Below, in pieces: positions 1 through 64,000 of a DNA stretch of 64,000 bases (within the stretch, counting starts at the first letter, position 1; the number at the start of each line of letters is the position of its first letter). A program made the position numbers and the translations under genes. The notes beneath the pieces were generated by a model. The model ran no database searches. It had not been told where the DNA came from and saw nothing but the letters and a program-made list of their open reading frames with translations. The DNA comes from an uncultured Candidatus Saccharibacteria bacterium. GTDB lineage: Bacteria > Patescibacteriota > Minisyncoccia > Phycocordibacterales > UBA2100. The DNA is taken from positions 13,982 through 77,981 of the forward strand of contig CAZQMS010000006.1 of assembly GCA_964594735.1 (NCBI GenBank), given 5' to 3'.

Positions 1-7
1 TGGCGCC

Positions 8-1318
8 GTGATCCTGGCTGCACTCGCCGCGATTTACTTCGCAGGCCGCGTGTCGCGGCCGATAGAGTCGCTCCATACCGCTGCGCTCCAGTTCGGGCAG
101 GGCAATCTTGGTCACCGAGCGCCGATTGAGTCTGGCGACGAGATAGGCGACCTCGCCAAGAGCTTCAACACGATGGCCGAAACCATCGGTAAGACGATGC
201 TCAGTCTTCGTCGCGAAGAAGAGGTGGTGAAAGCCGAGCGCAACAAACTCAGTCTCATCCTCGGCGGTATTACAAATGCGGTGGTAGCTGTCGATACCGA
301 AGGGAGAATAGTGCTCTTCAACAAAGCAGCAGAATCTCTCGTCGGCTTCGCGGCCGACCAGGTACTCGGCAAGTCGGTTTCCGAGGTGCTCAAGCTCTAC
401 GATGGCGAGCGAGAAGTGATGCCGGAGGAATTCTGCCCGAATGCAGCCGCGAATGCCGAGGGTGTCGTGTACAGCAAGCAAAATCTCCGCATGCCCATCG
501 TGGGTGGCAAAGAGCACGTCGTAAATCTCGTGTCGGGCCGCATCAAGGAGGGGCTCAGTATCCATCTGGGCTGCGTGCTTACGTTCCAAGATATTACGCG
601 CGAATACGCGGTAGAGCGTATGAAGCGCGAGTTCGTTTCTATCGCTGCGCACCAGCTTCGCACGCCCCTTACGGGCATGAAGTGGGCGGTGGACTTCCTC
701 CTCACGGGTGAAAAGGGGAGTCTCACAGAGCCACAGAAGACGCTTGCAAGCCAAGCGCTCGACGCCGTCAACAGAATGATCCACCTCGTCAACGACCTCC
801 TCGATGTGAACAGGGTAGAGGAGGGCAAGTTTGGCATCCACGCGCAGAAACAGACCATACTCCCGCTCCTCGATAGGGTTCTCGACGCGTACAAACAGAG
901 CGCAGCGAAAAAGGGTGTCGAGTTTAAAGCGCTGGTCGCGCAGGGGATTCCGGAATTGGTATTCGACGCCGACAAGCTCGAGATTGTGCTCAATAATCTC
1001 CTCGACAACGCGATCAAGTACACGCCGCTCCATGGCCACATCTATGTGAATGCTGAGGTAAAAGGCGGCTCGCTCGTAATCTCCGTGCAAGACTCCGGCA
1101 TCGGCATCCCGCGCGACGATGCTGACAGGATTTTCACGAAATTCTTCCGCTCGTCGCAGGCGTACTTGCACCACACTGATGGTAGCGGACTCGGGCTCTA
1201 CGTCGCAAAAAACATCATGGATCAGCATGGCGGCAACATCTGGTTTGAATCCGCTGAGAATGCCGGCACGACCTTCTATGTGTCGCTTCCCCTCAGTGGA
1301 AAGAGCGAGTCAGCGTAG
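8..1318 (+). CDS. sensor histidine kinase (HAMP-PAS-HisKA-HATPase_c); N-terminus truncated by window start
   Basis: H-box HQLRTPLTGMKW, N-box NLLDNAIKYT, G1 DSGIGIP, G2 GSGLGLYVAKNIMDQHGG; upstream PAS-like and HAMP-like segments. Confidence 0.85.
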   Translation: MILAALAAIYFAGRVSRPIESLHTAALQFGQGNLGHRAPIESGDEIGDLAKSFNTMAETIGKTMLSLRREEEVVKAERNKLSLILGGITNAVVAVDTEGRIVLFNKAAESLVGFAADQVLGKSVSEVLKLYDGEREVMPEEFCPNAAANAEGVVYSKQNLRMPIVGGKEHVVNLVSGRIKEGLSIHLGCVLTFQDITREYAVERMKREFVSIAAHQLRTPLTGMKWAVDFLLTGEKGSLTEPQKTLASQALDAVNRMIHLVNDLLDVNRVEEGKFGIHAQKQTILPLLDRVLDAYKQSAAKKGVEFKALVAQGIPELVFDADKLEIVLNNLLDNAIKYTPLHGHIYVNAEVKGGSLVISVQDSGIGIPRDDADRIFTKFFRSSQAYLHHTDGSGLGLYVAKNIMDQHGGNIWFESAENAGTTFYVSLPLSGKSESA

Positions 1319-1362
1319 CGGTAGGCGCGCTGTCCCCACGCAGTCGAGAGAGAAGCGCCACC

Positions 1363-2535
1363 ATGAACTACAATGGTGAGCATATGCCACCATCAGACCC
1401 CCACGTTACCAGTGTGCCCACACCAGCAGCCCCGGCGCCTGCACCGATCGATGCGCCTAAAAGCCGCACGGGCATTGGTATTGGCATCGGACTTGGCATT
1501 GCCGCATTGCTGCTTGCCGCCGGCGGCTACTACTGGTGGTCGGGATCGCAAGGAGAGGCCGCTTTGCGCACGACGCCCGTCAGAATCGGAATCATACAGT
1601 TGCCTCAGGTGAAGGAGGCGGATGAAGGATTCATGCGGAAGATCCGGGAACTCGGCTACGCAGACGCCGAATTCGACCTGCGAGTTGTTCCGATAGGGCC
1701 CAACTACGAAAGCGAAGTGCGGAAGGTTGTTGAGGACTTTCTCCTCGCAGACGTCGACCTCATATTTGCCGACTTCGAGTCGCAGGCCAAAATCGCGCAA
1801 ACAGTGACCGCGGAAAAGGGCAGGACGGATATGCCCATCGTATTTATCTCCCGTCTTCACGATCCGGTGACAATGGGGTTGGTGGATTCGTATCGGTCTT
1901 CGGGCAACAATCTTACGGGTGTGGCCACCAACCTCAGCAGTCTCATCCAGCGCCACATGCAGTTCATAAAGGACATTTCTCCCACCGCGACGAAGCTCGG
2001 CGTCTTCGGAAAGGGCTTCCAAGTGCCCGCGGTTGCCGGAGAGTACTATGATGTGGTCAAGCGCGAAGCGCCGCGGTTCGGCCTCGAGATAGTCGAATAC
2101 ACCACCGACCTCCCGCCTCCGCAGGCCAAACAGGCATTCGACACGGTCGCCGCAACCATCCGCCCCGGCGACATCGATGCGCTCATGCATATCGGCGGTC
2201 ACTACTACGCGACGCAGGAAGCTGGCGAAGGTCGGCTCGCTATCCGGCTCGGCATTCCCATGGCGACCAACTACGAGGATTTCCCGCGCGGCGGGCATTT
2301 CACGCTGAGCAACGGTACATTCGAGTCCGGCGAACAGGCTGCAATCATGGCCGACAAGATTATCAGGGGCGCCGCACCCACCGACATACCGATTGAGTAT
2401 CAGCAAAGGGAGATTCTCTCGCTCCACCTCGGTCGCGCAGCGGAGGCGGGGTTTGCATTTCCCGAATCCATGATATCTATTGCGACACACATCTACGAGG
2501 ATGACTCACAATTCCCCGAGTTCGAAGATCATTGA
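1363..2535 (+). CDS. ABC-type substrate-binding protein, PF04392 (ABC_sub_bind/BMP-like) family, N-terminal TM anchor
   Basis: TM helix then GIIQ...GY...NGN...IVF...DVTIKKLEFLK-type pattern; paralogous to the next two ORFs. Confidence 0.6.
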   Translation: MNYNGEHMPPSDPHVTSVPTPAAPAPAPIDAPKSRTGIGIGIGLGIAALLLAAGGYYWWSGSQGEAALRTTPVRIGIIQLPQVKEADEGFMRKIRELGYADAEFDLRVVPIGPNYESEVRKVVEDFLLADVDLIFADFESQAKIAQTVTAEKGRTDMPIVFISRLHDPVTMGLVDSYRSSGNNLTGVATNLSSLIQRHMQFIKDISPTATKLGVFGKGFQVPAVAGEYYDVVKREAPRFGLEIVEYTTDLPPPQAKQAFDTVAATIRPGDIDALMHIGGHYYATQEAGEGRLAIRLGIPMATNYEDFPRGGHFTLSNGTFESGEQAAIMADKIIRGAAPTDIPIEYQQREILSLHLGRAAEAGFAFPESMISIATHIYEDDSQFPEFEDH

Positions 2536-2628
2536 TTGGATTCTGTGCCGCAAGCATCAAGGATAAGATGTCGATATACACAGGCGTCGTCTGTCAAAGT
2601 CCGGCCGCGCGCATTACCATGACCCAAT

Positions 2629-3765
2629 ATGCCTCCATCAAATAATTCTCGTACCGCGAACGCGCAGTCGCAGCCCTCCGCGCCGATTCCTGAGCAGCCG
2701 CATGTGCCTCACAAGCACGCGTGGCCGGTCGCGCTCGTCGCAGTGCTCGTCGCCGTGGCTGCAATAGGGGGTGCGGTACTCGCTTTTGCACCGAAAATGG
2801 GTGACCAGGCGCGTCGCTCGGAGCCGCTCAAAGTCGGTATCATTCAAAATGTAAAGCATCTAGACCAAGTCATTGATGGGTTTAAGCAGGGGCTTACGGA
2901 AATGGGATACGAAGAGGGGGTAGATGTCGTGTATGAATACCAAAATGCCAACGGTGATTCTGCTGCAGCACAAGCTATCGCAGAAGATTACATTGCAAAG
3001 AACGTTGACCTCATGCTGGTGGTAACGGAGCAAGCCGCCAAGGCGGCGTATGCCGCGACGGAGGCAGCTGGGGTGGAGATACCCATCGTCTTTACCAATG
3101 GTCTTGGCATGGTGGAGACTGGCTTTCTTGAGAGCTATGCATCATCAGGGACTTACGTGACGGGTGTAGTTCCCGATGACGTGGACGTGACTATAAAGAA
3201 GCTTGAATTCCTCAAGCAGATAAATCCCGACGCGAAGCGGGTAGGTGTCTTCTACAGCTCGCTCATCCCCATTTATCCTGCGGTCGCGACTCGTGAGGCT
3301 CTGGCAGAGCAGGCGCCCAAGCTCGGCCTCGAAATCGTCGAGTACGATATCAAGACGCCTCCCGGGCCTCCCACGACCCCGGCCATGCAGGCCCTCGCCG
3401 ACGCGATAAAACCGGGCGACATCGATGCCATCGTGACGATTCCCGAAGTCGCTTCCAACTACCAGGACAATCCCAAAATTCTTCTTGAGCTCTCAAAAAG
3501 AATCAAAGCCCCCATTCTTTTCCTCACCGTGCCGCGTGTCTTCGAGGGTGGACTCCTCTCGTATAGCCAAGACTACATAGTCTTCGGTAAACAAGCCGCT
3601 GCGCAGGCGGACAGGATATTTCAGGGCGTGCACCCGAGTCAGATACCGATAGAGTACTCGCACGAGAATCTCCTCATCATCAACATGAAGACCGCAAAGG
3701 AGCTGGGGCTCACGATTCCTGATACGCTTCTTTTTAACGCCGACCAGATTATTCCCGCGGAATAA
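2629..3765 (+). CDS. ABC-type substrate-binding protein, PF04392-like, paralog 2
   Basis: KVGIIQNV...GYEEGVDVVYEYQNANGD...IPIVFTNG...DVTIKKLEFLKQI; N-terminal TM anchor. Confidence 0.65.
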   Translation: MPPSNNSRTANAQSQPSAPIPEQPHVPHKHAWPVALVAVLVAVAAIGGAVLAFAPKMGDQARRSEPLKVGIIQNVKHLDQVIDGFKQGLTEMGYEEGVDVVYEYQNANGDSAAAQAIAEDYIAKNVDLMLVVTEQAAKAAYAATEAAGVEIPIVFTNGLGMVETGFLESYASSGTYVTGVVPDDVDVTIKKLEFLKQINPDAKRVGVFYSSLIPIYPAVATREALAEQAPKLGLEIVEYDIKTPPGPPTTPAMQALADAIKPGDIDAIVTIPEVASNYQDNPKILLELSKRIKAPILFLTVPRVFEGGLLSYSQDYIVFGKQAAAQADRIFQGVHPSQIPIEYSHENLLIINMKTAKELGLTIPDTLLFNADQIIPAE

Positions 3766-3785
3766 CACCTTAGACACAAAGACAT

Positions 3786-4889
3786 ATGCCACCAGAAAAT
3801 TCACCCATGCAGAATCCCACCACAGTTGCGCAGCCTGTCGCTCAAGAGCACCCATCGCACCGTCCCCTTGTTATCGGGGTAGGGGTGTGCGCAGCGCTTC
3901 TCGGCCTCGCTATGCTCGCGTACCTGTGGCTCGGCGGGCGCGAGCCTGTGAGCGCAGGCCCGCTCCAGATAGGTATCGTGCAGAACGTACAGCTCCTCGA
4001 CGGAGCTGTCGAAGGGTTCAAACTTGGCATGACCGACCTTGGCTACGAGGAAGGCACCGATGTCGTCTATGAGTACTACAACGTCAACGGCAACGTCGAC
4101 GAAGCAAAGCGCGTCGCCCGGGAATTTGCAGAAGAGGGCAAAGACCTCATTCTCGCGGTCACGAGCACTGTCACGCCTGCGGTCTGGCAGACGCTCCAAG
4201 ATCTCGGCGTCGATATACCGATAGTCTTCACCAACGGCACGTCCTTCGACTACGACGGCTTTATCGACAGCTACCAATCATCGGGCAAAAACTTGACCGG
4301 CATCATCCCCGACGACTTCGACGTCACGATAAAGAAGCTCGAATTCCTCAAGCAGATTCAACCAGAGGCGAAACGCTTCGGCGTCTTCTACAGCAATGTC
4401 GGCCCCGGCGGCAAGCTCGTCGAGCGGCTGCAGGCGCAAAAAGATGCCCTGGGTCTCGATATGATTGCAGTCAAAATTGACTCTGTCGGTCCCGCAAGCC
4501 CGCCGGAACTTCAGGCGAAGGCGGATGCTGTGCAGAGGGGTGATATCGATGCCATCATGACGCTGCCGGATTCTGTGGTGAATTTCAGGGACAATCCGCT
4601 CATTCTCATCGCGCTCGGCAAGCGCATCGGGGCACCCGTGTACGCCCTCAATCACTCCATCGTGCAGCAGGGCGGCATTCTCGCGTACAACGAGGATCAC
4701 ATCGCGACAGGGAAGCAGGCTGCCGTGATGGCCAACAAAATACTCACCGGTACGCCCGCGATACAGATACCGATAGAGAAGTCCGGCAAGAACTTCCTCT
4801 CCGTAAACCTCAAAGCGGCCAAGGAGCTGGGGCTCACTGTCCCAGATTCGCTCATCTACAACGCCGACGAAGTGATACCAGCAGAATAG
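3786..4889 (+). CDS. ABC-type substrate-binding protein, PF04392-like, paralog 3
   Basis: QIGIVQNV...GYEEGTDVVYEYYNVNGN...IPIVFTNG...DVTIKKLEFLKQI; ends ...LIYNADEVIPAE as paralog 2 ends ...FNADQIIPAE. Confidence 0.65.
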   Translation: MPPENSPMQNPTTVAQPVAQEHPSHRPLVIGVGVCAALLGLAMLAYLWLGGREPVSAGPLQIGIVQNVQLLDGAVEGFKLGMTDLGYEEGTDVVYEYYNVNGNVDEAKRVAREFAEEGKDLILAVTSTVTPAVWQTLQDLGVDIPIVFTNGTSFDYDGFIDSYQSSGKNLTGIIPDDFDVTIKKLEFLKQIQPEAKRFGVFYSNVGPGGKLVERLQAQKDALGLDMIAVKIDSVGPASPPELQAKADAVQRGDIDAIMTLPDSVVNFRDNPLILIALGKRIGAPVYALNHSIVQQGGILAYNEDHIATGKQAAVMANKILTGTPAIQIPIEKSGKNFLSVNLKAAKELGLTVPDSLIYNADEVIPAE

Positions 4890-4903
4890 CCGCCAAACAA
4901 AGA

Positions 4904-4934
4904 AAAACGCCCCCATGGGGGGGCGTTTTTCTTT
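4904..4934. terminator. bidirectional rho-independent terminator hairpin
   Basis: AAAAACGCCCCCATGGGGGGGCGTTTTTC between convergent genes. Confidence 0.7.
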
Positions 4935-4947
4935 TAGACTGCGCACC

Positions 4948-5220
4948 TTACTGAGAATTGTGGGTCGTGCGCTTCGTGAAGTCGGAGAGCTTGGCTCCCG
5001 AGACGACGAAGAGATAAATAATCTCAAGGATGCCGAGCGTGTTGAGGAAGAGAAATGCGATGAACCACCACATATCCCCGCGCTTTGCGGCTCGCCAGAG
5101 CGCGAGGCCTTTCCACAGGAGCGACCACACCGCGACCAATAAAAAGGCAGAGATGACGAGCGGGATACCAAACCCCGCGCCCCACTCCGCACCCGGACCC
5201 CCGTAATTCATGTAATTCAT
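4948..5220 (-). CDS. small two-TM membrane protein, unknown function
   Basis: ORF with two hydrophobic helices; convergent with upstream gene across terminator. Confidence 0.4.
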   Translation of the reverse strand: MNYMNYGGPGAEWGAGFGIPLVISAFLLVAVWSLLWKGLALWRAAKRGDMWWFIAFLFLNTLGILEIIYLFVVSGAKLSDFTKRTTHNSQ

Positions 5221-5284
5221 ATGCGTACAGTATAGCGTGATTCTGGACCGCTCGCGTGGTATGGTAGAGCGCGTAGAAAGTATT

Positions 5285-5374
5285 GGAGAGGTGCCAGAGT
5301 GGTCGAATGGAGCACACTGCTAATGTGTTGAACGGGAAACCGTTCCGAGGGTTCGAATCCCTCCCTCTCCGCCA
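5285..5374 (+). tRNA. tRNA-Ser (anticodon GCU), type II with long variable arm, CCA encoded
   Basis: Manual fold: acceptor GGAGAGG/CCTCTCC, anticodon loop CTGCTAA, variable arm, T-loop GTTCGAATCC, ends GCCA; coordinates within 1-2 nt. Confidence 0.85.
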
Positions 5375-5406
5375 AGACAAAATCCCGCCGAACGGCGGTT
5401 ATTTTG
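5375..5406 (+). terminator. terminator hairpin after tRNA-Ser
   Basis: CCCGCCGAACGGCGG followed by TTATTTT. Confidence 0.55.
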
Positions 5407-5542
5407 TTGGCGGAGAGGAGAAGCGTGCCTGCGCACGCTTCGTGTGGGATTCGAACGGCGGAGCGATGCCGCAGAAGCTTGCGCGGCCGCGAGCCGGTGC
5501 CTAACCCGAGTTGCGTGACGACGCGACGAGAGGTGAAGGAGT

Positions 5543-5559
5543 ATCCCTCCCTCTCCGCA
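5543..5559 (+). repeat. direct partial copy (16-17 nt) of tRNA-Ser 3' end (att-like scar)
   Basis: ATCCCTCCCTCTCCGC identical to tRNA 3' end. Confidence 0.6.
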
Positions 5560-5622
5560 CGAAGTTTTGAGTATCGGAAGACAGGAGTGCTCGATTTTTC
5601 AGATGTAAGGTAAGATATTTAC

Positions 5623-5898
5623 ATGAAGACTTTCGAGAAAAAATGGCTTTCGGCTGGCGCTATAGTATTAGCGGTTTTGTTTATTTGGTTCGCTATCCCT
5701 AAGGAAAAAGACGGGACTCTAGACTTAGGAGACCGTTTATCGGAATGTAAGGTGCATGTGAGTGTAGAACCTGGATCCTCAGACACTTACTTCAAAACTT
5801 TCTACTGCAGTTATTTTACAGACGTGGTCAGATGCTACTCTCCTCGTTACCAAGGGGGTATGTGTACGAAAGTTTATCAATACGACCGGGAACCTTAG
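5623..5898 (+). CDS. small secreted/membrane-anchored protein, Cys-containing, island-borne
   Basis: N-terminal hydrophobic helix; low-GC ORF. Confidence 0.45.
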   Translation: MKTFEKKWLSAGAIVLAVLFIWFAIPKEKDGTLDLGDRLSECKVHVSVEPGSSDTYFKTFYCSYFTDVVRCYSPRYQGGMCTKVYQYDREP

Positions 5899-5901
5899 TT
5901 T

Positions 5902-6216
5902 ATGACTGAAACCCATTTGACGCTCCTCATTGCAATATCCGTACCTTTCCTGGCAGTCGTTGTTAGCTGGATTGCACTCATGGTGGCAATGCACAAAACC
6001 ACTGGTGAGCTAAAGCACTGGTTGACGCCTGACAATCTTGTGAAAGGTATTGCCATTATATTTGTTATTACTGCAGCACTCGCTCTCGGTGTTCTACAAA
6101 TCCTAGAGGGAGACGTAATTGCTACAATCCTCAGTGGCATTATTGGCTATACTTTGGGCACTTCCTTCCTACCTCTGAAAACTAACCCCGACCCGAGTGC
6201 CTCAAAAAACTCGTAG
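5902..6216 (+). CDS. small polytopic membrane protein, island-borne
   Basis: 3 predicted TM helices; start 4 nt after previous stop. Confidence 0.45.
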   Translation: MTETHLTLLIAISVPFLAVVVSWIALMVAMHKTTGELKHWLTPDNLVKGIAIIFVITAALALGVLQILEGDVIATILSGIIGYTLGTSFLPLKTNPDPSASKNS

Positions 6217-6354
6217 AAAAGTCGCTGAAATACCCTCACGGTACCTCACCGCTCTGGTACTGAACCCGAGTAGCCCGCATAATATTAGACAAGGAAAAGT
6301 CGCTTTCTGACGTGCTTAGCCCCAACACCGAAATTAGTAGTTAATTTTCGAGCT

Positions 6355-6696
6355 ATGTACGTGGTGCTAACAAAAAAAGAGAAAGAGGAAGAGGTGCTGA
6401 GAAGGGGGCGGGAGCGCCAGCAGCGCGAGATACTTGAACGCGAACAGATAACACAGCAGCGACAAACGGAAGCGACCCTTGCCTCTTCGAAACAAGCGTT
6501 CGCGGTGATAGCAATAGTGCTTTTTTATGGCTTCGTCGCGTACCTATTTGTTGCAGGGTTTCTCGGGGGGCAGAAAGATTACTCCGTTAAGGTCAACTGC
6601 ACGACGGATGCCTGTCATGAATACTATGGTCAGAAACTGTACGAGCAGGGGCAGGACAACTCCAGACCAGACTATCTTGATGTTCAGGGTCTTTAA
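6355..6696 (+). CDS. hypothetical membrane protein with charged N-terminus, island-borne
   Basis: KE-rich N-terminus then a TM helix. Confidence 0.4.
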   Translation: MYVVLTKKEKEEEVLRRGRERQQREILEREQITQQRQTEATLASSKQAFAVIAIVLFYGFVAYLFVAGFLGGQKDYSVKVNCTTDACHEYYGQKLYEQGQDNSRPDYLDVQGL

Positions 6697-6724
6697 TCTT
6701 TTTATCAACTTATTCGATAACTAT

Positions 6725-7093
6725 ATGAACAAATATCTTAAGTGGAGTCTGATTCTTGCCGCTGTTTACGCTGTGCTTGCCGTTGCTACAGGGTTTCTTG
6801 TAGGCATAGAGGGGACATTGTCGGAATTCGTAGTTAACAACGTCGGCTCTTGTTTCTCGTCCGGCGAATTTTCCTCGCTCTGCTACTTCGCGGTTTACAG
6901 TGGAGGTGGCGCGATTTTGTCTGTCGCTTTCTACGGCATGATTCTCGCCGCGCTAGCCTCAACCATCACTGGTCTTATCGCCGTGTACCAATCTCTCAAG
7001 TCTCACGCTCGTTGGTGGCATGTGATTACGATTTACGGGGCACTTAACGCGCTGCTCGTGTTCGCTACAGCATTCGCAATGTTGACGACCTAA
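6725..7093 (+). CDS. hypothetical polytopic membrane protein, island-borne (internal ATG of ORF 6527..7093 chosen)
   Basis: MNKYLKWSLILAAVYAVLAV... multiple TM helices; avoids overlap with the previous gene. Confidence 0.4.
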   Translation: MNKYLKWSLILAAVYAVLAVATGFLVGIEGTLSEFVVNNVGSCFSSGEFSSLCYFAVYSGGGAILSVAFYGMILAALASTITGLIAVYQSLKSHARWWHVITIYGALNALLVFATAFAMLTT

Positions 7094-7364
7094 AATGAAC
7101 GGCGAGTTAGCGGAAAAGTATCCACTATCTGACGAGCATATCGCTGAGCTTGCGGCGTTCTTTGCGCTGTTAGCGAAGTTCGATATGGAGGACAAACAAA
7201 GAGAGATGTCTCGACAACATGCTGACCATTGAGGCATGCCGTGCTCTCATACCGGACGGCGACAAACTTTCGGATGAGGAGATAGTTAAAATCCGCGAAT
7301 CACTATATGGCTTCGCGAAGCTAGCCCTTGACGTATATTTCAAGGAAAAAGGGACGGAGAAAAA

Positions 7365-8138
7365 CTAGGCCTGCTGCGCGTATGCGTCTTTGTCGTACAC
7401 AACCTCAGTTATTTCTTCTCTCGCTTTTAGTACTGCTATTACCTTTCCAGCTGCAAAATAATTCTCGAAATCTCTTGCGTGTACAAAAATGGGTGGATAA
7501 TCCTCTGATGACTCAGATACCAAGACGACTTGATGTTCTAAATCATTTAAGAGCAGTCTTTTTATATTTGCTAGTCCGTTGATGATAGATAAAACATAAT
7601 CTCCACTACTGAAGTCTTTATCCTCTCCGTCAACTATTACATAATCGCCATCTTGTATTGTCTTGCCAGCAATGCTCGCCCTATTCATTGAGTTGCCCAC
7701 AGCCTTTACCGCAAACAATGAGCTGAGATTCGTGTCTCTTTTAACTAAACGGGGTGATATTTGTAGCACGCTCTGTTCCACACTTCCGGCGAGGACAGTA
7801 GCTGGCCCACAGTTGGCAAGCCCATACAGTGGAATTGAGACCAACAATTTCTTGTCCACCGTAGAGCGAGTCTGCGTATCACTTATACGACCAGAATCGC
7901 GGATTTTATCCAAAAGATTCAGCTTTTGTAGGTGATATTTAATCTTCTGCGGGTGGGGTTCTCCTACAAGGCGACCCACTTCACGCAGGCCAAGACCCTC
8001 TAACCCTCTTTTTTGAGCGAGTTCCAGAAGCTTCCTCTGTATCGGATGCACACCCACACCATATCCGTACGAGTTCAGGGTGTCAACGGGCATGTGTTGA
8101 CAATTTCTGCCGTTGACGGGGATTTCCTCCATTGACAT
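7365..8138 (-). CDS. LexA/CI-like transcriptional repressor with S24 peptidase domain
   Basis: N-terminal LexA-like wHTH (HPIQRKLLELAQKRG...KIKYHLQKL); C-terminal Ser-Lys dyad region AVGNSMN...IKRLLL; about 45% GC. Confidence 0.65.
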   Translation of the reverse strand: MSMEEIPVNGRNCQHMPVDTLNSYGYGVGVHPIQRKLLELAQKRGLEGLGLREVGRLVGEPHPQKIKYHLQKLNLLDKIRDSGRISDTQTRSTVDKKLLVSIPLYGLANCGPATVLAGSVEQSVLQISPRLVKRDTNLSSLFAVKAVGNSMNRASIAGKTIQDGDYVIVDGEDKDFSSGDYVLSIINGLANIKRLLLNDLEHQVVLVSESSEDYPPIFVHARDFENYFAAGKVIAVLKAREEITEVVYDKDAYAQQA

Positions 8139-8514
8139 TCCAACAGCGGGGTCTACACTTCACACAGCTCTCACACAAAACGAAAGCGACGGCCACTCGC
8201 AAAAGTTAGACCGCCGCATTCGTTCATCATCGAATAGGAGCGTAGCGCTTTCTATTCTCTGTGCGAGAGCAGGGCTTACGCCCCGACTCTGTACATGCAA
8301 GATAGCATCGTGCGTGCCGATTACCAAGCGCTACGATAACGTGATACGACGTATGTCTCAATACAGACGGCGGCGCGGGTACGACACTTGGCACTTTTGT
8401 TCCAACTGCTCCAACTATCCGCACTACGACTTCGATTCGCGCGACACCAAGCCCTCAAGCGGAGAGTTCTGCAACGAGTGCCTCGCGAAGCAGAAGGCGG
8501 GTACCTGCTACTAA
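8113..8514 (+). CDS. possible Cys-rich zinc-ribbon protein (real start probably internal)
   Basis: C-terminal CSNCSN...CNEC pairs; weak. Confidence 0.2.
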   Translation: MTGISSIDIPTAGSTLHTALTQNESDGHSQKLDRRIRSSSNRSVALSILCARAGLTPRLCTCKIASCVPITKRYDNVIRRMSQYRRRRGYDTWHFCSNCSNYPHYDFDSRDTKPSSGEFCNECLAKQKAGTCY

Positions 8515-9012
8515 CAATCGAAGCCCGAGGGACGGGGCGTGGTGTTGAAACCGCATCGCGCCCCCAACTCAGGGTTCTAAAATCATTACTTACTATCAAC
8601 TAACACGTTATGTCTCATCGAAAAACAAGTTCACGCGCTGCTACCGCAGCCTCTAAGGTTCTGAGAGACCCCACATCTACCAGAGCTGAGAAATCTGCTG
8701 CTGCAAGTGCGCTCTCGCAGCGAGCTACAAACGATAGGCGACGCCATAGATAGTATGGTTATCGTCGCAAGAGATGCCGCTCCTCGTTGGGTCAGGAACT
8801 CACTTCGAGCGTTCCTGGAGGGCGAACAGAATCTTACTTGGATTGCGGGGATTTTGAGGGGTCAGCCCGCTGACTATATACGTTCATTGGTACACTCGAT
8901 GCAAGGTGCGCCGGAACGCAAGGCTGAACTGAATCAGTGGCTGAACGAAATCCGGTAGGGTGGGCCGAGTCCCTCTCATGTCGCCTCGCGCATCGAGGCG
9001 CATACTTCTCAT

Positions 9013-9786
9013 ATGGAACAACACATAAAAGACGCTCATTTATTGAGACTAAGGAAAATATTTCGAGAGAACTTTCTCAGAGAGCTATCGGACGAACAGG
9101 CGTCCGAGTATCTGGATAAGATGTACACGCAGACCCGCGCTGAACTTGCGCGGCTACCGAACTTTGGCGCAAAGGCCACCGAGAAGTATCTATCCGGCAA
9201 TCTCGAAATCGTGTTCTCGCCCAACGCAATAAATGCCGAGGTGCTGCGTGTCGTCAACGAGATAGGCATTGAAGCTCTTGAGGCTTCGTCCAAATACAAG
9301 CGTATGGCCGAAATGGTGGACGCTTCATGCCTCGCTTTGGCACTTAAGAAAGCGGGCAAAGGCGAGTGGGTCATAAAAGGACAAGACGCACCGGACATTC
9401 TTCTGGTGCAGCCTGACCCTGAACACACGATGGGCAAGCCTTTTAGGGCTATCTCACTCGAAATCATGCAGATACCAGAGTTCGCAAAGGAAAAGTTTGG
9501 CGCGGACGTGGAGGCTGACGCGGCACAGTTCATTCAGGACAAGAAGTACACAAAGCGGTACGAGGGCATACCGCACCTGCTCGTGCATCTCAATTTCGAC
9601 CACATCGGCTTCAAGACGAAGCGACTAAGCGAGAAGTTGTGCGAGGAAAAGAACAGCCCATTCCGACAGATTTGGATAAGAGTTAACGCCGACCCTGTGT
9701 CTCAGGTGATGAAAATGGTTCTCGTCTATCCCGTGTACATGGAGTTTGAGTTCGACTTTCTAAATGACCGCCACCTGATGTTTTAG
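9013..9786 (+). CDS. hypothetical protein, island-borne
   Basis: 257-aa ORF with no recognisable motif; low GC. Confidence 0.45.
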   Translation: MEQHIKDAHLLRLRKIFRENFLRELSDEQASEYLDKMYTQTRAELARLPNFGAKATEKYLSGNLEIVFSPNAINAEVLRVVNEIGIEALEASSKYKRMAEMVDASCLALALKKAGKGEWVIKGQDAPDILLVQPDPEHTMGKPFRAISLEIMQIPEFAKEKFGADVEADAAQFIQDKKYTKRYEGIPHLLVHLNFDHIGFKTKRLSEKLCEEKNSPFRQIWIRVNADPVSQVMKMVLVYPVYMEFEFDFLNDRHLMF

Positions 9787-9861
9787 ACGAGCCAGCTGTT
9801 CCATCTCGTGGATAAGGATTCCAACCGCCTTATATAGTCGGGCAGACGAACAAAAGCCGCC

Positions 9862-9885
9862 CTAAGGCGGCCTTTGCTACGCTCC
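9862..9885. terminator. terminator hairpin inside island
   Basis: AAAAGCCGCCCTAAGGCGGCCTTT. Confidence 0.5.
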
Positions 9886-10085
9886 ATCACTTCTCCCTGT
9901 ACTGCTCTTTGCTAGTAATGCCCCATTGACAACGGGTTGCCCAAAAAGTGATGAAATGTGATTAATTTTGATTTCTGGTAAGTACGTTTGCGAACTTCGC
10001 CTTTTGCCGATAATCCGCACACTCTCTAGCTTTTTCCTTGTTTTGCTCGACGTTTCGACATACCATCAGAAATTATCCGAGAGTA

Positions 10086-10107
10086 TTCGAATCCCTCCCT
10101 CTCCGCA
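10086..10107 (+). repeat. direct repeat (21 nt) of tRNA-Ser T-arm/acceptor 3' end; putative attR-like island boundary
   Basis: TTCGAATCCCTCCCTCTCCGC matches tRNA-Ser 5350-5371. Confidence 0.65.
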
Positions 10108-10110
10108 AAT

Positions 10111-10758
10111 CTATGCCCTTGCTAAAGCGATGAGCGATACGGTAGCTCCTGCGCGGCGGAGCGGTGTCGCGGCGTTGGCGAGCGTAGCGCCGGTGGTGGT
10201 CACGTCGTCAATGAGATAGACGTGCGTTTTTGATACATCGACGCCTTCGCGTAGTGAAAATGCTCCGGCGACGTTGGAGAGGCGCTCGGAGCGATGCAGC
10301 TTTGTCTGGGGTTTTGTCGCGCGCGTGCGCACGAGTATGTCGGTCGCAAGGCGAGCGCGCGTGCCGTCGCGGAAGTCGTGCGGGAGTCGTTGCAAAACGG
10401 ACTCTATCTGGTTATACCCGCGTTCACGGCGACGCGATGTGTGGAGCGGGAGGGGTAGAATCAGGATTATCTTAGTCGAAAAAGCGGCATCTCCCGCGAT
10501 TTCTTCGGTGAGGTATTCGGCGACGAGTGTTGCGAGCAGGCCGGCGGCCTTTCCGCCGCCATCGTACTTGAGTGATTGGATAAGGTCTCGCGCAGCCTCT
10601 GTCTTGTAGTCCATGAGGGTCGTGATGCGCGCACCGAGGAGTTCGTGCGACGTAGGGCAGAGAGGGACGTGTTCCACTTCCAGAGTGGAGAGGCGTGCAG
10701 TGCGTGCCTTGGGCGGCACGATGGCGTCGAGCACGGCTCTGAGGGCGCGCAAAACCAT
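10111..10758 (-). CDS. comFC: ComFC-family competence protein (phosphoribosyltransferase fold)
   Basis: C-terminal PRT motif VYLIDDVTTTGATL, RGYNQ motif, ComFC-like tail. Confidence 0.7.
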   Translation of the reverse strand: MVLRALRAVLDAIVPPKARTARLSTLEVEHVPLCPTSHELLGARITTLMDYKTEAARDLIQSLKYDGGGKAAGLLATLVAEYLTEEIAGDAAFSTKIILILPLPLHTSRRRERGYNQIESVLQRLPHDFRDGTRARLATDILVRTRATKPQTKLHRSERLSNVAGAFSLREGVDVSKTHVYLIDDVTTTGATLANAATPLRRAGATVSLIALARA

Positions 10759-10795
10759 TCACATATTGTACTGTGTCGCGTGGTAGAGTGCGCGT

Positions 10796-11098
10796 ATGTC
10801 AGAACTACTCTCGTCAGATGAAGTATCGCGTCGCGTCGCGCAGTTGGTCGGCTGGGAAGTCGCGGAAGATGGCACCGAGATAGAAAAATCGTACGATTTT
10901 CCCGATTTCAAGAGCGCGCTCGCGTTTGTGAATCGTGTCGGGGAGGTAGCGGAGGCGCAGAATCATCATCCAGAGATTGATTTGGGATGGGGAAAGGTGG
11001 AGATAGAGCTCTCTACGCACTCTGCGGGAGGTCTTACGGAGAAAGATTTCAATCTTGCGTCGAAAATTGACGCTCTCGAAGCGAACGAGGTGCTATAA
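10796..11098 (+). CDS. pterin-4a-carbinolamine dehydratase
   Basis: E-x-HHPE motif (EAQNHHPEIDLGWGKVEIEL), about 100 aa. Confidence 0.75.
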   Translation: MSELLSSDEVSRRVAQLVGWEVAEDGTEIEKSYDFPDFKSALAFVNRVGEVAEAQNHHPEIDLGWGKVEIELSTHSAGGLTEKDFNLASKIDALEANEVL

Positions 11099-11105
11099 TT
11101 TTTCA

Positions 11106-12248
11106 ATGGCGTTCTCCCTAGGCAATCTTCTCAAGAATTTTGGAGGGAAAAAAGACGAAGGAAGCGTCGTCGGCATCGATATTGGTACATCGACCGCAAA
11201 AGTCGTGCAGCTGCGCTCTTCGCGCGGCATCGCCATACTCGAGACGTATGGCGAAATTGCACTCGGTCCGTATGCTGACCAGCCTATCGGCAAAGTGGTA
11301 AAGCTCGCACCCGAAAAGACAGCGCAGGCGCTCAAAGACCTCATGAAAGAGGCGAATGTGACGGCAAAAAACGCGGGTGTGTCTGTGCCATTCTCCTCGA
11401 GCCTCATCTCGATACTCGATTTGCCGAAGGTGGACGCCGAATCACTTAAGCGCATCGTGCCCATCGAGGCGCGCAAGTACATTCCCGTAGCGGTTTCAGA
11501 TGTCACCCTCGATTGGTTCATCATCCCGCAAGATGAAGAGCGCGACAGCGCCTTTGACCAGCTGCAGACCACCACCAAGGTGCAGGTAAAAGGGCAAGAG
11601 GTGCTCCTCGCAGCAATCCACAACGACACACTGTGCTCGTACCAGGCAATCATGGAAGACATCGGGGTCAATGCAGGCTTCTACGAGATAGAAATATTCA
11701 GCGCAATTCGCAGTTCGCTCGGACATGGGCTCGCGCCGATTATGATTGTGGACCTTGGAGCGAGTACGACGAAGATGTACATCATCGAGCGCGGTATCGT
11801 GCGCATGACGCACCTCCTCACGGTCGGGGGACAGCAGATGACAGAGACGCTCGGTCGCACCATGACCTGGGAATTCGAGAAAGCAGAGCGCATCAAGAGG
11901 GAGCGCGGTCTCGTGAGCACGAGCGCGTATGCCGACGACGAAAACACGCGCATCAAAGAAGCGCTGTTATCAACATTGTCCCGAGTGTTTTCCGAGGTGA
12001 ATCGGGTACTATTGAGTTACGGGCAGCGATACAATAAGAATGTATCGAATGTGGTTTTGACGGGCGGTGGTGCATCGCTTCCCGGAATCGTAGATGCAGC
12101 GAAAGAATCTCTGAGTGCTGAGGTCAGCCTCGCTGATCCGTTCTCGCATACTGAGGCACCCGCATTTCTCGGCGACGTCCTTCGCGAAATTGGTCCAGGC
12201 TTTTCTGTCACCGTGGGGCTCGGACTCCGAAAGCTCAAGCGTTCATAA
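11106..12248 (+). CDS. pilM: type IV pilus assembly protein PilM (actin-like ATPase)
   Basis: VVGIDIGTSTAKVVQL N-terminal actin-fold motif; size and locus context. Confidence 0.8.
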   Translation: MAFSLGNLLKNFGGKKDEGSVVGIDIGTSTAKVVQLRSSRGIAILETYGEIALGPYADQPIGKVVKLAPEKTAQALKDLMKEANVTAKNAGVSVPFSSSLISILDLPKVDAESLKRIVPIEARKYIPVAVSDVTLDWFIIPQDEERDSAFDQLQTTTKVQVKGQEVLLAAIHNDTLCSYQAIMEDIGVNAGFYEIEIFSAIRSSLGHGLAPIMIVDLGASTTKMYIIERGIVRMTHLLTVGGQQMTETLGRTMTWEFEKAERIKRERGLVSTSAYADDENTRIKEALLSTLSRVFSEVNRVLLSYGQRYNKNVSNVVLTGGGASLPGIVDAAKESLSAEVSLADPFSHTEAPAFLGDVLREIGPGFSVTVGLGLRKLKRS

Positions 12249-12251
12249 ATT

Positions 12252-12965
12252 ATGGAATCCGGCATACAATCGTCGTTCATTCCGCAGGATGCGGGACGTC
12301 CCTCGCAGGCGCCTCGGCAGGTGCGTTCGGGGGGGCTCGGCGAACTCGGCTTTCTCATAGGCATCGTACTTTTCGTTGCATCCGCCGCGCTCGCGGGTGC
12401 GGTCTTTCTCTATGAACAATTCACTATTTCCAACGCGAACAGCAAGAGCGAGCAGCTCCAAAGGGCGAAGGAGGCGTTTGAGCCGGCGCTCATTCACGAG
12501 ATAACGCGGCTCGATGACAGGATGCGTGCTGCCGACCAGGTACTCGCAGCGCATCTCGCTCCCATCGCGCTTTTCGATGCGCTCCAGGTCACGACGCTCG
12601 CGACGGTATCTTTTAAGTCACTCTCGCTCGAGGTCGTCGATTCGCAGAATATCAATGTGAAGATGTCGGGTATCGCGCAGGGGGTCAACTCCATCGCGCT
12701 CCAGGCCGATCTCTTCTCGAAAAGCGGTGTTCTCGCGAACCCCATTTTCTCCGATATCAACAGGCAGGCCGATGGCGTACATTTCAACCTGAGTGCCCTT
12801 GTGAATCCTTCTGCTATCAACTACGTGCGGCTCATGAACACGGCAGGTGCGGCAGTATCGGTGCCCCAGCAGCAGGCACCCGTTTCGCCGTTTGCACCAC
12901 AGCAAGGGGCGCAAACCGACGCCTCGGTACAGCCTCTGCAGGGCGAAGCGGCTCCTACACAATAA
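12252..12965 (+). CDS. pilN: type IV pilus assembly protein PilN-like (single TM)
   Basis: N-terminal TM then coiled region; position after pilM. Confidence 0.6.
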   Translation: MESGIQSSFIPQDAGRPSQAPRQVRSGGLGELGFLIGIVLFVASAALAGAVFLYEQFTISNANSKSEQLQRAKEAFEPALIHEITRLDDRMRAADQVLAAHLAPIALFDALQVTTLATVSFKSLSLEVVDSQNINVKMSGIAQGVNSIALQADLFSKSGVLANPIFSDINRQADGVHFNLSALVNPSAINYVRLMNTAGAAVSVPQQQAPVSPFAPQQGAQTDASVQPLQGEAAPTQ

Positions 12966-12969
12966 GCGT

Positions 12970-13539
12970 ATGTTCAAAACCATCATTTCAGTCGTCTGTT
13001 TCGTAGCCGCGGGAGCGATTTTCTTCCTCTATACGCAGCCCACGTACGATGCCGTGAAACTGTCGAGTCAACAGATAGCGCAGTACGACGAAGCGCTAAG
13101 CAAGGCAGCGGAGCTCCAGCAGCTCAAGCAAGCACTGCTCTCCAAATACAACACGTTTAATCCGAACGACATCGAGCGATTGCAGAAGCTTCTTCCTGAC
13201 CACGTGGACAACGTGCGACTCATTCTCGATGTCGACAGCGTCGCAGGGCGCCACTCCATGGCAATTCAGAACGTGGTCGTGAGTTCGTCCCAAAGCGCGA
13301 AGACATCGCAGACTGCCATCGGGACCGTAAGCTCATCGCGGCAGAAGTATGATTCGCTCACTATCAAATTCTCGACACAGGGCACGTACGAGAGCTTCCG
13401 TGCATTTATCGAGGATATGCAGCGGAGTCTCCGCATAGTAGACCTCACGTCGCTTGGCATGACGCGCATCGATGCGGGAGGTACGGCGAGCCCGCTCTAC
13501 AATTTTGAAGTCGTGATGCGCACGTACTGGCTCAAGTAA
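12970..13539 (+). CDS. pilO: type IV pilus assembly protein PilO-like
   Basis: Internal ATG MFKTIISVVCFVAAG...; single TM plus periplasmic domain; locus context. Confidence 0.55.
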   Translation: MFKTIISVVCFVAAGAIFFLYTQPTYDAVKLSSQQIAQYDEALSKAAELQQLKQALLSKYNTFNPNDIERLQKLLPDHVDNVRLILDVDSVAGRHSMAIQNVVVSSSQSAKTSQTAIGTVSSSRQKYDSLTIKFSTQGTYESFRAFIEDMQRSLRIVDLTSLGMTRIDAGGTASPLYNFEVVMRTYWLK

Positions 13540-13544
13540 TCACT

Positions 13545-13895
13545 ATGTCCTGGATTCTAAAGAACAAACTCGTATTCATCCTGCTCATTGCCGTCTTAGC
13601 GGGCGGCGTATGGTACGGCCTCTCAAGCGGGGGAGACGCGCCACCGCTACTCACGACGACCTCGCCGGAGGGTGCCACGATTCAGCAGCAAAACGCTGAC
13701 CAGGAAATCATCGGCACACTTCTCGCGCTGCGCGCGGTCACTCTCTCAGGCTCAATTCTTACCGATCCGAGCTTCATGTCGCTTCAAGATTTCGGGACGA
13801 CGCTCGTACCGGAGCCGATAGGCCGCCAGAATCCCTTTGCGCCGCTGGGGGCGACGCGTGCCACGAGTACACCTCTCCCTACTTCCGCGAGGTAA
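13545..13895 (+). CDS. pilus assembly protein, PilP-like (TM-anchored)
   Basis: TM helix then Pro/Thr-rich tail; locus context. Confidence 0.4.
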   Translation: MSWILKNKLVFILLIAVLAGGVWYGLSSGGDAPPLLTTTSPEGATIQQQNADQEIIGTLLALRAVTLSGSILTDPSFMSLQDFGTTLVPEPIGRQNPFAPLGATRATSTPLPTSAR

Positions 13896-13899
13896 CGGT

Positions 13900-15576
13900 A
13901 TGGCCGCTCTCACTGCAGCGCCGGCAGAGCCCGAGACCCCGGTGCGCGATCTGGGTGACCTCAAGGTGCCGTACGATGTACTCAAGTACATTCCCGAAGA
14001 ATCGGCAGAGCACTACAAAATAGCGCCGCTCGCTCTTACCGACGGGGTACTCGAGGTCGGCATGGTCGACCCCGACAACATCCAGGGTATCGATGCATTG
14101 AACTTCATATCTCGCTCGACGGGCGTCCCGTACAAAGTATTTGCCATCTCAAATGCAGACTTTGAGAAGATTCTCGCGATGTACCGCGGACTTCGCGGCG
14201 AGGTCGACAAAGCTGTTTCAGACCTGCAGACAGAACAGCACGCCAATCCTATGCCAAAGGCAGAGACGGAAACCACCTCGGTCGACCTCGAAGATCCGAG
14301 CATATCCAAATCGAACGGCGGAAGAGAAGATATACAGGAAGACGCACCCGCGATAAAGATTGTCTCGACGATTCTTCGCTACGCTATCGATGGTCATGCA
14401 TCCGACGTTCACATCGAACCGCTCAGCACGGGTGTCAGAGTGCGCTATCGCGTCGACGGCGACTTGCACACGAGTGTCGTGCTACCGCCGCAGACGCACC
14501 GCGCCATTGTCGCGCGCATCAAGGTGCTCTCGAGCATCAGGCTCGACGAACGTCGCAAACCGCAGGACGGTCGTTTCTCCGCGACTATCGACAACAGGCA
14601 GATAGACTTCCGCGTGTCGACATTCCCTTCGTACAACGGCGAGAAAGTCGTGATACGTATCCTCGACCGCGAGCAGGGATTTATCCCGCTCGACCAAATA
14701 GGGCTCTCCGAGAGGAACCTCAAGGTCATGCGAGAGGCGATTCAGAAGCCACACGGACTCATCCTCATCTCAGGCCCTACGGGAAGCGGAAAGTCGACGA
14801 CGCTCTACTCGATGCTCTCAGAGCTCGACCGCGAGCACAAAAATGTGCTCTCGCTCGAAGACCCGATTGAATATTTCGTCGACGGCATCATCCAATCGCA
14901 GGTACACCCGGAGATTGGGTACACCTTTGCATCGGGTCTGCGCACCACGCTTCGCCAAGACCCCGATGTCATCATGGTCGGCGAAATCCGCGACGGTGAG
15001 ACGGCAAAGCTTGCGATTCAGGCAGCGCTCACGGGTCACCTCGTCTTCTCGACGATTCACACCAACGACGCGGTCGGCACAATACCGCGCCTCATCGACA
15101 TGGGTGTGGAACCGTACCTTATTCCTCCCGTCCTGATTCTCTCTATCGCGCAGCGCCTCACGCGCACATTTTGCGAGGGTGGGGCACAAGAGTTTCAGCT
15201 ATCCCCAAGCGATAGAAAGAACATCGAGACTGACATGGCGAGCCTGCCGGAGCAGTACCGATTCCCGATACCCGGCGTCGCGTATGAGCCGCAGCGCACT
15301 GCGACATGCCCGACGGGTCTGCGCGGTCGTATGGCGGTCTTCGAGCTCATGGAAATGTCGCCCAAGCTCGAGCGCATCGTGCTTGAGAACCCCGTCGAGT
15401 CGAAGCTGTGGGATGTGGCTCGCGCTGAAGGCATGCTCACCATGCGCGAGGATGCTATGATGAAAGCGTTCGATAAAAAGATTCCTTTCTCGGAGGTTAA
15501 CGGCTTGAGTAGGGCGATGCTCGTCGGCGACCCCATCGAAGAAAGTGCACAACCTCCGACCAAAAAAGACGTATGA
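13900..15576 (+). CDS. pilB: type IV pilus assembly ATPase PilB (GspE family)
   Basis: N-terminal GSPII_E_N region, Walker A GPTGSGKSTT, Asp box, His box, tetracysteine-like region. Confidence 0.9.
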   Translation: MAALTAAPAEPETPVRDLGDLKVPYDVLKYIPEESAEHYKIAPLALTDGVLEVGMVDPDNIQGIDALNFISRSTGVPYKVFAISNADFEKILAMYRGLRGEVDKAVSDLQTEQHANPMPKAETETTSVDLEDPSISKSNGGREDIQEDAPAIKIVSTILRYAIDGHASDVHIEPLSTGVRVRYRVDGDLHTSVVLPPQTHRAIVARIKVLSSIRLDERRKPQDGRFSATIDNRQIDFRVSTFPSYNGEKVVIRILDREQGFIPLDQIGLSERNLKVMREAIQKPHGLILISGPTGSGKSTTLYSMLSELDREHKNVLSLEDPIEYFVDGIIQSQVHPEIGYTFASGLRTTLRQDPDVIMVGEIRDGETAKLAIQAALTGHLVFSTIHTNDAVGTIPRLIDMGVEPYLIPPVLILSIAQRLTRTFCEGGAQEFQLSPSDRKNIETDMASLPEQYRFPIPGVAYEPQRTATCPTGLRGRMAVFELMEMSPKLERIVLENPVESKLWDVARAEGMLTMREDAMMKAFDKKIPFSEVNGLSRAMLVGDPIEESAQPPTKKDV

Positions 15577-15971
15577 CCGACGCATCAAAGGCAAATGTGC
15601 TCCTCGTCGATGACGACAAGTTTCTTCTCGACATGTACGCGATGAAATTTACTCAGCAGGGTTACACTGTGCAATCGTCTGTTTCCGGCTCTGATGCCGT
15701 AGCGCAACTCAAACAGGGCTTTGCGCCAGACGTCATCATCTTCGACCTCATTATGCCGGAGTGCGACGGGTTTCAATTCTTGCAAGATATTCACGACAAC
15801 AAGCTCGGCGAAAATGCGCTCAAGATTGCGCTGACAAATCAGAGTACGGATGCAGAAATGAAAAAAGCGATGGAGCTTGGTGCAGATGAATTTATCGTAA
15901 AGGCGACGATGATACCCTCTGAGGTTGTCAACACCGTAGAGACACTGCTTTCTAAGAGAAAGACGTCATAA
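15573..15971 (+). CDS. stand-alone response regulator receiver (CheY-like)
   Basis: LLVDDD, phospho-acceptor D in FDLIMP, conserved T and K. Confidence 0.8.
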   Translation: MTDASKANVLLVDDDKFLLDMYAMKFTQQGYTVQSSVSGSDAVAQLKQGFAPDVIIFDLIMPECDGFQFLQDIHDNKLGENALKIALTNQSTDAEMKKAMELGADEFIVKATMIPSEVVNTVETLLSKRKTS

Positions 15972-15978
15972 TAGAACC

Positions 15979-17040
15979 ATGGACTACGCGACCCTTCTGA
16001 AAAAATACATCAACATCGTCGTCAACGAGGGCGCGTCCGACTTGCATCTTTCGACAGCGATGCACCCGACGCTTCGCGTCTCTGGTGTGCTCACGCCGAT
16101 GCTCAAAGAAGATGTGCTGAAGCCTGAGGACACGAAGGGTTTTGTGGCTGTGATGCTAAAACCAGAGCAGCAGAAGCAGTTTGCCGATACGCAGGAGATA
16201 GACTTTGCCTATCAGACGGAAGACGGCAATCGATTCCGAGGCAACGCGTACGTGCAGCGCGGCGCAGTCTCCATCGCACTTCGTCTTATCCCGAAGAAAA
16301 TTCGCACGATTGCGGAGCTCAACCTCCCTGAGATTGTCACGTCGTTTGCCCGCCGCTCGCAGGGGTTCTTTCTCGTTGTAGGACCAGTGGGGCAGGGTAA
16401 GACGACCACGCTTGCTGCGCTCATCGACCTCATCAACACCGAGCGCATGGAACACATCGTGACTATAGAGGACCCGATTGAATACATTTTCGAGCCGAAG
16501 CAGTCTCTCATCGACCAGCGCGAAGTGCGGGTGGACACCAAGGACTTCGCGACAGCGCTCACGGCAGCATTCCGCCAGGACATCGACGTCTTGCTCGTCG
16601 GCGAGATGCGCGATGCTGAGACCACCGCGGCCGCGGTTTCGGCCGCAGAGACGGGGCACCTCGTCTTCTCCACACTCCACACCAACAACGCCGCGCAGAC
16701 CGTAGACCGTATCATCGACATCTTCCCCGCAAGTCAGCAAGACCAGATACGTCTCCAGCTTGCATCATCGCTTGCCGGCATTTTCTCGCAGCGCCTTATC
16801 CCACGCATTTCCGGCGGGCTCATCCCAGTGTGCGAGCTCCTCATCAACAACAAGGCGGTCGCCAACCTTATCCGCGAGAAGCGGACGCACGAAATCAACA
16901 CGGTCATCGAGACGTCGTCGCAAGACGGCATGATTGATATGAACAGGAATCTCGCAGAGCTCGTCGCGCGCGGCGAGATAACGACTGAGACCGCGTACCA
17001 GTACTCACTCAACCCGAATTCACTTGAGAAGTTGATGTAG
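15979..17040 (+). CDS. pilT: twitching motility ATPase PilT
   Basis: Walker A GPVGQGKTTT, GEMRD, HTNNA His box, 353 aa. Confidence 0.9.
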   Translation: MDYATLLKKYINIVVNEGASDLHLSTAMHPTLRVSGVLTPMLKEDVLKPEDTKGFVAVMLKPEQQKQFADTQEIDFAYQTEDGNRFRGNAYVQRGAVSIALRLIPKKIRTIAELNLPEIVTSFARRSQGFFLVVGPVGQGKTTTLAALIDLINTERMEHIVTIEDPIEYIFEPKQSLIDQREVRVDTKDFATALTAAFRQDIDVLLVGEMRDAETTAAAVSAAETGHLVFSTLHTNNAAQTVDRIIDIFPASQQDQIRLQLASSLAGIFSQRLIPRISGGLIPVCELLINNKAVANLIREKRTHEINTVIETSSQDGMIDMNRNLAELVARGEITTETAYQYSLNPNSLEKLM

Positions 17041-17041
17041 T

Positions 17042-18250
17042 ATGGCCGTTTTCAACTACACGGCGCTCGACAGCGAGGGGAATGAGAGGCAGGGCACGAT
17101 AGATGCCGTCACGCAGGACGTTGCTATTACTGCACTCCAGCGCCGTGGACTCATCGTTTCTTCAGTAGCACCCGCTTCGTCCAAAGCGGTGCTCGATACG
17201 AGAATCTCGTTTACGGAACGCATAACGAACTCAGACATCGTCATGCTCTCTCGGCAGATGACGACGCTCTTCGAGGCGCAGGTATCTGCGCTTCGTGCGT
17301 TTCGTCTTCTTGCTGCCGAGTCGCGTACCGCGGCACTCGGCGATAGGCTCACCGAGGTTGCCAATGACATACAGAGCGGAAGCAGCATATCGTCGGCGCT
17401 CTCCAAACATCCCAAAGTTTTCTCGTCGTTCTACGTCAACATGGTGCGCGCGGGCGAAGAGTCGGGCAAGCTCGATGAGACATTCGCATTCCTCGCGGAT
17501 TACCTCGACAGAAACTACGAGATAACACAGAAGGCGCGCAACGCTCTCATTTACCCCGCATTCATTACCGTCACGTTCATCGCGGTCATGATACTCATGC
17601 TCACGCTCGTGATTCCCAACCTCTCGAGCATGCTTACCGAATCGGGGCAGGCGATACCGATATACACAAAAGTGGTTATAGCGCTCAGTGACTTCTTTAG
17701 GCACTACATCGTGCTTATCCTCGTCCTTCTTGTGATGGGCGGTGTATTTCTTGTCCGCTACGGCAAAACGAAGGCGGGAAGGGAGCTTTTCTCGCGCGCA
17801 CGCCTCGAGGCGCCGGCAATTGGTGGCATCTACCAGAAGATTTACCTCTCGCGTCTTGCGGACAATCTCTCGACGATGCTCAAAAGCGGAATTCAAATAC
17901 TTCGCGGCATCGAAATTACCGCAAGTGTCGTGGAAGATGCGACCTACGAGCGCATCCTGACCGCCGCGGCAGTCGATGTAAAAGCGGGCATGCCGGTCTC
18001 CGAGGCGCTCCGCAAGCATCCTGAGATACCAGGCATCGTCGTCGCTATGATGAAAATCGGTGAAGAGACGGGCAACATGGGTCAGATACTGGAAACCATC
18101 GCGCGATTCTACCGGCGCGAGGTCAACAACGCCGTCGATACGCTCGTCGGGCTGATCGAGCCGTTTATGATTGTCTCGCTCGCGGTGGGCGTCGCTATTT
18201 TGCTCGCATCGGTACTCATACCTATCTACAACGTCGCGTCGAGCTTCTGA
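17042..18250 (+). CDS. pilC: type IV pilus platform protein PilC (T2SS F domain x2)
   Basis: Two GspF-like repeats, 3 TM, 402 aa. Confidence 0.85.
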   Translation: MAVFNYTALDSEGNERQGTIDAVTQDVAITALQRRGLIVSSVAPASSKAVLDTRISFTERITNSDIVMLSRQMTTLFEAQVSALRAFRLLAAESRTAALGDRLTEVANDIQSGSSISSALSKHPKVFSSFYVNMVRAGEESGKLDETFAFLADYLDRNYEITQKARNALIYPAFITVTFIAVMILMLTLVIPNLSSMLTESGQAIPIYTKVVIALSDFFRHYIVLILVLLVMGGVFLVRYGKTKAGRELFSRARLEAPAIGGIYQKIYLSRLADNLSTMLKSGIQILRGIEITASVVEDATYERILTAAAVDVKAGMPVSEALRKHPEIPGIVVAMMKIGEETGNMGQILETIARFYRREVNNAVDTLVGLIEPFMIVSLAVGVAILLASVLIPIYNVASSF

Positions 18251-18338
18251 TTTTGTTATCCACAGAGGCGTCATGAAAAAGTCGCAGCCGGTATACAATT
18301 GTCATACTTACTAGAACAGCATTTATTTAACTGAAATT

Positions 18339-18794
18339 ATGATGAATATTACAAGACGCGGCTTTACGCTCATCGAGCTCCTCGTCGTCATTGCAATCAT
18401 CGGCATTCTCTCGTCGGTGGTGCTCGCGTCGCTCAACAGCGCGCGTCAGAAGGGTCGCGATGCGCGCCGCATTGCAGACATCAAGCAGCTCCAGCTCGCG
18501 CTCGAGCTCTACTACGATGCCGAGGGAAGCTATCCAAACGCAATCTCTACGTCGACAGTCGTTTCAGACGGATACATCGCAGCACTTCCGCTCGACCCGT
18601 CGACTGGCGCGGCATACAGCTACGCAGGTCTCGGCAGTGGTGCAACATGCACAAGCTACCACCTCGGGGCCACGCTTGAGCAGGAGAATCACACAGCGCT
18701 CGACGGCGACAACGATGCGGCTGCCGGTACGGCATGCACCGGTTCCGCCGCAGACTTCGCTGGCACAGATCCAATCTACGACGTCAAACCGTAG
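18339..18794 (+). CDS. pilA: type IV major pilin (prepilin N-methylation motif)
   Basis: Leader MMNITRRG then FTLIELLVVIAIIGIL; followed by a strong terminator. Confidence 0.85.
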   Translation: MMNITRRGFTLIELLVVIAIIGILSSVVLASLNSARQKGRDARRIADIKQLQLALELYYDAEGSYPNAISTSTVVSDGYIAALPLDPSTGAAYSYAGLGSGATCTSYHLGATLEQENHTALDGDNDAAAGTACTGSAADFAGTDPIYDVKP

Positions 18795-18813
18795 TCCGGC
18801 AATCTACTTGAAA

Positions 18814-18838
18814 AGCCCCGCCTCGCGCGGGGCTTTTC
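18814..18838 (+). terminator. rho-independent terminator after pilin gene
   Basis: GCCCCGCCTCGCGCGGGGC then TTTT. Confidence 0.7.
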
Positions 18839-18867
18839 GCTATTTGGGGGCGGTATACTAGTAGGTA

Positions 18868-19686
18868 ATGTTGGTACTTTTCTCCTTCTTTCTTGGCGCA
18901 ATCATCGGGAGCTTTCTGAATGTCGTGGTCATTCGCCATGGTGCGAAGTCTCTCTCGGGCCGCTCCGCATGTCTCTCATGCGCGGCCACTATTCGATGGT
19001 ATGACAACATACCCATCGTATCGTGGTTCGTCTTGCGGGGGCGCTGTCGTGCCTGCGCAAGCCGCATATCCTTCCAATATCCGCTCGTTGAACTGCTGAC
19101 CGGTGTGCTCTTCGCGCTCGCTGCGGCAGCTCTTCTCCCGTCCTTGGTCCTGTGGCACGCACAAGCGATGCTAGTGCTCTTTTTGCACGCTGCCCTCGTC
19201 GCCGCATTCGTCGCGATAGCAGTGTACGATGCGCGTCACACGATAATTCCGGATGCATGGGCGTACGTTGCCGCTCTTGCGGCGCTCTGCATCGCTTTCC
19301 TGACGAGTTACGCGCCGATACATATGACGCTTCTCGCGGGTCCCGCCGCCGCGCTGCCACTTTTTGCACTCTGGCTCGTCTCGCAGGGGAGGTGGATGGG
19401 GCTCGGCGACGCAAAGCTCGCCCTCGCGATAGGGTGGATGCTGGGGCCAGTCTATGGCATAGCGGCAATTTTCCTCGCCTTTGTGATCGGGGCGGTCGTG
19501 AGCCTTGGCGTGCTTTTGCCGCTTCCATACCTTGTCGCTTTTGCACAGCGAGCGGGGATAGTGCGATGGCGAGCTGTGCCTTCGCGCTTTACAATGAAGA
19601 GTGAAGTGGCGTTCGGGCCGTTTCTTATCGCCGCATTCTTTACCGTATGGTTTGCACTTCTCTACCACGTCCCACTGCCGCTATGA
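18868..19686 (+). CDS. pilD: prepilin peptidase PilD (A24 family)
   Basis: N-terminal CxxC...CxxC zinc motif, polytopic membrane domain. Confidence 0.85.
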   Translation: MLVLFSFFLGAIIGSFLNVVVIRHGAKSLSGRSACLSCAATIRWYDNIPIVSWFVLRGRCRACASRISFQYPLVELLTGVLFALAAAALLPSLVLWHAQAMLVLFLHAALVAAFVAIAVYDARHTIIPDAWAYVAALAALCIAFLTSYAPIHMTLLAGPAAALPLFALWLVSQGRWMGLGDAKLALAIGWMLGPVYGIAAIFLAFVIGAVVSLGVLLPLPYLVAFAQRAGIVRWRAVPSRFTMKSEVAFGPFLIAAFFTVWFALLYHVPLPL

Positions 19687-20252
19687 TGCGGCGGCTGCAC
19701 GTGCGCGCCTTTACGCTCATTGAGATGCTCGTCGTCATCGGCATCATGGCGGTTATATCGGCGCTTATACTGGCCAACAACAACCGCTTCGGTGGGGTTG
19801 TGTTGCTTCAGAATCTTGCGTACGACATTGCGCTTTCGGTGAGGCAGGCACAGATATACGGTATCGCAGTCCAGCGCTTCAACACGAGCTTCGACGCCGG
19901 ATACGGTATGCACTTCCAGATAGACGCGAACCCGAGTACGCAGTCCGCGTACGTTCTCTTTGCAGATGTAAACGACAACGGACTCTACGACCCGACCGCG
20001 GAGCTCGTGCAGTCGACCTTTATTGCGGGCGGCTACCGCGTCTCAGAGCTCTGCGTTACGCCAGCGGGCGCGGGAGAGCGCTGCGACATCACGTCGCTCG
20101 ATGTCACATTCATCCGACCCGAGCCAGACGCATATATCCGATCGTCGCAAATCGCGGGGCTCTTCGAGGAAGGCTCTGTGACAGTCGTGTCGCCCCGCGG
20201 TGACACCAAAACGATTCGCATGCATGCAAACGGGCAGATATCCGTTGAATAG
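19683..20252 (+). CDS. minor pilin / pseudopilin 1
   Basis: Leader ...RA then FTLIEMLVVIGIMAV; overlaps pilD stop (ATGA). Confidence 0.7.
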   Translation: MMRRLHVRAFTLIEMLVVIGIMAVISALILANNNRFGGVVLLQNLAYDIALSVRQAQIYGIAVQRFNTSFDAGYGMHFQIDANPSTQSAYVLFADVNDNGLYDPTAELVQSTFIAGGYRVSELCVTPAGAGERCDITSLDVTFIRPEPDAYIRSSQIAGLFEEGSVTVVSPRGDTKTIRMHANGQISVE

Positions 20253-20314
20253 TATCTAGTATGGAGTATTTAGTATTCGGTATAGAAAGAGTCAGGAGTG
20301 CGATACGATCGCGA

Positions 20315-20926
20315 ATGCGTGTACGAAATACTACACACCGCGGACGACATACCAGCCGAGGTTTTACGCTCGTCGAACTCATCGTGGCGGTAGGACTCTT
20401 TGCGGTCGTCATGCTCATATCCATAGCGGCGCTCCTCTCCCTCGTCGAGGCAAACCGTCGTGCGCAGGCACTGCAGTCGGTCATGAACAACCTCAACGTC
20501 GCGGTCGATGGTATGGTTCGCTCGGTGCGGGAGGGCTCCAACTATTACTGTGGCGCGATTCCTTCAGACCCCGATGCCACGCTCGATTGCGCAGACAATG
20601 GCGAGGAGATTTTCGCCTTTACGCCATTTTCCGACGGCATTACGGACCCGCCACGCTGGATCTATTGGTTTGCGGAAGACGATAATGGCATTGGACGTCT
20701 CTGGAAATCTGAAGATGGTACGCTCGATGGCGGACTACCCATCACATCGCCGGAGGTCTCCATCGATTCGGTGACATTCTATGTCATTGGTTCCACGCGC
20801 GGTGGTGGTGATGTCATCCAGCCGAAAGCGATGGTCGTGATAAAGGGTACGGCAGGACAGAAAGTAACATCGCGCTCAACATTTCACATCCAGGCAACCG
20901 CTGTGCAGCGTCTCTTAGACCTATGA
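20315..20926 (+). CDS. minor pilin / pseudopilin 2 (alternative start 20261)
   Basis: Leader ...SRG then FTLVELIVAVGLFAVV. Confidence 0.7.
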   Translation: MRVRNTTHRGRHTSRGFTLVELIVAVGLFAVVMLISIAALLSLVEANRRAQALQSVMNNLNVAVDGMVRSVREGSNYYCGAIPSDPDATLDCADNGEEIFAFTPFSDGITDPPRWIYWFAEDDNGIGRLWKSEDGTLDGGLPITSPEVSIDSVTFYVIGSTRGGGDVIQPKAMVVIKGTAGQKVTSRSTFHIQATAVQRLLDL

Positions 20927-21558
20927 GAAAAGAGTTTACAGTTTACAGTTTACAGTTGACAGAAAGGAGTCGGGGTTTCCGGACTGTGCTGTCATCTGTC
21001 AACTGCCGACAGTCAACTCGAGCGTTCACGCTCATCGAGACGCTCGTTGCGGTAGCTTTCCTTACGGTGGCCATCATCGCCCCCATGACACTGACGCAGC
21101 AGAGTCTTTCAAGTGCGTACTATGCGCGTGACCAGATAACCGCGTACAACCTCGCGCAAGAGGGAATCGAGTCGGTGCGCGCGATTCGCGACGGGCAGAT
21201 ACTCACGATTTCGCAATCCGCGGATGCGACAGCGATCGATCTCTTTGGCGCAATACCCGTCAATCAAGACTTTATAATCGATGGTCTTGATACGAATCCC
21301 GAGACGGCTATGGAGACGTGTTCGGGAATCTGCCCCAATCTGCAACTCAGTCCCGACGGAACACTCTACGGGTACGGGGCCGGCTGGACGCCGACGAAGT
21401 TTATCCGCACGCTCACCGCATCGTACGTGGGGGAGTCGACGGACGAGATACAGCTCGAGGTCAACGTGTCCTGGGAAACTGACGGAGGCCAAACGCGCAC
21501 GTTTTCAATCCATGAAAACGTGTACCGCTGGATAATCGACGGAAGTGGCGCAAATTAA
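20923..21558 (+). CDS. minor pilin / pseudopilin 3 (start uncertain; TACAGTT repeat lies in the annotated 5' end)
   Basis: ...TRA then FTLIETLVAVAFLTVAII. Confidence 0.6.
   Translation: MRKEFTVYSLQLTERSRGFRTVLSSVNCRQSTRAFTLIETLVAVAFLTVAIIAPMTLTQQSLSSAYYARDQITAYNLAQEGIESVRAIRDGQILTISQSADATAIDLFGAIPVNQDFIIDGLDTNPETAMETCSGICPNLQLSPDGTLYGYGAGWTPTKFIRTLTASYVGESTDEIQLEVNVSWETDGGQTRTFSIHENVYRWIIDGSGAN
20934..21016. repeat. TACAGTT-heptamer repeat with inverted partner CTGTCAACTG
   Basis: GTTTACAGTTTACAGTTTACAGTTGACAG...CTGTCATCTGTCAACTGCCGACAGTCAACTCG. Confidence 0.6.
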
Positions 21559-21560
21559 GT

Positions 21561-22112
21561 ATGAATCACGACGCACGAAGCACGAAGCAAGGAGTACGAA
21601 GAGCGAGTCGACACAGAGCGCAGCGCGGCTTTACGCTTCTTCTCGCGGCGCTGGTCGCATCCATCGTACTCGCGCTCGGCAGTTCGATATTCCTTATCGC
21701 ACGCAAGCAGGTGACACTCTCATCGCTTGGCCGAGATTCGCAGTTTGCATTCTATGCAGCAGACACGGGTGCAGAATGTGCACTCTACTGGGACATCCGT
21801 CACAGCGCCTTCGGTTCATCAACGCCGGAGACTCCGCCCACGTGCGCCGAGCAAGTTCTCGGCGAGGTGGTGACGGAGGGAGAGAGGTCTTCCGGCCCGC
21901 CGTACACAATCGAGTTTGAAATGGACCTTTTTGTCAACGCTGATGGCGTGGCGGGCACGTTCGACGATTCGGGCTACTGCGCCCGTGTATCCGTGCAGAA
22001 AAATACGAGCAATCCGTTTACCGTGATTCACGCCGATGGACACTCGACTCCGTGCGAGGCAATCGAGAGCAGTGCGCGGTCACTTCAGCGCTCAGTCCAG
22101 CTGCGGTATTGA
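21561..22112 (+). CDS. minor pilin / pseudopilin 4 (lacks Glu5)
   Basis: ...QRG then FTLLLAALVASIVLAL. Confidence 0.6.
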   Translation: MNHDARSTKQGVRRASRHRAQRGFTLLLAALVASIVLALGSSIFLIARKQVTLSSLGRDSQFAFYAADTGAECALYWDIRHSAFGSSTPETPPTCAEQVLGEVVTEGERSSGPPYTIEFEMDLFVNADGVAGTFDDSGYCARVSVQKNTSNPFTVIHADGHSTPCEAIESSARSLQRSVQLRY

Positions 22113-24430
<2,318 letters not shown>

Positions 24431-24433
24431 GAT

Positions 24434-25849
24434 ATGGATCTCTCTTCGCTCACGCTCGCTTCGGCGCGCGCATCACTCGACAAGAAGGAATACTCTGCCG
24501 TCGAGCTCACCGATGCGTATCTCTCCGAGATAGGGAAGCGTGATGCCGACATCCATGCGTATCTCGAAGTATGGGGAGAATCGGCTCGTGCTGAAGCTAA
24601 AGCCGCCGACGAGCGCATTGCCCGCGGCGATGCTGCTGCACTCACGGGCATTCCACTAGCGGTGAAAGACAATATTCTCATTGAGGGCAGGACAGCGAGT
24701 TCTGCGTCGAAGATGCTGGAGCACTACGTGGCGTCGTACGACGCGCATGTGACCGAGAGGCTCAAGGCGTCGGGCGTAGTCTTCCTCGGGCGTACCAACA
24801 TGGATGAGTTTGCGATGGGTAGCTCGACGGAAAATTCTGCGTTTGGTCCGACAAAAAATCCTCTCGATACGTCGCGGGTGCCTGGCGGCTCCTCGGGCGG
24901 ATCCGCTGCCGCTGTCGCCGCACATCTTGCACTCGCGGCACTAGGCTCCGACACAGGTGGCTCTATCCGCCAACCCGCCTCACACTGCGGCATCGTGGGA
25001 CTCAAGCCGACGTATGGGTCAGTATCCCGATTTGGCCTCATGCCGATGGGAAGCAGTCTCGATGTCATCGGGCCACTTACCAAGACTGTGGCAGACGCGC
25101 GTCTTGTTTTCGAGGCAATCCGCGGGCGGGATGCGCGTGACAGCACATCCGTCGCAGCAGACTTTTACGCGCCGCATGCCGAGAAAAAAATCGTCGGTGT
25201 TCCGCGCGCCTTTATACAAAAAGGTGTCGACGCCGACGTACTCGCGCGATTTGAGGTGACATTGAAAAAACTCGAAGCGTCGGGGTACACAATCCGCGAT
25301 GTGGATATGCCCAACCTGCCATACGCGCTCCCGGTGTACTACATCATCTGTCCTGCAGAAGTGTCGACCAATCTCGCGCGCTATGATGGCGTCCGGTACG
25401 GACTTTCCGTACCGGGAGATACGGTGGGCGAAATGTATGAAAAATCGCGCGCATCGGGTTTCGGTAGGGAGACGAGGCGTCGCATCATCATTGGCACGTT
25501 TGTACTTTCATCCGGCTATGCCGATGCGTACTATCGCAAGGCGCGTGCCGTGCGTGAACTCGTGCGTCAGGACTTTGTACGCGCATTCGAGGAGGTCGAT
25601 GCGATAGCAATGCCGACCGCTCCTGGTCCCGCGTTCAAGCTCGGAGAAAAGGCGAACGACCCGCTTGCCATGTATGCGGAGGATATTTTCAGCGTCACGG
25701 CAAACCTCGCGGGGGTGCCGGGTATTTCGGTACCCGCAGGCACTGTAGAGCGAGAAGGAAAGACACTGCCAGTCGGATTCCAGTTGCTTGCGCCACATGG
25801 GGGCGAAGAGACTTTGTTTACAATCGGTTCTGAAGTCGAGAGGGTGTAG
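24434..25849 (+). CDS. gatA: Asp/Glu-tRNA(Asn/Gln) amidotransferase subunit A (amidase)
   Basis: Amidase signature GGSSGGSAAAVA; 471 aa. Confidence 0.9.
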   Translation: MDLSSLTLASARASLDKKEYSAVELTDAYLSEIGKRDADIHAYLEVWGESARAEAKAADERIARGDAAALTGIPLAVKDNILIEGRTASSASKMLEHYVASYDAHVTERLKASGVVFLGRTNMDEFAMGSSTENSAFGPTKNPLDTSRVPGGSSGGSAAAVAAHLALAALGSDTGGSIRQPASHCGIVGLKPTYGSVSRFGLMPMGSSLDVIGPLTKTVADARLVFEAIRGRDARDSTSVAADFYAPHAEKKIVGVPRAFIQKGVDADVLARFEVTLKKLEASGYTIRDVDMPNLPYALPVYYIICPAEVSTNLARYDGVRYGLSVPGDTVGEMYEKSRASGFGRETRRRIIIGTFVLSSGYADAYYRKARAVRELVRQDFVRAFEEVDAIAMPTAPGPAFKLGEKANDPLAMYAEDIFSVTANLAGVPGISVPAGTVEREGKTLPVGFQLLAPHGGEETLFTIGSEVERV

Positions 25850-25872
25850 TTTTTTCGGGATATAATTCCGTC

Positions 25873-26577
25873 ATGGAAGGTGATGCTTCACTCACAGGCG
25901 GCGTTTTGTGGGCGCTGCGATTTCTCAGCGACGTGGCATTCCGGTGGATACCAGGCACTGTGCAAGTCGCCGTGGGCACGGCTCCGCAGACAGGCGAAGC
26001 GCCTCTTCCGCTCAAACCCATCACGGAACCGATTACCACGACCGATGTTGTCCAGTTCCTCCAGACGAGCGCCTCTGCCGAGGCATACGGTGGCCTCTAT
26101 CAATTCTGGACTGTGTGGATCGCCATCGTTGTAATAGGGGGACTCCTCCTCGGTGCGTGCATCATCTACTGCGCACTCCGCATCATCCAGGTTCGCCGAC
26201 ACGAGCGCGACATGTGGCGGGCAAGTGCACATACTATCGAAGCCCACGATGTGCCGAAGACCCAGTTGCGTTGGAACAGGGTGCTTGAGCAGGTGCACTC
26301 GGAGAGCGAGCAAGGCTGGCGGCTGGCAATACTCGAAGCCGACATAATGCTCAACGAGCTTCTCGATGTCTTGGGTTATCGCGGCGAGACGATGGCAGAC
26401 AAGATGAAGCAGGTCGACAGGCACCGATTTCATACCATCGACCTCGCGTGGGAAGCGCACGGCGTGCGCAATCAGATAGCGCATCAAGGCTCGCACAAAC
26501 AGCTCGATTCGCGCGAGGCGCGTCGCACCATCTCTCTGTACGAAAAGGTATTTAAGGAATTTCAGTTCGTGAACTAA
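25873..26577 (+). CDS. TM-anchored protein with C-terminal HEPN-like Rx4H motif
   Basis: TM helix FWTVWIAIVVIGGLLLGACII; C-terminal HGVRNQIAHQG. Confidence 0.45.
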   Translation: MEGDASLTGGVLWALRFLSDVAFRWIPGTVQVAVGTAPQTGEAPLPLKPITEPITTTDVVQFLQTSASAEAYGGLYQFWTVWIAIVVIGGLLLGACIIYCALRIIQVRRHERDMWRASAHTIEAHDVPKTQLRWNRVLEQVHSESEQGWRLAILEADIMLNELLDVLGYRGETMADKMKQVDRHRFHTIDLAWEAHGVRNQIAHQGSHKQLDSREARRTISLYEKVFKEFQFVN

Positions 26578-26618
26578 ATTTGCGGCACCACTCCGCATGT
26601 AGTAAAGTGCGCAGCGAT

Positions 26619-26691
26619 AGCGGGGTGGAGCAGGAGTAGCTCGCCAGGCTCATAACCTGGAGGTCGCGGGTGCAATTCCCGCCCCCGCAAC
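26619..26691 (+). tRNA. tRNA-Met, initiator-like (CAU), no encoded CCA
   Basis: Near-identity to bacterial tRNA-fMet core (GCGGGGTGGAGCAG...GCTCATAACC...CCCCCGCAA), mismatched 1:72 pair; coordinates within 2 nt. Confidence 0.8.
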
Positions 26692-26700
26692 ACGATGGAG

Positions 26701-26729
26701 AAAAACGCCGCATCAAGCGGCGTTTTTCT
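26701..26729. terminator. terminator hairpin after tRNA-fMet
   Basis: AAAAACGCCGCATCAAGCGGCGTTTTTCTC. Confidence 0.7.
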
Positions 26730-26908
26730 CAGTCCGATAGAATCCCAAGCACGACTTCTGCGATGGTGAACGCGAGAAAAATGATGATTGCAACGATAAG
26801 CATTTTCCACTGGAGTGTCATCACGGCCCGGCCAGCGGCATAGAGGACGAAGACAAAGGCAGCAGGCCAGAAGAGGAACGAATTGATTCCCATGAGTCTA
26901 TTCCACAT
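26729..26908 (-). CDS. possible small 2-TM membrane protein (59 aa, below ORF-track cutoff)
   Basis: Manual translation MWNRLMGINSFLFWPAAFVFVLYAAG...IIIFLAFTIAEVVLGILSD. Confidence 0.25.
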   Translation of the reverse strand: MWNRLMGINSFLFWPAAFVFVLYAAGRAVMTLQWKMLIVAIIIFLAFTIAEVVLGILSD

Positions 26909-27022
26909 GAAAGGGAGTGTACTAGTCGTATATGCAAAAACAAGTTCGTTCCGCCAGGCGTCGGGGAGAGGCGCGAGCTGATATTGGCGGAGAAATATCC
27001 ATGGGGTATAGTTTTCCTCATC

Positions 27023-27096
27023 GTCGGGGTAGCTCAGTCGGTTAGAGCGAGCGTTTCATAAGCGCTAGGTCGTGGGTTCGATTCCCACCCCCGACA
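27023..27096 (+). tRNA. tRNA-Met/Ile2 (CAU), elongator type
   Basis: Acceptor GTCGGGG/CCCCGAC, anticodon loop TTCATAA, T-loop GTTCGATTC. Confidence 0.8.
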
Positions 27097-27141
27097 CTCG
27101 CAGGGCAGGGGAATATGCGCTATTCTCTCTGTGCTGCGCAT

Positions 27142-27215
27142 GCGGGTGTAGCTCAATTGGTTAGAGCACTCCCCTGTCACGGGAGAGGCTGCGGGTTCGA
27201 GTCCCGTCACTCGCG
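27142..27215 (+). tRNA. tRNA-Asp (GUC)
   Basis: Acceptor GCGGGTG/CACTCGC, anticodon loop CTGTCAC, T-loop GTTCGAGTC. Confidence 0.8.
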
Positions 27216-27271
27216 CAATCGCATAGGAAATGTTCTCAAGTGCAAGCATGGATGTTACTATCCATGCCACG

Positions 27272-27356
<85 letters not shown>

Positions 27357-27407
27357 ATTGTTCAACTCTAGACCTCACATCCATACTGCGCTTGGTATGA
27401 TGTTGAG

Positions 27408-27872
27408 ATGGTGAATTCGAGACGTCCGAGAAAGCCCTGTCGCAATTGTGGCAAAGAGCCCGCAAGCCATACGTATACATATTGCAGCAACCTATGCCAA
27501 CGTGAGCAAGAACACAAAATCTATATAAAAAAATGGAAACGAGGGGAAATATCTGGACTAAGTACCATAGGGACAGTTTCGTCTAATCTTAAAAGATACT
27601 TGCGGAATAAATTTGGCAATAAGTGCTGTCTGTGCGGGTGGGCAGTAGTGAATGAAAAGACTGGGCAGGTACCTTTGGTTGCCGATCATATCGATGGAAA
27701 CTGGAGAAACAATCTAGACACAAACTTGCGTCTACTGTGTCCGAATTGCGATGCCATCAGTCCCACGTTTGCGGGACTCAACAGAGGGAAAGGAAGAACA
27801 AATCGTGGAGTAAGTAATCGGGTCAGGGAAGGGGGTCTTCTTGCGAGAAGTAGAAAACGGCGCAGGACGTGA
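27408..27872 (+). CDS. HNH endonuclease (low-GC insertion in tRNA cluster)
   Basis: CRNCG...CSNLC and CLCGW...HIDGNWRNN...LLCPNCD HNH/zinc motifs; about 45% GC. Confidence 0.75.
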   Translation: MVNSRRPRKPCRNCGKEPASHTYTYCSNLCQREQEHKIYIKKWKRGEISGLSTIGTVSSNLKRYLRNKFGNKCCLCGWAVVNEKTGQVPLVADHIDGNWRNNLDTNLRLLCPNCDAISPTFAGLNRGKGRTNRGVSNRVREGGLLARSRKRRRT

Positions 27873-27893
27873 TATATTCTTACTCGCTCGTCT

Positions 27894-27966
27894 GCCGGAG
27901 TAGCTCAGTTGGTAGAGCAATGCTTTCGTAAAGCATAGGTCACCGGTTCAAATCCGGTCTCCGGCT
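27894..27966 (+). tRNA. tRNA-Thr (CGU)
   Basis: Acceptor GCCGGAG/CTCCGGC, anticodon loop TTCGTAA, T-loop GTTCAAATC. Confidence 0.8.
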
Positions 27967-27984
27967 CAAAGGTATACTTCTTCT

Positions 27985-28881
27985 ATGTCGAAAGAAGCTA
28001 CGCAGGCACGCATCGCTGAGATAGAAGCGGCGATGGCCTCACCCGATTTTTGGACCAACAAGGACGCCGCGCAGGCGACACTAAAGGAGTACCAAGATCT
28101 CAAAGCGAAACTTGTCGGAGGCACGGGATACGATAAAAACGACGTGATTGTGTCTATCGTGTCAGGCGCGGGTGGTGACGATGCGGAGGATTTTTCCCGC
28201 ATCCTTTTTGAGATGTACAAAAAATATGTCGCATCAAAGGGGTGGGGTGTTTCTATGCTCTCGTCCAACGAAAATTCCATGGGCGGGTATCGCTCTGTCT
28301 CCTTTGAGGTGAACGGGAGCGGTGCATATGGCACGCTCCGGCATGAAGCCGGGGTGCACCGGCTCGTCCGCATGTCGCCCTTCAATGCTGCGGGCAAGCG
28401 CCAGACTTCATTTTCGCTCGTCGAAGTATTGCCGCAGCTCCCCGATGGAGGCGACCTGCACATTCCCGAATCCGACCTCGAGATTTCTGTCGCACGCTCC
28501 GGCGGCCCCGGAGGACAAAATGTGAACAAGCGTGATACGGCGGTGCGCATGCTGCACAAGCCGACAGGCCTTGCGGTACATGTCACGAGCGAGCGCAGTC
28601 AGGCACAAAATAAAGAAAAGGCACTCGAGATGCTCCGCGGTAAGCTCTTCCAGATACGTCAGGCCGCCCAGGAGAAAGAGGCTCGCGGCATGTCGGCGGG
28701 AGCATCGACGAAGATAGAGTGGGGAAGTCAGATACGTTCCTACGTCCTGCATCCGTACCAACTCGTGAAAGACCACCGAACCGATCATGAAAGGCGAGAC
28801 GTGGATAAAGTGCTCGAGGGAGACATCCAGTCTTTCATCGATGAAGAGAAGAATTTGGATACTGCTGCTACCGGGGTATAA
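27985..28881 (+). CDS. prfB: peptide chain release factor 2 (short N-terminus, no frameshift site)
   Basis: SPF tripeptide (RMSPFN), GGQ motif [11 protein letters not shown]; 298 aa. Confidence 0.85.
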
Positions 28882-28890
28882 TAACGACCG

Positions 28891-29580
28891 TTGTGTATGA
28901 TCTATTTCGATAAAGTCACCAAGGTTTATTTCGACGGTGCTCCTCCTGCCGTCCAGGATATAACGCTCGGCATCGACCCGGGCGAATTCGTTTCAATAGT
29001 GGGACACTCCGGAGCGGGAAAAACGACGCTCCTCAAGATGCTTTTTGCCGAAGTCTTCCCGACGGAAGGCTCAGTCTATTTCGGGTCTCGTCAGATACGA
29101 GAGCTCTCCAATCACGAGCTCCTGAAACTGCGTCGCAACATCGGCACGGTGTTCCAGGACTTTCGGCTTCTTGGTACGAAAAATGTCTATGAGAATATCG
29201 CGTTCGCGCTCGAAGTCGCAGGGAAGAGCGACGAAGACATCCAGGCGGACGTACCGCACGTCCTCGAGCTCGTGGGACTGTCCGACAAAATATGGAGTTT
29301 CCCGCACGAGCTCTCGGGAGGGGAACAGCAGCGCATTGCGATCGCGCGCGCCATCGTCAATCAGCCTGATGTCCTCATCGCAGACGAACCGACCGGCAAT
29401 CTCGATCCCATCAATGCGCACGATGTCGTCGAGATTCTAAAGAAAATCAACGACCTGGGTACGACGGTTCTGCTCACCACGCACAACAAGGTGGTGGTGG
29501 ATTCCATCGGGAGGCGCGTGGTCACCATGGACCAAGGGCGCATCGTGCGCGACGACAAACAGGGGAAATACGTATTATGA
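28891..29580 (+). CDS. ftsE: cell division ABC ATPase FtsE
   Basis: Walker A GHSGAGKTT, signature LSGGEQQR, Walker B ILIADEPT. Confidence 0.85.
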   Translation: MCMIYFDKVTKVYFDGAPPAVQDITLGIDPGEFVSIVGHSGAGKTTLLKMLFAEVFPTEGSVYFGSRQIRELSNHELLKLRRNIGTVFQDFRLLGTKNVYENIAFALEVAGKSDEDIQADVPHVLELVGLSDKIWSFPHELSGGEQQRIAIARAIVNQPDVLIADEPTGNLDPINAHDVVEILKKINDLGTTVLLTTHNKVVVDSIGRRVVTMDQGRIVRDDKQGKYVL

Positions 29581-29582
29581 AA

Positions 29583-29672
29583 ACAGTCAACAGCGTACAG
29601 TCTACAGTTTACAGTTTACAGAATGATTATGATCAGACTTCAACTGTTAACCGTTAACTGTAAGCTGTAAAC
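29583..29672. repeat. TACAGTT-heptamer palindromic element (second copy of the family at 20934)
   Basis: CAGTCAACAGCGTACAGTCTACAGTTTACAGTTTACAG...CAACTGTTAACCGTTAACTGTAAGCTGTAAAC forms a long imperfect inverted repeat between ftsE and ftsX. Confidence 0.6.
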
Positions 29673-29679
29673 TTCGCAT

Positions 29680-30609
29680 ATGTCTTTCTGGGTAAACGCA
29701 AAACGAGTAGCACGGTACGGAGTCGCGGGATTCGTCCGCAACGGCTTCATTTCGCTAGCTGCCATCATGATTCTCTCTATTACGCTCTTTGTGGTGGCAT
29801 GTCTCATGCTCGCCGGCGCGGCGCTCAGCAGCACGCTCACTGAACTCACCAATAAAGTCGACGTGAGCGTCTACTTCACGACCGCGGCCACCGAAGACCA
29901 GGTGATGGCAGTGAAGCGTTCGCTTGAAGCACTCCCGGAAGTGGCTACAGTATCGTACGTGAGTCGTGAGCAGGCACTTGCCGACTTTAGGGAGCGCCAC
30001 GCGAGCGACCAGCTCACCATCCAGGCGCTCGATGAGCTCGGCGAGAATCCACTCGGGGCAGCGCTCGAAGTACGCGCCAAAGAGACCTCGCAGTACGAGA
30101 GCATCGCGGCATACGTCCGCACCCAGCAGGAGAACGGCACGGAGACAGCCGCTGTGATCGACAAGGTCAACTTTTTCCAGAACAAGACAGCAATCGACCG
30201 GCTCACGCAGATTATCGATACGTCGCGTACGCTTGGATTTGCCATCGCACTCGTGCTCGGTGCCGCATCGGTCCTTATCGCGTTCAACACGATACGCCTC
30301 GCTATCTACACGTCACGCGATGAGATCGGCGTCATGAATCTCGTGGGCGCCAATCGCTGGTACGTGCGCGGGCCATTTATGATTGCGGGCATTCTGTACG
30401 GTGTCGCGTCTGCGGTCCTCGTGCTGCTCGTCCTGTATCCCGTCACCATATGGCTGGGTCCCGGCTCGCAGCGTTTCCTCGGCACATTCAACCTCTTCAC
30501 GTACTTCACGGAGCAGTTCCCGATTATATTCTTGGTCATCATGGGTTCCGGTATCGCGCTCGGTGCGCTCTCCAGCTTCCTCGCAGTGCGACGGTACCTC
30601 AAACAATAG
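29680..30609 (+). CDS. ftsX: cell division permease FtsX
   Basis: 4 TM with large extracytoplasmic loop; follows ftsE. Confidence 0.85.
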   Translation: MSFWVNAKRVARYGVAGFVRNGFISLAAIMILSITLFVVACLMLAGAALSSTLTELTNKVDVSVYFTTAATEDQVMAVKRSLEALPEVATVSYVSREQALADFRERHASDQLTIQALDELGENPLGAALEVRAKETSQYESIAAYVRTQQENGTETAAVIDKVNFFQNKTAIDRLTQIIDTSRTLGFAIALVLGAASVLIAFNTIRLAIYTSRDEIGVMNLVGANRWYVRGPFMIAGILYGVASAVLVLLVLYPVTIWLGPGSQRFLGTFNLFTYFTEQFPIIFLVIMGSGIALGALSSFLAVRRYLKQ

Positions 30610-30611
30610 CT

Positions 30612-32273
30612 ATGGCACAAAAGCGCGGCGGCAGGTCGGGTCACAAGTACATATTCGTCGTAGGGGGCGTAATGTCTGGGGTCGGAAAGGGAATATCAAC
30701 AGCGTCGATAGGCAAGATTCTATCGGCGCGCGGACTCAGGGTGAATTTGATGAAAATTGACCCGTACCTCAACGTAGATGCAGGCACCATGAATCCCACC
30801 GAACACGGTGAGGTATTCGTGCTCGACTCAGGGCTCGAGACCGACCAGGACATGGGCAACTACGAGCGCTTCTTGGGTCGCGACTTGGGTCCCGAGGATT
30901 ACATGACTAGTGGTATGGTCTATCAGACCGTTATTGAGCGTGAACGTAATTTGGGGTATGGAGGTAAATTCGTTGAGGCTATCCCGCATGTGCGCGATGA
31001 GATAGTCGAACGAATCAAACGTTCTGCCGAGATAGGTCAGACGGATGTTACCGTCATCGAAATCGGTGGGACAATCGGTGACTTCCAGAATGCGCTCTAC
31101 ATTGATGCGGCGCGCGTAATAAAGATGAAGAATCCTGAGGATGTGCTCTTTGTCATGGTGTCGTACCTACCGGTCCCCGGCACGATTGGAGAGATGAAGA
31201 CGCGTCCCACGCAACACGCGGTGCGCGAACTCAACTCCTACGGCGTACAGCCTGATATCCTCATAGCTCGTTCGACTCATGCACTGGACGACAAGCGCAA
31301 GGAAAAACTTGCGATTTGGTGTAATCTGGAACCCGACCATATTATCTCCGCGCCCGATGTCGCTTCCATATACGATGTTCCGCTGAATTTCGAGCGCGAC
31401 AAGCTCTCCGACATTTTACTGAGGGCTCTTGGCAAGAAGGTGAAGCAGGGATCTGATTTCGGCGACTGGAAGCACTTCGTCGAGAGGGTGCACAATGGAA
31501 ATGGCACCGTAAAAATCGGCGTCGTCGGCAAATATTTCGACACGGGCGACTTCGTGCTCTCTGATGCGTACATCTCCGTCATCGAGGCGATTAAGTTCTC
31601 CGCATACGCACAGGGTGTAAAGCCCCAGATAGATTGGCTGAACGCGAAGAAGTACCAAGACGACCCTGAATCGGTCAAAGAGCTGGCTCAATACGATGGC
31701 ATCCTTGTGCCCGGCGGATTCGGTGAGACCGGCATCGAGGGCAAGATTGCCGCGATACGATTCGCGCGCGAAAACAAAATCCCATATTTTGGTCTCTGCT
31801 ATGGCATGCAGCTCCTCACGGTCGAGTACGCGCGCAATGTAGCGGGTCTCGAAGGCGCTCACACGACAGAGATCAACCCCAAGTCGCCACATCCGGTCAT
31901 CATGATTCTGCCTGAGCAGGTAGAGAAGCTTGCGAAGAAAGACTATGGGGGCTCCATGCGGCTCGGTGCATACCCGTGCAAGCTAAAAGACGGCACTATT
32001 GCGCGCGAGGCGTACGGCGAGGCCACGGTGTCGGAGAGGCATCGTCACCGCTACGAAGTGAATCCCGACTATGTCGAGAGGCTCGCTGAAGCAGGGCTCG
32101 TATTTTCCGGCACGTCGCCCGACGGCAGGCTCATGGAAATCGCAGAGCTCCCGAAAGACGTCCACCCCTTTATGCTCGGGACACAGTTCCATCCGGAGCT
32201 GAAAGCACGTCCGCTTTCGCCTCATCCGCTCTTCGACGCCTTTATCAAGGCGGCAAAAGCCCGCAAGACCTAA
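30612..32273 (+). CDS. pyrG: CTP synthase
   Basis: N-terminal KYIFVVGGVMSGVGKGI, C-terminal glutamine amidotransferase GLCYGMQ; internal ATG of ORF 30450..32273. Confidence 0.9.
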   Translation: MAQKRGGRSGHKYIFVVGGVMSGVGKGISTASIGKILSARGLRVNLMKIDPYLNVDAGTMNPTEHGEVFVLDSGLETDQDMGNYERFLGRDLGPEDYMTSGMVYQTVIERERNLGYGGKFVEAIPHVRDEIVERIKRSAEIGQTDVTVIEIGGTIGDFQNALYIDAARVIKMKNPEDVLFVMVSYLPVPGTIGEMKTRPTQHAVRELNSYGVQPDILIARSTHALDDKRKEKLAIWCNLEPDHIISAPDVASIYDVPLNFERDKLSDILLRALGKKVKQGSDFGDWKHFVERVHNGNGTVKIGVVGKYFDTGDFVLSDAYISVIEAIKFSAYAQGVKPQIDWLNAKKYQDDPESVKELAQYDGILVPGGFGETGIEGKIAAIRFARENKIPYFGLCYGMQLLTVEYARNVAGLEGAHTTEINPKSPHPVIMILPEQVEKLAKKDYGGSMRLGAYPCKLKDGTIAREAYGEATVSERHRHRYEVNPDYVERLAEAGLVFSGTSPDGRLMEIAELPKDVHPFMLGTQFHPELKARPLSPHPLFDAFIKAAKARKT

Positions 32274-33034
32274 TGGCACTCAAGCTCGCATCGGTGAACA
32301 TCGAGCGCTCGAAACACCTCGACCGTGTCGCTCAGTTTGTTGCTCGCGAGAAGCCGGAGGTACTCTGCATCCAAGAGTTGATGCAAAAAGACGCGGAGAA
32401 GATTCGCGGTATGGGACTTTTTGCGTCTGAAAGCTTCGTGCCTATGTGCCGTCTTACAAAAGAGCATCCGGGTGAGGTGATGGGTCTCGGGATTTTCACC
32501 CGCCAAGCGGCAAAGGGCTTCTCGCACGGGTACTATGTCGGCGACGATAGGAATGTTCCCGATGTTGATCCGCTCACGCCTTCGAGCGAAGAAAACAGAG
32601 CAGTGCTTGTGTGTGACATCGAGCGTGACGGGGCGACATATCGCGTCGCGACAACGCACTTTACATGGACTCCCAACGGCAAGCCCAATGAAAAGCAGCG
32701 TCATGAACTCGTATCGCTCTTTTCGCTTCTCGATACACTTGGCGAATTCGTGCTCACCGGGGACTTCAATGCGCCGCGGGGAGGGGAGATATTTTCATCC
32801 ATTGCAGATAGGTACAAGGACAACGTTCCGGCACAGTACGGTTGGAGCCTCGATTTGAATCTTCATCGTGCGCGGGGAGGAAGCATTGAACGCGATGCGA
32901 AGGAAGCGGGGCTGCCGGGACTCATGGTAGACGGGCTTTTCTCGACCTCAGCCTACGACGTAAAAAATGTGACACTCCAAGACGGCGTGTCCGACCACAT
33001 GGCCATCGTCGCAGATATCTCCAAAGCACAGTAA
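32273..33034 (+). CDS. endonuclease/exonuclease/phosphatase (EEP) family protein
   Basis: ASVNIERSKH...LCIQE, TGDFNAP, SDHMAIV motifs. Confidence 0.7.
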   Translation: MALKLASVNIERSKHLDRVAQFVAREKPEVLCIQELMQKDAEKIRGMGLFASESFVPMCRLTKEHPGEVMGLGIFTRQAAKGFSHGYYVGDDRNVPDVDPLTPSSEENRAVLVCDIERDGATYRVATTHFTWTPNGKPNEKQRHELVSLFSLLDTLGEFVLTGDFNAPRGGEIFSSIADRYKDNVPAQYGWSLDLNLHRARGGSIERDAKEAGLPGLMVDGLFSTSAYDVKNVTLQDGVSDHMAIVADISKAQ

Positions 33035-33122
33035 CTACTGCTGACTTCAAATGGGCACGAAAGGGCGCAGCGTGCTGCGCCCTTTTGCTGTTGCACTATT
33101 TGTATATGGAGTATACTCAGAC

Positions 33123-34166
33123 ATGGCAGCCAAGATTGTTGAAGGCTATACATTCGACGATGTACTCATTCGTCCTGCGAAGTCCGCCATGGAACCATCA
33201 GAGGCTTCGCTCAAAACGAGCGTGGCAGGTATTGCGCTCGAACTCCCATTTCTTTCTGCGGCGATGGACCGCGTTACCGAAGCGAAGCTTGCTATCGAGC
33301 TCGGGAAGCTCGGGGGTCTCGGTGTCCTGCACCGCAACTGCTCCGTAGAAACCCAAGTCAAAATGGTGGAGGAAGTCAAAAAAGCAGGAGTAAAGGTGGC
33401 CGCCGCATGCGGTCCGTTCCATGTCGAGCGCGCACTCGCGCTCGACAGCGCAGGATGTGATGCAATCGTCATCGACTGCGCGCATGGGCACAATCTCAAT
33501 GTCATTGCCAGCGCAAAGAACATAAAGAAGCAGCTCAAGCACGCAAAAATGATTTACGGCAACATCGCGACCGGTGAGGCCGCGAAGGCAGCGTGTGCAT
33601 TTGCGGACGCGGTGAAAGTGGGCGTGGGCCCGGGCTCGATCTGCACCACGCGGCTCATCTCCGGCGTCGGTGTCCCGCAGCTCTCCGCGGTCATGGAGGT
33701 CGCTGCGGTGGCGAATAAGAAGAAGGTGGCCGTCATCGCCGACGGCGGCATACGCAACTCCGGCGACATCGCCAAAGCGATGGCGGCCGGTGCCTCGGCT
33801 GTCATGTGTGGCAACCTTTTTGCTGGCACAGATGAGGCGCCGGGAAAGATTGTCGAGAAGAATGGCAAGAAACTCAAGGAGTACCGCGGCATGGGTTCAC
33901 AGTCGGTCATCAAAAGCGCGAGCGGCTCGGAGCGCTATTTTACGCACGGCAGAAAGGCAGTTCCCGAGGGCGTCGAAGCGCTCGTCCCGTGCAAAGGCCC
34001 GCTTTCAGAAATCGTCGCGTCGCTGGCATCGGGGCTCCAGGTCGGCATGGGATACGTCGGCGCACGCAATTTCAAAGAATTTCAAAAGAACGTCTCGTTC
34101 ATCCGCATCACGCACGCCTCGATTGCAGAAGGAAAGCCGCATTCCCTCGAGGGCATTACGGGGTAG
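33123..34166 (+). CDS. guaB: IMP dehydrogenase-family enzyme lacking CBS subdomain (IMPDH or GMP reductase)
   Basis: [17 protein letters not shown], catalytic-Cys loop [21 protein letters not shown]; no CBS pair; internal ATG of ORF 33051..34166. Confidence 0.7.
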
Positions 34167-34175
34167 AATACGCGC

Positions 34176-34697
34176 ATGAACTTGTGGCAGCGTTTCTGGG
34201 GTTGGTATGAGCGCACCTACACGCTCAACATATCGATAGCTCTCGGGCTTTTCCTGCTGCAAATCATCCACCTGATCTGGCTTTCCGGCGAGGTGGTGTG
34301 GGGGCGCATTCATGAGCACTCACTCTTTGAGTTTACGGGCATCTGGCAGACGCTCATCATCCTCGTGGACTACACGGAAATCCCCGCGCTGATCTCCGTC
34401 TCGCTCGTGTACATCAACGAGCTTCGGAAGGGCTTTAGCTGGCTGAGCCTTATGTACCTCGTGTTTCTCAATTCGCAGTGGCTGCACATTCTCTGGATAA
34501 CCGACGAATTCGTCGTCGCGGCATTTGCGGGCGCGGCAGCCGTCGCAATACCGATGTGGCTCGCATGGGTGGCTATCCTCATCGATTACCTCGAATTGCC
34601 CGTCATGTTCGACACGCTCAAGAAATTCTTCGCCGCTCTGCGCGAGGGGAGGACAAAAGAATTTCTCAAGCATGAGCTGCGGGAGGAAGACATATGA
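34176..34697 (+). CDS. polytopic membrane protein, unknown function
   Basis: 4-5 TM helices; translationally coupled to next gene (ATGA overlap). Confidence 0.45.
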   Translation: MNLWQRFWGWYERTYTLNISIALGLFLLQIIHLIWLSGEVVWGRIHEHSLFEFTGIWQTLIILVDYTEIPALISVSLVYINELRKGFSWLSLMYLVFLNSQWLHILWITDEFVVAAFAGAAAVAIPMWLAWVAILIDYLELPVMFDTLKKFFAALREGRTKEFLKHELREEDI

Positions 34698-35779
34698 GCA
34701 TGGAAGAGCGTCGCTTTAGACACAGTGTACGGGTCGATGCTGAAGCCCAGCGTCGCCTGAAGGGTGATTCGGAAACGGGAGAACTGTCGAACAAGATCAT
34801 GGCTTCGCTCATCGGAAGTGAAGGGAGCGTTGACTCCGCATTTGAAGCGAGCTCCGCATACCTAACTGATGGATTCGAAAGGCAGGCCGACGGGTTGAGG
34901 ACGCTGCGTGGGATTAATGATAAGGAGGTTCGCCGCCGTAAGGCCATCCCTCTTTTGCAAAAGCGGAAGAACATGCTCAATAGCCTGAAATTCGCTCTTG
35001 GTTCCCATTCGTTTACGGAGCTTGAAGACGAGCAATTGCGCTGGCTGTACAACATGGGCTCAGCTTTCAGTAACTACCTGTCAAAAAACTTGGGCATTTT
35101 TGAGACACAATATGGCATGAGCCGAGAACAGGGGTCGGTATTGTCGAGTGTCTCCACGGTAGAGACACTGCAATGTCTCGCAGAGATACTCGTCGCAGGC
35201 TATCGCCAAGCTTCTGACGTTGAGTCAGTAGAGCATGCGCCGAATGGAGCTAAGTACCTTGAAGAGACCGCGTTCGCCCTTTTCCATTCAATGGCGGTGA
35301 AGGCGATGGGGTTGGAAGCTGGAACTCATTTGTACAATATAACTCAATCGGGAGCCCGAGGAATGGCCGCAGCGTATCTAATGTACAGTGACGCCACGAA
35401 GAATAGGTTTGGGAAATCATTCCGTGTATTCTTCCCGCCTCCGCACCTAGACGCGCTAGAGCAAACGGATCTACTTCTTGTCGACGAAGAGGGCATGAGC
35501 GCGGAGGTGAGACAGGAAATCATGAGTGCGCTCGAAGCGGGCACTCAGGACGACTACGATGCTATCAACAAGATTAGTGACGCCGCGAAGCAACATGTGT
35601 ACAAGGTGCAGGTGAAAATGAATTCAAATGGAAAAAGTCGTGACGTCGCCCAGGACACTGTGGAGAGAGAAAAGTTCGCGTCTGCTAGGTGTACGAGTAA
35701 AGGATTTGACAACTATGATTATCTAGTGCTAAATAATGACCAGGTGCGCGATGTCCTGCGCGCAGGGAGACCAGCATGA
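34694..35779 (+). CDS. hypothetical protein (361 aa), no recognisable motif
   Basis: Long ORF, about 51% GC, overlaps both neighbours by 4 nt. Confidence 0.5.
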   Translation: MSMEERRFRHSVRVDAEAQRRLKGDSETGELSNKIMASLIGSEGSVDSAFEASSAYLTDGFERQADGLRTLRGINDKEVRRRKAIPLLQKRKNMLNSLKFALGSHSFTELEDEQLRWLYNMGSAFSNYLSKNLGIFETQYGMSREQGSVLSSVSTVETLQCLAEILVAGYRQASDVESVEHAPNGAKYLEETAFALFHSMAVKAMGLEAGTHLYNITQSGARGMAAAYLMYSDATKNRFGKSFRVFFPPPHLDALEQTDLLLVDEEGMSAEVRQEIMSALEAGTQDDYDAINKISDAAKQHVYKVQVKMNSNGKSRDVAQDTVEREKFASARCTSKGFDNYDYLVLNNDQVRDVLRAGRPA

Positions 35780-36018
35780 AAGAGCGAATCGCAGGGGCTG
35801 GAAAGGTGGCCCGCACGTCGAGCGAACGCATCCGAGGTGCGGTCATTAGCATCACCAGGGACCAGGCCGAAGCCGTGGTGGTCCAGTTTGAGGAGGGAAA
35901 TGGCACGGAGGTCGATAGCGACACAGTGCAACTTCTCGAAAGATTCTTCCTCGAGCGAGATGATGCGGCGGATCTGTCGCAGCGCTTCGACGAAGCGCTA
36001 AAAAAGTACACACTCTGA
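35776..36018 (+). CDS. small acidic hypothetical protein (80 aa)
   Basis: ATGA overlap with upstream gene; followed by terminator. Confidence 0.4.
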   Translation: MKERIAGAGKVARTSSERIRGAVISITRDQAEAVVVQFEEGNGTEVDSDTVQLLERFFLERDDAADLSQRFDEALKKYTL

Positions 36019-36034
36019 TTTCACTGGACGAAAA

Positions 36035-36062
36035 AAAGCCGCCATTTAAGGCGGCTGTTTTC
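36035..36062 (+). terminator. rho-independent terminator
   Basis: AAAGCCGCCATTTAAGGCGGCTGTTTT. Confidence 0.7.
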
Positions 36063-36105
36063 ATACCCGATTGCACTTAGGGACACTTTGCGACAAAGTG
36101 TGCCA

Positions 36106-37044
36106 ATGGAATGGCTTGCGGGTATCATTGCGGCGGTAGTCGGCTTTTTGGTCGGCATTATTCCGACATTCGGCGAGGAGCTTCGCTACCGTATGCCGCT
36201 CCCGGCATCGATAGTGCGCCCAGAGGTCACGGTGCTCTTCGGGGGTGACATGATGTTCGACAGATCGGTGCGGCAGTACATGGAGCAATATGGCGACGAC
36301 CACGTGTTCTCGTGCATCGTCGACGTACTGAACAAGCCTGACCTCGTCGTGGCCAATCTCGAGGGGCCGATAACCGACAATCCATCCATCAGTGTCGGCA
36401 GCACACCGGGGGACAGCAACAATTTCACTTTTACTTTCCCGCCATCCACGGCGGCGCTCCTCGCACGACACAACGTCCGCCTCGTGAACCTCGGCAACAA
36501 TCACATGCTTGATTTTGGATGGGACGGTTTTTCGCAGACGAAACAGCGCCTCGAGGCCGCTGGCGTGGGCTACTTCGGAAGCGTCGGCGATGATGTGTCG
36601 GTGTATTCCACCGACACGCACGGTGTCCCGCTATCGTTCGTGAATTTCAACGAATTCGCTCACAGCTCGACTGATATGATATATCATATCAGTCGTCGGA
36701 TCGGGTCGGAGAGCGATGCTGGTCGCATCGTCGTGGTGTATACGCACTGGGGCGAGGAGTACGTGCCTGCGACTGAGAGGCAAAAGGCGCTTGCGCGCGA
36801 TTTCGTCGATGCCGGAGCGGATATTGTCATCGGCTCTCACCCGCATGTGGTGCAGGAACATGAACTGTACGAGGGGAAACACATCTACTACTCACTCGGC
36901 AACTTTGTCTTTGACCAGTATTGGGAGGATGCGGTACGAGCCGGTCTTTTGGTGGAGGTGAGCTTTGATAGGAATGGGGTAAAGACAACTCGGGACATCC
37001 CCATACGCCTCGACCGCGACCGGCGGACTTGTATTTCGGGGTAA
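36106..37044 (+). CDS. capA: CapA/PgsA-family metallophosphatase (poly-gamma-glutamate synthesis-type)
   Basis: TM anchor; VLFGGDMMFDR, NLEGPIT, NLGNNHMLDFG, SHPHVVQ, YSLGNFVFDQ motifs. Confidence 0.7.
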   Translation: MEWLAGIIAAVVGFLVGIIPTFGEELRYRMPLPASIVRPEVTVLFGGDMMFDRSVRQYMEQYGDDHVFSCIVDVLNKPDLVVANLEGPITDNPSISVGSTPGDSNNFTFTFPPSTAALLARHNVRLVNLGNNHMLDFGWDGFSQTKQRLEAAGVGYFGSVGDDVSVYSTDTHGVPLSFVNFNEFAHSSTDMIYHISRRIGSESDAGRIVVVYTHWGEEYVPATERQKALARDFVDAGADIVIGSHPHVVQEHELYEGKHIYYSLGNFVFDQYWEDAVRAGLLVEVSFDRNGVKTTRDIPIRLDRDRRTCISG

Positions 37045-37091
37045 GCACATCTTCACTTCATCGTCTGTATGAGTACAATGGGCAACACCGT

Positions 37092-37619
37092 ATGACTTCC
37101 TACCGAACAATCGCTATCGCCCTGGGCGCGGCAGTACTGCTCGCCCTGGTGCTCATCGCCGCGGTCCTGCTCATCAAACCGGACGGGGATACGGCGGCGC
37201 GCGCCGTGGCAACCGATTTTGTTGCACAGTTGAAAAATGTATCTCTTGCGGCGGATGACGAAGAGCTTCAGAGCGCAATTCGTGAGTACTATGCACCGTA
37301 CGTGACAGAGGAATTGCTCGCGGAGTGGCTCGAAGACCCGCAGTCGGCACCGGGCAGAGAAACATCGAGCCCCTGGCCCGATCGGATTTTCATCAAGCAA
37401 GTCGCGCAGCAGGGCGAGACGTACGTCATCAACGCCGACGTGCTCTACATGACGAGCGTCGAGGAAGCGAGTCCTGAGGAAGATGCATCCGGCGTGGTTG
37501 TGGTCACGATACTTGTCATGCGCACCGATGACGGCTGGCGTGTCGCGGCGTACGAGGAACTCTTCGGCGAGGAGCTCGACGAAAGAGCCACGACGACCGA
37601 CGAAGAGCTTCGCGGCTAA
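37092..37619 (+). CDS. membrane-anchored hypothetical protein
   Basis: Internal ATG MTSYRTIAIALGAAVLLALVLIAAVLLI then acidic extracellular domain. Confidence 0.4.
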   Translation: MTSYRTIAIALGAAVLLALVLIAAVLLIKPDGDTAARAVATDFVAQLKNVSLAADDEELQSAIREYYAPYVTEELLAEWLEDPQSAPGRETSSPWPDRIFIKQVAQQGETYVINADVLYMTSVEEASPEEDASGVVVVTILVMRTDDGWRVAAYEELFGEELDERATTTDEELRG

Positions 37620-37841
37620 TCCACACCCGCATTCTGAATTCATAGGCGATACTACCCCGCATGTCGCAGAAGAAATACACGTACTTCACGATTTTCTTCG
37701 TCGTCGCGCTCCTCGTGCTCTCGAGTGTGGCGTGGAAGGACTATGTTGTTTCGCTCGGTGTTGCCGGCGGTGTCTGACGCGTGAAAAAAAGGAAGATTCT
37801 GCTACACTGCTCTGCACTTGGGGGCTCGGCCCCTGACGTAT

Positions 37842-37912
37842 TGCGGGATCGTCTAATGGTAGGACTACTGCCTCTGGAGCAGTGTATCTTGGTTCGAATC
37901 CAAGTCCCGCAG
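37842..37912 (+). tRNA. tRNA-Gln (CUG)
   Basis: Acceptor TGCGGGA/TCCCGCA, anticodon stem ACTGC/GCAGT with loop CTCTGGA, T-loop GGTTCGAATCC. Confidence 0.75.
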
Positions 37913-37913
37913 C

Positions 37914-38492
37914 ATGAAGTACCTCTTTATCTCTTTGCTCGGTATAGCCGTTCTGCTCGGCGCTGGGTTTTACGTGTTGAACGCCTACATATACGAAGAG
38001 AAGCAGCCTTTTGCTGCACCGCACTACAAGGATGCGGAATACGTGATTGACGGGCAGCGCGTGAGACTCCGGGATGGAGTATCCGAGACAGAGATTGCGC
38101 CCGGCTCTGCGAGTACCCTCGTGACGCGCTACTTTGGTAATGAACTCGAGACCGACCTCGACGGAGATGGTGATACCGATGTCGTCTTTCTACTCACACA
38201 AGAAGGCGGTGGAAGCGGCACGTTCTTTTACGCTGTTGCAGCGCTCAAGACTGAACGCGGCTATGTCGGGTCAGACGGCTATCTCCTCGGCGACCGCATT
38301 GCGCCGCAGTCGACGAACCTCAGCACCAATCCGCGGCACGTGCGCGTCGTGGTCGTCAACTACGCCGAGCGCGCCCCTGGTGATCCGATGACTGCGTCGC
38401 CCTCCCTCGGCAAGAGTGCGTACCTGAAGCTCGACGCGGAGCGCATGCAGTGGGGCATCGTGGAGCCCAATTTCGAGGGTGAAGCGCGTTGA
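37914..38492 (+). CDS. secreted hypothetical protein
   Basis: Signal-peptide-like N-terminus MKYLFISLLGIAVLLGAG; starts 2 nt after tRNA-Gln. Confidence 0.45.
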   Translation: MKYLFISLLGIAVLLGAGFYVLNAYIYEEKQPFAAPHYKDAEYVIDGQRVRLRDGVSETEIAPGSASTLVTRYFGNELETDLDGDGDTDVVFLLTQEGGGSGTFFYAVAALKTERGYVGSDGYLLGDRIAPQSTNLSTNPRHVRVVVVNYAERAPGDPMTASPSLGKSAYLKLDAERMQWGIVEPNFEGEAR

Positions 38493-38525
38493 TGCTCTCC
38501 TTTTCCGCGGGTGTATAATTGCTCC

Positions 38526-38999
38526 ATGACACTCCCGTACCCTGCAGGTCACCCGTCGCAGTATCCTTTTGGCCAGATACGCCACTACTACGGCGATGTT
38601 GTCCGCGCACTATTCATCACGCTCGCGGTTCTCTGCGGCATATCAATACCCACGGTTGGCGATCTGCAAACGACGGCGCCCATCGGCGTCCTCGTCATCG
38701 TCGTTCTTCTTGTTCTTGCTGGTCTCACGAGCCCGCACGGAAAGATTGTACTCGTTCTCAATGCTGTCACTTCAGGCGCCCTCCTTGTTGGTGCCCAACT
38801 CACCGCGCTCGGGTACTACGCGCGCGAATTCTACGTAGCGTTTGCTTTGCTCGAAGCTGTGTCGATTGTCGCCATGGTTGCGCTTTACTACAGCGTCAAG
38901 ACGGTGCGCGCGAAGTTTGCAGGCAAGATTGGAAAAGTAGAAAGCCCCGAGGAGTTTGCTACTGAAGCCGCGTCCGCCCGTCCCACGGAATTCGAGTAA
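38526..38999 (+). CDS. polytopic membrane protein, unknown function
   Basis: 4 TM helices; internal ATG of ORF 38511. Confidence 0.45.
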   Translation: MTLPYPAGHPSQYPFGQIRHYYGDVVRALFITLAVLCGISIPTVGDLQTTAPIGVLVIVVLLVLAGLTSPHGKIVLVLNAVTSGALLVGAQLTALGYYAREFYVAFALLEAVSIVAMVALYYSVKTVRAKFAGKIGKVESPEEFATEAASARPTEFE

Positions 39000-39003
39000 G
39001 CAT

Positions 39004-39393
39004 ATGAAAGGTTACGTAACAGACATAGAGAGTGCATCACGCGAGAATTCTGACTTCCGCCGTGTTCTTTACACGGGAAAACATTCCCAGCTCGTCCTCA
39101 TGAGTTTGAAACCGGGAGAGGAAATCGGCAAAGAGGTGCACGAGCTCGACCAGTTCCTGCGATGTGAAAGCGGGGAGGGGAAAGCGATACTCGATGGCGT
39201 CGAGCACATCGTCAAGGACGGGACTGCAATCGTGGTACCTGCGGGGGCAGAGCACAATATCATCAACACCTCACCCACCGAGGACATGAAGCTCTACACT
39301 ATCTACTCACCGCCGGAACACAAAGATGGCACGGTTCACGTCGCAAAAGCGGACGTAGTGGAGGAGCATTTCGATGGGATTACAAGCGAATAA
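39004..39393 (+). CDS. cupin-domain protein
   Basis: Two His-containing cupin motifs (G.EIGKEVHELDQ, VPAGAEHNIINTS). Confidence 0.65.
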   Translation: MKGYVTDIESASRENSDFRRVLYTGKHSQLVLMSLKPGEEIGKEVHELDQFLRCESGEGKAILDGVEHIVKDGTAIVVPAGAEHNIINTSPTEDMKLYTIYSPPEHKDGTVHVAKADVVEEHFDGITSE

Positions 39394-39400
39394 CTTTTTC

Positions 39401-39865
39401 ATGTCTACCGATAAGAAAAACGAAGCGCTCGCTTTCTTGAAAGCTCACAATGCAGGTGTGCTTGCGTCTGCCGGCACCGATGGCAAGCCGCACGCGAGCG
39501 CCATCTACTACGTCGCAGACGAGAATTTCAACATCTATTTCATGACCCTTTTCGCGAGTCGCAAGTACCAGGCGATGCGCGCCAATCCAGCCGTCGCCTT
39601 TACGGTGGGCACGCTCGATGTCCCGCAGACGCTCCAGATAGAAGGCACTGCGACAGAGCTTACGCACGAAGAAGAAAAGACCGAGCGCATCTCGCAAATC
39701 ATCGAAATCCTCATGTCGAGCAGCACGCACTACGCACCGATTACGAAGCTCGACCGCTCTGAGGTGGTTGTAATGTGGATCAAGCCCTCGTGGGTGCGGT
39801 GGGCCGATTATGCTTCGGGGGAGACGGGGACCGACAAGGTCCTCACAGAGTTGCCGCTGTCTTGA
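39401..39865 (+). CDS. pyridoxamine 5'-phosphate oxidase-like FMN-binding protein
   Basis: PNPOx split-barrel pattern (GVLASAG.DGKPHASAIYY...AMRANPAVAFTV). Confidence 0.6.
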   Translation: MSTDKKNEALAFLKAHNAGVLASAGTDGKPHASAIYYVADENFNIYFMTLFASRKYQAMRANPAVAFTVGTLDVPQTLQIEGTATELTHEEEKTERISQIIEILMSSSTHYAPITKLDRSEVVVMWIKPSWVRWADYASGETGTDKVLTELPLS

Positions 39866-41129
39866 GACTTGCCGCCGCGGTAGTCCCTGCCACAAAGCCC
39901 GTGGTCCAGCAGAGTTGGAGACTGTACCCGCCAGAGGGTCTTTGCACATTGAGGATGTCGCCGACAAGGTAGAGGTTGTTGCACTTCAGCGAGCGCATTG
40001 TTTTAAAATCGACTTCCTTCATATCAACTCCACCCGCGGTGATGATGGCCTTATCCATACCGAGGAGGTCTCGCACCTGGACGCGCAGGTGCTTGAGTGT
40101 GCGCATGAGGCGCAGGCGTTCGTCTCGCTTTACGCTGTTGCACGGCGTTTCCGGCGATATCTCTGCGAGTGAAAGGACAATCGGCACGAGCGCCGGTGCT
40201 GTGAGCGAGCCCAAAGCATTCTTTATCAGCTTGACGTGGTGCTCCTTGAGGAGAGCCTGTAGTGCGGCGTTGGCTTTCTCGTATCCCATGTCTGGCAGCA
40301 TGTCGATTTCGACTGTCACGTCACCATACTTGAGAAGCTCGCCGATTTCGTGACTCATATTGAGTATGCCTGGGCCTGAAAGGCCAACGTGCGTGAAGAG
40401 CACCTTGCCGCAAGCCGATGCTTGTTTCACCTCATTTTGGTAGAGCGTAATCTTCGCATCCTGCAGACTCACCCCCGCGGCGCGGTGTACCCACGTGTCC
40501 TTGGTGCGAATCGGCACAAGTGCGCCGCCTCCTTCAACGACGGTGTGACCTACCTCGCGCAGCCAGGCGTACCCGTCGCCCGTCGAGCCGGTCTCGGGGT
40601 GTGAGGTGCCGCCCGTCGCAAGGATGAAAGAGTGGGCACGGATGGTACGACCGCCCCTCAGGACGACGTGCGTGATACGCGTCCCGTCTAGTGCAATATG
40701 CTTCACCGCGGCATTCAGCACCACCTCCACACCGCCCATGCGCATGTAGTCCACGAGCACGTCCCATACCGCTCGCGCGGTATTTGCGAGCGGAAAGACG
40801 CGCTTCTCCGCCTCCTCTTTCGTGGGCATGCCCCGCGTATGAAAAAAATCGAGTGTGTCTTGCACCGCGAACTCGGAAAAGGGGGAGAAGAGGAATTTTC
40901 CACTCTCTTTAAATTTCGCGAGTAGGACTCGGTTGTCGAACTCCGCATTGGTGACATTGCATCGACCACCGCCCGTGATGAGAAGCTTTTTTCCGAGCCC
41001 CGTATTCTTCTCCAGCAGAATGACTCTCGCGCCCATTTCAGCAGCGCGACCTGCAGCCATCATGCCGGCAGGGCCGCCGCCTATCACCGCGACATCCCAG
41101 AGCTCTTCGCTTTTCTCGCCCCCCTTCAT
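39843..41129 (-). CDS. HI0933-family FAD-dependent oxidoreductase
   Basis: DVAVIGGGPAGMMAAGRAAEMGARVILLEK, GGGRCNVTN; 428 aa. Confidence 0.8.
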   Translation of the reverse strand: MKGGEKSEELWDVAVIGGGPAGMMAAGRAAEMGARVILLEKNTGLGKKLLITGGGRCNVTNAEFDNRVLLAKFKESGKFLFSPFSEFAVQDTLDFFHTRGMPTKEEAEKRVFPLANTARAVWDVLVDYMRMGGVEVVLNAAVKHIALDGTRITHVVLRGGRTIRAHSFILATGGTSHPETGSTGDGYAWLREVGHTVVEGGGALVPIRTKDTWVHRAAGVSLQDAKITLYQNEVKQASACGKVLFTHVGLSGPGILNMSHEIGELLKYGDVTVEIDMLPDMGYEKANAALQALLKEHHVKLIKNALGSLTAPALVPIVLSLAEISPETPCNSVKRDERLRLMRTLKHLRVQVRDLLGMDKAIITAGGVDMKEVDFKTMRSLKCNNLYLVGDILNVQRPSGGYSLQLCWTTGFVAGTTAAASLKTAATL

Positions 41130-41328
41130 GCGGCCATCCTAGCAGTTTGACAGGGCAATAGCTATATGCTACTATTAATTTACCAACGTTCTCACCCCAA
41201 TCGCGCGAGCGAAAGAGGAATAATGCTTGTCTTGGAGCTTCATTCAGGACCGTCCTGCCAGTCGATAGAAAGGATGAAAGCTTCGAGACGCTGGATTACT
41301 TCGCCCTTTCAGGGCACCAGCTTAGAAC

Positions 41329-42540
41329 ATGTACCAGAGAAATTATGCGTCCCGTTCGGGAGGCCGGCCGTATCACGGCAACCGCAGCGGCGGATACCGC
41401 CAGAGCGCACCTCGTACGAGGCGTCCCGCCCGCGCCGGGCAGCACATCGACGTGTCACGTTTTATCAACAAAGCAGTCGTCACGGAAGTAGAACAAAAGT
41501 TTGTGCCTCAGCACCGCTTTGCGGACTTCGCAATCGATGACCGACTCAAGACCAACATTGCCGCAAAGGGCTACGAGACCCCGACGCCTATCCAAGACCG
41601 TGCGATTCCGCACGCGCTGCTCGGACAAGACGTCGTCGGTATCGCGAATACGGGTACCGGTAAGACTGCCGCGTTCCTCATTCCGCTCATCCATAAAGTG
41701 CTTACGGACAGGAACCAGCGCGTCCTTATCATGGTGCCGACGCGCGAACTCGCGACGCAGATAGAAGAGGAGTATTGGGGCTTCGCGGCGCACATGCGCA
41801 TCGGTGCTGTGACGTGTGTCGGAGGCGCCAACATCAATCGCCAAATAACGACACTCCGCCGTCATCCCAACTTCGTCATCGGTACGCCGGGCCGTCTCAA
41901 GGACCTCATGGAGCGCCGCGCGCTCGACCTCTCGAGGTTCTCGACGGTCGTGCTCGACGAAGCAGACCGCATGCTCGACATGGGTTTCATTGCGGACATG
42001 CGCATGATTCTCAGCCACATGCGTCCCGAAAAGCAGACACTCTTTTTCTCGGCGACCATGTCGCGCGACATCGAGAAGCTCATCGGTGATTTCCTTCACA
42101 ATCCGGTATCGATTTCCGTAAAGACGGGGGACACTGCAAAGAGTGTCGACCAGGACATCGTGCGCACGCAGGGGAAGCACAAGCTCGACGTGTTGCACGA
42201 CCTCCTCACGCAGCCGGGTTTCTCAAAAGTAATTGTGTTCGGGCGCACGAAGCACGGCGTCGAGAAGCTCTCGAAGCTTCTCGCTGAGCGCGGCTTCAAG
42301 GCAGAATCAATTCACGGCAACAAGACGCAGGGGAAGCGCGAGCGCGCCCTTTCGAGCTTCAAAAAGAACCAGATTCAAGTGCTTGTCGCGACCGACGTCG
42401 CCGCGCGCGGTATCGATGTGGAGGACGTGAGTCACGTCATCAACTACGACATCCCGACGACGTACGAAGACTACGTGCATCGCATCGGACGCACTGGTCG
42501 CGCTGGAAAGGGCGGGAAAGCCCTCACGTTTATCGACTAG
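41329..42540 (+). CDS. DEAD-box ATP-dependent RNA helicase with RG-rich N-terminal extension
   Basis: Q motif, Walker A ANTGTGKT, DEAD box VVLDEADRML, SAT, HRIGRTGRAG. Confidence 0.85.
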   Translation: MYQRNYASRSGGRPYHGNRSGGYRQSAPRTRRPARAGQHIDVSRFINKAVVTEVEQKFVPQHRFADFAIDDRLKTNIAAKGYETPTPIQDRAIPHALLGQDVVGIANTGTGKTAAFLIPLIHKVLTDRNQRVLIMVPTRELATQIEEEYWGFAAHMRIGAVTCVGGANINRQITTLRRHPNFVIGTPGRLKDLMERRALDLSRFSTVVLDEADRMLDMGFIADMRMILSHMRPEKQTLFFSATMSRDIEKLIGDFLHNPVSISVKTGDTAKSVDQDIVRTQGKHKLDVLHDLLTQPGFSKVIVFGRTKHGVEKLSKLLAERGFKAESIHGNKTQGKRERALSSFKKNQIQVLVATDVAARGIDVEDVSHVINYDIPTTYEDYVHRIGRTGRAGKGGKALTFID

Positions 42541-42679
42541 CGCACGGAAGGGGCGGCTACAATGCCGCCCCTTGCGCTTTTTGAGAAGAAAGTGCATAAA
42601 GGTGGATATTAGCCCAGGATTTAGGCAATTGGTCAACCCAAAAAGCCATAATGTTAGCCATTATTCTTCGCATCATTAT

Positions 42680-44380
42680 ATGAAAAAGCTCATCGTTTCT
42701 GCAGTCGGTCTTGCAACGCTTCTTTGCGCCTCGGCCGTGTCGGCCCAGGCGTACTACACGGGCGGAACCTACGGCACATCCTACAACTATGCGACATGTG
42801 CCTCGCTCTCACGCGACCTCTCAATCGGCATGCGTGGCAGCGACGTATCGGCTCTCCAGAGCTTTCTCGTGAGCCGCAACTATCCTGGCGGCGGCTCCTG
42901 GATGGTCACCGGCTACTTTGGCCGCGCGACGCAAGCTGCGGTGCAGATTTTCCAGCGTGAGCGAGGCATTGCTGCGACGGGCGCAGTGGACAGCGCGACG
43001 CGCGCAGCAATCTGCCTGCCCGGCCAGGGTGGCAACGTCGTGAATCCGTTCCCGACGTACCCGACATATCCGACGTACCCCACGTATCCGACCTATCCTA
43101 CGTACCCAACGTATCCGTCGACCGTCACGATTTCGTCACTCTCGACGAACTCGGCTGCTCAGGGTGCTCCGATTACTGTGTACGGCACGGGTTTCGATTA
43201 CAACAATAACACCGTCTACGTCGGCTCTGTCCCGCTCACCGGCATCTCGTCGCTAAGCGGCACGTCGCTCACGTTTACGGTGCCGACGTACCTTACGGGC
43301 ACCGTGCAAGTGTACGTCGCGAATACGCGTGGCCAGAGCAATGCGCTCTCACTCTCCATCGTGCCCTTTACGCAACCGTGCCTGCCCGGCCAGGGTGGCA
43401 CGTACCCGTACACGACGAACTGCGGATGTTCATACCCGTACAACAATTGTCCGACCGGACAGCTCTCGATTTCGTACCTCTCACCGACGAGCGGTGCGGT
43501 CGGCAGCACGGTGACGATATACGGGACGGGCTTCAGCTCTACAAACAACACGGTCATGTTCGGCCAGGGGATTATCACCGGCATCAACTCGTTCGACGGC
43601 CGCTCGCTCACGTTTACTGTCCCGTCGCAGCTTGTCGGCTACGGAACGCAGCAAGTAACGCTCGCGACGTACCAAGTGTCCGTCAAGAACAGCGCAGGGT
43701 TCTCGTCGAATTCGCTTCCGTTCACGGTGACCTCGCTCGGCTCTGCTGGTGCGCCGATTATCTCGAGCATCTCGGGTCCGACATCGCTCCAGACCGGCTC
43801 GACGGGCACGTGGTCGGTCCAGGTCTACAATACGCCACAGAGCTACAGCAACTTTGTCACGGTGTCCGTGACCTGGGGCGATGAAAATCAATACGGTTCA
43901 TCTCTTTCTCCCGCGCAGACATCGTACGCGCAGGGGAGTCAGACATTCACCTTCTCGCACACCTACCAGCAGGCGGGTACGTACACAGTGCGCTTCACAG
44001 TGACGAACGCGTCTGGCCAGACGAATAGTTCGACCGCTATGGTGAGCGTGTCGGGCTCAAACACCGGTTCGCTCGCACTCTCATCAGTGTCTCCCGCTTC
44101 TGGTCGTGTGGGCACGCAGGTTGTGCTCACAGGTAGTGGATTCAGTGCGACCGACAACACCGTGCGATTCGGCGTCGGCGGTACGCAGCACCTCCCGTCG
44201 TTCAACGGTGGCACGACCATCTACTACACCATTCCGCAATACGTCTCTCCGTGCGATGTCATCGCACAGGGTCAGGTCTGCGCGCAGTACTTCCAGCAGG
44301 TAACACCGGGCACATACTCGATATCGGTACAGAACGGTTCGTACACGACGGGTGCGCTCAACTTCACGGTCACGCAGTAA
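42680..44380 (+). CDS. secreted surface protein: signal peptide, peptidoglycan-binding domain, PTY tandem repeats, multiple IPT/TIG-like domains
   Basis: MKKLIVSAVGLATLLCASAVSAQA; PGBD_1-like DVSALQSFL...ATQAAVQIFQRERGIAATGAVD; (PTY)x7; repeated ITVYGTGF, VTIYGTGF, VVLTGSGF motifs; internal ATG of ORF 42572. Confidence 0.7.
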   Translation: MKKLIVSAVGLATLLCASAVSAQAYYTGGTYGTSYNYATCASLSRDLSIGMRGSDVSALQSFLVSRNYPGGGSWMVTGYFGRATQAAVQIFQRERGIAATGAVDSATRAAICLPGQGGNVVNPFPTYPTYPTYPTYPTYPTYPTYPSTVTISSLSTNSAAQGAPITVYGTGFDYNNNTVYVGSVPLTGISSLSGTSLTFTVPTYLTGTVQVYVANTRGQSNALSLSIVPFTQPCLPGQGGTYPYTTNCGCSYPYNNCPTGQLSISYLSPTSGAVGSTVTIYGTGFSSTNNTVMFGQGIITGINSFDGRSLTFTVPSQLVGYGTQQVTLATYQVSVKNSAGFSSNSLPFTVTSLGSAGAPIISSISGPTSLQTGSTGTWSVQVYNTPQSYSNFVTVSVTWGDENQYGSSLSPAQTSYAQGSQTFTFSHTYQQAGTYTVRFTVTNASGQTNSSTAMVSVSGSNTGSLALSSVSPASGRVGTQVVLTGSGFSATDNTVRFGVGGTQHLPSFNGGTTIYYTIPQYVSPCDVIAQGQVCAQYFQQVTPGTYSISVQNGSYTTGALNFTVTQ

Positions 44381-44395
44381 GGCTGTCATGTGATG

Positions 44396-44430
44396 CACGA
44401 AAAAACCGCCGCACGGCGGTTTTTTCGTGC
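44396..44430. terminator. strong terminator hairpin
   Basis: GCACGAAAAAACCGCCGCACGGCGGTTTTTTCGTGC. Confidence 0.7.
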
Positions 44431-44441
44431 ATACTGTTGGT

Positions 44442-45083
44442 ATGCGCAGGCTTATTCGCTACGGTGGATTTTTTGCGATTATCGCAGCCGCGCTTCTTGT
44501 TGCCGCGCCGATTTTGATGCGTTTCGCAGTGAGACCATACATCCACGAATCTATTTCACATATCCGGCATAGCGATGTCGCGCTCGTGCTCGGTGCGTCG
44601 ATATACCAGGGGAAGCCGTCTCCCGTCCTCGAGCGGCGCGCAGCAAAAGCCGTCGAGCTCTATAAAGCGGGACACGTCGACCATATTCTCGTGACAGGAG
44701 ACAACGGTGAAGAAGCGGTCGATGAGGTGACTCCTGTGCGCAAGTATTTGCTCGAGATGGGCATACCTGCTGAGGACATTTTCCTCGACCACGCCGGTTT
44801 TGATACCTATAGCAGCATGTATCGAGCGCGGGATGTGTTCGGAGCGCAATCGGTCATAGTCGTGACGCAGGATTTTCACATGCCGCGCGCGCTCTTTATT
44901 GCGCGCGAGCTCGGAATCGATGCATATGGCGTCCTCGCCGAGGGCGACGGTGCCGAGAAAGACTACGTGCGCGAAGTGCCCGCTTCGGTCAAGGCGGTGT
45001 TTGATATTGTGACGGGGCGCATGCCGCAATACCTCGGTGAGAGAATTCCTTTGGAAGGGGATGGAAGTGCGACGTGGTATTAG
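44442..45083 (+). CDS. sanA: SanA/YdcF (DUF218) family protein
   Basis: TM anchor; ILVTGDNG...YEV-type DUF218 core; ORF may start at 44427. Confidence 0.65.
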   Translation: MRRLIRYGGFFAIIAAALLVAAPILMRFAVRPYIHESISHIRHSDVALVLGASIYQGKPSPVLERRAAKAVELYKAGHVDHILVTGDNGEEAVDEVTPVRKYLLEMGIPAEDIFLDHAGFDTYSSMYRARDVFGAQSVIVVTQDFHMPRALFIARELGIDAYGVLAEGDGAEKDYVREVPASVKAVFDIVTGRMPQYLGERIPLEGDGSATWY

Positions 45084-45110
45084 CCTTCGCGCCATTGTAG
45101 AATACGCGGC

Positions 45111-45404
45111 ATGAAATTCTCTCTTCCTCACCAAGGTAATACGGAGCAGGGGGTTGCGCGCCTCAAGCAACTCCTCGATGAACACCGCTCTCAGATGTCT
45201 GAAAAGGCGACGGATGTGAAAGAGGAGTGGAGCGACAACGTACTTTCTTTTGCATTTACAGTAGAAGGCAAGCACATTGAAGGTACGGTCACGGTGCAAG
45301 ACGGCGCGTACGACGTGTACGCAAAGCTTCCGCTCGCACTCAGACTTTTTGAGGGCACCATCGAGCGCATGATTGCAGCCGAAGTGCAGAAGTTGAAGCT
45401 CTAA
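45111..45404 (+). CDS. small protein resembling polyhydroxyalkanoate-system family (TIGR02610-like)
   Basis: 97 aa; [35 protein letters not shown] pattern; from memory only. Confidence 0.35.
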
Positions 45405-45492
45405 ATCGGTACACCGTGTCGGCGTTCATGAACGCGGCATTCCACATCATTTTTTCAAAGACCTTGTAAGAGAGTGTTGGTATACTCCGTCT

Positions 45493-47013
45493 ATGACAGT
45501 GATGAAGCGCTCTCGCATTTTCTTGTTGCTGTTCGTTGCGGCGTGTGTCTTTCCGAGTGCGGCGGCAGCGCAGACGTCAAAATTCGAAGTAACGGGCTGG
45601 ATACCGTACTGGAGGAGCGCGACAGGTACGGCGGATACGCTCCCGCACCTCGACAAGCTCACCGAAGTGAATGCGTTCGTGTACACACTGAAGCAAGACG
45701 GTACGCTATCCGACAACGGCAATCTTGATCAAGAACCGTGGCTCTCGTTGCATGCTGCAGCCAAGGCAAAAGGCGTGCGCGTCATCCCGACGGTGATGTC
45801 GGGCGATCGGCCGCTCATGCACCGCATCCTCAGCAATCCGACGACACGCAAAGCGCTGGTGGATGAAATCGTGCGCACGGTCAATCAAAAGGGTTTCGAT
45901 GGCATCGATATCGACTTCGAGCACAAGCTCGCTGAGACGCGCGACCACTTCTCAGCATTCCTCCGCGAGCTCCAGGCGGCGCTTGGGACGAAGTGGCTCA
46001 TGTGTACTATCGAGACTCGAATACCGCTGAGCGATCAGTACTACGGAGTGACGATGCCCGCGGGTGCTGGTGAGTACTCCAACGACCTCAAAGCGATCAA
46101 CACCTACTGCGACCGCGTGCGCATCATGGCGTACGACCAACAGCGCATCGACCGCAGCGTCAATGCGCAGTACGAAGCGCGCGGCGAACTCTACGCACCT
46201 GTCGGCGACCCTGCGTGGATAGAGAAAGTGGTCAATTACATGAGCGCCGACATATCAAAAGACAAGATGCTCATCGGCATCCCCACCTACGGCTACGAGT
46301 ACGCGGTGACGTCCTACGCGAACAACCAGTACGTCTACGATATTCTCTGGACATTCAATCCCGGCTACGCATGGCCGCTTGCGCAAGAGCGCGGGCTCAC
46401 CCCGACGCGCGCCTCCTGGGGTGAAATGCACTTCTCCTATATCTCCGCAATCCCCACGAGCACACAGCCAAGCAATCTCGGTGCAAACTCGGCGCTCCTC
46501 GCCGCCGCGGCATCAAGCCTCTTTGCGAACCAAAACAATTCCAACATGACATTTCGCTACGTCGTGTGGCCCGATGCCACATCGATCCAGCAGCGGGTAG
46601 ACCTCGCGAAACGATTGGGGGTGCGCGGCGTCTCGGTGTTCAAATTCGACGGCGGTCAGGATCCGGGCATGTGGGGTGTCCTCTCTGGCGTTCGTGGCGA
46701 GATTGAGCAGAAGACCGTATCGGCAGCTCCAGGCGGTGGCATGCTGAAGGCCGTCACGCGTCCACTCTCGCTCAATTCGGTCCACGCTGATGTAAAGACT
46801 GTCCAAATCATCCTCAACTCAGATCCTGATACGCGCGTGGCGCAAAGCGGCGCCGGCTCGCCAGGGCAGGAGACTACCAGGTTCGGCCCACTGACGCGCG
46901 CGGCTGTTCAGAAATTCCAGGTCAAGCACGGCATCGCGGGCCCCGGCCAGGCGGGCTATGGCACCGTCGGCCCCAAGACCCGCGCCAAGCTCAATCAGCT
47001 TATTGCGCTTTGA
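45493..47013 (+). CDS. secreted glycoside hydrolase family 18 protein with C-terminal peptidoglycan-binding domain
   Basis: Signal peptide; GH18 DGIDIDFE catalytic motif; C-terminal PGBD_1-like VQIILN...[27 protein letters not shown]. Confidence 0.75.
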
Positions 47014-47050
47014 GCTATTGCTGTGCTCTGCGCTGATATACTAGACCGAC

Positions 47051-48307
47051 ATGATGTCGGAGCGCCTTCCACGTAAATCCAATTCCTCATTTGAAAAAGA
47101 ACGTGCATTCCACGACGAGCGCTGGTCAAAGAAGACGGAGGGTTTCAATCTGAGACGAAAGACTAGCGATGATTTCATGCGCGATGAAGCGAATCGCGAT
47201 AACGCAGATTTCGATAAGCGTCAGCACGTGGAGTTCGAAAAATGGCAGGAATCGTTGCGTGTCGTGATTGAAAACCTAAAGTCTCGAATCGAGAATCCTA
47301 ATGACCCCGACAATACGGTGATGCTGATCATGATGGGGGGCGGGATGAAGGGACCTTATACGGCGGGGCAAGGACTGGCTCTGCAGATGGTAGGCCTCAC
47401 TCCTGAGAAAGTAGACATGGTCGTTGGCACATCAACAGGGGCGGTTGTCGCGACCGCATTTGTCGCAGGTATCGAGGCGATGAAGAAGAGTACAACCATG
47501 ATGCTTGAAGAGCTTTCGTCAAAAGACTTCATCAATCCAGCGCGGTTTTGGGAAGTCATCAAGATTCGGATGATAAAGAAACTATGGACTGAAGAAGGAG
47601 AGTATGCGCTAAATATAGACGGTATCAAGAAAGCGAAGCCAGATCTGATTTATACTGCGACGGAGCCTGTCAAAGGCGACGAGGAGCCGATAGTACGATT
47701 GCTCGATGCGAAGACCATAGAGCCGGGAATGGTCGATGGAGTTATGGCATCTATGTCCATTCCATACATAACAGGCGAGATTCCGGAGATTGACGGGGAA
47801 ACATACTACGATGGGGGATTCGGCCGAATGGATATAGAGGCGTACATAGATGAATTCACCAAGCGACACGGCAAACCTCCAAAAAATATCCTGATATTGC
47901 CAACGATGCCTTTCGACGTACTCGAGAACATTAAGCCCTCAGTCGCCGAAATGAAATTAGCGGAATTTGCTCAGAAGAGAGCAGGCTCATTGGTGCAAGC
48001 AGGCTCTCTCGATAAGGCTGCTTCGCTTCGTCAAATAGAAAAGGGACTCTTGCTCAAAGCGGAGCAGCGCAAGGCCTTAGAATTGATTCAACAGAGAAAG
48101 GGTATCCATATTGGGATAATGTGGCCGCCGAATTCTGACCTCACGACGATGAGCATCGATGGGGGAGAAATGAAGGAGGCAGTACTCTCGTCCGCGCGAG
48201 ACACAATCAAACAATTCGGCGAAAAGCAGCCTGATGAGATACCGCTCTATGTCTCGCTAAAACAGAAACTCAAGGATGCCATCTCAAAATTCAAGACAGC
48301 GGCGTAG
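47051..48307 (+). CDS. patatin-like phospholipase with charged N-terminal extension
   Basis: GGGMKG oxyanion, GTSTG nucleophile elbow, DGG; about 48% GC. Confidence 0.7.
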   Translation: MMSERLPRKSNSSFEKERAFHDERWSKKTEGFNLRRKTSDDFMRDEANRDNADFDKRQHVEFEKWQESLRVVIENLKSRIENPNDPDNTVMLIMMGGGMKGPYTAGQGLALQMVGLTPEKVDMVVGTSTGAVVATAFVAGIEAMKKSTTMMLEELSSKDFINPARFWEVIKIRMIKKLWTEEGEYALNIDGIKKAKPDLIYTATEPVKGDEEPIVRLLDAKTIEPGMVDGVMASMSIPYITGEIPEIDGETYYDGGFGRMDIEAYIDEFTKRHGKPPKNILILPTMPFDVLENIKPSVAEMKLAEFAQKRAGSLVQAGSLDKAASLRQIEKGLLLKAEQRKALELIQQRKGIHIGIMWPPNSDLTTMSIDGGEMKEAVLSSARDTIKQFGEKQPDEIPLYVSLKQKLKDAISKFKTAA

Positions 48308-48350
48308 AGTATGTTTGCTCCTCAGGAAGATGGTGTAGAATGGGCTGACT

Positions 48351-49070
48351 ATGCCAGAACAAAAAAGGGACCTTAGCAGTCTGTACACTCCGATTGCAAT
48401 CGTGGTCGCGGGTGTGATTATCGGCGCTTTCGTCATGGTGGGTCTCTCGAAAATGGGAGGCACGGCGAGTGGAGGCACAGCAGTGCTTCCCGATGTTGAT
48501 ATCTCCGACGTGAGCATCGAGGGACATCCCTTCATCGGTGATGCGAATGCGCCAGTCGTCCTCGCGTATTGGTCCGACTACCAGTGCCCATTCTGCAAGG
48601 CTGTAGAAGTGGGACACCCACAGATACCGACCGAGCCCGTACTCCCTGTGCTCATCGAGGAATACGTCGACACCGGGAAGCTCAAGATTGTTTTCAAAGA
48701 CTACGCATTTCTCAGCGAAGACTCGGTCACTGCAGCGCTCTGGGGCAGGGCTGTGTGGGACCTCTATCCGGAAAAATACTGGGAATGGCGCGAAGCGATG
48801 TACGAAGCGCAAGATGAAGAACACGGTGGATTTGGCAACGAGGAGACTATTCTCCAGCTCACGCAAGGAATCAGCGGCATCAACGCGAGCGCCGTCCGCA
48901 CACGTGTCGCATCCAACAGCGCCGAGTACATGACCCTCATCGAGGCAGACAAGACGGAAGGGACGAATCTCGGTGTGCAGGGTACGCCGGGCTTCATCAC
49001 GGGGAAAACGCTGATCCCGGGCGCGCTCCCGCTCAGTGATTTCCGAGCAGCCATCGACGCGCAGCTCTGA
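48351..49070 (+). CDS. DsbA-like thiol:disulfide oxidoreductase (TM-anchored)
   Basis: CPFCK active site; thioredoxin fold length. Confidence 0.75.
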   Translation: MPEQKRDLSSLYTPIAIVVAGVIIGAFVMVGLSKMGGTASGGTAVLPDVDISDVSIEGHPFIGDANAPVVLAYWSDYQCPFCKAVEVGHPQIPTEPVLPVLIEEYVDTGKLKIVFKDYAFLSEDSVTAALWGRAVWDLYPEKYWEWREAMYEAQDEEHGGFGNEETILQLTQGISGINASAVRTRVASNSAEYMTLIEADKTEGTNLGVQGTPGFITGKTLIPGALPLSDFRAAIDAQL

Positions 49071-49262
49071 TTGACGCGTCCATAAAAATAGGGCAGAATA
49101 GAGCCACGGGGTGCCCCGCAAAGGGGCACTTTCCTCTACGAAAAGTGTTCAGGCGAGGGCGGATCTAGGCGCGAGCGAGGACCCAACCGAGCTGTATGAA
49201 CAATACAGTGAGGGAGGACCGCAGCTCGCAACAACGAGACGACCCGCATCAACACTTTTAAT

Positions 49263-51092
49263 ATGGAAATACGGAATATTGCGATTATTGCGCACGTCGA
49301 CCACGGCAAGACCACGCTGACCGATGCGATTTTGCGCCAGACGGGTGTCGCCGAAGAAGGTGTCTCGATGGACAGCAATGCGCTCGAACAGGAGCGCGGC
49401 ATCACTATCTACTCCAAAAACGCAGCCGTATTTTACCCTTCGGCGAGCTCAGGGCGAGCAATGACGAAGATAAACATCGTCGACACACCTGGCCACGCCG
49501 ACTTCGGCTCCGAGGTCGAGCGCGTCCTCCGCTCCATCGACTCCGTGCTCCTCGTCGTCGACGCGCAAGAGGGTCCCATGCCGCAGACACGATTCGTACT
49601 GAAAAAGTCACTCGAGCTGGGCCTCCGTCCCATCGTCGTCATCAACAAGATAGACAAGCCTGCGGCCGACCCCGCGCGCACAGAAGAGCAGGTGCTCGAA
49701 CTTTTCCTCGAGCTTGGCGCAAGCGATGCGCAGGCAGAGTTCCCCATAGTGTATGCCATCGGCAAACAGGGACTCGCCAAGAGGAAACTGACCGACGAGT
49801 CCACCACCATGGACCCACTTCTCGACTGCGTGCTCGAGCACGTGAAGCCGGCCAATGCGAACGTCGATGCATCTGCACCATTGCGCGCGCAGCCGTTCAA
49901 CCTCGGCTACGACAACTTCCTCGGACGTCTCGCGGTCGCACGTGTCTACGAAGGCACGCTTCGCGCCGGCGATACTGTGTATGTGAAGAAGCCGACTGGT
50001 GAGACGCGGCAGGGGAAAATCACCAAGATGTCGACGTTCAAGGGGCTTCAAAAGATTGATGCGGCAGAAGTGAGTGCAGGGGACATTGCGCTCATCGCGG
50101 GTCTCCCAGACATCTACATCGGCGAGACGATTACGACGAGCGAAGCGGTGGAGCCGCTTCCTGCTATCGCCATCGACGAGCCGACCATCACACTCAACTT
50201 CCTCGTCAACAACTCACCCTTTGCCGGCAAGGAGGGCAAATTCGTCACGTCCCGACAAATTCGCGATCGGCTGGAAAAGGAGCTCGAAATCAACGTGGGT
50301 CTCCGGGTAGATTTCTCCGGCGGCGACACAATGAAGGTGTCGGGTCGCGGTGAACTCCACATAGCAATTCTCATCGAGAACATGCGCCGTGAAGGGTTTG
50401 AACTCCAGGTCTCGCAGCCCCAGGTCATCATCCGCGAAGAAGCGGGCAAGCGCATGGAGCCTTTCGAGGAAGTCATCGTCGATACGCCGAGTGAATACCA
50501 GGGCCCGATTATCGAGCGTCTCGGTGTCCGCAAGTTTGTGATGAAGGATCTCAAAGTGCACGAAAATTCCGTGCGCCTCATTTTCGAAGGACCGACGCGC
50601 GGGCTCCTTGGCTACAAGAATCAGTTCGTGCTCGATACGAAAGGAGAAGGAATACTTTCGTCGCGTGTCATCGGATTCAAAGAATACGCAGGAGAGATTA
50701 AGAAAAAGCAGGTGGGCTCGATGATTTCGATGGCGAGCGGTAAGGCGCTGGGCTTCTCTCTGTGGAACCTCCAGGAGCGCGGCGTGCTCTACATCGGTCC
50801 GGCAGTCGAAGTGTATGAAGGTCAAGTCATCGGCAATACATCAAAGGGCGAAGAAATGGCGGTCAATCCCACAAAGGGCAAGCAGCTCACCAACATGCGC
50901 TCCAAAGGCACCGATGAAGCGCTCAACCTCATACCTCCGTTTGACCTCACTATCGAGCGCGGTCTCGAAGTCATGGCAGAAGACGAGTACCTGGAAATCA
51001 CGCCGTCGTCGGTACGTCTGCGCAAGAAGTACCTCTCCGAGACCGAGCGCAACCGCGCGGGTCGTGGGGTCGATGCGAAAATCCCGGGTTAA
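49263..51092 (+). CDS. typA: translational GTPase TypA/BipA
   Basis: G1 AHVDHGKTT, DTPGH, NKID; 609 aa with BipA C-terminal region. Confidence 0.9.
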   Translation: MEIRNIAIIAHVDHGKTTLTDAILRQTGVAEEGVSMDSNALEQERGITIYSKNAAVFYPSASSGRAMTKINIVDTPGHADFGSEVERVLRSIDSVLLVVDAQEGPMPQTRFVLKKSLELGLRPIVVINKIDKPAADPARTEEQVLELFLELGASDAQAEFPIVYAIGKQGLAKRKLTDESTTMDPLLDCVLEHVKPANANVDASAPLRAQPFNLGYDNFLGRLAVARVYEGTLRAGDTVYVKKPTGETRQGKITKMSTFKGLQKIDAAEVSAGDIALIAGLPDIYIGETITTSEAVEPLPAIAIDEPTITLNFLVNNSPFAGKEGKFVTSRQIRDRLEKELEINVGLRVDFSGGDTMKVSGRGELHIAILIENMRREGFELQVSQPQVIIREEAGKRMEPFEEVIVDTPSEYQGPIIERLGVRKFVMKDLKVHENSVRLIFEGPTRGLLGYKNQFVLDTKGEGILSSRVIGFKEYAGEIKKKQVGSMISMASGKALGFSLWNLQERGVLYIGPAVEVYEGQVIGNTSKGEEMAVNPTKGKQLTNMRSKGTDEALNLIPPFDLTIERGLEVMAEDEYLEITPSSVRLRKKYLSETERNRAGRGVDAKIPG

Positions 51093-51117
51093 AAGGCTGA
51101 ATCTGTATACTAGGGGC

Positions 51118-51762
51118 ATGGTGTATGCCGATAGAAAAGAAGCGGGGCAAAGACTCGCTGTCGAAATCGCGGAGCGTGACTACGCGCGTCCGCTCGTGCT
51201 CGCACTCCCGCGCGGTGGCGTCCCGGTGGGGTACGAAGTGGCGCGAGCACTGGAATGCCCGCTCGATACACTCGTCGCGAGGAAAATCGGCGCGCCCTTT
51301 AATCCAGAGTGGGCGGTAGGAGCGATAGCACCAAAGGGCATCGTTCTTTTTGACGACGAAGCTATCGCCTTTGCATCGATCTCTCGCGCGGCCGTCGAGG
51401 GAGTCGTCGGTTCGGAGCAGCAGGAACTCGAGCGCAGAGAACGTACGTACCGAAGCGGTACGTTTTCGGCGGGCTACATCCCGCAGACGGTCATCCTTGT
51501 CGACGACGGCATCGCGACGGGGATGACGGCACGCGCGGCGCTCATGGCGGCGCGTCTGAAGTTCCCAAAGGCACGGCTCGTCTTTGCGGTGCCGGTGTGC
51601 GTAGGTGAGAGCGCCTCGCTCGTGAGAGACCTCGCCGATGACGTGATGTGCCTCGAACAATCTGCGGCGACGTCTGTCGGCGCATCGTACACCGATTTTT
51701 CGCAGCTAGAAGACGAGACAGTCGTACAGATTCTCTCCGGCGATCCGCCGCCTGCGACATAA
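51118..51762 (+). CDS. phosphoribosyltransferase-family protein
   Basis: PRT motif VILVDDGIATGMT; internal ATG of ORF 50815. Confidence 0.65.
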   Translation: MVYADRKEAGQRLAVEIAERDYARPLVLALPRGGVPVGYEVARALECPLDTLVARKIGAPFNPEWAVGAIAPKGIVLFDDEAIAFASISRAAVEGVVGSEQQELERRERTYRSGTFSAGYIPQTVILVDDGIATGMTARAALMAARLKFPKARLVFAVPVCVGESASLVRDLADDVMCLEQSAATSVGASYTDFSQLEDETVVQILSGDPPPAT

Positions 51763-51777
51763 GGACTTTGATACAAT

Positions 51778-52179
51778 GTGCGCATGACACGAGTCCCCAT
51801 GCCGGAGAGTGAAGAGGAGTGGAAGGAGGTGCTCACTCCCGAGCAATATGCTGTTCTGCGCGAGAAGGGGACTGAAGCGCCCTTTAGTGGCGAGTACGTT
51901 CACGAAAATGCCGATGGTACGTATGCGTGCAAAGCCTGCGGCAACCCACTTTTCGATTCGACAGCAAAATTCGACTCAGGCACGGGATGGCCGTCCTTCG
52001 ACCAAGCCCGCGAGGGTGCCATCGAGACGCACAGTGATACCACGCTGGGCATGGCGCGCACCGAAATCACGTGCGCGCGGTGCGGCTCGCACCTAGGACA
52101 CGTCTTCGACGACGGTCCCACGAGAACAGGTAAAAGATATTGTATAAATTCGGTCTGTCTGGATTTAGAGGAGAAGTGA
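51778..52179 (+). CDS. msrB: peptide methionine sulfoxide reductase MsrB
   Basis: CxxC...CxxC zinc site and catalytic RYCINS; GTGWPSF. Confidence 0.85.
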
Positions 52180-52267
52180 TACTGCGACCGAGCGTAGAGC
52201 GAGGAAGTGCCGTAAGCCAGCAGGCGGCGGCCATAAATTCTGTGTGTCTCGATTTGGAAGAGAAATA

Positions 52268-52296
52268 GAAAAGGTCCCGCGCACGCGCGGGACCTT
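52268..52296. terminator. bidirectional terminator between msrB and vWA gene
   Basis: AAAAGGTCCCGCGCACGCGCGGGACCTT. Confidence 0.7.
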
Positions 52297-52308
52297 CGCC
52301 GCTCTGCA

Positions 52309-52998
52309 TCACCGAAGCCCAGCGATCTCCAGCACCAGCTTTCTCCGCACGGCTTGAGCGAATTGACCGTATGAGCTGACTTCGATGACGAAGCTGCCTA
52401 GACCGCCGATGACTTGTTGCCTGTAGTAATCGACGACATCCTTCTCTTGTGCAGTAATCGCGAGGCCATTGATGACAAACCCGCGGCTCACCGCCTCGTC
52501 TCTCGCGTATCCAGCGGAAGGGCTCTCGCTGTTCTTGCCATCGCCAGACACGTCAATGATCTTCTTGAGTGAGCGGAATGGCGCGGCATCCAGGAGCTGT
52601 GTGGCGAATGCAATTCCTCCTGTCACTGAAGTAGAGGTGCAGTTGTACACGCGGGGTACCGCATCGAGAACTCGAGCGAGGCGCAAGAGTGACGCTTTGT
52701 CAGAAAGTCGCGTCCACGGGACGACGACCCGCTGACTCATCAGGTCGCACCAGTGCACAACTGCGACAGCGATAGACTGACGGATGCCCCTCTGTATTGC
52801 GGCTGCAACTTGCTGGGAGCGAAATGCCTCGGCGTAGCCCGACATTTGCAGCTGGTAGCGGTCTGCGTTGACGCTGCCTGACGTATCGATGGCAAGCACG
52901 AGCGCGACATCGACCTCGGGGTTGTCGGTGGGGTTTCCGCCGGTTGGGGTGAACGTGAACGTAATGACAACGAGCAGAATGATCAGACGTTGCAACAT
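52309..52998 (-). CDS. secreted vWA-domain protein (DUF1194-like)
   Basis: Signal peptide; MIDAS-like AIDTSGSV; 229 aa. Confidence 0.6.
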   Translation of the reverse strand: MLQRLIILLVVITFTFTPTGGNPTDNPEVDVALVLAIDTSGSVNADRYQLQMSGYAEAFRSQQVAAAIQRGIRQSIAVAVVHWCDLMSQRVVVPWTRLSDKASLLRLARVLDAVPRVYNCTSTSVTGGIAFATQLLDAAPFRSLKKIIDVSGDGKNSESPSAGYARDEAVSRGFVINGLAITAQEKDVVDYYRQQVIGGLGSFVIEVSSYGQFAQAVRRKLVLEIAGLR

Positions 52999-53141
52999 TT
53001 CAACCTCCCTGAGCGTGTGTTGAACGTGAGGGGAGCATACGCCTCAGAGCTTATTGGTCAAGTTATCCAGAGGTAGGGCAAAAATGCGCTTTCAATGAAA
53101 TGTTGCGTGATAAAATCCGCGTATATCAATAAATTATTCGT

Positions 53142-53519
53142 ATGCTCCTCTCACAACTCCTCGGTCTTTACTTTATAATCGTCGGCGTCATCGTGCTCTA
53201 TCGCCGCAGGTCTATCATGCCGGCGATCTCCCAGCTCGTGGCGAATAGGCCGCTTCTCCTTGTTATCGCACTCGCCGAGATCCTCGCCGGTCTCGCGATT
53301 ATTCTTACATACCCCAACATCACTGCAGATGCCGACGGAGTGATTGCACTCATCGGTTGGGTACTTGCGGTGGAAGGCGTGCTCTACCTCGCGATGCCGA
53401 TACAGTCGGTCCAGCGCTTCGTCCGCAAGTTCAACAACGAAACCTGGTACGGCACAGGCGGCGCTATCGCGGTCCTCCTCGGCGGCTACCTCGCAGCCAC
53501 CGGATTCGGCCTTCTCTAG
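53142..53519 (+). CDS. small 4-TM membrane protein
   Basis: Hydrophobic profile; followed by terminator 53530-53560. Confidence 0.45.
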   Translation: MLLSQLLGLYFIIVGVIVLYRRRSIMPAISQLVANRPLLLVIALAEILAGLAIILTYPNITADADGVIALIGWVLAVEGVLYLAMPIQSVQRFVRKFNNETWYGTGGAIAVLLGGYLAATGFGLL

Positions 53520-53529
53520 GTATTTTCTC

Positions 53530-53560
53530 CCCCAAAGACCCCGGCACCCCGGGGTCTTTG
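53530..53560 (+). terminator. rho-independent terminator
   Basis: AAAGACCCCGGCACCCCGGGGTCTTT. Confidence 0.7.
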
Positions 53561-53722
53561 CCCGTGCACACAAAGTGGCATGGACAAAATACCCTGCCGC
53601 GTCCTTTGAAATACTTTGCTGTTAGGCGCCGTACGACCCAATCCAGAAGCACTGCTTCGCAGTGTTATGCCACTTTGTGTGACCGGGCTTTGCATTTTCT
53701 GTGGGAGTGGCACTATGGGGGT

Positions 53723-54601
53723 ATGGTACAGAAAGTACTCATCGGCGTTATAGGGCTTGCCCTCGTCGGCGCAGCGGCATTCTACTTTTTTGGCGGGAAA
53801 GTCCCTGGATTTGGCGAGAAGCCCATCAGCACGGCGCGCTTTGTGTGTGATGCCGACAAGAGCATCACGGCGACGTTTTACGAATCAAAAGTGGCGCTCG
53901 AGCTCAGCGATTTTCGTTCGCTCGAGTATCCGCAGCTCATCTCCGCGTCCGGCGCTCGCTACGGGAGCGAAGACGAGAGCTTTATATTCTGGAACAAAGG
54001 CGACACGGCATTCATCACCGAAAGTGGCGTCGAGACTTTTAGCAACTGCGAGATAGAAATCGCGGGGCAGTCTACGCGCGCGACATATGCCTCGAGCTCG
54101 ACAGGCGTCACCATCAAATACCCGCGCACGTACCGACTCGATGCGGGCTACCAGTACGAGGGAGTTCCGAACAAGCCGATACCTGGCGTGAAGTTCCTGA
54201 TTCCACTCGAGATGGCGACGGGCACCAACCTCTCAGCAGCGGATAGCGGGGTATCTGTAGAGCAGCTCCCGCGCGCACTCGCGTGCACGGGGGACATCTT
54301 TGTGCTTCCGAATGTGAAAGCGACGGCGATGTCCGAAAACGGAGTGACATACTCGCTTGCCACCACGAGTGAGGCGGCGGCAGGGAATCGGTATGAGGAG
54401 TACGTCTACGCGATTGCAGGATCGAGGCCCTGCACGGCGGTGCGCTACTTCATACGCTACGCGGCGATAGAGAACTTCCCTAGCCAGGCAGGCGAGCCCG
54501 GAGCCGTGCGCGAGTTCGACCGCGCGGCACTTCTCGCAGATTTCGACAAGATCCGCACCTCGCTTGTGTTGACCGCCACGTCATCAGCGGGTACCCCTTA
54601 A
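53723..54601 (+). CDS. membrane-anchored protein with MliC-like (lysozyme-inhibitor family) N-domain plus extra C-terminal domain
   Basis: TM anchor; CDADKSITATFYE...ISASGARYGSEDESFIFWNKGDTAFI...SNCEI resembles MliC core; internal ATG of ORF 53357. Confidence 0.5.
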   Translation: MVQKVLIGVIGLALVGAAAFYFFGGKVPGFGEKPISTARFVCDADKSITATFYESKVALELSDFRSLEYPQLISASGARYGSEDESFIFWNKGDTAFITESGVETFSNCEIEIAGQSTRATYASSSTGVTIKYPRTYRLDAGYQYEGVPNKPIPGVKFLIPLEMATGTNLSAADSGVSVEQLPRALACTGDIFVLPNVKATAMSENGVTYSLATTSEAAAGNRYEEYVYAIAGSRPCTAVRYFIRYAAIENFPSQAGEPGAVREFDRAALLADFDKIRTSLVLTATSSAGTP

Positions 54602-54665
54602 TTGACGCCTCGAATGCGGTGAGGCATAGTCTTCGCAGTTCCATATCCACATTGGGGAGGTAGCC

Positions 54666-55703
54666 TTGGACATCGTCTTCGACTTCTTCATCGGTATCGC
54701 GAAGGTGCTCGGTGCATTCGCACTGCTCGCCCTCGTTGTCATGTTTGTGATTCGCTTTGCGCGGAACACGTTCACTCTCGCGGGCGGCGCTCCGTACGGC
54801 GCGATTCCGTACATCTCAAGCAAGAACACAATTCTCGTGTTCAATCTCAGCGGTCCCGTCCTGACCGACCCGACGACCGTCAGCCCCTGGGCTCGGCGGT
54901 TCGCGTCCTTCGGCGAGGAACTGAAACTCGCGCTCATGGCTGCCGCGAACAACGACGCCATCAAGGGCGTTGTCGTGCGCTGCTCCACGCCGGGCGGCTC
55001 TCCCGTCGGGAGCCAGCTCATTGCTGAAGGCATCGAGGCATGCAAGGAGAAAAAGCCAGTCTTCGTGCACGTGACCGACATGTGCGCGTCCGGCGGCGTG
55101 TGGGCGCTCTGCGGCGCCACGCGGATCTTCGCCGCGCGCGACGCGATCGTCGGAAGCATTGGGGTGCGCGGTGCGTCACTCGTGCGATACAGCGGCGTGA
55201 CGGAGCTTGGGAGCGGCCTCCTCGGAGGCCACATCCGCGCGAAGAGCGTCACGGTCGAAACGATGCATCGGGGCAAGGGCAAGATCTTCGGAAGCCCCTT
55301 TGAGGCGGAAGACCCGGAGGTGCGCAAGCACTACGAGCATCACCTCGAAACGATGTACGGGCGCTTTCTTGAGCGCGTCGCATCGGCGCGCCGCACCTCC
55401 GTCGAGAAATTGCGTTCGCTTGGCGCTCTCATGTTCGAAGCGCCAGATGCAGTGCACTACGGCCTCATCGACGCGGTCGGGACCTACGAGGAAGCCAAGG
55501 TCGCGCTCGCCAAGGAGCTCGGCGTGCCGGTCCAGGAGTGTTTCTTCCTCAAGACGCGGAAGGTGGGGCGTTTCGGTCCCTCGCTTTCGCCCTCCGCGCT
55601 CCTCAGTGGTGGAGCGGGTTCGCACACCGCTATGCACGAGCTGCGTGCGGCGCTGCGGCAGGAGAGCGTCCTCACGGTGGCGCCAATGTTCCTGAGCGAG
55701 TAG
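54666..55703 (+). CDS. sppA: signal peptide peptidase SppA (S49, 36K type)
   Basis: TM anchor; catalytic Ser context TDMCASGGVWALCGA; Lys region. Confidence 0.8.
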   Translation: MDIVFDFFIGIAKVLGAFALLALVVMFVIRFARNTFTLAGGAPYGAIPYISSKNTILVFNLSGPVLTDPTTVSPWARRFASFGEELKLALMAAANNDAIKGVVVRCSTPGGSPVGSQLIAEGIEACKEKKPVFVHVTDMCASGGVWALCGATRIFAARDAIVGSIGVRGASLVRYSGVTELGSGLLGGHIRAKSVTVETMHRGKGKIFGSPFEAEDPEVRKHYEHHLETMYGRFLERVASARRTSVEKLRSLGALMFEAPDAVHYGLIDAVGTYEEAKVALAKELGVPVQECFFLKTRKVGRFGPSLSPSALLSGGAGSHTAMHELRAALRQESVLTVAPMFLSE

Positions 55704-55770
55704 TCCTCGCGGACTTCTCACGGCTGCGCCCCTCACGGGGCGCAGTTTCTTTATGCGGTAGAGTGTACCT

Positions 55771-56070
55771 ATGGGGCCTGTCTACAAAGTCAAAGGCAAG
55801 GTCTGGCTCTGGCCGGGGGAGATGGCGGCGTGGCACTTTGTACATGTCGACAAAAAGACATCGGACGCGATCAAGGCACGGCACACGGGGCCGCGTCGCG
55901 GTTTTGGGGCGGTGAAAGTACGTGTGACGATTGGGAAGACGAGCTGGAGCACCTCGATTTTTCCCGACAAAAAAAGCGGCACCTACCTTCTTCCGCTCAA
56001 AGCGGCGGTGCGCCGCGCCGAGGCGGTGGAGAGCGGCGACGAGATTCAATTTTCTCTTAGTGTGCAATAG
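55771..56070 (+). CDS. DUF1905-family protein
   Basis: 99 aa, VYKVKGKVWLWPGEMAAWHFVHV pattern. Confidence 0.5.
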   Translation: MGPVYKVKGKVWLWPGEMAAWHFVHVDKKTSDAIKARHTGPRRGFGAVKVRVTIGKTSWSTSIFPDKKSGTYLLPLKAAVRRAEAVESGDEIQFSLSVQ

Positions 56071-56133
56071 ACGAGACGACTGTGCGGAGAGGGCGGAATC
56101 TAGCCTGCACGGTGCGAGTGGTACAGTGGACAC

Positions 56134-56706
56134 ATGATGTACACGGAAAGGATGCAGCGCGCGATTCGCTTCATGCTCAAGACACACGAGGTCTACCAGA
56201 AGCAGAAGCGCAAGGGCAAGGACATTCCGTACCTCGCTCATCCACTCACAGTGGGTCTTATCCTCGCGCGCGCCGGTGCTTCGGAAGCCGTGATTATTGC
56301 GGGGATTTTGCACGACACGATAGAAGACAGTACCGAAGAGAAGAAAGTGACGAGCGCGATGCTCGCAGAGCGCTTTGGTGCGAGTGTCGCGCGACTTGTG
56401 GAAAGTGTGACGGAAAAAATAAAGACAGGCTCGTGGGATGAGCGCAAGCAGGAAGCCCTCGAGCACATCGCGCACTTCTCGCATGATTCCGTACTCCTCA
56501 AGAGCGCCGATGTCATCGCCAACAATGCGGAGCTCCTGGAAGACCACGCGCTTTTGGGCGACGCGACATTCGAACGCTTCAATGCCTCGAAAGAGAAGAC
56601 ACTCGGTCACACGCAGCGAGTCATATCCGCGCTTCTCTCACAGTGGCCTGAAAGCCCACTGTCGTCGGATCTGGCGAATCTTACGCGGCTTTTATCAAGC
56701 ATATAA
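56134..56706 (+). CDS. HD-domain phosphohydrolase, RelA/SpoT-type ((p)ppGpp hydrolase-like)
   Basis: YLAHPLTVGLILA...ILHDTIEDS HD motif. Confidence 0.7.
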   Translation: MMYTERMQRAIRFMLKTHEVYQKQKRKGKDIPYLAHPLTVGLILARAGASEAVIIAGILHDTIEDSTEEKKVTSAMLAERFGASVARLVESVTEKIKTGSWDERKQEALEHIAHFSHDSVLLKSADVIANNAELLEDHALLGDATFERFNASKEKTLGHTQRVISALLSQWPESPLSSDLANLTRLLSSI

Positions 56707-56713
56707 AAACAAG

Positions 56714-56745
56714 CAGCCGCCCGGGAAAGCCCGGGCGGCTGGCTT
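56714..56745. terminator. bidirectional terminator
   Basis: CAGCCGCCCGGGAAAGCCCGGGCGGCTG. Confidence 0.7.
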
Positions 56746-56754
56746 GAGAGACTC

Positions 56755-56964
56755 TTATTTGCGAGCGAGCTTCATCGACGTAGCGGCGAGGTAGATTGCC
56801 GCGACACCGACGAGACCGTAGACAATGCGCGAGAGCATCGTCATGTCGCCGAAGAGCGTAGCGACGAGATCGAAATCGGCCGCCGCGACGAGGCCCCAGT
56901 TGAGGCCACCGACGATAACAAGCGCGATTGCGACCCAGTCGATGGTGCTAAGTGGATTCGACAT
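56755..56964 (-). CDS. DUF378-family small membrane protein
   Basis: GGLNWGLVAA hallmark, 69 aa, 2 TM. Confidence 0.7.
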   Translation of the reverse strand: MSNPLSTIDWVAIALVIVGGLNWGLVAAADFDLVATLFGDMTMLSRIVYGLVGVAAIYLAATSMKLARK

Positions 56965-57101
56965 AGGTTTCTTGGTGAGGGTAAAAAATACTTCTCGACC
57001 TTTTCATTAAAATCCTACCACGTCCTAAAAGCCCCAGTGTCCCCAAAAGGATGGCGAGGTGCATATCTCTTTCGCGACGTACTGTGCTCGTACCCTGTGG
57101 A

Positions 57102-57305
57102 ATCTATTCTAGTGTTTTGCCCTCCTTCGCATAAAGCTACGGACGGGCAGGCAAAAGACTGTAATAAGAAATCGGGGGATGGGATAGGGGTGAGGTGGGG
57201 GAATGGATGGATGGGGGTGGATGGGGAGGAGAATGGAGGGTGGCTGGGGAGACGAATGGGGGCGGCATCATGCCGAGTTCCCCAAAATCAAGATCCGTGG
57301 GATTC
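57102..57305 (+). repeat. repeat module copy A: hairpin (TAGTGTTTTGCC...GGCAAAAGACTG), purine-rich tract, junction motif GTTCCCCAAAATCAAGATCCGTGGGA
   Basis: Aligns along about 150 nt with copy B at 58347-58497. Confidence 0.7.
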
Positions 57306-57436
57306 TTGGTTGGGAGGGCTTTTACATGAGTGCCCGTCTGGGGGGCAGGTCTCGTATAACCGTGAAAAATAGCGTTTTTTCCACAGTTTTCACGATTATG
57401 ATTGCAATTAGCGTGAAAGCATGCTATACTTGAACT

Positions 57437-58330
57437 ATGGCTCGTACTCCGCACGTTTTTGGACAAATAAACTCGCTTCGAGAGCGCTACTACCGTGCAT
57501 TGCCGGGCAAAGAGTCGCTTATTCGAACACTCAACGAGGCGGAGATCCCCGAGCATGTCTACAACTCAAACGCGATCGAAAATAGTACTCTCACACTCGA
57601 AGAGACCGAAAAAATTCTTCTCCAGATCGACCTCGATCGCTTTGTAAGCGAGCGTGAGCTCTTTGAGGCAAAAAATCTTGCCCGCGTGATGGACTATATA
57701 GACAAAAAAGCCAAAGAAGTCGAGCTCTCCTTGCCGCTCATACTTTTTCTCCACCAAACACTCATAGCCAACATCCGCAACGAGATTGCCGGCCGCTTTC
57801 GCAAAGAAGGGGAGTGGGTGCGCGTGGGTGCGCACATCGGTGCGGATCCAAAAGACATAGAGCGCCTACTTACCGACATGGTTGCCACGTATCATGCAGA
57901 CGCCAGTGGTCATGTTGTTTCTCGCATAGCGCGCCTCCATCTTGTTTTCGAGGGTATCCATCCATTTTGCGACGGCAATGGTCGCATTGGCCGGGTGCTC
58001 AACAACTTCGCGCTTCTGCGCGAAGGATACGTGCCGATCAATATTGCCTTCGTAAACCGCGCGCGCTACTACGACGCGTTTAAAGAGTATGAGCAGAAAG
58101 GATCCACCAAGATAATGGAGGAATTGATCGGCCGAGCACTCACCAACAGTTACCACAAGCGCCTCGCGTACCTCGAGGGCAAAAATATTGTTACGCTCAA
58201 AGATTACGCAAAAAAGCACAAACTCTCCTACACCAACCTGCTCAACAAAGCGGGGCGCCAGACCATCCCTGCGTTTATGGAAAAAGGCGTCTGGAAAATC
58301 GCGGACGAGCCCACCCAGTTCGAAAAATGA
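57437..58330 (+). CDS. fic: Fic-family AMPylase (class II, intrinsic inhibitory motif)
   Basis: HPFCDGNGRIGR Fic motif; N-terminal SNAIEN matches (S/T)xxxE(G/N) inhibitory helix. Confidence 0.85.
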   Translation: MARTPHVFGQINSLRERYYRALPGKESLIRTLNEAEIPEHVYNSNAIENSTLTLEETEKILLQIDLDRFVSERELFEAKNLARVMDYIDKKAKEVELSLPLILFLHQTLIANIRNEIAGRFRKEGEWVRVGAHIGADPKDIERLLTDMVATYHADASGHVVSRIARLHLVFEGIHPFCDGNGRIGRVLNNFALLREGYVPINIAFVNRARYYDAFKEYEQKGSTKIMEELIGRALTNSYHKRLAYLEGKNIVTLKDYAKKHKLSYTNLLNKAGRQTIPAFMEKGVWKIADEPTQFEK

Positions 58331-58346
58331 AGATTTTGTGGGTCCG

Positions 58347-58497
58347 GATTCTATTTCAGTGTTTTGCCTGACCGGCCAGGGCAAAAGACTGTAATGAGGA
58401 TTGGGGGAATTGGGGAAAATTGGAAAAAAGGATTCGGAATGGGTGAGGACGGCTCGGCACCATGCCCAGTTCCCCAAAATGAAGAATTGTGGGAGCA
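58347..58497 (+). repeat. repeat module copy B: hairpin (CAGTGTTTTGCC...GGCAAAAGACTG), purine-rich tract, junction motif GTTCCCCAAAATGAAGAATTGTGGGA
   Basis: Homologous to copy A; bracketed by junction-motif copies at 58324-58341 and 58469-58494. Confidence 0.7.
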
Positions 58498-58504
58498 TTA
58501 GACC

Positions 58505-59047
58505 ATGTTTGGCGTGAGTGAAATGTTGCCGTTGTTTTTGTGGGCGCTAACGATCGCCGTCTTCGTCGCGGCTGTCGTGATGGCCGTGATACTTTTCATC
58601 GTGCGCCGCCGGGAGACGCCGCTCAGCTACACACGAAAGGAATCCATATTTGATATACACACTGAGCGCGAACTTTTTGACACATTGCAGGAGTTGTACG
58701 GAGACCGGTACTTCGTTTTCCCTCAAGTCCATTACAGTCATCTCTTGCGGCCGAGTAAAGAACTTTCGTATCGCGACAGGCTTGTTCTGAGAAACAAGGT
58801 AGACAGGAAATCTGCAGACTTCGTACTGTGCGAAAAGAGTGACGTAAGCGTCAGGCTTGTTATCGAGCTGGACGGCAGCAGCCATGACCGACCAGACAGG
58901 CAGGAGCGAGACACATTCATAAATTCGATTGCAAACACTTCCAATTTGAACCTGCTTCGTATGCCGACGAATCGCATGGATAGAGCGTCAGTACTAGAGC
59001 AAGTAGACGCCAAGTTGGCGCAGATTCCCGCAGGTTCCCCAAAATGA
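58505..59047 (+). CDS. DUF2726-like (NERD/PD-(D/E)xK-fold) protein with N-terminal TM
   Basis: YFVFPQVHYSHLL...KSADFVLCEKSD..VRLVIELDGSSH pattern. Confidence 0.65.
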   Translation: MFGVSEMLPLFLWALTIAVFVAAVVMAVILFIVRRRETPLSYTRKESIFDIHTERELFDTLQELYGDRYFVFPQVHYSHLLRPSKELSYRDRLVLRNKVDRKSADFVLCEKSDVSVRLVIELDGSSHDRPDRQERDTFINSIANTSNLNLLRMPTNRMDRASVLEQVDAKLAQIPAGSPK

Positions 59048-59060
59048 AGATTCGTGGGAT
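59033..59060 (+). repeat. junction motif copy C (GGTTCCCCAAAATGAAGATTCGTGGGAT) overlapping DUF2726-like stop codon
   Basis: TGA stop lies inside the motif. Confidence 0.65.
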
Positions 59061-59071
59061 GATTTTCACGC

Positions 59072-59794
59072 ATGCACAAATTGTCGCGCGCGACGATAGA
59101 GAAGTTGGGATATTACGTCTACATCCTCTCTGATCCGCGCACGAACAAGGCTTTTTACGTCGGCAAGGGTAGGGGCAATCGCATCAATTCGCACCTGCTC
59201 GGTGCTCTCGAGGAAAATACCAAAGAGACTCTGAAGATCCGCACTATTCGCGAGATTCAGGCTGCCGGCCTGGAAGTCGGTCTCACCATCTTGCGCCACG
59301 GCCTTTCTGAAAGGGAGGCGTTTGAAGTAGAAAGTGCGATTATCGATGTCTTTGGGTTGGAGAATCTTACCAACATCGTCACGGGTCACTATGCGCATGT
59401 GCGCGGGAAAATGAGCGTGCGTGATATCGAGATTGAATACCAAGCCAAACCGGCCGTCTTCGACGAGCCTGTTTTGCTTATCCGAATCAACAGACTATAC
59501 AGGCACGACATGCCCGCTGAAGAATTGTACGAAGCAACACGCAAGTATTGGCGAATCCGATTGCGAGATGATATGCCTCGTGTCGTCTGCGCAGTGTATG
59601 CGGGCATTATTCGCGAAGTCTACCTTGCGCAGACGTGGATACGCCCCAACGGCTTGAAGGGAAAAATTGAAGGCCGCATCGCTTTCGAGGGCGCGATCGC
59701 GCCGCCAGGAATCCGCGAGAAGTATCTGAACAAATCCGTCGTGCACGTTCTCAAGCAGGGGAGCCAGAATCCTATTAAGTACGTCGGGCGCTGA
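59072..59794 (+). CDS. GIY-YIG nuclease-domain protein with C-terminal extension
   Basis: GYYVYILSD...KAFYVGKGRG GIY-YIG motifs; about 240 aa. Confidence 0.7.
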   Translation: MHKLSRATIEKLGYYVYILSDPRTNKAFYVGKGRGNRINSHLLGALEENTKETLKIRTIREIQAAGLEVGLTILRHGLSEREAFEVESAIIDVFGLENLTNIVTGHYAHVRGKMSVRDIEIEYQAKPAVFDEPVLLIRINRLYRHDMPAEELYEATRKYWRIRLRDDMPRVVCAVYAGIIREVYLAQTWIRPNGLKGKIEGRIAFEGAIAPPGIREKYLNKSVVHVLKQGSQNPIKYVGR

Positions 59795-59888
59795 CTCCCA
59801 ACGGCTCAGACCCCCCCCGTCTGAGTCGTGGGATGGTGCCGCGCCTCCCATTTCCCAAAGCTCGGATTTGTGATCTAATCCTCCCGTT

Positions 59889-60773
59889 ATGAAGGAGGTG
59901 CCGAAATATCACGAAACGTTCATACCTATCCTTAAAACCCTTGCAGAGATGGGTGATGTCTCCACGGCTGCCTTGAAAGTCCTGGTCGCAAAGAAGTTTT
60001 ATGGGGATCTGCCCAAGGACCTGCTCGAACAAAGGACGAAGTCGGGACATATCCTTATTCTCAATAGGATCGGCTGGGGTAAGGCGTACCTGAAACAGGC
60101 GGGGATGATAGAGCAACCGGAGCGAGCGCTTGTGCGCATCACTGACAAAGGCCGAGAAGTTCTCAGAAAGGGCAAGCTCTCGCTCAAAGAGATCAAGTCA
60201 GACCCGGAGTTTCAGGCGCATCAAAAGACAGAGAGTGGCACCAAAGTGTCTCATGACCTCGACGAGACAGCTACGCCGCAGGATCAGATAGATGCCGGAT
60301 TCAATAAGATAGAGAATCAGGTCAAGACAGAGTTGCTCGCGAAGCTCAAGACGATAGACCCATTTTACTTTCAGAAAGTTATCCTGACGCTCCTCGAAAA
60401 GATGGGATATGGCGACTTGGTGGAGACACCGAAAACAGGGGACGGCGGTATCGACGGCATAATCACACAGGACAAGCTTGGGCTCGATAAGATCTACATC
60501 CAGGCGAAGCGCTTTGCAGACAGCAAGGTGCGTGAGTCGGACATTCGCGATTTCATCGGTGCGATGAGCCGCGATACCAACAAAGGCATCTTCGTCACGA
60601 CGTCAAAATTTGACCAAAAAGCACTTAGCAAGGCCAAAGACGCGAGTCACAAGATCATCACGGTCGATGGCGACCAGCTCGCCGACCTCATGTACACGTA
60701 CGGCGTCGGCGTCCAGGTGACCGACACCTACGAGGTCAAACAACTCGACGAGGACTTCTTCGAGCAGGCCTAG
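59889..60773 (+). CDS. mrr: Mrr-type restriction endonuclease (Mrr_N wHTH plus Mrr_cat)
   Basis: C-terminal GDGGIDGIITQD...IYIQAKRF PD-(D/E)xK; N-terminal winged helix. Confidence 0.8.
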   Translation: MKEVPKYHETFIPILKTLAEMGDVSTAALKVLVAKKFYGDLPKDLLEQRTKSGHILILNRIGWGKAYLKQAGMIEQPERALVRITDKGREVLRKGKLSLKEIKSDPEFQAHQKTESGTKVSHDLDETATPQDQIDAGFNKIENQVKTELLAKLKTIDPFYFQKVILTLLEKMGYGDLVETPKTGDGGIDGIITQDKLGLDKIYIQAKRFADSKVRESDIRDFIGAMSRDTNKGIFVTTSKFDQKALSKAKDASHKIITVDGDQLADLMYTYGVGVQVTDTYEVKQLDEDFFEQA

Positions 60774-60827
60774 TGCGCCGCAAGGCCAGCGCGGCGCGCA
60801 CTGGGTTATACTGGATCAAAATGCTTT

Positions 60828-62579
60828 ATGGTCAAGAAAATTGATTACGAAAAATGGTCGAAAGAGGAGTTGATAAAGGAGATCCAGCGAATCAAGGAAA
60901 CGACCTACGGCCTTGTGTGGCATAGGGATTTACCCGAGGAGAAAATCGACGTCCTCATAAATCCGGATGCTAGGACACCGAGCGAGATGTTCCCCAACGA
61001 AATGGCGGGCAAGCCTTTCCCCGTGCTGAAAGAGGTGAAATCAAAGGCGGTAGAAACCGACGCAAAAAAGCCAGTAAATATTCTCATTGAGGGCGATAAC
61101 TATCACTCGCTCGCCGTGCTCAACTTTACGCACCAAGAAGCGATTGATGTGATTTACATTGACCCGCCCTACAATACTGGAAACAATGACTTTATTTATA
61201 ACGATTTACAAGCACGCGTCGTCCAAAAAGATGATCCGTATCGGCACAGCAAGTGGCTTGCTTTCATGGAAAAGAGGTTGAAGCTTTCAAAAGGGCTACT
61301 CAAGAAAACCGGCGTGATTTTCATAAGTATTGATGACAACGAACAAGCTCCTCTAAAAATGCTCTGCGATGAAATTTTCGGAGAGAAAAATTTTATAGGA
61401 ATGTTTAAGTGGAATAGAGTCGCGAAAGCACCAAGTCTTTCGTATTCTATGAGAACGAAATATGAGTATATTCTCGCGTATTATAAAGAAACACGAATAG
61501 AGTTGTTTGGTAAAAGTTCATACAATACACAAGGACCTTTATGGCACTTGCCGAATAAAAGAGTCCAACTAAACTTTCCGGCTGGCAGTTTGAAAGTGAA
61601 GCAGACATTTAAGAAGGGTGACTACGGCGGATCGTACAAGGTGGAATTGCTTGACGATATTATTGAAGAAGGTGGTTTCAACAAAAATGACGTGAGAATC
61701 CTTGCCCATTCAGCGTGGGGTCAAGCAAGAATTAATCAATACTTAAAAGACGGGCTTACTTTTGAAATAAAGAAGACTCCGGCAACCGTATATACGACCC
61801 TAAACAGCGAGGGTAATTTCATTGCTCCCTCTGATTTAATAACGAAGGAAGAGTGTGGCGTTGAGACAAATACAGACGCAAGTGATGCATTGAAAGCCAT
61901 GGGGATTCCATTTGATGCTCCGAAGCCCGTGTCTCTAATAAAGTATCTGGCAAACATGGCCACGCACGACAACAAGTCGGCAGTTATACTCGACTTTTTT
62001 GCCGGTTCTGGGACTACGGGACATGCTGTTTTGGAATTGAACAAAGAGGATGGCGGCAATCGAAAGTTTATTCTGTGTACAAATAATGAGGAGCTTGATA
62101 ACAACGGAGGCAAAATCAAGCATAGGATTTCTACAGACATATGCTACCCGCGCGTGTCAAAAGTCATCAAAGGATACAAAACTACAGACGGGCAAAAAAT
62201 CGATGGACTAGCCGGCAATCTCAAATACTACACAACCGCATTTGTCGAAGCCGAGCCGTCGGACAGGAATAAACGCAAACTGGTGGACGAGTCGACCGAG
62301 ATGCTTTGCATCAAGGAGGCGGCGTTTGAATTGGTAAAGGAGGGCAAGGACTTCAAGATTTTCAAAAATACTGACAAGTATCTCGGCATCGTATTCCACG
62401 AGGACGCCATCGATTCGTACAAAGAGGCCATCAAGAAAATGGACGGGCATTTCAACACCTACGTCTTTTCGCTCGGCGACGAGCCTCACGAAAAAGAATT
62501 TGCTGATGTAAAAAGCAAAGTAACGCTCTGCGCTATCCCCGAAGTGATACTGAAAGTGTATCGGGAGATATTCAAATAA
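60828..62579 (+). CDS. mod: Type III restriction-modification methyltransferase (Mod, N6-adenine)
   Basis: Motif IV DPPY (IYIDPPYNTGNNDF) before motif I FFAGSGTTGHAV; 583 aa; about 42% GC. Confidence 0.85.
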   Translation: MVKKIDYEKWSKEELIKEIQRIKETTYGLVWHRDLPEEKIDVLINPDARTPSEMFPNEMAGKPFPVLKEVKSKAVETDAKKPVNILIEGDNYHSLAVLNFTHQEAIDVIYIDPPYNTGNNDFIYNDLQARVVQKDDPYRHSKWLAFMEKRLKLSKGLLKKTGVIFISIDDNEQAPLKMLCDEIFGEKNFIGMFKWNRVAKAPSLSYSMRTKYEYILAYYKETRIELFGKSSYNTQGPLWHLPNKRVQLNFPAGSLKVKQTFKKGDYGGSYKVELLDDIIEEGGFNKNDVRILAHSAWGQARINQYLKDGLTFEIKKTPATVYTTLNSEGNFIAPSDLITKEECGVETNTDASDALKAMGIPFDAPKPVSLIKYLANMATHDNKSAVILDFFAGSGTTGHAVLELNKEDGGNRKFILCTNNEELDNNGGKIKHRISTDICYPRVSKVIKGYKTTDGQKIDGLAGNLKYYTTAFVEAEPSDRNKRKLVDESTEMLCIKEAAFELVKEGKDFKIFKNTDKYLGIVFHEDAIDSYKEAIKKMDGHFNTYVFSLGDEPHEKEFADVKSKVTLCAIPEVILKVYREIFK

Positions 62580-62583
62580 AGAT

Positions 62584-64000
62584 ATGGCATGGATTCAATT
62601 CAAGGACTACCAAGAGACAGCCGTCGTTGACCTAAAACGCGAGTCAAACAAATTGCTCGATGCGGATGGCAACAAGGTGCTGATTTTCAAAGCGCCCACC
62701 GGCTCGGGCAAGACGTTGATGGTGGCCGAGTTTCTGAAGCGGCTTATCGACTCGCGTATCGATGGCAAGCATTTCTCTTTCGTATGGATAGCCGTCAATA
62801 AACTACACGACCAGAGCCGAAATAATCTAAAGAAATACTACGACCAGTACGGCGTGGGGCTAAAATGCTCCTATTTCTCCGATCTGCAAGAACGGAAAAT
62901 CGCCGAGAATGAAATCTTGTTTCTCAACTGGGCCAGTATCAACAAGGGTGAGAAAGGCATCATCACTCGCGCGAACGAGCGCGATAACAATCTAACGTCG
63001 GTCGTTCAACGCACGAAAGACGAGGGACGCATCGTCGTGCTCATCATCGATGAAAGTCATCATACAGCAAAGGGCGAAGAATCGTTGAAGGTTATTGAAG
63101 GAATCGCTCCAAAACTAACAATTGAAGTGTCCGCAACGCCTCAACTGAGAAGTCTCAAGGGTGTTGAAGTCGAACTGAAAGATGTAAGAAACGAGGGCAT
63201 GATAAAGAAAGAAATCGTCATAAACCCCGGCTTCGAGCACTATGTCATCGATAAGAAAAAGAACGATAAAACGGCAGACGAACTCGTGCTCGAAAGCGCG
63301 CTCAAGCGTCGTGCGGCGCTAAAAAAGAAACTCGAAGCCGAGGGGTCAAGTGTAAACCCACTACTGCTGATACAAATCCCCGATGCAAAAGCTGGACTTG
63401 CCGACAAGAAGGATGATGTAGTAAAAACGCTTGGTAAGTACGGCATAACGACCGAAGGCGGCAGACTCGCCATATACCTTTCCGAAAAAGACAATAAAAT
63501 AAACCTTGAGAATATTGAGAAGGACGAGAACGAAGTCGAGGTGATGATTTTCAAGCAAGCAATCGCGCTCGGCTGGGATTGTCCACGTGCGTCGCTTCTC
63601 GTCTTGTTCCGGCAGTGGCGGGAAGAAAACATGACATTTTCTATCCAAACGCTCGGACGCATTATGCGTATGCCGGAGCAGAAACACTACGACGACAACG
63701 AATTGAATCTCGGCTATGTTTTTACGAGTCTGCCGGATATCAAGGTCGCCGAGGATATTTCCCGCGAGTACATCACGGTATACGAGGGCAAACGGCGGGA
63801 CGACTACAAGGATATAAACCTCGAATCATGGCACTCAAAGCGGTTCCGTGAGGAAACGCGGCTCTCGCCGGATTTTGATCCTATTTTCCTCGATGCGGCA
63901 AAAGCGCTCAAAACAATGTCGCGCATAAAAAAAGACCACAGTATCGTCGACACGAAGCTCGTAGCGAGCGGCCGTATCTACGACATCGATCAGGAAGCAA
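62584..64000 (+). CDS. res: Type III restriction enzyme Res subunit (helicase domain), 3' end truncated by window
   Basis: Walker A KAPTGSGKT, DEAH-like IIDESHH; starts 5 nt after mod stop; not in ORF track because there is no stop codon in the window. Confidence 0.8.
   Translation, partial: MAWIQFKDYQETAVVDLKRESNKLLDADGNKVLIFKAPTGSGKTLMVAEFLKRLIDSRIDGKHFSFVWIAVNKLHDQSRNNLKKYYDQYGVGLKCSYFSDLQERKIAENEILFLNWASINKGEKGIITRANERDNNLTSVVQRTKDEGRIVVLIIDESHHTAKGEESLKVIEGIAPKLTIEVSATPQLRSLKGVEVELKDVRNEGMIKKEIVINPGFEHYVIDKKKNDKTADELVLESALKRRAALKKKLEAEGSSVNPLLLIQIPDAKAGLADKKDDVVKTLGKYGITTEGGRLAIYLSEKDNKINLENIEKDENEVEVMIFKQAIALGWDCPRASLLVLFRQWREENMTFSIQTLGRIMRMPEQKHYDDNELNLGYVFTSLPDIKVAEDISREYITVYEGKRRDDYKDINLESWHSKRFREETRLSPDFDPIFLDAAKALKTMSRIKKDHSIVDTKLVASGRIYDIDQEA

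Follow-up and report, generated by a model that had tools for sequence, protein, structure and literature searches.

An integrase-less, probably fixed island from a family of small tRNA-targeting integrative elements in CPR bacteria

The segment at 5375–10106 of the 64-kb stretch of DNA analysed here (the window) likely belongs, as a degenerate copy, to a family of small integrative islands that target tRNA genes in the ultra-small CPR/Paceibacterota bacteria; it has lost its integrase and is most likely fixed. Intact members would integrate through a Xer-like tyrosine integrase, and their attP would hold a 21-nt copy of the tRNA 3′ end, so that integration would rebuild the tRNA and leave a 21-nt direct repeat at the opposite border. 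The window copy would have lost the integrase–excisionase–HTH module along with the integrase-side copy of a bipartite arm site, which makes it most likely fixed in the chromosome. Its S24 LexA-like repressor would be transcribed divergently from a small operon ending in the gene for a putative 257-aa PD-(D/E)xK nuclease.

Results

Insertion site and borders

The integration target is a tRNA-Ser(GCU) gene at 5285–5374 on the forward strand (ARAGORN; Rfam tRNA, 56.8 bits), with attL within its 3′ end. An earlier note on this DNA had described a 21-nt repeat of the tRNA-Ser end and a further 16-nt copy, and both were recovered. The 64 kb contain exactly two copies of the 21-mer TTCGAATCCCTCCCTCTCCGC from the tRNA-Ser end, at 5352–5372 (+; attL core) and 10086–10106 (+; attR core), and an exact 16-mer, ATCCCTCCCTCTCCGC, forms a degenerate third att copy at 5544–5559 (+). 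The 21-mer found no match in 100 shuffles even with three mismatches permitted (0 expected by chance), and its two copies are in register, with 90% identity across 29 nt (5347–5375 versus 10081–10109). The attL core is identical to that used by relatives L028 and L034 and is also present in L027, and the stop codon of a ComF-like gene lies 4 nt past the attR core. Direct reading of the sequences shows that the left flank of the third copy (GGAGTA) is similar to GAGAGTA, the arm-side flank of attR, and that TTCGAA is missing; the third copy appears to record a further round of recombination or accretion.

The 4.7-kb island (5375–10085) has a GC content of 0.491, with 500-nt values ranging from 0.42 to 0.54, and the remainder of the window has 0.555. 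The segment is thus lower in GC than the rest, as the earlier note had claimed, but its flanks are not at the value of about 0.60 given there, and the dip is not unique because the region at 57–63 kb is equally low. In the sister species L002, the flanks are homologous to those of the window, ending at 5234 and resuming at 10115, and none of the island genes of the window is found at the same site, which holds a different island of 7.2 kb with a serine recombinase and a restriction-modification system that combines a C5 methylase with an EcoO109I-type component. In the distant relative L006, tRNA-Ser, ComF, and PilM follow one another in this order, with approximately 1 kb between tRNA-Ser and ComF. 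The interval between tRNA-Ser and the ComF-like gene is probably a recombination hotspot. The best non-self matches of the S24 and 257-aa proteins of the island are 56% and 54% identical, respectively, in contrast to the PilM protein of the window, which is 89% identical to that of the sister species; together with the GC difference, this speaks for a foreign origin of the island.

Element family and the missing integrase

The family was defined from five metagenome relatives only, most of them on short contigs. Its layout runs from the tRNA and attL through a tyrosine integrase, an excisionase, an HTH gene, and a backbone of 137-, 45-, and 49-aa proteins to a variable cargo slot, a conserved att arm of approximately 240 bp, and the 21-nt repeat (attR), and intact relatives measure approximately 5–7.5 kb. 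The backbone proteins are common to the window, L033, L034, L030, and L028. In the window, the 137-aa membrane protein with three to four transmembrane segments (6680–7093, +) shows 55–84% identity to its counterparts in L033, L030, L034, and L028 and has only six homologues among 5.8 billion proteins; it is followed by the 45-aa protein (7095–7232, +; 86% identical in L033, 80% in L034, and 48% in L030) and the 49-aa protein (7219–7368, +; 76% in L034 and 67% in L030).

In L034, an identical tRNA-Ser 3′ end is followed by an integrase (PF00589), an excisionase, an HTH_36 gene, and the backbone, and the cargo is a GmrSD/HEPN-like protein. L033 shows 87–92% DNA identity to the backbone and att arm of the window, still has an integrase fragment, and carries Lamassu LmuA/B/C (E = 1e-112, 1e-151, and 1e-47, respectively). 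L030 lies at a tRNA-Met with a 21-nt repeat, an integrase, and an excisionase (TIGR01764; 37 bits, with the cut-off at 28.8), and its cargo comprises a DRT UG17 reverse transcriptase and Shedu SduA (E = 3e-67). L028 lies at a tRNA-Ser(CGA) with the same 21-nt core as the window and Ppl-like cargo; it is a second integrase-less copy, retaining an integrase 3′ remnant of approximately 66 nt (score 66 against a shuffle maximum of 29). Direct comparison with L034, L033, L028, and L002 supports the proposal of the earlier note that this is a decayed integrative element without its integrase, and the comparison at tRNA-Ser suggested there found flanks shared with L002 up to the borders and another island between them.

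That note had also reported no integrase, and the island ORFs include no recombinase match in Pfam, PHROGs, NCBIfam, or PADLOC. Searches of the 64 kb by tblastn detected no homologues of the family integrase or excisionase and no match to a serine recombinase or an unrelated tyrosine integrase used as queries; these 64 kb are the part of the genome covered here, and a family integrase may lie elsewhere in it. Backbone, arm, and both att cores are still in place in the window copy, which is probably immobile, since the integrase, the excisionase, and the integrase-side arm site are absent. The position held in relatives by the integrase, excisionase, and HTH genes is taken up by a spacer of 186 bp, the third att copy, and three membrane-protein genes unique to the window copy. 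The GC-rich spacer (5375–5543; GC 0.63), with a terminator-like hairpin at 5385–5398, corresponds in position to the integrase 3′ end of relatives; a remnant of that gene was not detectable in it (it aligned with a score of 19, and shuffles averaged 17.8). The three unique genes encode a 91-aa protein with one N-terminal transmembrane segment (5623–5898, +), a 104-aa membrane protein (5902–6216, +), and a 113-aa protein with one transmembrane segment (6355–6696, +); hydropathy gave one to three segments across the 91-, 104-, 113-, and 137-aa ORFs, in agreement with the small membrane proteins noted earlier. With no integrase remnant and with unique replacement content, the window copy is not a simple deletion derivative of its relatives, and its history needs at least two events.

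Cargo of the window copy

The S24 repressor and the 257-aa protein predicted earlier were both confirmed. The S24 (LexA/CI/UmuD-type) self-cleaving regulator is encoded at 7365–8138 on the reverse strand and matches Pfam PF00717 (E = 1.4e-12, above the curated cut-off), phrog_4 (E = 3e-16), and the CI-like phrog_6201. Its translation shows GNSM...K and Cys-Gly. Homologues are approximately 215–220 aa long and span 81–86% of the ORF, and the true start is probably approximately 30–40 codons downstream of the first ATG. Promoter-like sites diverge at 8086–8058 (−) and 8132–8159 (+). In other CPR genomes (L018 and L019/L020), the genes of S24 homologues immediately precede restriction-modification systems. 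On the forward strand, the cargo continues with a 53-aa ORF (8355–8514) that starts at an inner Met of a 133-aa ORF and has a zinc-ribbon-like CxxC...CxxC pattern, and with two small overlapping ORFs (8610–8958) of 47 aa (8610–8753) and 83 aa (8707–8958), whose coding status is uncertain; none of the three matched a family.

The last cargo gene (9013–9786, +) encodes the 257-aa protein of an uncharacterised family. Its AlphaFold model (pLDDT 86.5) has an alpha-beta-beta-beta-alpha-beta core, and E100, P127-D128, E150, and K178 are nearly invariant across 70 diverse homologues. On topology and conserved residues only, the protein looks like a PD-(D/E)xK nuclease, with E-x-M, not E-x-K, in the beta-3 strand; Foldseek searches returned nothing significant in PDB or BFVD. 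The window cargo matched no PADLOC model and fits no known defence system. Co-occurrence of the S24 and 257-aa genes was not found in the other contexts examined, and they may therefore be unrelated cargo genes that do not form one system. Because the cargo sits in the variable slot, we infer that it may be a damage- or infection-responsive defence or conflict module.

Conserved att arm

The conserved att arm (P′ arm) of the family occupies 9852–10085 on the reverse strand (approximately 240 bp) and is 92% identical to that of L033, 87% to that of L028, and 76–81% to those of Bradyrhizobium plasmids and L027. Its core of approximately 115 nt (9851–9966) is common to the window and Proteobacteria, where the conserved arm also adjoins homologous integrases. 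The core includes helix arms at 9943–9956 and 9882–9895, and the arm element is closed by an intrinsic terminator hairpin (9849–9873, −; RNAfold) of the form GCCGCC-loop-GGCGGC followed by a U-run, which is conserved in L033, L022, and L031. A bipartite site, GGGCAACC-N3-TGTCAAT, lies at 9925–9942 (−). Each locus with both arms has two copies, one at the integrase 3′ end and one in the arm, and the window has a single copy because the partner at the integrase 3′ end is missing.

Discussion

That the segment was never inserted, its genes being native and its repeat arising by chance or from a tRNA, is exceedingly improbable: the modest GC contrast and the equally low region elsewhere in the window would fit, but this reading is contradicted by the 21-mer statistics, by the L002 borders with no island gene of the window between them, and by homologous elements with the same ends that lie at other tRNAs in other genomes. 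It is also very unlikely that the island is the remnant of a prophage or phage satellite in which a CI-like repressor survived and the structural and replication genes were deleted. The S24 protein does match phage repressor families, a single 40%-identical homologue lies on an IMG/VR contig, and the L018 homologue lies near Zot-like inovirus genes; however, no other island ORF matches any PHROG, comparison with 50,697 phage records gave no DNA similarity, viral contigs yielded no relatives of the 257-aa family, and the intact relatives lack capsid, terminase, and replication genes; the wording "prophage remnant" used earlier is not supported. Somewhat less improbable, though still unlikely, is an island that is non-autonomous yet mobile (like a CIME or "hitcher"), one that by nature has no integrase and is excised and integrated in trans by that of a sibling element, for example at another tRNA of the same cell. 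Two of the six members (the window and L028) without an integrase keep exact 21-nt repeats and arms that are 87–92% identical, the family has at least two tRNA targets, and the tRNA-Met of the window at 26671–26691 differs from the L030 att core in only one of 21 positions, which means that sibling elements could live in the same genome. Against this, the decaying remnant in L028 indicates that its integrase loss was secondary and no design feature, L033, the closest relative, retains an integrase, the bipartite site that every locus with both arms has on the integrase side is missing from the window, and the family integrase was not found in the 64 kb.

In addition to, or in place of, a role as a protein-binding att arm, the arm at 9852–10085 may encode a structured RNA that regulates the integrase by topology, a possibility we regard as tentative. 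Lambda sib is known for the retroregulation of int. Transcription of the integrase gene in the excised circle would continue through attP into the 14-bp helix and terminator, whereas integration would separate the two; like sib, the arm element and terminator lie across attP from the integrase 3′ end and would be collinear with it only when excised. Integrase, att core, and element are collinear in all attP-like or circularly joined arrangements (L027, L024, L031, and L030), fold z-scores are −4.7 (window) and −5.9, the helix is 87.9% paired compared with 53–69% when the partner is slid, and the terminator hairpin follows in the window, L033, L022, and L031. The mismatch asymmetry (24 G-U-type versus 3 A-C-type cells) fits an RNA read on the (−) strand of the arm and not a symmetric DNA site, and nucleotide conservation between CPR and proteobacterial arms (76–81%) exceeds the amino acid identity of the integrases (59–65%). 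However, covariation is weak, with three double changes, a number reached in 101 of 500 shuffles, among only ten mutually related sequences; the inner hairpins differ between the CPR and proteobacterial versions; and Rfam gave no match. Unlike in sib, the most conserved stretch is a same-sense duplicate of a sequence within the integrase 3′ end, and both copies co-change between lineages, as arm-type binding sites do.

The degenerate integrative island that we favour resembles tRNA-targeting islands driven by tyrosine integrases (P4-type and Xer-like), whose attP carries the tRNA 3′ end, in its insertion at a tRNA 3′ end that restores the tRNA and places a 21-nt repeat at the other border, in the position of the integrase and excisionase of intact relatives next to the tRNA, and in its composition unlike the host and content varying between sister genomes. 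It differs from them in that the window copy lacks both an integrase and an excisionase, and in that the family elements are unusually small, have a three-gene backbone of uncharacterised role and CPR hosts, and share the integrase/att core/arm module with Proteobacteria. CIMEs (cis-mobilizable elements), known from the ICESt1/ICESt3 family of Streptococcus thermophilus, are att-flanked islands without recombination or transfer modules that form tandem arrays by accretion. Like them, the window island is flanked by att cores without recombination genes, and the position of its degenerate third att copy, 186 bp away from the tRNA, points to tandem accretion or to a deletion; unlike for CIMEs, neither an ICE partner nor a conjugation context is known from the lineage of the window, and with one set of arm sites missing, even cis-mobilisation is doubtful.

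The S24 protein shares with LexA, lambda CI, and UmuD the S24 domain with a Ser (GNSM) and Lys catalytic pair, an N-terminal domain of DNA-binding size, and divergence from a small operon, and with UmuD a candidate Cys-Gly cleavage site. It differs from LexA in falling short of the NCBIfam LexA equivalog cut-off (42.7 versus 110.95 bits) and in lacking a PF01726 match, and from all three in the location of its gene in a mobile cargo slot. Pipolins are small integrative elements with exchangeable cargo that serve as defence platforms (PMC11551731). The present family likewise combines a conserved framework with one hypervariable slot that holds defence cargo in relatives, but it has no PolB, replication, or transfer module, its backbone genes are unrelated, and the window cargo fits no catalogued defence system. 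The family is one of previously undescribed, tiny tRNA-targeting integrative islands with swappable anti-phage cargo in CPR bacteria, and its copy in the window is probably immobile, most likely a domesticated cargo island with a fixed place in the chromosome.

RESULTS

Borders and insertion site of the island

The 3'-terminal 21 nt of tRNA-Ser(GCU) (5285–5374, + strand; ARAGORN and Rfam), TTCGAATCCCTCCCTCTCCGC (5352–5372), recur as an exact second copy at 10086–10106. No other match occurred in the 64 kb with up to three mismatches, and none in 100 shuffles (0 expected by chance); the copies in register showed 90% identity over 29 nt. A third att copy was found as an exact 16-mer at 5544–5559. 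The 21-nt tRNA-Ser repeat and the further 16-nt copy described in the earlier note were thus confirmed, as was the gene content it listed, namely an S24 protein (7365–8138, − strand), a 257-aa ORF (9013–9786, + strand) and small membrane proteins, of which there are four. The island (5375–10085) was also poorer in GC than the remaining window, as claimed (0.491 vs 0.555; 500-nt values of 0.42–0.54 inside), though the contrast was smaller than had been stated; it is modest and not unique, 57–63 kb being as low. The family relatives of the island described below had GC contents of 0.43–0.47. The second low-GC stretch of the window (57000–63000; 0.445–0.51) carries a run of defence-type genes encoding Fic (57437–58330), DUF2726 (58505–59047), GIY-YIG (59072–59794) and Mrr (59889–60773) proteins and an N6/N4 DNA methylase (60828–62579).

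The PilM-like gene directly downstream has relatives in CPR/Paceibacterota MAGs, of which the closest, 89% identical, is on L002, a contig of a sister species. Homology of L002 to the window ends at 5234 and resumes at 10115, the stop codon of the ComF-like gene, 4 nt past the distal repeat, and the island borders coincide with the repeat. At the same site, L002 carries a different insert of 7.2 kb, which encodes a large serine recombinase, an XRE regulator, membrane proteins and a type II restriction-modification pair (C5 methylase and EcoO109I-family enzyme) and contains a tRNA-Ser in inverted orientation. In L006, from a more distant relative, the order tRNA-Ser (+), ComF (−), PilM (+) is kept, with about 1 kb separating tRNA-Ser and ComF. 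This check of the same tRNA site in related genomes, which the earlier note had proposed, indicated that tRNA-Ser and ComF are old neighbours and that their junction is an insertion hotspot. The S24 and 257-aa proteins lie outside the core common to the window and L002, and their best non-self relatives are 56% and 54% identical, respectively.

Within the insert of L002 (1866–6842), nested inverted repeats of 232 nt (100% identity; 1866–2097 vs 4853–5084) and 134 nt (99%; 5076–5209 vs 6628–6761) surround the large serine recombinase gene; the tRNA-Ser lies in reverse orientation to the flanks, with the recombinase ORF running into its 3' end. This structure is either an element that is invertible or has been rearranged, or an artefact of MAG assembly. 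An independent public assembly, Logan contig SRR15237806_542194, contains 4809 bp 100% identical to 5348–10156 of the window. Its left break, inside the tRNA T-arm, fits shared tRNA sequence, and its right break, 50 nt past attR, might reflect strain variation in the ComF-like gene.

A family of small CPR integrative islands

A blastn search of the island against plasmids unexpectedly matched 9851–9966, between the 257-aa gene and attR, to a stretch without annotation on Bradyrhizobium symbiosis plasmids, at 76% identity. A search pattern derived from that alignment returned seven metagenome loci, of which five were genuine and two (L026 and L029) were chance matches inside coding sequence, as was a pattern-only match on the viral contig L023; L033 and L034 were additionally recovered by using the 137-aa membrane protein as query. 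The family shares the layout tRNA/attL, integrase, excisionase, HTH protein, 137-aa membrane protein, 45-aa and 49-aa genes, variable cargo, an arm of about 240 bp, and attR. The window matches this layout from 6717 to 10106 and departs from it on the tRNA side. The three backbone genes are present in the same order, with tblastn identities of 55–84% (137-aa), 48–86% (45-aa) and 67–76% (49-aa). No description of this element family was found in the literature searched.

Four metagenome relatives define the variation in cargo. L034 begins with 29 nt identical to the tRNA-Ser 3' end of the window and encodes, on one strand, a tyrosine integrase (PF00589), an excisionase homologue and an HTH_36 protein and, on the other strand, two small ORFs followed by homologues of the 137-aa (70%), 45-aa (80%) and 49-aa (76%) proteins, then a GmrSD/HEPN-like cargo gene cut by the contig end. 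L033 is 87% identical in DNA to 6717–7240 of the window and 92% identical to 9852–10085, stopping exactly at the att core; an integrase fragment lies at its opposite end, and a complete Lamassu system (LmuA, E = 1e-112; LmuB, 1e-151; LmuC, 1e-47) lies between backbone and arm. L030 occupies a tRNA-Met site, with a 21-nt repeat at 101–121 and 7566–7586, and contains a 409-aa integrase reading into the tRNA, an excisionase (TIGR01764, above cut-off), the backbone genes and the conserved arm, with a DRT-type reverse transcriptase (UG17, E = 3e-35), Shedu SduA (E = 3e-67) and a 195-aa protein as cargo. L028, at tRNA-Ser(CGA), has the same 21-nt core as the window (761–781 and 5562–5582), a membrane backbone gene, an arm 87% identical to that of the window and a Ppl-like PHP-ATPase cargo. 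It is without an integrase, and the 66 nt that follow its tRNA can be aligned to the 3' end of the L034 integrase (score 66 vs shuffle maximum 29). In the window, 26671–26691, the 3' end of tRNA-Met (26619–26691), is a 20/21 match to the L030 att core with no second copy in the window, and is apparently an unoccupied attachment site for a sibling element.

Missing integrase and remodelling of the tRNA side

No recombinase was matched by any island ORF in Pfam, PHROGs, NCBIfam or PADLOC, and tblastn of the family integrase, excisionase and HTH proteins against the 64 kb returned nothing; the island thus lacks an integrase, as the earlier note had reported, whereas L034, L030 and L033 do carry one. 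The 328 nt after the tRNA contained no integrase remnant (score 19 vs shuffle mean 17.8). The place of the integrase, excisionase and HTH genes is taken by a 186-bp spacer (GC 0.63, with a terminator-like hairpin), the degenerate third att copy and three small membrane-protein genes found in no relative. Extended homology of the spacer with either flank or with the integrase 3' end was sought, and none was found. On its left, the third copy is flanked by GGAGTA, which is similar to the GAGAGTA on the arm side of attR, with TTCGAA deleted; this points to a second integration or to aberrant recombination.

Conserved arm

The window arm (9852–10085, − strand) contains a bipartite site, GGGCAACC-N3-TGTCAAT, at 9925–9942; in the family this site lies about 145–160 nt inside the distal att core, and its second half is TGTCAAT in CPR and GGGCAAC in Proteobacteria. 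Each locus with both sides of the att core (L024, L027, L030 and L031) has the site exactly twice, once in the last integrase codons, encoding FGQPxxNQW, and once in the arm across the core, and the copies change together between the CPR and Proteobacteria lineages. L034, whose contig stops before the arm, shows only the integrase-side copy. The window has the site once, the integrase-side copy next to the tRNA being absent. The integrase 3' end, att core and arm form one contiguous stretch, as in attP, in L024, L027 and the Bradyrhizobium plasmid L031; the att core of L027 is the tRNA-Ser 3' end, and the L027 and L030 integrases share 59% identity.

The arm core of about 115 nt (9851–9966, − strand) is 76–81% identical between CPR and alphaproteobacterial plasmids or ICE-like contigs. 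Its fold z-scores were −4.7 and −5.9, and a 14-bp closing helix was 87.9% paired in ten sequences vs 53–69% in slid controls. Helix cells included 24 of the G-U type and only three of the A-C type, an asymmetry not expected of a symmetric DNA site, and a terminator hairpin follows in several members. Helix covariation was weak, with three double changes, inside the shuffle range. An Rfam 15 search of 9845–9993 returned only Phe_leader (26 bits, E = 0.3, vs a gathering score of 55). On the Bradyrhizobium symbiosis plasmids, the arm element lies at 2601–3119 of L031, 3978–4147 of L022 and 3010–3111 of L032, unannotated in PLSDB tables; that of L031 adjoins a truncated integrase 3' end (family integrase residues 300–376) and a tRNA-like T-arm fragment, downstream of IS21 genes.

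Cargo genes

The cargo slot (about 7369–9851) contains the S24 gene on the − strand and a divergent + strand set composed of a 53-aa CxxC...CxxC ORF, two doubtful small ORFs and the 257-aa gene, with promoter-like hexamers facing both ways at 8058–8159. The S24 protein matched PF00717 (47.8 bits vs cut-off 23.3), and its translation includes the GNSM serine, the lysine of NIKRL and NCGP, a UmuD-like Cys-Gly candidate cleavage site. The protein is thus assigned to the S24 self-cleaving regulators (LexA/CI/UmuD), with putative cleavage; the NCBIfam LexA equivalog TIGR00498 was not reached (42.7 bits vs cut-off 110.95). Its homologues are common in Paceibacterota, with up to 56% identity, and occur directly upstream of restriction-modification genes in two independent contexts, suggesting a controller-like or SOS-linked role for this clade in CPR genomes. 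In L018 (4963–9273), a 52% identical homologue is co-oriented upstream of two D12 methylases and an AlwI-type enzyme, and in L019/L020 (8001–10818) another, also 52% identical, is co-oriented upstream of an N6/N4 methylase and an Eco57I-type enzyme. Also on L018, at 1697–3927 and 9440–12518, are a diversity-generating-retroelement-like pair (bAvd and RVT_1), a tyrosine integrase, and a Zot-like gene with small ORFs behind it, possibly an inovirus-like prophage of a CPR genome.

The 257-aa protein comes from a small family that has no model in Pfam (10 clusters in one database, 123 representatives in a second), and its homologues occur singly in varied contexts. No significant fold or profile match was obtained. 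Its AlphaFold model (pLDDT 86.5) has an alpha-beta-beta-beta-alpha-beta core, and E100, P127-D128, E150 and K178 are nearly invariant over 70 homologues. The PD-(D/E)xK pattern combines such a core with an acidic residue opening beta-2 and a (D/E)-x-K motif in beta-3; the 257-aa protein may be a nuclease of this kind, one in which the lysine has moved. In L011–L013, loci from several samples, a 44% identical homologue lies alone between a glycosyltransferase gene and cysS (e.g. L011, 2174–2947) and looks like a single-gene insertion into a housekeeping neighbourhood.

None of the ten island ORFs matched a PADLOC-DB 2.0 family at E ≤ 0.1, whereas the cargo of the relatives matched strongly. Because four relatives have bona fide defence systems at this position, the window cargo most likely has a defence or conflict function, a reading that is based on position. 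The S24 and 257-aa genes may be independent of each other.

DISCUSSION

The main reading of the earlier note, an integrative element that has lost its integrase, was supported by the family comparison. The borders, the repeats, the difference from L002 and the GC content all agree with such an element, and a recombinase of its own is missing; the island is thus a stranded, integrase-less tRNA island, a kind already known. The second suggestion of the note, a prophage remnant, was not supported, in that PHROG matches among the island ORFs were restricted to the S24 protein, blastn of the island against phages gave no match, and no relatives of the 257-aa family were found on viral contigs. A recombination function was also considered for other genes. 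The 257-aa protein lies next to attR and could have been a novel recombinase; its homologues, however, occur in unrelated contexts without att features, such as next to DUF4238 or between a glycosyltransferase and CysS, and the island's intact relatives rely on a tyrosine integrase of the ordinary type. The minus-strand ORFs examined for an integrase elsewhere in the window, near tRNA-Gln and at other places, proved to be ordinary enzymes.

Paired sites that change together are the behaviour of arm-type integrase-binding sites. By this analogy, the bipartite sequences are putative arm-type sites, and the window would keep one arm and have lost the other; this and the lack of an integrase argue for an island that is probably unable to excise any more. 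Judging from its sequence and predicted fold, the arm also resembles an RNA read from the strand collinear with the integrase. Two other explanations of the motif were weighed. It precedes a reverse transcriptase in L030, as a retron/DRT non-coding RNA might, but the copies in the window, L028, L033, L027 and Bradyrhizobium are without a reverse transcriptase, and the distance to the att core is always fixed. A small protein gene (47-aa ORF, 9877–10020, − strand) is opposed by indels of 1, 2 and 4 nt relative to the Bradyrhizobium copy and by about 11/47 residues differing from L028 at 87% DNA identity. The family's conserved arm may encode an RNA and, because the element sits across attP from the integrase, as lambda sib does, a lambda-sib-like retroregulator is a reasonable hypothesis. 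We propose the following scenario. The arm RNA would join the integrase transcript only in the excised form, in which the 14-bp helix and terminator would control integrase expression, and the window copy would be an orphaned example. We consider it less likely than not that the arm core is an undescribed sib-like structured RNA. Separately, the S24 regulator and the nuclease-like 257-aa protein could make up a defence module that is not yet catalogued.

CPR/Patescibacteria have tiny genomes with few recognised mobile elements or defence systems. A survey of these bacteria found defence genes to be enriched in the horizontally acquired fraction, and the vehicles were not described (PMC12455944). 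The window itself is more ordinary, a stranded island without integrase; what it appears to reveal, on sequence comparison, is a set of small CPR integrative elements with an exchangeable defence slot and a recombination module common with Proteobacteria. The locus and its relatives represent one concrete vehicle, a tRNA-integrating element of 5–7.5 kb in which a three-gene backbone is constant and Lamassu, DRT and Shedu, Ppl-like and GmrSD/HEPN-like systems are exchanged at a single slot. Genes between the 49-aa gene and the conserved arm thus provide a search rule for CPR defence candidates, and this rule flags the S24 and 257-aa cargo of the window as a candidate. Furthermore, the integrase/att core/arm module is also present in Alphaproteobacteria, implying cross-phylum transfer of the recombination module, whose arm may contain a sib-like regulatory RNA.

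Follow-up and report, generated by a model that had tools for sequence, protein, structure and literature searches.

Paired inverted heptanucleotide arrays at operon junctions and in prepilin leaders of Candidatus Kaiserbacteria and related CPR bacteria

The window (the whole 64,000-nt stretch of DNA that was analysed) carries two long hairpin-forming elements built from tandem 7-nt units, one at the 5' end of the third pseudopilin gene (site 1; ORF at 20923-21558) and one in the spacer between ftsE and ftsX (site 2). An earlier note had reported a heptamer palindromic element at two loci, and the arrays with their inverted partners were indeed located at 20935-21016 and 29584-29671. The count of two is incomplete, because the window also holds two other period-7 arrays with different units. 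The features are as follows.

20250-20284, + strand: pseudopilin 2 array, TAGTATC TAGTATG GAGTATT TAGTATT CGGTATA, starting at the upstream stop codon
20923-20934, + strand: 5' boundary of site 1; the pseudopilin 3 ATG overlaps the pseudopilin 2 stop (ATGA) and is followed by purine-rich codons (M-R-K-E)
20935-20962, + strand: 5' arm of site 1, three TTTACAG units plus TTGACAG, NNNNNAG type, translated as FTVYSLQLT
20963-20988, + strand: loop of site 1, 26 nt, AAAGGAGTCGGGGTTTCCGGACTGTG, with a small inner stem
20989-21016, + strand: 3' arm of site 1, CTGTCAT CTGTCAA CTGCCGA CAGTCAA, CTNNNNN type
21017-21027, + strand: end of the pilin leader, last codons R-A; prepilin cleavage site between A and FTLIE at 21024/21025, then mature pilin
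21570-21604, + strand: pseudopilin 4 array, GACGCAC GAAGCAC GAAGCAA GGAGTAC GAAGAGC, in the leader-coding region
29577-29657, + strand: short ORF of site 2, 26 codons, MKTVNSVQSTVYSLQNDYDQTSTVNR followed by a stop; its ATG overlaps the ftsE stop (ATGA, 29577-29580)
29584-29621, + strand: 5' arm of site 2, CAGTCAA CAGCGTA CAGTCTA CAGTTTA CAGTTTA CAG
29622-29643, + strand: loop of site 2, 22 nt, AATGATTATGATCAGACTTCAA, with a small inner stem
29644-29671, + strand: 3' arm of site 2, CTGTTAA CCGTTAA CTGTAAG CTGTAAA, CTNNNNN type, ending 8 nt before the ftsX ATG (29680)

Each element measures about 100 nt and is built as a module in which two inverted heptanucleotide microsatellite arrays, the upstream one of the form NNNNNAG and the downstream one of the form CTNNNNN, enclose a loop of 20-30 nt. 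Both hairpins are long and imperfect, with a mismatch approximately every 7 nt. Folding energies on the + strand were -36.9 kcal/mol for site 1 (z -3.7) and -29.1 kcal/mol for site 2 (z -3.4), those on the - strand were -33.7 and -38.2 kcal/mol, respectively, and none of 200 shuffles matched the folds of the two sites. The motif TACAGTTTACAG at up to two mismatches has nine matches in the window, all within sites 1 and 2, compared with 2.16 +/- 1.42 in shuffled sequences, none of which (0/100) reached nine. Read in the NNNNNAG phase, the 5' arm of site 2 consists of TCAACAG CGTACAG TCTACAG TTTACAG TTTACAG; the CAGTCAAC motif described earlier is present, but it is merely a variant unit, CAGTCAA, of the same array. 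Likewise, the inverted repeat reported for the ftsE-ftsX spacer exists, but is not limited to it, since site 1 is also an inverted pair. The loop of site 1 is similar to those of the pilin hairpins in L068 (AGAAAGAATCCG), and AATGATTATGA is common to the site 2 loop and the L027 loop at the same ftsE-ftsX junction.

The two copies have the same unit, architecture and size (102 and 103 nt from the ATGA at the upstream stop to the downstream landmark), in agreement with the earlier proposal of one family of short hairpin-forming repeats at gene starts. The opposite possibility, that there are only these two copies, unrelated beyond the heptamer, holds for the number of TTTACAG copies in the 64 kb, but not for the rest: sites 1 and 2 align with the copies of two relatives at 73% mean column identity, and the TTTACAG/CTGTCAA module occurs in relatives at further junctions, namely pilT-pilC (L157, L188) and pilin-4/ligA (L203).

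Tandem arrays were detected by TRF and a self-match scan. Among periods 4 to 12, 36 positions of the window had at least 17/21 self-matches for period 7 and 0-3 for each other period, and apart from triplet periods only period 7 is enriched, in the window (at four sites) as well as across 80 related Candidatus Kaiserbacteria loci. Over 1.12 Mb of related loci, period 7 gave 29 clusters versus 0-6 at other periods, and at a threshold of at least 16/21 the related loci had 50 such clusters versus 5-9 for non-triplet periods. With their head-to-tail 7-nt copies, longer than expected by chance, the arrays are heptanucleotide LSSRs sensu Mrazek 2007. Of 45 arrays in relatives, about half are accompanied by an inverted partner; others are single, and about half of the arrays lie within translated sequence, including those in the 'AY|G' loop of pyrG and in a ligA linker. 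The junctions occupied by modules in the set include those of housekeeping genes (ftsE-ftsX, prfB-ftsE, ligA, gatA and pyrG). As for the two remaining arrays of the window, 20250-20284 is what is left of a decayed module, a degenerate 5' arm without any significant fold (z 0.25) whose orthologue in L157 is the GGAGTAT arm of a hairpin that is still intact, and a search for an inverted partner of 21570-21604 detected none (fold z 1.6). We conclude that the elements belong to a lineage-wide class of Candidatus Kaiserbacteria and related CPR (Candidate Phyla Radiation) bacteria. In a search of the window and 12 loci with Rfam 15 at the gathering threshold, the matches were confined to tRNAs and one FMN riboswitch (in L022), and the hairpins, as well as the IR2 hairpin described below, remained unmatched. 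The scan for promoters and terminators gave no + strand call in either element and totals equal to shuffle expectation, the sole match, inside site 2, being weak and on the - strand. Several loops in relatives resemble a -10 box (TATAAT or TATGAT), inconsistently.

The repeat unit itself is not conserved. The units differ between sites of the window (TTTACAG, TAGTATT and GAAGCAC), about seven different units occur within 10.5 kb of L157, and orthologous sites in relatives carry different units, all of which speaks against the earlier suggestion of a common regulator binding site. Orthologous arrays vary in unit and copy number, yet they are homogeneous within an array, as in L054 versus L059, the window versus L001/L025, and the pilin leaders. 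The arrays evolve by slippage-type homogenisation within each arm, which leads to periodic mismatches and to unit turnover between species. Two loci identical to the window, L081 and L082, the sole independent assemblies of this strain, are uninformative on slippage because they come from the same sample (SRR15237806), and exact-protein look-ups with FtsX and pilin 3 returned contigs of this run only. Despite the unit turnover, the arms remain complementary at 5-6 of 7 positions: mean complementarity of units is 5.0-5.4 of 7 within an element versus 3.7-3.9 between elements, and it reaches at least 5/7 in 11 of 15 independent unit families versus 17% of cross pairs. The presence of one unit pair at several unrelated junctions of one clade goes beyond local slippage alone.

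What is shared by many arrays is an anchor dinucleotide and its polarity. A periodic AG/CT is invariant in 39 of 91 arrays (the next class, TA, accounts for 15), arrays whose end is 6 nt or less from an ORF start belong to the CT type on the sense strand (10:0), and among metagenome matches the order TTTACAG...CTGTAAA prevails over the reverse order by 21:0. Broader rules, by which the ATG-proximal arm is always A/C-rich or the 5' arm always stop-free, fail in several spacers (L011, L027, L032 and L041), so that the A/C-rich rule was replaced by the narrower CT/AG anchor rule. A binding-site array for a DNA- or RNA-binding protein, such as a common regulator, a heptad binder similar to the omega repressor of pSM19035, or a Csp/S1-type protein acting on RNA, would fit both the AG/CT that is invariant every 7 nt and its strictness next to start codons; MacGregor (PMC4679880) suggested binding of S1, Csp or CsrA to TAACTGA (= CTGATAA) repeats upstream of start codons. 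We nevertheless consider such an array highly improbable: a sequence-specific regulator is unlikely because the unit is free at five of its seven positions, which vary between sites of one genome as well as between orthologous sites, half of the arrays are inside translated sequence, and no candidate protein was identified.

The modules span operon junctions exactly, from the upstream stop codon (often within ATGA) to the next ATG. At the ftsE-ftsX junction, a heptamer hairpin extends from directly after the stop to the ATG in 19 of 80 genomes (24%; 79 related loci and the window), and approximately 40 of the 80 have a spacer of 5-24 nt. The module-bearing genomes are scattered across the FtsX tree; for example, the module is found in the window and L001, and L002 and L003 (84% FtsX identity) have 9 nt instead. 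At the pilT-pilC junction, the window has an empty site (17039-17044) that is filled in L188 and L157, where the module takes the entire spacer. The ftsE stop is part of ATGA in 10 of 19 heptamer spacers (the other nine lack it) versus 0 of 38 short non-overlapping spacers. Of 12 junction copies, 10 have a short ORF that opens at the ATGA and crosses the hairpin, compared with a chance expectation of about 30% by our own estimate, and at both ftsE-ftsX and pilT-pilC this ORF ends near the downstream ATG. At site 2 it runs through the 5' arm and the loop and stops inside the 3' arm, leaving 22 nt to the ftsX ATG. It should be noted that in at least ten relatives a different covarying long hairpin, IR2, bridges the ftsE-ftsX junction.

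The existence of both filled and empty sites is what one would expect of a mobile element of the REP/MITE type, i.e., a palindromic cassette of about 100 nt copied between junctions. Within one clade, the TTTACAG/CTGTCAA pair is found with the same periodic mismatch, the ATGA and purine-rich 5' flank, and the same size at four junction types (pilin-3 leader, ftsE-ftsX, pilT-pilC and pilin-4/ligA). CTATGAG is present on both flanks of the L188 pilT-pilC copy, and (T)ATG(A) stands beside many copies; in addition, hairpins in non-CPR contigs form a family with TTTACAG arms and a conserved core (GATGATTAC...GTAATCATC), two copies being on one 248-kb contig. However, these non-CPR hairpins resemble the window loop over no more than about 9 + 4 nt, and the Kaiserbacteria copies have no core beyond the arrays. 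Their loops are site-specific: a comparison of those of window sites 1 and 2, L112 and L188 revealed no significant similarity, so the only two TTTACAG copies in the 64 kb are alike in arms and size but not in loop sequence. The units, too, belong to particular sites of a genome and are inherited vertically, with conservation between orthologous sites, as exemplified by the pilin-2 arm GGAGTAT/TAGTATT of L157 and the window. An unsystematic look revealed no transposase. Finally, there is no clear target-site duplication, because the flanking (T)ATG, which is all that L157 has at pilT-pilC and which appears as (T)ATG(A)/(T)ATG at ftsE-ftsX, can be explained by the start-codon context together with Leu and a TGA stop. 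Mobility of this kind is therefore unlikely in our view.

In the minor pilins, the module lies in frame within a long prepilin leader of about 34 aa. The earlier note took the start codon of the pseudopilin to be probably mis-set, and this could not be upheld. The ATG at 20923 overlaps the upstream stop, the frame is open through both arms, and in place of the exact complement CTGTAAA the 3' arm uses the stop-free variant CTGTCAA; the CTGTCAA arm was also found in L112, L203, L206, L157 and L188. An independent gene call on L082 places the pseudopilin 3 start at the same ATG, ATGA plus 8 nt precedes the first unit in all orthologous long-leader pilin genes, and the upstream ATG is in frame and the reading frame unbroken in 16-17 of the 18 pilin genes that carry an array. 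Leader length is bimodal among 120 pilin orthologues, either 3-15 aa or 29-42 aa, the latter being called in about 25% of them. Internal starts are possible at GTG 20986 in pilin 3 and at ATG 20315 in pilin 2 (where the L082 gene call begins), but the open frame conserved from the upstream ATG favours the long leader. The leader encoded by the module would be removed by the PilD peptidase.

Site 1 thus places a repeat of non-triplet period between the start codon of a surface gene and the part that encodes the mature protein, a position reminiscent of phase-variable loci. A gain or loss of one 7-nt unit would put the mature pilin out of frame with the ATG or back into it, toggling the minor pilins, and the hairpin would raise slippage. 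Surface-structure genes carry the arrays near the 5' end of their coding region, within the cleaved leader; the unit length is no multiple of 3, each pilin paralogue has its own unit, and some relatives carry perfect tracts of 4-5 units. The frames nevertheless count against such a switch: since 16-17 of the 18 copies are ON and none is clearly an OFF allele, phase variation is not supported. Moreover, the tracts are short, with only three perfect units in the window, and modules also occupy housekeeping junctions. We regard a phase-variation switch as very unlikely.

At the RNA level, a comparison of sense and antisense folds revealed no G-U support specific to the mRNA strand; since the antisense strand folds equally well or better in 13 of 19 spacers, there is no evidence of RNA-specific selection. 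The sense-strand hairpin is weak in four of nine orthologous pilin leaders (z -0.4 to -1.2), as well as in L001, and the complementarity of the arms could be kept by template switching between them at the DNA level. These observations are compatible with a functionless, neutral or selfish microsatellite, arising by 7-nt replication slippage and template switching between arms and surviving only at the few permissive places of a very compact genome (junctions, cleaved leaders and surface loops); the open frames and ATGA starts would then be secondary repairs that limit damage. Heptamers are the commonest class of long microsatellites in prokaryotes, ascribed to polymerase slippage, according to Mrazek 2007 as summarised in PMC4679880 and PMC4692102. 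A neutral origin would also agree with the varying presence among close relatives (the window and L001 versus L002/L003), with decayed copies (20250-20284, 21570-21604 and L001), with the translated arrays in the pyrG loop and the ligA linker, and with the closest pilin orthologues (73-86% identity), which are short-leadered and module-free. Several features are harder to reconcile with it. The leader is steady at about 31-36 aa and arm pairing persists through complete unit turnover across deep divergence; the modules persist in streamlined genomes, which are assumed to delete junk DNA; between P0001 and P0055 the leader is more conserved (about 70% identical) than the whole protein (57%); CT polarity beside start codons is strict; and almost a quarter of genomes have the ftsE-ftsX junction occupied. 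Neutral persistence remains, in our judgement, a serious minority possibility.

The preferred explanation, to which we assign a probability of roughly 55%, is that the translated hairpin bridging stop and start keeps translational coupling intact and possibly enforces or tunes it. A motif that resembles SD even loosely is found in only 10 of 69 genes, and a TAnnnT box 6-8 nt before the ATG in 23 of 69; the genome relies on leaderless mRNAs and on tight stop-start coupling. It is because SD sites are almost absent and many genes are leaderless that we infer a coupling function for the translated hairpin. In the polycistronic mRNA, the hairpin would draw the stop and the next start together and mask the CT-rich initiation region. 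Ribosomes ending the upstream gene would re-initiate at the overlapping AUG and, while translating the short ORF or the leader, melt the hairpin, with handover to the downstream start. Besides the fold comparisons given above and the unit pair found at unrelated junctions, what counts against coupling is the distance at which the short ORF of site 2 ends from ftsX, the lack of the ATGA in nine of 19 heptamer spacers, and the single arrays and those in pyrG and ligA, which fit tolerated junk.

A broader proposal, which we put forward as speculative and rather doubtful, is that inverted (NNNNNAG)n/(CTNNNNN)n arrays are a general cis-acting device for translational coupling in SD-less, leaderless CPR genomes, opened only by re-initiation at AUGA and translation through the hairpin, and tunable by slippage. 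If so, slippage in the arms would provide built-in tuning or switching of the downstream cistron, including minor pilins for host attachment or DNA uptake, and the same CTR-N4 logic would also account for TAACTGA and STRR-type heptamers in other SD-poor phyla. The role of heptamers has been unexplained since their descriptions in cyanobacteria, Xanthomonas and Beggiatoaceae, and the lineage studied here offers a readable natural experiment, where the stop-to-start placement, open frames, cleavable leaders, co-varying arms and scarcity of SD sites make the hypothesis testable. There is also a lesson for annotation, as in CPR genomes neither a long pilin leader nor a 100-nt 'spacer' reflects a wrongly placed start codon.

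No paper linking heptamer repeats with CPR/Patescibacteria was found in the literature. REP/REPIN sequences, MITEs (Correia, ERIC) and Rickettsia palindromic elements are short palindromic hairpin repeats of polymorphic presence in transcribed operon spacers, the Rickettsia elements also inserting in frame into protein-coding genes. All these families have a conserved sequence and many copies per genome, with a linked transposase or target duplication for REP and MITEs, whereas conservation here is limited to the period, the CT/AG anchor and the architecture. In the Neisseria opa genes, CTCTT repeats are located in the region coding for the signal peptide, and their tracts are long and demonstrably variable. 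As at site 1, a non-triplet repeat in a cleaved leader alters the frame by its copy number and leaves the mature protein unchanged; in contrast to opa, the tracts described here are short and have an inverted array as partner, nearly all of them keep the frame, and they occur at housekeeping junctions as well. The cyanobacterial STRR repeats of Calothrix and Nostoc comprise several different tandem heptamers per genome, and the STRR unit CAACAGT is nearly identical to the window unit TCAACAG. The host phylum differs, and, to our knowledge, neither a junction-filling architecture of inverted pairs nor translation has been described for STRR.

In Xanthomonas, tandem GGGAATC units, mostly about four per array, occupy intergenic regions between co-directional genes and are highly variable in length and sequence between close species (Rehm et al. 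2015, PMC4692102). Each genome contains 70-75 closely spaced opposed pairs of arrays that may form stem-loops (PMC4692102), and these convergent pairs share with sites 1 and 2 the arrangement of two same-unit arrays on opposite strands, close together. The Xanthomonas unit is G-rich and forms G-quadruplexes, the arrays are nearer to the end of the upstream ORF (about 28 nt) than to the downstream start (about 160 nt), and a single unit dominates the genome (PMC4692102), whereas the window units have no G tracts, the modules fill the stop-to-start spacer, and many units with only the CT/AG anchor in common occur and are translated. The TAACTGA direct repeats of marine Beggiatoaceae, some Cyanobacteria and Bacteroidetes form intergenic, SD-less arrays of 2-6 units a few nucleotides upstream of start codons, for which a role in translation was proposed (MacGregor 2015, PMC4679880). 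Like the modules described here, those of Beggiatoaceae are start-proximal, in one orientation and SD-less. Their unit conforms to the CTRNNNN pattern when written as CTGATAA, a form that the window units CTGTAAA, CTGTTAA and CTGTCAA match at 5/7 positions; other sites have unrelated five-base fillers. Beggiatoaceae have one fixed unit, with 169 direct sets versus one indirect set (PMC4679880), whereas here the units are variable, about half are paired with an inverted array, and some are in coding leaders. The modules are a variant of the already known heptamer repeats, with the Xanthomonas GGGAATC pairs and the Beggiatoaceae TAACTGA arrays as their closest precedents.

Two heptamer elements lie in the window where the earlier note had placed them, with sequences that match its description. 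Site 1 falls within the 5' end of the third pseudopilin gene (ORF 20923-21558), and site 2 fills the 99-nt ftsE-ftsX spacer; Pfam domains of the neighbourhood are prepilin peptidase, N-methyl pilins, LigA, FtsE, FtsX and PyrG.

Heptamer arrays and associated features of the window
20250-20284, TAGTATT-type period-7 array at the start of a flanking pseudopilin gene
20935-20962, site 1, 5' arm (TTTACAG three times, then TTGACAG)
between the site 1 arms, loop of 26 nt
20989-21016, site 1, 3' arm (CTGTCAT CTGTCAA CTGCCGA CAGTCAA)
21570-21604, GAAGCAC-type period-7 array at the start of a flanking pseudopilin gene
29577-29657, short ORF of 26 codons
29584-29621, site 2, 5' arm (CAGTCAA CAGCGTA CAGTCTA CAGTTTA CAGTTTA CAG)
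between the site 2 arms, loop of 22 nt
29644-29671, site 2, 3' arm (CTGTTAA CCGTTAA CTGTAAG CTGTAAA)
29680, ftsX ATG, downstream of site 2

A search of the 64-kb window for TACAGTTTACAG gave nine matches (at most two mismatches), every one inside site 1 or 2, against a chance expectation of 2.2 ± 1.4; none of 100 shuffles reached nine. Both sites fold as long hairpins broken roughly once in seven bases (z -3.4 to -4.9, either strand). A self-match scan of the window identified period 7 as the sole enriched non-triplet period, confined to four places. Other tandem arrays in the window have period 9/27 (CGTACCCGA, 7.9 copies, 43047-43117, within the coordinates of ORF 42680-44380) and period 23 (ATGGGGGTGGCTGGGGAGAAGA, 2.5 copies, 57211-57266).

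FtsX-anchored retrieval placed the organism as a Candidatus Kaiserbacteria-like member of the Candidate Phyla Radiation (CPR) and yielded 80 related loci (1.12 Mb in total), where again period 7 alone is enriched (29 clusters vs 0-6 at other periods; at a looser threshold, 50 vs 5-9 for other non-triplet periods). Around half of the arrays are accompanied, no more than 160 nt away, by an inverted partner. The units vary with species and site, including GCTACAA, GCTAGAA, CCTATAA, GTATACG, GAGCGTC, TTTGATT and others. Because an AG/CT dinucleotide is fully invariant every 7 nt in 39 of 91 distinct CPR arrays, the next class being TA with 15, the family is best written (NNNNNAG)n plus (CTNNNNN)n; AG/CT makes up only 17% of array dinucleotides. 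An array of binding sites for a common regulator, as the earlier note had suggested, is contradicted by the diversity of units within one genome and is very improbable, even if a binder of low specificity, like the S1 or Csp proteins suggested for TAACTGA repeats (PMC4679880), could recognise the CT/AG anchor and nothing else.

A metagenome scan for (TTTACAG)3 returned at least 120 loci. Among the matches listed, 21 possess an inverted CTGTAAA-type partner, always in the order TTTACAG, loop, CTGTAAA and never the reverse. In syntenic relatives, the TTTACAG/CTGTCAA pair of the window recurs exactly in L112 (leader of the orthologous pilin), in L157 and L188 (pilT-pilC junction, where the window has a 1-nt spacer) and in L203 (between pilin 4 and ligA). 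Sites 1 and 2 align over their full length with the L112 and L188 modules at 73% mean column identity; the four share an ATGA and purine-rich start, 4-5 units, a loop of 22-29 nt and 4 units, and their loops have no significant similarity to one another. Within 10.5 kb the L157 locus has some nine modules, every one with a unit of its own. One arm there, GGAGTAT, is orthologous to the decayed TAGTATT array at pilin 2 of the window and is still intact; the units are therefore site-specific and largely vertically inherited, yet one unit pair can fill several junctions within a clade. The small dispersed family of hairpin repeats at gene starts proposed in the earlier note holds in part: the hairpins do recur at gene starts, whereas their REP/MITE-like mobility is improbable. 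Such mobility would suit the recurrence of one module at four types of junction and the coexistence of filled and empty sites, but the loops are site-specific, the units are vertically inherited, and neither a target duplication nor a transposase has been established.

TTTACAG-armed hairpins with a conserved asymmetric core (GATGATTAC ... GGCTTTGCCAGG ... GTAATCATC) occur in both orientations on metagenome contigs with GC of about 0.5 (L093, L098, L103, L125/L150, L128, L177, L185, L194), with two copies on one 248-kb contig. These contigs encode xylanase, beta-xylosidase and TolC/RND efflux proteins, and their hosts are therefore non-CPR diderm bacteria, possibly Bacteroidota. Heptamer hairpins of various units are also numerous on three further contigs (L143, L190, L193; GC 0.53-0.60).

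Across 15 independent unit families, the 5' and 3' consensus units of the same element are reverse-complementary at a mean of 5.0 of 7 positions (at least 5/7 in 11 families), while arms from different elements match at 3.7 (at least 5/7 in 17% of pairs). Arm complementarity therefore outlives complete unit turnover. Periodic mismatches, such as TTTACAG vs CTGTCAA or GCCAGCA vs GCTACGA, are those that independent homogenisation within each arm would give, and complementarity could be restored either by selection for pairing or by DNA-level template switching between arms. Since in 13 of 19 spacers the antisense fold is at least as good as the sense fold and the sense hairpins are weak in 4 of 9 orthologous pilin leaders, this fold comparison does not demonstrate RNA-level selection.

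Operon genes of the window abut or overlap, and only 10 of its 69 genes have a Shine-Dalgarno motif by a loose test. A TAnnnT box located 6-8 nt upstream of the ATG in about one third of the genes indicates leaderless mRNAs, which the organism appears to use together with tight stop-start coupling. These boxes resemble TATAAT/TATACT/TAGAAT (e.g., before the ATGs at 18868, 22131, 24143, 27408, 27985, 34176, 38526, 45493, 47051 and 57437). The prfB gene (27985-28881) starts leaderless immediately downstream of five clustered tRNA genes (region 26619-27966) and encodes an N-terminally short release factor 2 homologue (298 aa; PCRF match from profile position 85), with no programmed +1 frameshift site seen. 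A motif, TTCCCCAAAATGAAGAaTtGTGGGA, is repeated before two consecutive genes (58470-58505 and 59040-59072; starts 58505 and 59072), with a similar tttcccaaag before 59889, and may be a shared promoter or operator.

Pilin 3 is a PilV-like minor pilin, and the leaders of 120 orthologues fall into two length classes (3-15 or 29-42 aa), a long example being MRKEFTVYSLQ...LSTVNCRQSTRA|FTLIE. All module-bearing orthologues begin with ATGA and 8 nt followed by units in the same phase, and of 18 pilin genes that carry arrays, 16-17 stay open and in frame from the upstream ATG through both arms, which speaks against the mis-set start codon suspected in the earlier note. The site 1 3' arm has CTGTCAA, free of stops in every frame, in place of CTGTAAA, which is the exact complement of the TTTACAG unit and contains TAA. 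The leader of one orthologue, P0055, is about 70% identical to that of the window (57% for the whole protein). An array within a cleaved leader recalls opa-like phase variation, which is nevertheless quite unlikely, given that almost all copies are in frame, the tracts are short and the same modules occupy housekeeping junctions. Two other orthologues (P0100, P0102) have a GIY-YIG endonuclease domain (PF01541) of about 94 aa fused in frame 5' of the G|FTLIE cleavage site, at the position of the heptamer module, so the leader region can also take up a homing-endonuclease-like ORF.

At non-pilin junctions, an ATG overlapping the upstream stop (ATGA) opens a short ORF through the hairpin, which ends within 26 nt of, or overlaps, the downstream ATG at 10 of 12 junctions (chance expectation about 30%, by our own estimate). 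Approximately 40 of 79 related genomes have an ftsE-ftsX spacer of 5-24 nt, whereas 18 and the window have a heptamer element of 37-137 nt, its 5' arm starting right after the stop and its 3' arm finishing at the ATG. ATGA is found at the ftsE stop in 10 of 19 heptamer spacers, 6 of 10 spacers with an unrelated insert (IR2) and none of 38 short non-overlapping spacers. These three spacer states are interleaved on the FtsX tree; the window and L001 (90% identity) have modules that are homologous, if diverged, and the sisters L002 and L003 have 9 nt. The starts of ftsE, ligA and gatA have single arrays immediately 5' of them, and a few arrays form translated parts of pyrG and of a ligA linker. 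Every one of the ten arrays whose end lies no more than 6 nt from an ORF start is of CT type on the sense strand. A neutral or selfish microsatellite would suit the gain and loss of modules, the copies in decay and the pyrG arrays, but fits poorly with conserved leader length, arm co-variation and strict polarity, and we regard it as rather unlikely.

The IR2 insert (175-270 nt) occupies the ftsE-ftsX spacers of at least ten relatives (L009:3326-3506, L010:4397-4575, L013:6860-7050, L015, L022, L026, L035, L036, L040, L044) and is absent from the window. It comprises two stems, GAGCGnAGCGA/TCGCTnCGCTC on the outside and the 18-bp GACCCGCC... on the inside, and a variable loop some 90 nt long, with compensatory changes in 13 of 27 predicted pairs and no Rfam match. 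In pyrG (CTP synthase), the AY|G loop just 5' of the conserved ERHRHRYE motif is a hotspot of small in-frame insertions, some still recognisable as GCTACAA-type arrays (L009:5829-5871, L043:6961-6998, L068:12661-12703; e.g., translated TSYRLQATGYKL), while those in L030, L035, L045, L059, L067 and L075 resemble decayed inserts; the window pyrG (~30640-32273) has no heptamer insert. A 263-nt stretch with an AATCTCT/AGAGATT hairpin is 99% identical between L054:11000-11260 and L059:8528-8790, against only ~81-85% for their prfB-ftsE region, and is either unusually conserved or recently exchanged.

Judged from sequence, the modules are heptanucleotide microsatellite pairs at cistron junctions, open to ribosomes, with CT polarity beside starts and co-varying arms. 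In a genome reliant on termination-reinitiation, coupling would be lost across a 100-nt insert unless the two ends were brought together and ribosomes relayed over it. The base of the hairpin would set the stop beside the next start; at the overlapping AUGA, a terminating ribosome would restart, unwind the hairpin and free the CT-rich arm together with the AUG that follows it. In minor pilins, the relay ORF would be fused in frame to the gene, harmlessly because PilD takes the leader off. We put the probability that these are translated junction heptamer pairs bridging stop to start and relaying ribosomes at roughly 55%; that the module actively enforces or tunes coupling, rather than being merely tolerated, is in our view somewhat less likely than not.

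Among the long SSRs of prokaryotes, heptamers are the commonest, according to summaries of Mrazek 2007 (PMC4679880, PMC4692102). In the literature searched, no paper connects heptamer repeats with CPR bacteria. Xanthomonas genomes contain about 186 GGGAATC arrays each, most of them with four units, and in 70-75 cases per genome two such arrays are near neighbours in convergent orientation (PMC4692102). Beggiatoaceae have 169 TAACTGA sets, mostly a few nucleotides 5' of start codons without ribosome-binding sites (PMC4679880); read as CTGATAA, this unit fits the CTRNNNN pattern of the CPR arrays. The CPR modules combine the convergent pairing of the former with the start-proximal arrangement of the latter, and add to both variable units on a CT/AG anchor, exact stop-to-start placement, translation (including the prepilin leader fusion) and arm co-variation.

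Follow-up and report, generated by a model that had tools for sequence, protein, structure and literature searches.

Promoter-early stem-loop (PeSL) cassettes of T4-type phages are repeated composite elements, a promoter often accompanied by a stem-loop, that lie directly upstream of variable accessory genes in hyperplastic regions. Through the indels that they mediate, one genome has element-gene-element while its relative is left with one chimeric element (Arbiol et al., 2010, PMC2839356; Comeau et al., 2014, PMC4122927), and the proposed mechanism is homologous recombination without a dedicated recombinase. A terminator or attenuator role of the stem-loop, demonstrated promoter and terminator activity, and circular excision products are among their defining features. 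A regulatory counterpart is found in restriction-modification (R-M) systems, where C-protein genes are leaderless, have weak -10 elements, and keep a fixed distance between site and ATG, the palindromic C-box lying about 17-18 nt from the leaderless start (Sorokin et al., 2009, PMC2632904). In integrons, mostly promoterless cassettes carry their attC site, conserved in folded structure, 3' of the ORF and at a variable distance from the next start. Leaderless extended -10 promoters are known from Actinobacteria and Deinococcus, and are reportedly also found in the 'group C' genomes of GeneMarkS-2. Judged by likeness, PeSL cassettes appear to be the best analogue of the locus described here, and C-box control of R-M genes its regulatory analogue.

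The locus is an island of defence genes within a 64-kb window, the whole stretch of DNA that was analysed, from a candidate-phyla-radiation bacterium, in a chromosomal context of tRNAs and housekeeping genes. An initial annotation had proposed six copies of a 20-26 nt motif at the gene boundaries of this island (Table 1). A search of the 64-kb window with GTTCCCCAAAATGAAGATTCGTGGGA, allowing up to two mismatches, matched at 57277-57302, 58469-58494, and 59034-59059, and gave no match in shuffled sequences. The motif is real, and these are its three strong copies (57278, 58470, and 59035), all of which were included among the 40 copies from which we built the motif profile. The copy over the Fic stop was outside this set; it is full-length but diverged, with 25 of 29 positions identical by eye (58314-58342, CCCAGTTCGAAAAATGAAGATTTTGTGGG against CCCAGTTCCCCAAAATGAAGAATTGTGGG). 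The copy upstream of the Mrr gene (59851-59880, TTTCCCAAAGCTCGGATTTGTG...) was not significant in the profile search (E=6.3), and is identical at 21 of 22 positions to a gene-proximal subtype copy in another genome, at L023 (TTTCCCAAAGCTCTGATTTGTGGGATGATTTG; TTTCCCAAAGCTCTGATTTGTG). From this likeness and the geometry of the family, we accepted it as a presumably decayed member. An additional 3'-half fragment at 59823-59838 gave a profile match at 59826-59836 that is not significant alone (E=3.2). Thus, the proposed set of six holds for three strong copies, one diverged copy, and one subtype copy, whereas the copy at about 57040 (57033-57060) escaped the profile, matches only in its 5' half, and appears doubtful and unsupported as a motif member.

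Table 1. Coordinates of the motif copies, genes, and accompanying elements in the window.
Feature	Position	Strand	Evidence or remark
Doubtful decayed 5' half-motif on the left border of the island (CCCAGTGTCCCCAAAAGGATGG...)	57033-57060	+	5' half resembles CCCAGTTCCCCAAAATGAAG
Box copy 1, palindromic operator-like site, halves TCTATTCTAGTGTTTTGC and GCAAAAGACTGTAAT	57103-57165	+	
G-rich/GGA-rich tract of variable length	57166-57277	+	Ends in short palindrome CGGCATCATGCCGAG (57263-57277)
Motif copy TTCCCCAAAATCAAGATCCGTGGGATTCTTGG	57278-57309	+	Profile E=3e-8, copy in training set
Canonical promoter of Fic	57402-57430	+	TTGCAA, 17 nt, TATACT, 6 nt, ATG
Fic/DOC family gene	57437-58330	+	Pfam PF02661, E=7.5e-18
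Diverged motif copy (CCCAG/TTCGAAAAATGAAGATTTTGTGGG) over Fic stop	58314-58345	+	Profile E=0.012, outside training set
Box copy 2	58350-58395	+	Interrupted by 13-nt GC-rich insertion (58368-58380)
G-rich tract and palindrome CGGCACCATGCCCAG	58396-58469	+	
Motif copy TTCCCCAAAATGAAGAATTGTGGGAGCATTAG	58470-58501	+	Profile E=2.7e-8, copy in training set
DUF2726 (nuclease-like) gene	58505-59047	+	Pfam PF10881, E=1.3e-25
Consensus motif copy TTCCCCAAAATGAAGATTCGTGGGATGATTTT	59035-59066	+	Profile E=2e-11, copy in training set
LEM-3-like GIY-YIG nuclease gene	59072-59794	+	Pfam PF22945, E=4.9e-19
Stem-loop GGCTCAGAC-C7-GTCTGAGTC, overlapping motif 3'-half fragment (GAGTCGTGGGATGGTG)	59803-59838	+	
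Subtype-2 motif copy (TTTCCCAAAGCTCGGATTTGTGATCTAATCC), 3' part decayed, upstream of Mrr ATG	59851-59882	+	Likeness to L023
Mrr-type (type IV) restriction endonuclease gene	59889-60773	+	Pfam Mrr_cat E=9e-32, Mrr_N E=8.5e-19
Type III R-M operon (context only)	60828-64000	+	mod 60828-62579; res from 62584, past window end

Pfam searches bore out the gene identities given by the initial annotation. Its placement of the copies relative to the genes was also accurate: two copies enclose TGA stop codons, those of Fic (58328-58330, together with the final Fic codons) and DUF2726 (59045-59047), and three end 10-15 nt before an ATG, at 10 nt for 58470 (DUF2726), 12 nt for 59035 (GIY-YIG), and about 12 nt for 59851 (Mrr), the 10 and 12 nt distances being counted from GTGGGA of the 26-mer then used. 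The DUF2726 ORF reads into the following motif copy and stops at its TGA, whereas the stop of the DUF2726 homologue in L009 precedes its motif. In the 58470 copy, the hexamer GAGCAT is followed after 6 nt by the DUF2726 ATG; in the 59035 copy, GATGAT is followed after 8 nt by that of GIY-YIG. No gene start lies directly behind the 57278 copy or the Fic-stop copy (58319), nor behind L007 7711 and L027 6877 (oriented coordinate). The Fic-stop copy lacks the GATGAT part and continues directly into box copy 2, a motif-then-box junction that recurs in L027 and in L028/L037. Mrr is the final motif-associated gene of the array.

The suggested search of relatives for further copies was productive: about 22 Patescibacteria loci yielded about 40 non-redundant copies, frequently grouped in arrays of 2-5. 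The motif extends beyond the 20-26 nt originally described, to about 31 nt, [TTCCCC]AAAATGAAGATYYGTGGGATGATTT, with a sharp rise of information content at position 0, a drop after position 30, and random flanks. Most copies were found with exact patterns over 20 of the 31 positions, so their conservation is partly ascertained, and secondary copies independent of the search look more bipartite (TTYCCCAAA-N5-GATYYGTGGGATGATTT). Every copy is co-oriented with its downstream gene, and these genes are all different. Among the 33 copies for which an ORF was called, 21 have the ATG 6-9 nt after GATGAT, most often 8. There is one motif per transcription unit, not one per gene boundary: a lone copy heads the hsdM-led three-gene unit of L009 and likewise the three-gene type III unit of L012. 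The cargo consists mostly of restriction or nuclease defence genes, including Mrr (twice), DpnI, Tsp45I, Eco57I-like, and type I and type III methyltransferase genes, and further NYN (three times), DUF2726 (twice), SLFN/DUF2075 helicase, Endonuc_Holl, GIY-YIG, MazG-like, and DndB genes. Matches in viral collections belong to an unrelated phage clade without the full motif.

The motif is conserved beyond its cargo. The DUF2726 proteins of the window and L009 are 34% identical, while the flanking motifs share at least about 80% identity, which argues for selection on the motif rather than hitch-hiking. The 59035 copy is identical to the L008 copy at 32 of 32 positions between flanks without homology, and DNA homology between the island and other loci is confined to the motif and the composite module u2 (58314-58501), which is shared with L012 and L007. 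These data bear on the idea of a genome-wide dispersed repeat (REP, MITE, or uptake sequence) that came to lie at gene boundaries by accident, an idea which the initial annotation had itself raised against its reading. The motif is indeed short, intergenic, and repeated, and the neighbouring boxes contain MITE-like, GC-rich palindromic inserts. However, pattern and profile searches found no copy in the remaining 57 kb of the window, for which this reading is refuted; the copies keep a constant orientation towards the gene they precede and a constant distance from its ATG, and the motif persists between genomes whose coding DNA no longer aligns. We consider a dispersed repeat extremely improbable.

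What might such an element do directly upstream of a start codon? We infer that the motif is most likely a promoter in its own right, one that produces leaderless mRNAs. With GATGAT placed at -12 to -7, the edges of the motif fall at -35 and -5, and the layout reads TTCCCC-17-GATGAT with TGTGG as an extended -10. The extended -10 consensus is TRTGn. Compared in silico with this sigma-70 class, the motif carries TRTGn at -17 to -13 (positions 18-22 are T in 63% of copies, then G, T, G, G) and keeps A at -11 (position 24, 40 of 41 copies) and T at -7 (position 28, 41 of 41). It departs from the class at -12, where G replaces the canonical T in 40 of 41 copies (position 23); in this class, transcription begins about 7 nt downstream of the hexamer. 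The G at -12, a modal gap to the ATG that exceeds that of housekeeping promoters, and the copies with no gene start behind them speak against the promoter reading.

Ordinary genes of the same genome start in a comparable way, as TGnTAnnnT, about 6 nt, and ATG, without a leader. A TAnnnT peak 6 nt before the ATG is seen for 12 of the 58 genes in the window and, in related loci, for 19 of 143, and TGnTAnnnT followed by 5-9 nt and ATG gave 12 matches, of which about ten mark real gene starts, those of HD and Fic among them. The Fic promoter is the only sigma-70 consensus match in 56500-61000, and the type III R-M operon has an ordinary TATACT promoter without the motif. The motif resembles leaderless extended -10 promoters in holding its TRTGn/-10 hexamer 6-8 nt before the start codon, as do the housekeeping genes of the window genome, although the modal gap to the ATG is 8 nt at the motif versus 6 nt at housekeeping promoters. 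TGGGAnnAT with ATG occurs at gene starts only within the island. Moreover, ordinary promoters of this kind conserve only their hexamers, whereas the motif conserves about 26 contiguous positions, including the spacer and the G at -12.

The approximately 31-nt core could thus be read as a promoter/operator composed of TTCCCC at -35, the conserved spacer AAAATGAAGATYY, the extended -10 TGTGG, and GATGAT as -10, positioned 6-9 nt ahead of the ATG, which would make the mRNA leaderless or nearly so. A stand-alone gene without stop/start coupling to its neighbour would need its own promoter abutting the ATG, and the motif may stand at successive gene boundaries because uncoupled genes in an organism with leaderless starts need such promoters. 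RNA polymerase contacts alone are insufficient to explain the near-invariant spacer. Together with the non-canonical G at -12, the conserved spacer suggests that a dedicated factor, whether activator, repressor, or sigma factor, also reads the site. Under such a factor, toxic nuclease and defence genes would be expressed in a co-ordinated and probably tightly restricted manner.

The same conservation could instead act at the RNA level, with the motif as a 5' leader or intercistronic target of an antisense RNA or RNA-binding protein, or as a processing site that yields 5'-terminal AUGs. Contiguous, structure-free conservation over about 26 nt is what pairing to a trans RNA would produce; internal genes without stop/start coupling in an organism with only a modest SD-like signal need some translation device, and a box with promoter-like hexamers 50-200 nt upstream could transcribe the motif in several loci. 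However, no complementary motif copy was found on either strand of the window or of any locus, and a comparison with Rfam was negative even at a threshold of E<=1. The conserved block occupies the -35 to -5 interval of a promoter, and its TRTGn and -10 are almost identical to those of housekeeping promoters of the window genome, such as TGGTATGAT at 27393. Many copies also directly follow a terminator-like hairpin. Such GC-rich palindromes or hairpins precede many, though not all, copies (in the window CGGCAYCATGCC; also in L003, L004, L005, L009, L010, and L027), and those preceding the window copies have no T-runs. An RNA-level role therefore seems unlikely to us.

Two larger composite repeats, u1 (57033-57309) and u2 (58314-58501), consist of a box palindrome, a G-rich tract, a short GC palindrome, and the motif. 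Box copy 1 is interrupted by a 30-nt GC-rich insertion (57121-57150), and the boxes adjoining the motif contain GC-rich palindromic inserts with MITE-like behaviour. The tract-palindrome layout of 57166-57277 recurs in u2, L012, L007, L010, and L027, and the segment 58396-58469 matches L012 with 90% identity over 110 nt and L007 with 96% over 57 nt. The initial annotation had overlooked these repeats, as well as the 31-nt length and Fic's own canonical promoter. In related loci, the box palindrome is intact and appears both about 20 nt ahead of an ArsR-type HTH gene and across the stop codon of that gene. This gene (ArsR/MarR-type; HTH_5, HTH_20, HTH_27) and palindromic boxes head the arrays in eight loci; in the window, the gene is absent and the boxes are disrupted.

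This arrangement recalls C-protein systems such as C.PvuII and C.AhdI, where a conserved site likewise precedes the start codons of toxic nuclease genes by a fixed, short distance, leaderless transcripts are made (predicted here), and the weak -10 presumably requires a bound regulator. The gene group is headed by a small HTH gene, whose putative palindromic site ends about 15-20 nt before its own ATG in L005, L007, L028, and L035. In contrast to the Xre-type C protein, whose gene is cotranscribed with that of the endonuclease, the regulator here is an ArsR/MarR-type winged helix and missing from the window. Furthermore, the palindromic box is separate from the motif, and the motif stands before many unrelated genes, while a C-box stands before one C-R operon.

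Could the motif then be a mere operator for a shared repressor or activator, with promoters elsewhere, for example in the upstream box, and the ATG distance set by roadblock or regulator geometry? The conservation of spacer and 5' block beyond the needs of RNA polymerase, the HTH genes with their boxes, and the comparable site-to-ATG constraints of C-box systems would all fit. Yet the HTH palindrome is unrelated in sequence to the motif, and the copies at 59035, L009 2132 (oriented coordinate), L003, and L008 have neither a box nor anything else resembling a promoter in the stretch from the preceding stop or terminator to the ATG. We regard a pure operator as rather improbable. The initial annotation had offered a shared coupling/regulatory signal as one of two readings, and that option is the better supported, by the -35 to -5 geometry, the single copy per transcription unit, and the conservation beyond the cargo.

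The other reading, cassette-like gene exchange, is borne out as behaviour. In a related MAG (L007), an NYN unit lies between two motif copies, whereas the window lacks this unit and has just one motif, a chimera: the 57278 copy agrees with L007 copy 6968 in its upstream flank and 5' end, and with L007 copy 7711 in its 3' end and the ~35 nt that follow (to 57338). Similarly, L037 has an additional motif and RhuM/Fic unit compared with L028. Since the genomes compared differ by about 15%, these events must be old, and they do not reveal their mechanism. Homology between loci ends at the motif: among 14 related copy pairs, 12 share one flank (nine upstream only, three downstream only), and the two that share both are same-strain pairs.

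Such data could also be expected if the motif were the core site of a site-specific recombinase encoded elsewhere (attC-like, CALIN-like, or Xer/dif-module-like), with the gene units moving as circles. Direct repeats bound the gene units, units are polymorphic in presence with a chimeric junction inside the motif, flank homology is one-sided, and the motif contains an imperfect inverted repeat (TCCCCAAAAT-GAAG-ATTYGTGGGA). Contiguous conservation over about 26 nt is also reminiscent of dif-type sites. However, pairing in the inverted repeat (76.9%) equals the shuffled mean with one compensatory cell, so there is no covariation, and CTAGGC-type copies break the repeat uncompensated. As the initial annotation had noted for the window, no recombinase came to light: a crude screen for Tyr/Ser recombinase signatures was negative in the 64-kb window and 23 loci (at most 8-14 kb per locus), and no integrase, resolvase, or transposase was among the 25 most frequent of 86 Pfam families matched by 119 neighbouring ORFs. 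Beyond the array the window continues for 4 kb, and L002 extends it by 0.9 kb that contains only the res gene. A recombinase site would leave the fixed 6-9 nt to the ATG and the one copy per operon unexplained, and the L028/L037 breakpoints, which lie in the G-rich tract and flank outside the motif, fit homology-driven exchange over a longer module. We judge this explanation to be improbable.

Compared with integron cassettes and CALINs, the array shares units that mostly hold one gene, point the same way, and alternate with a recurring site, presence/absence polymorphism of these units, and a cargo enriched in accessory or toxin-like functions. It differs in that the site is conserved in sequence, carries promoter features, and lies 5' of the gene, 6-9 nt from the ATG. 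Neither the attC fold nor its cores (R''/R'; RYYYAAC/GTTRRRY) were found in the motif, whose GTTCCCC is unlike GTTRRRY, and IntI with attI, which a CALIN does not require, has no counterpart among the Pfam families and loci screened. The proposal of integron-type recombination sites was thus not sustained.

Homologous recombination would account for the exchange. We infer this pathway from the same 30-250 nt module of box, G-rich tract, GC palindrome, and motif preceding many unrelated genes, which implies that its copies may serve as recombination substrates. Recombination between modules would delete, insert, and swap promoter-plus-gene units, producing a cassette-like, integrase-free variable island beside conserved genes (DUF1905, HD). 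The stops inside the motif would be a by-product, as ORFs truncated or abutted by such events run to the TGA of the motif. The locus would thereby parallel the PeSL cassettes: a promoter consensus, in silico, lies directly upstream of variable genes, each unit carries its own (predicted) promoter, and indels between relatives (window/L007 and L037/L028) are bounded by the element, with a chimeric copy left in the window. It differs from them in its host, a Patescibacteria chromosome, and in its cargo of defence genes instead of phage ORFans. Moreover, its promoter would be of an extended -10 type with a non-canonical -10 (G at -12) that abuts a leaderless ATG, whereas PeSLs carry an SD, and its core is conserved in sequence across distinct lineages rather than within one phage pair.

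Taken together, we consider it probable that the motif is a portable gene-start module, a promoter/operator for leaderless mRNAs whose copies also serve as substrates for homologous recombination. A more far-reaching and tentative possibility, to which we give clearly less credence, is that some Patescibacteria possess an integrase-free 'plug-and-play' system for defence genes, combining the 31-nt promoter/operator with a dedicated conserved factor and homology-anchored swapping. The ArsR-type HTH/box module at the head of many arrays might take part along with this factor. An incoming nuclease or R-M gene would gain immediate, co-ordinately controlled, leaderless expression, and the motif would also anchor the swap of naturally transformed DNA into a fixed chromosomal hotspot. 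If true, such a system would function like an integron that lacks its integrase, and would form a defence regulon common to several lineages.

The motif that recurs upstream of the defence genes spans about 31 nt, with TTCCCC at its 5' end and GATGAT near its 3' end. In the 64-kb window, the 26-mer described in the initial annotation was found three times with at most two mismatches (57277, 58469 and 59034), and at this threshold it occurred neither elsewhere in the 64 kb nor in shuffled sequence. A diverged fourth copy (58314-58345) over the Fic stop codon was recovered with E=0.012 by a profile built without that copy. The initial observation was largely right, albeit with two weaker members: the copy at about 57040 was not detected by the profile, and the copy at 59851 upstream of Mrr fell short of significance with the general profile (E=6.3) but shared 21/22 identity with a subtype copy preceding a gene in another genome. 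A weak motif-like match within the HD-domain gene (56416-56441, AAAATAAAGA..CTCGTGGGATGA, E=0.71) is probably due to chance. Two motif copies belong to a larger composite repeat that is present twice, as u1 (57033-57309) and u2 (58314-58501). In each, the 5' part of the motif is followed by a palindromic operator-like site (box) that a GC-rich insertion interrupts; a G-rich tract and a short GC palindrome then lead up to the motif itself. The motif-bearing island forms part of a plus-strand run of Pfam-confirmed genes, from Fic to the restriction-modification (R-M) operon, that follows the housekeeping genes in the table.

Coordinates of genes and sequence elements in the window and in the numbered loci (L) compared with it
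Feature	Locus	Position	Strand	Basis or remark
SppA-like peptidase gene, housekeeping	window	54666-55703		Pfam
DUF1905 gene, housekeeping	window	55771-56070		Pfam
HD-domain protein gene, housekeeping	window	56134-56706		Pfam
DUF378 gene, housekeeping	window	56755-56964	minus	Pfam
Fic gene	window	57437-58330	plus	Pfam
DUF2726 gene	window	58505-59047	plus	Pfam
LEM-3-like GIY-YIG nuclease gene	window	59072-59794	plus	Pfam
Mrr gene	window	59889-60773	plus	Pfam
Type III R-M operon, mod	window	60828-62579	plus	Pfam
Type III R-M operon, res	window	from 62584	plus	Pfam
Five tRNA genes (Met, Met, Asp, Thr, Thr)	window	26619-27967		within 1.4 kb; no relation to motif
ArsR/MarR-type HTH gene	L005	6169-6447
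ArsR/MarR-type HTH gene	L007	6664-6930
ArsR/MarR-type HTH gene	L028	2867-3142
ArsR/MarR-type HTH gene	L027	7442-7699
ArsR/MarR-type HTH genes	L035	385-660, 2514-2789
ArsR/MarR-type HTH gene	L022	768-1043
Box-centre insertions	window	57121-57150, 58368-58380
Box-centre insertion	L024	3836-3864
Box-centre insertion	L041	~4535-4556		oriented
Purine/G-rich tracts	window	57166-57262, 58396-58454
Purine/G-rich tract	L028	3279-3398
Purine/G-rich tract	L037	285-410
Purine/G-rich tract	L005	5689-5802
Purine/G-rich tracts	L027, L012, L010

The initial annotation had proposed looking for further copies in related genomes, and such copies are indeed present, 41 of them non-redundant in a relaxed rescan. 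Exact-pattern scans identified carriers among metagenome-assembled genomes (MAGs) labelled Paceibacterota, Kaiserbacteria, Patescibacteria group and Saccharibacteria as well as among metagenome contigs. The full consensus was absent from two matches outside the candidate phyla radiation (CPR) and from every viral match. We rejected a phage origin because the matches in viral collections represent one unrelated phage clade without the full motif; these phage contigs (L013-L021, L030 and L031, from IMG/VR and metagenomes; 92-96% mutual identity) bear the 23-nt search pattern, not the remaining motif, and are unrelated to the CPR element. Arrays comprise five copies in L010 and L027, three in L041 and L037, and pairs elsewhere. 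The conserved block measures 31 nt; its edges are sharp, and the sequence on both sides is random. Most copies were retrieved with patterns fixing 20 of the 31 positions; secondary copies, which are independent of the search, are more bipartite (TTYCCCAAA-N5-GATYYGTGGGATGATTT). All copies point in the direction of the downstream gene, and a start codon lies 6-9 nt past the GATGAT hexamer in 21 of the 33 copies with a called ORF (mode 8). The genes behind the copies all differ, with restriction and nuclease defence functions dominating, and multi-gene units have a single motif, as in the hsdM-led L009 and the type III L012, where the internal genes are stop/start-coupled. The DUF2726 proteins of the window and L009, both encoded by motif-flanked genes, are only 34% identical, which argues that the motif is kept by selection and not by recent co-transfer. 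Full-text literature searches found no description of the element.

What might such a sequence do at a gene start? The hexamer TAnnnT is most frequent at exactly 6 nt ahead of the ATG, both in the window (12/58 genes) and in related loci (19/143 genes), over a background of 0-2 per position. Its extended form, TGnTAnnnT with 5-9 nt to the ATG, is found at about ten real gene starts, those of HD and Fic among them. The Shine-Dalgarno (SD)-like signal of this genome is modest to weak. Many of its first genes are predicted to be expressed as leaderless mRNAs from extended -10 promoters located 6 nt before the ATG. Examples of the extended -10 sequence TGnTAnnnT lie at 10781, 22116, 27393, 45478, 47034, 56119 and 57422, and operon-internal genes are mostly stop/start-overlapped. 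TRTGn is the consensus of the extended -10 element. Placing GATGAT at -12 to -7 puts TGTGG at the TRTGn position and TTCCCC at -35 to -30, with a spacer of 17 nt (AAAATGAAGA, conserved) and the conserved block ending at -5. At -12 the 3' block of the motif, TGGGATGAT, has G where the housekeeping sequence TGGTATGAT (27393) has T, which is the sole difference between the two. Three features do not fit a plain sigma-70 promoter: the spacer does not vary, nor does the G at -12, and the gap to the ATG is 2 nt above the housekeeping mode. From these we infer an additional factor, either a regulator or a sigma factor. In such a genome, read-through translation would be unreliable for a stand-alone gene, which would need its own promoter abutting the ATG, and this need could explain why the motif recurs at gene boundaries. 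We regard a promoter or gene-start function as probable, albeit with moderate confidence.

The placement at gene boundaries had also been likened to integron-type gene cassettes, an interpretation that our analysis did not bear out. No integrase, resolvase or transposase was among the 25 most frequent Pfam families of 119 neighbouring ORFs, a crude test detected no tyrosine or serine recombinase signature in the window or 23 loci, and 0.9 kb of further sequence past the window end, holding the end of res, contained no recombinase. Moreover, the motif core misfits GTTRRRY, and the site lies 5' of the gene at a fixed distance. The sole inverted repeat of the motif paired at 76.9%, the same as in shuffled columns, with one compensatory cell, and CTAGGC-type copies break it without compensation; this lack of covariation also speaks against a hairpin, cruciform or terminator. 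Rfam gave no match in the locus, whether the whole window was searched with gathering thresholds or 56900-59950 with a limit of E<=1, and folding of u1 and u2 (z = +0.17 and -1.54) was not compelling for a structured ncRNA. A leader peptide or N-terminal coding role was dismissed because the ATG of the motif does not share the reading frame of the GIY-YIG gene and is replaced by ATC in two copies. For GGGATGA as an SD sequence, we consider the distance of about 13 nt from GGG to ATG too long. Att repeats derived from tRNA or tmRNA were rejected since no tRNA lies near the island. LexA-domain proteins are encoded by 3 of the 119 neighbouring ORFs, and the motif lacks a GAAC-N4-GTTC-type repeat; a LexA/SOS box has a low probability.

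The initial annotation had named a shared coupling signal among its alternatives. At 25 nt or more, the interval between a stop and the following ATG is in our reasoning too long for termination-reinitiation. The DUF2726 gene of L009 ends 5 nt before its motif; that of the window runs nine codons further, to the TGA in AAAATGAAG, and the Fic gene ends within a motif copy carrying the module-type CCCAG flank. We interpret these stops not as a coupling signal but as probable by-products of module-mediated joins and genome compaction, which would account for a junction motif over stop codons without a new recombination system.

Apart from the u2 module, which L012 and L007 have in common with the window, the motif is the only DNA homology of the island to other loci; L008 is identical to the window over the motif (32/32) and has no identity beyond. 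Related copies shared only the upstream flank in 9 pairs, only the downstream flank in 3, and both in 2 pairs from the same strain. The initial annotation had asked whether individual units come and go between motif copies, and two cases were found. In the MAG contig L007, whose DUF1905 gene is 84.6% identical to that of the window, flank A is followed by a motif, an NYN gene, a second motif and flank B, whereas the window joins the same flanks through a single chimeric motif. The NYN gene (6985-7565, behind the motif copy at 6968) is interrupted by an in-frame stop after 17 codons, and its Pfam match covers only the ORF from 7097; this may reflect a pseudogene or an error in the assembly. Compared with L028, where DpnI follows the shared segment, L037 has one more unit, consisting of a motif plus RhuM/Fic. 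Duplicated sequence from the G-rich tract and the flank delimits this unit, which argues for exchange over the whole module, as expected for homologous recombination. Cassette-like dynamics of the island are real, and they match those described for the promoter/stem-loop (PeSL) cassettes of T4-type phages (PMC2839356, PMC4122927). The best explanation is the shared regulatory signal that had been proposed as the alternative to cassettes, with a PeSL-like recombinational side effect making the island cassette-like.

Other junctions were also observed. In L005, about 55 nt of the DUF1905 3' end (6060-6113) are duplicated at 7121-7175, 1 kb 3' of the gene and directly upstream of a motif copy, resembling what a Campbell-type (single-crossover) insertion that brought in the HTH-YdeI segment would leave behind. 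The Logan contigs L001 and L002 (SRR15237806) correspond to window positions ~57126-58479 and 58456-64893. These short-read contigs break in the box of u1 and the motif of u2 even though the window repeats are shorter than k=31, which hints at population-level junction heterogeneity, with sequences of the same sample sharing the module but continuing differently.

A perfect palindrome of about 30 nt, TATTCTAGTATTTTGCAAAATACTAGAATA, precedes the ATG of a conserved HTH gene by about 15-20 nt in L005, L007, L028 and L035, and a second copy covers its last codons (...ILVFCKKL*), before the next gene. The gene encodes an ArsR/MarR-type winged helix of 88-92 aa (68-89% aa identity across eight loci) and heads several arrays; with its two palindromes it usually lies just downstream of DUF1905. 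We read the box as a DNA site and not an RNA stem because a G-G/C-C mismatch is conserved. C-protein/C-box circuits likewise have weak -10 elements, start without a leader and keep a fixed distance between site and ATG (PMC2632904), and by this analogy the HTH protein may be a candidate controller of the downstream toxic genes. The site associated with it is the box palindrome, and its action at the motif is putative. The window lacks the HTH gene and retains two boxes, both disrupted by GC-rich insertions. Several genomes have hairpin-forming GC-rich insertions of 13-65 nt at the exact centre of the palindrome (TTTTGC|GCAAAA). L024 shares the u1 insert of the window (96.5% identity, 29 nt) and carries it inverted with respect to the box, which suggests a tiny mobile or palindrome-centre-targeting element. 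The purine/G-rich tracts (GGGGA/GGAAT-like) between box and motif differ in length (about 10-100 nt); those of L028, L037 and L005 code for the Gly/Glu/Asp/Lys-rich tail of a tiny transmembrane ORF of 37-41 aa, and those of the window contain no convincing ORF.

CPR bacteria are largely uncultured, and their promoters, regulation and defence-island turnover are almost uncharted. As a discrete and searchable 31-nt sequence, the motif would mark independently transcribed defence genes and offer a practical means of locating defence and accessory genes, some of them unknown (for example L008 38-409 and L010 4796-5440). Biochemical studies would gain a concrete candidate for a regulon and its cis-element. 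The island would represent a cellular case of promoter-anchored, recombinase-free gene shuffling, documented so far mainly in T4-type phages.
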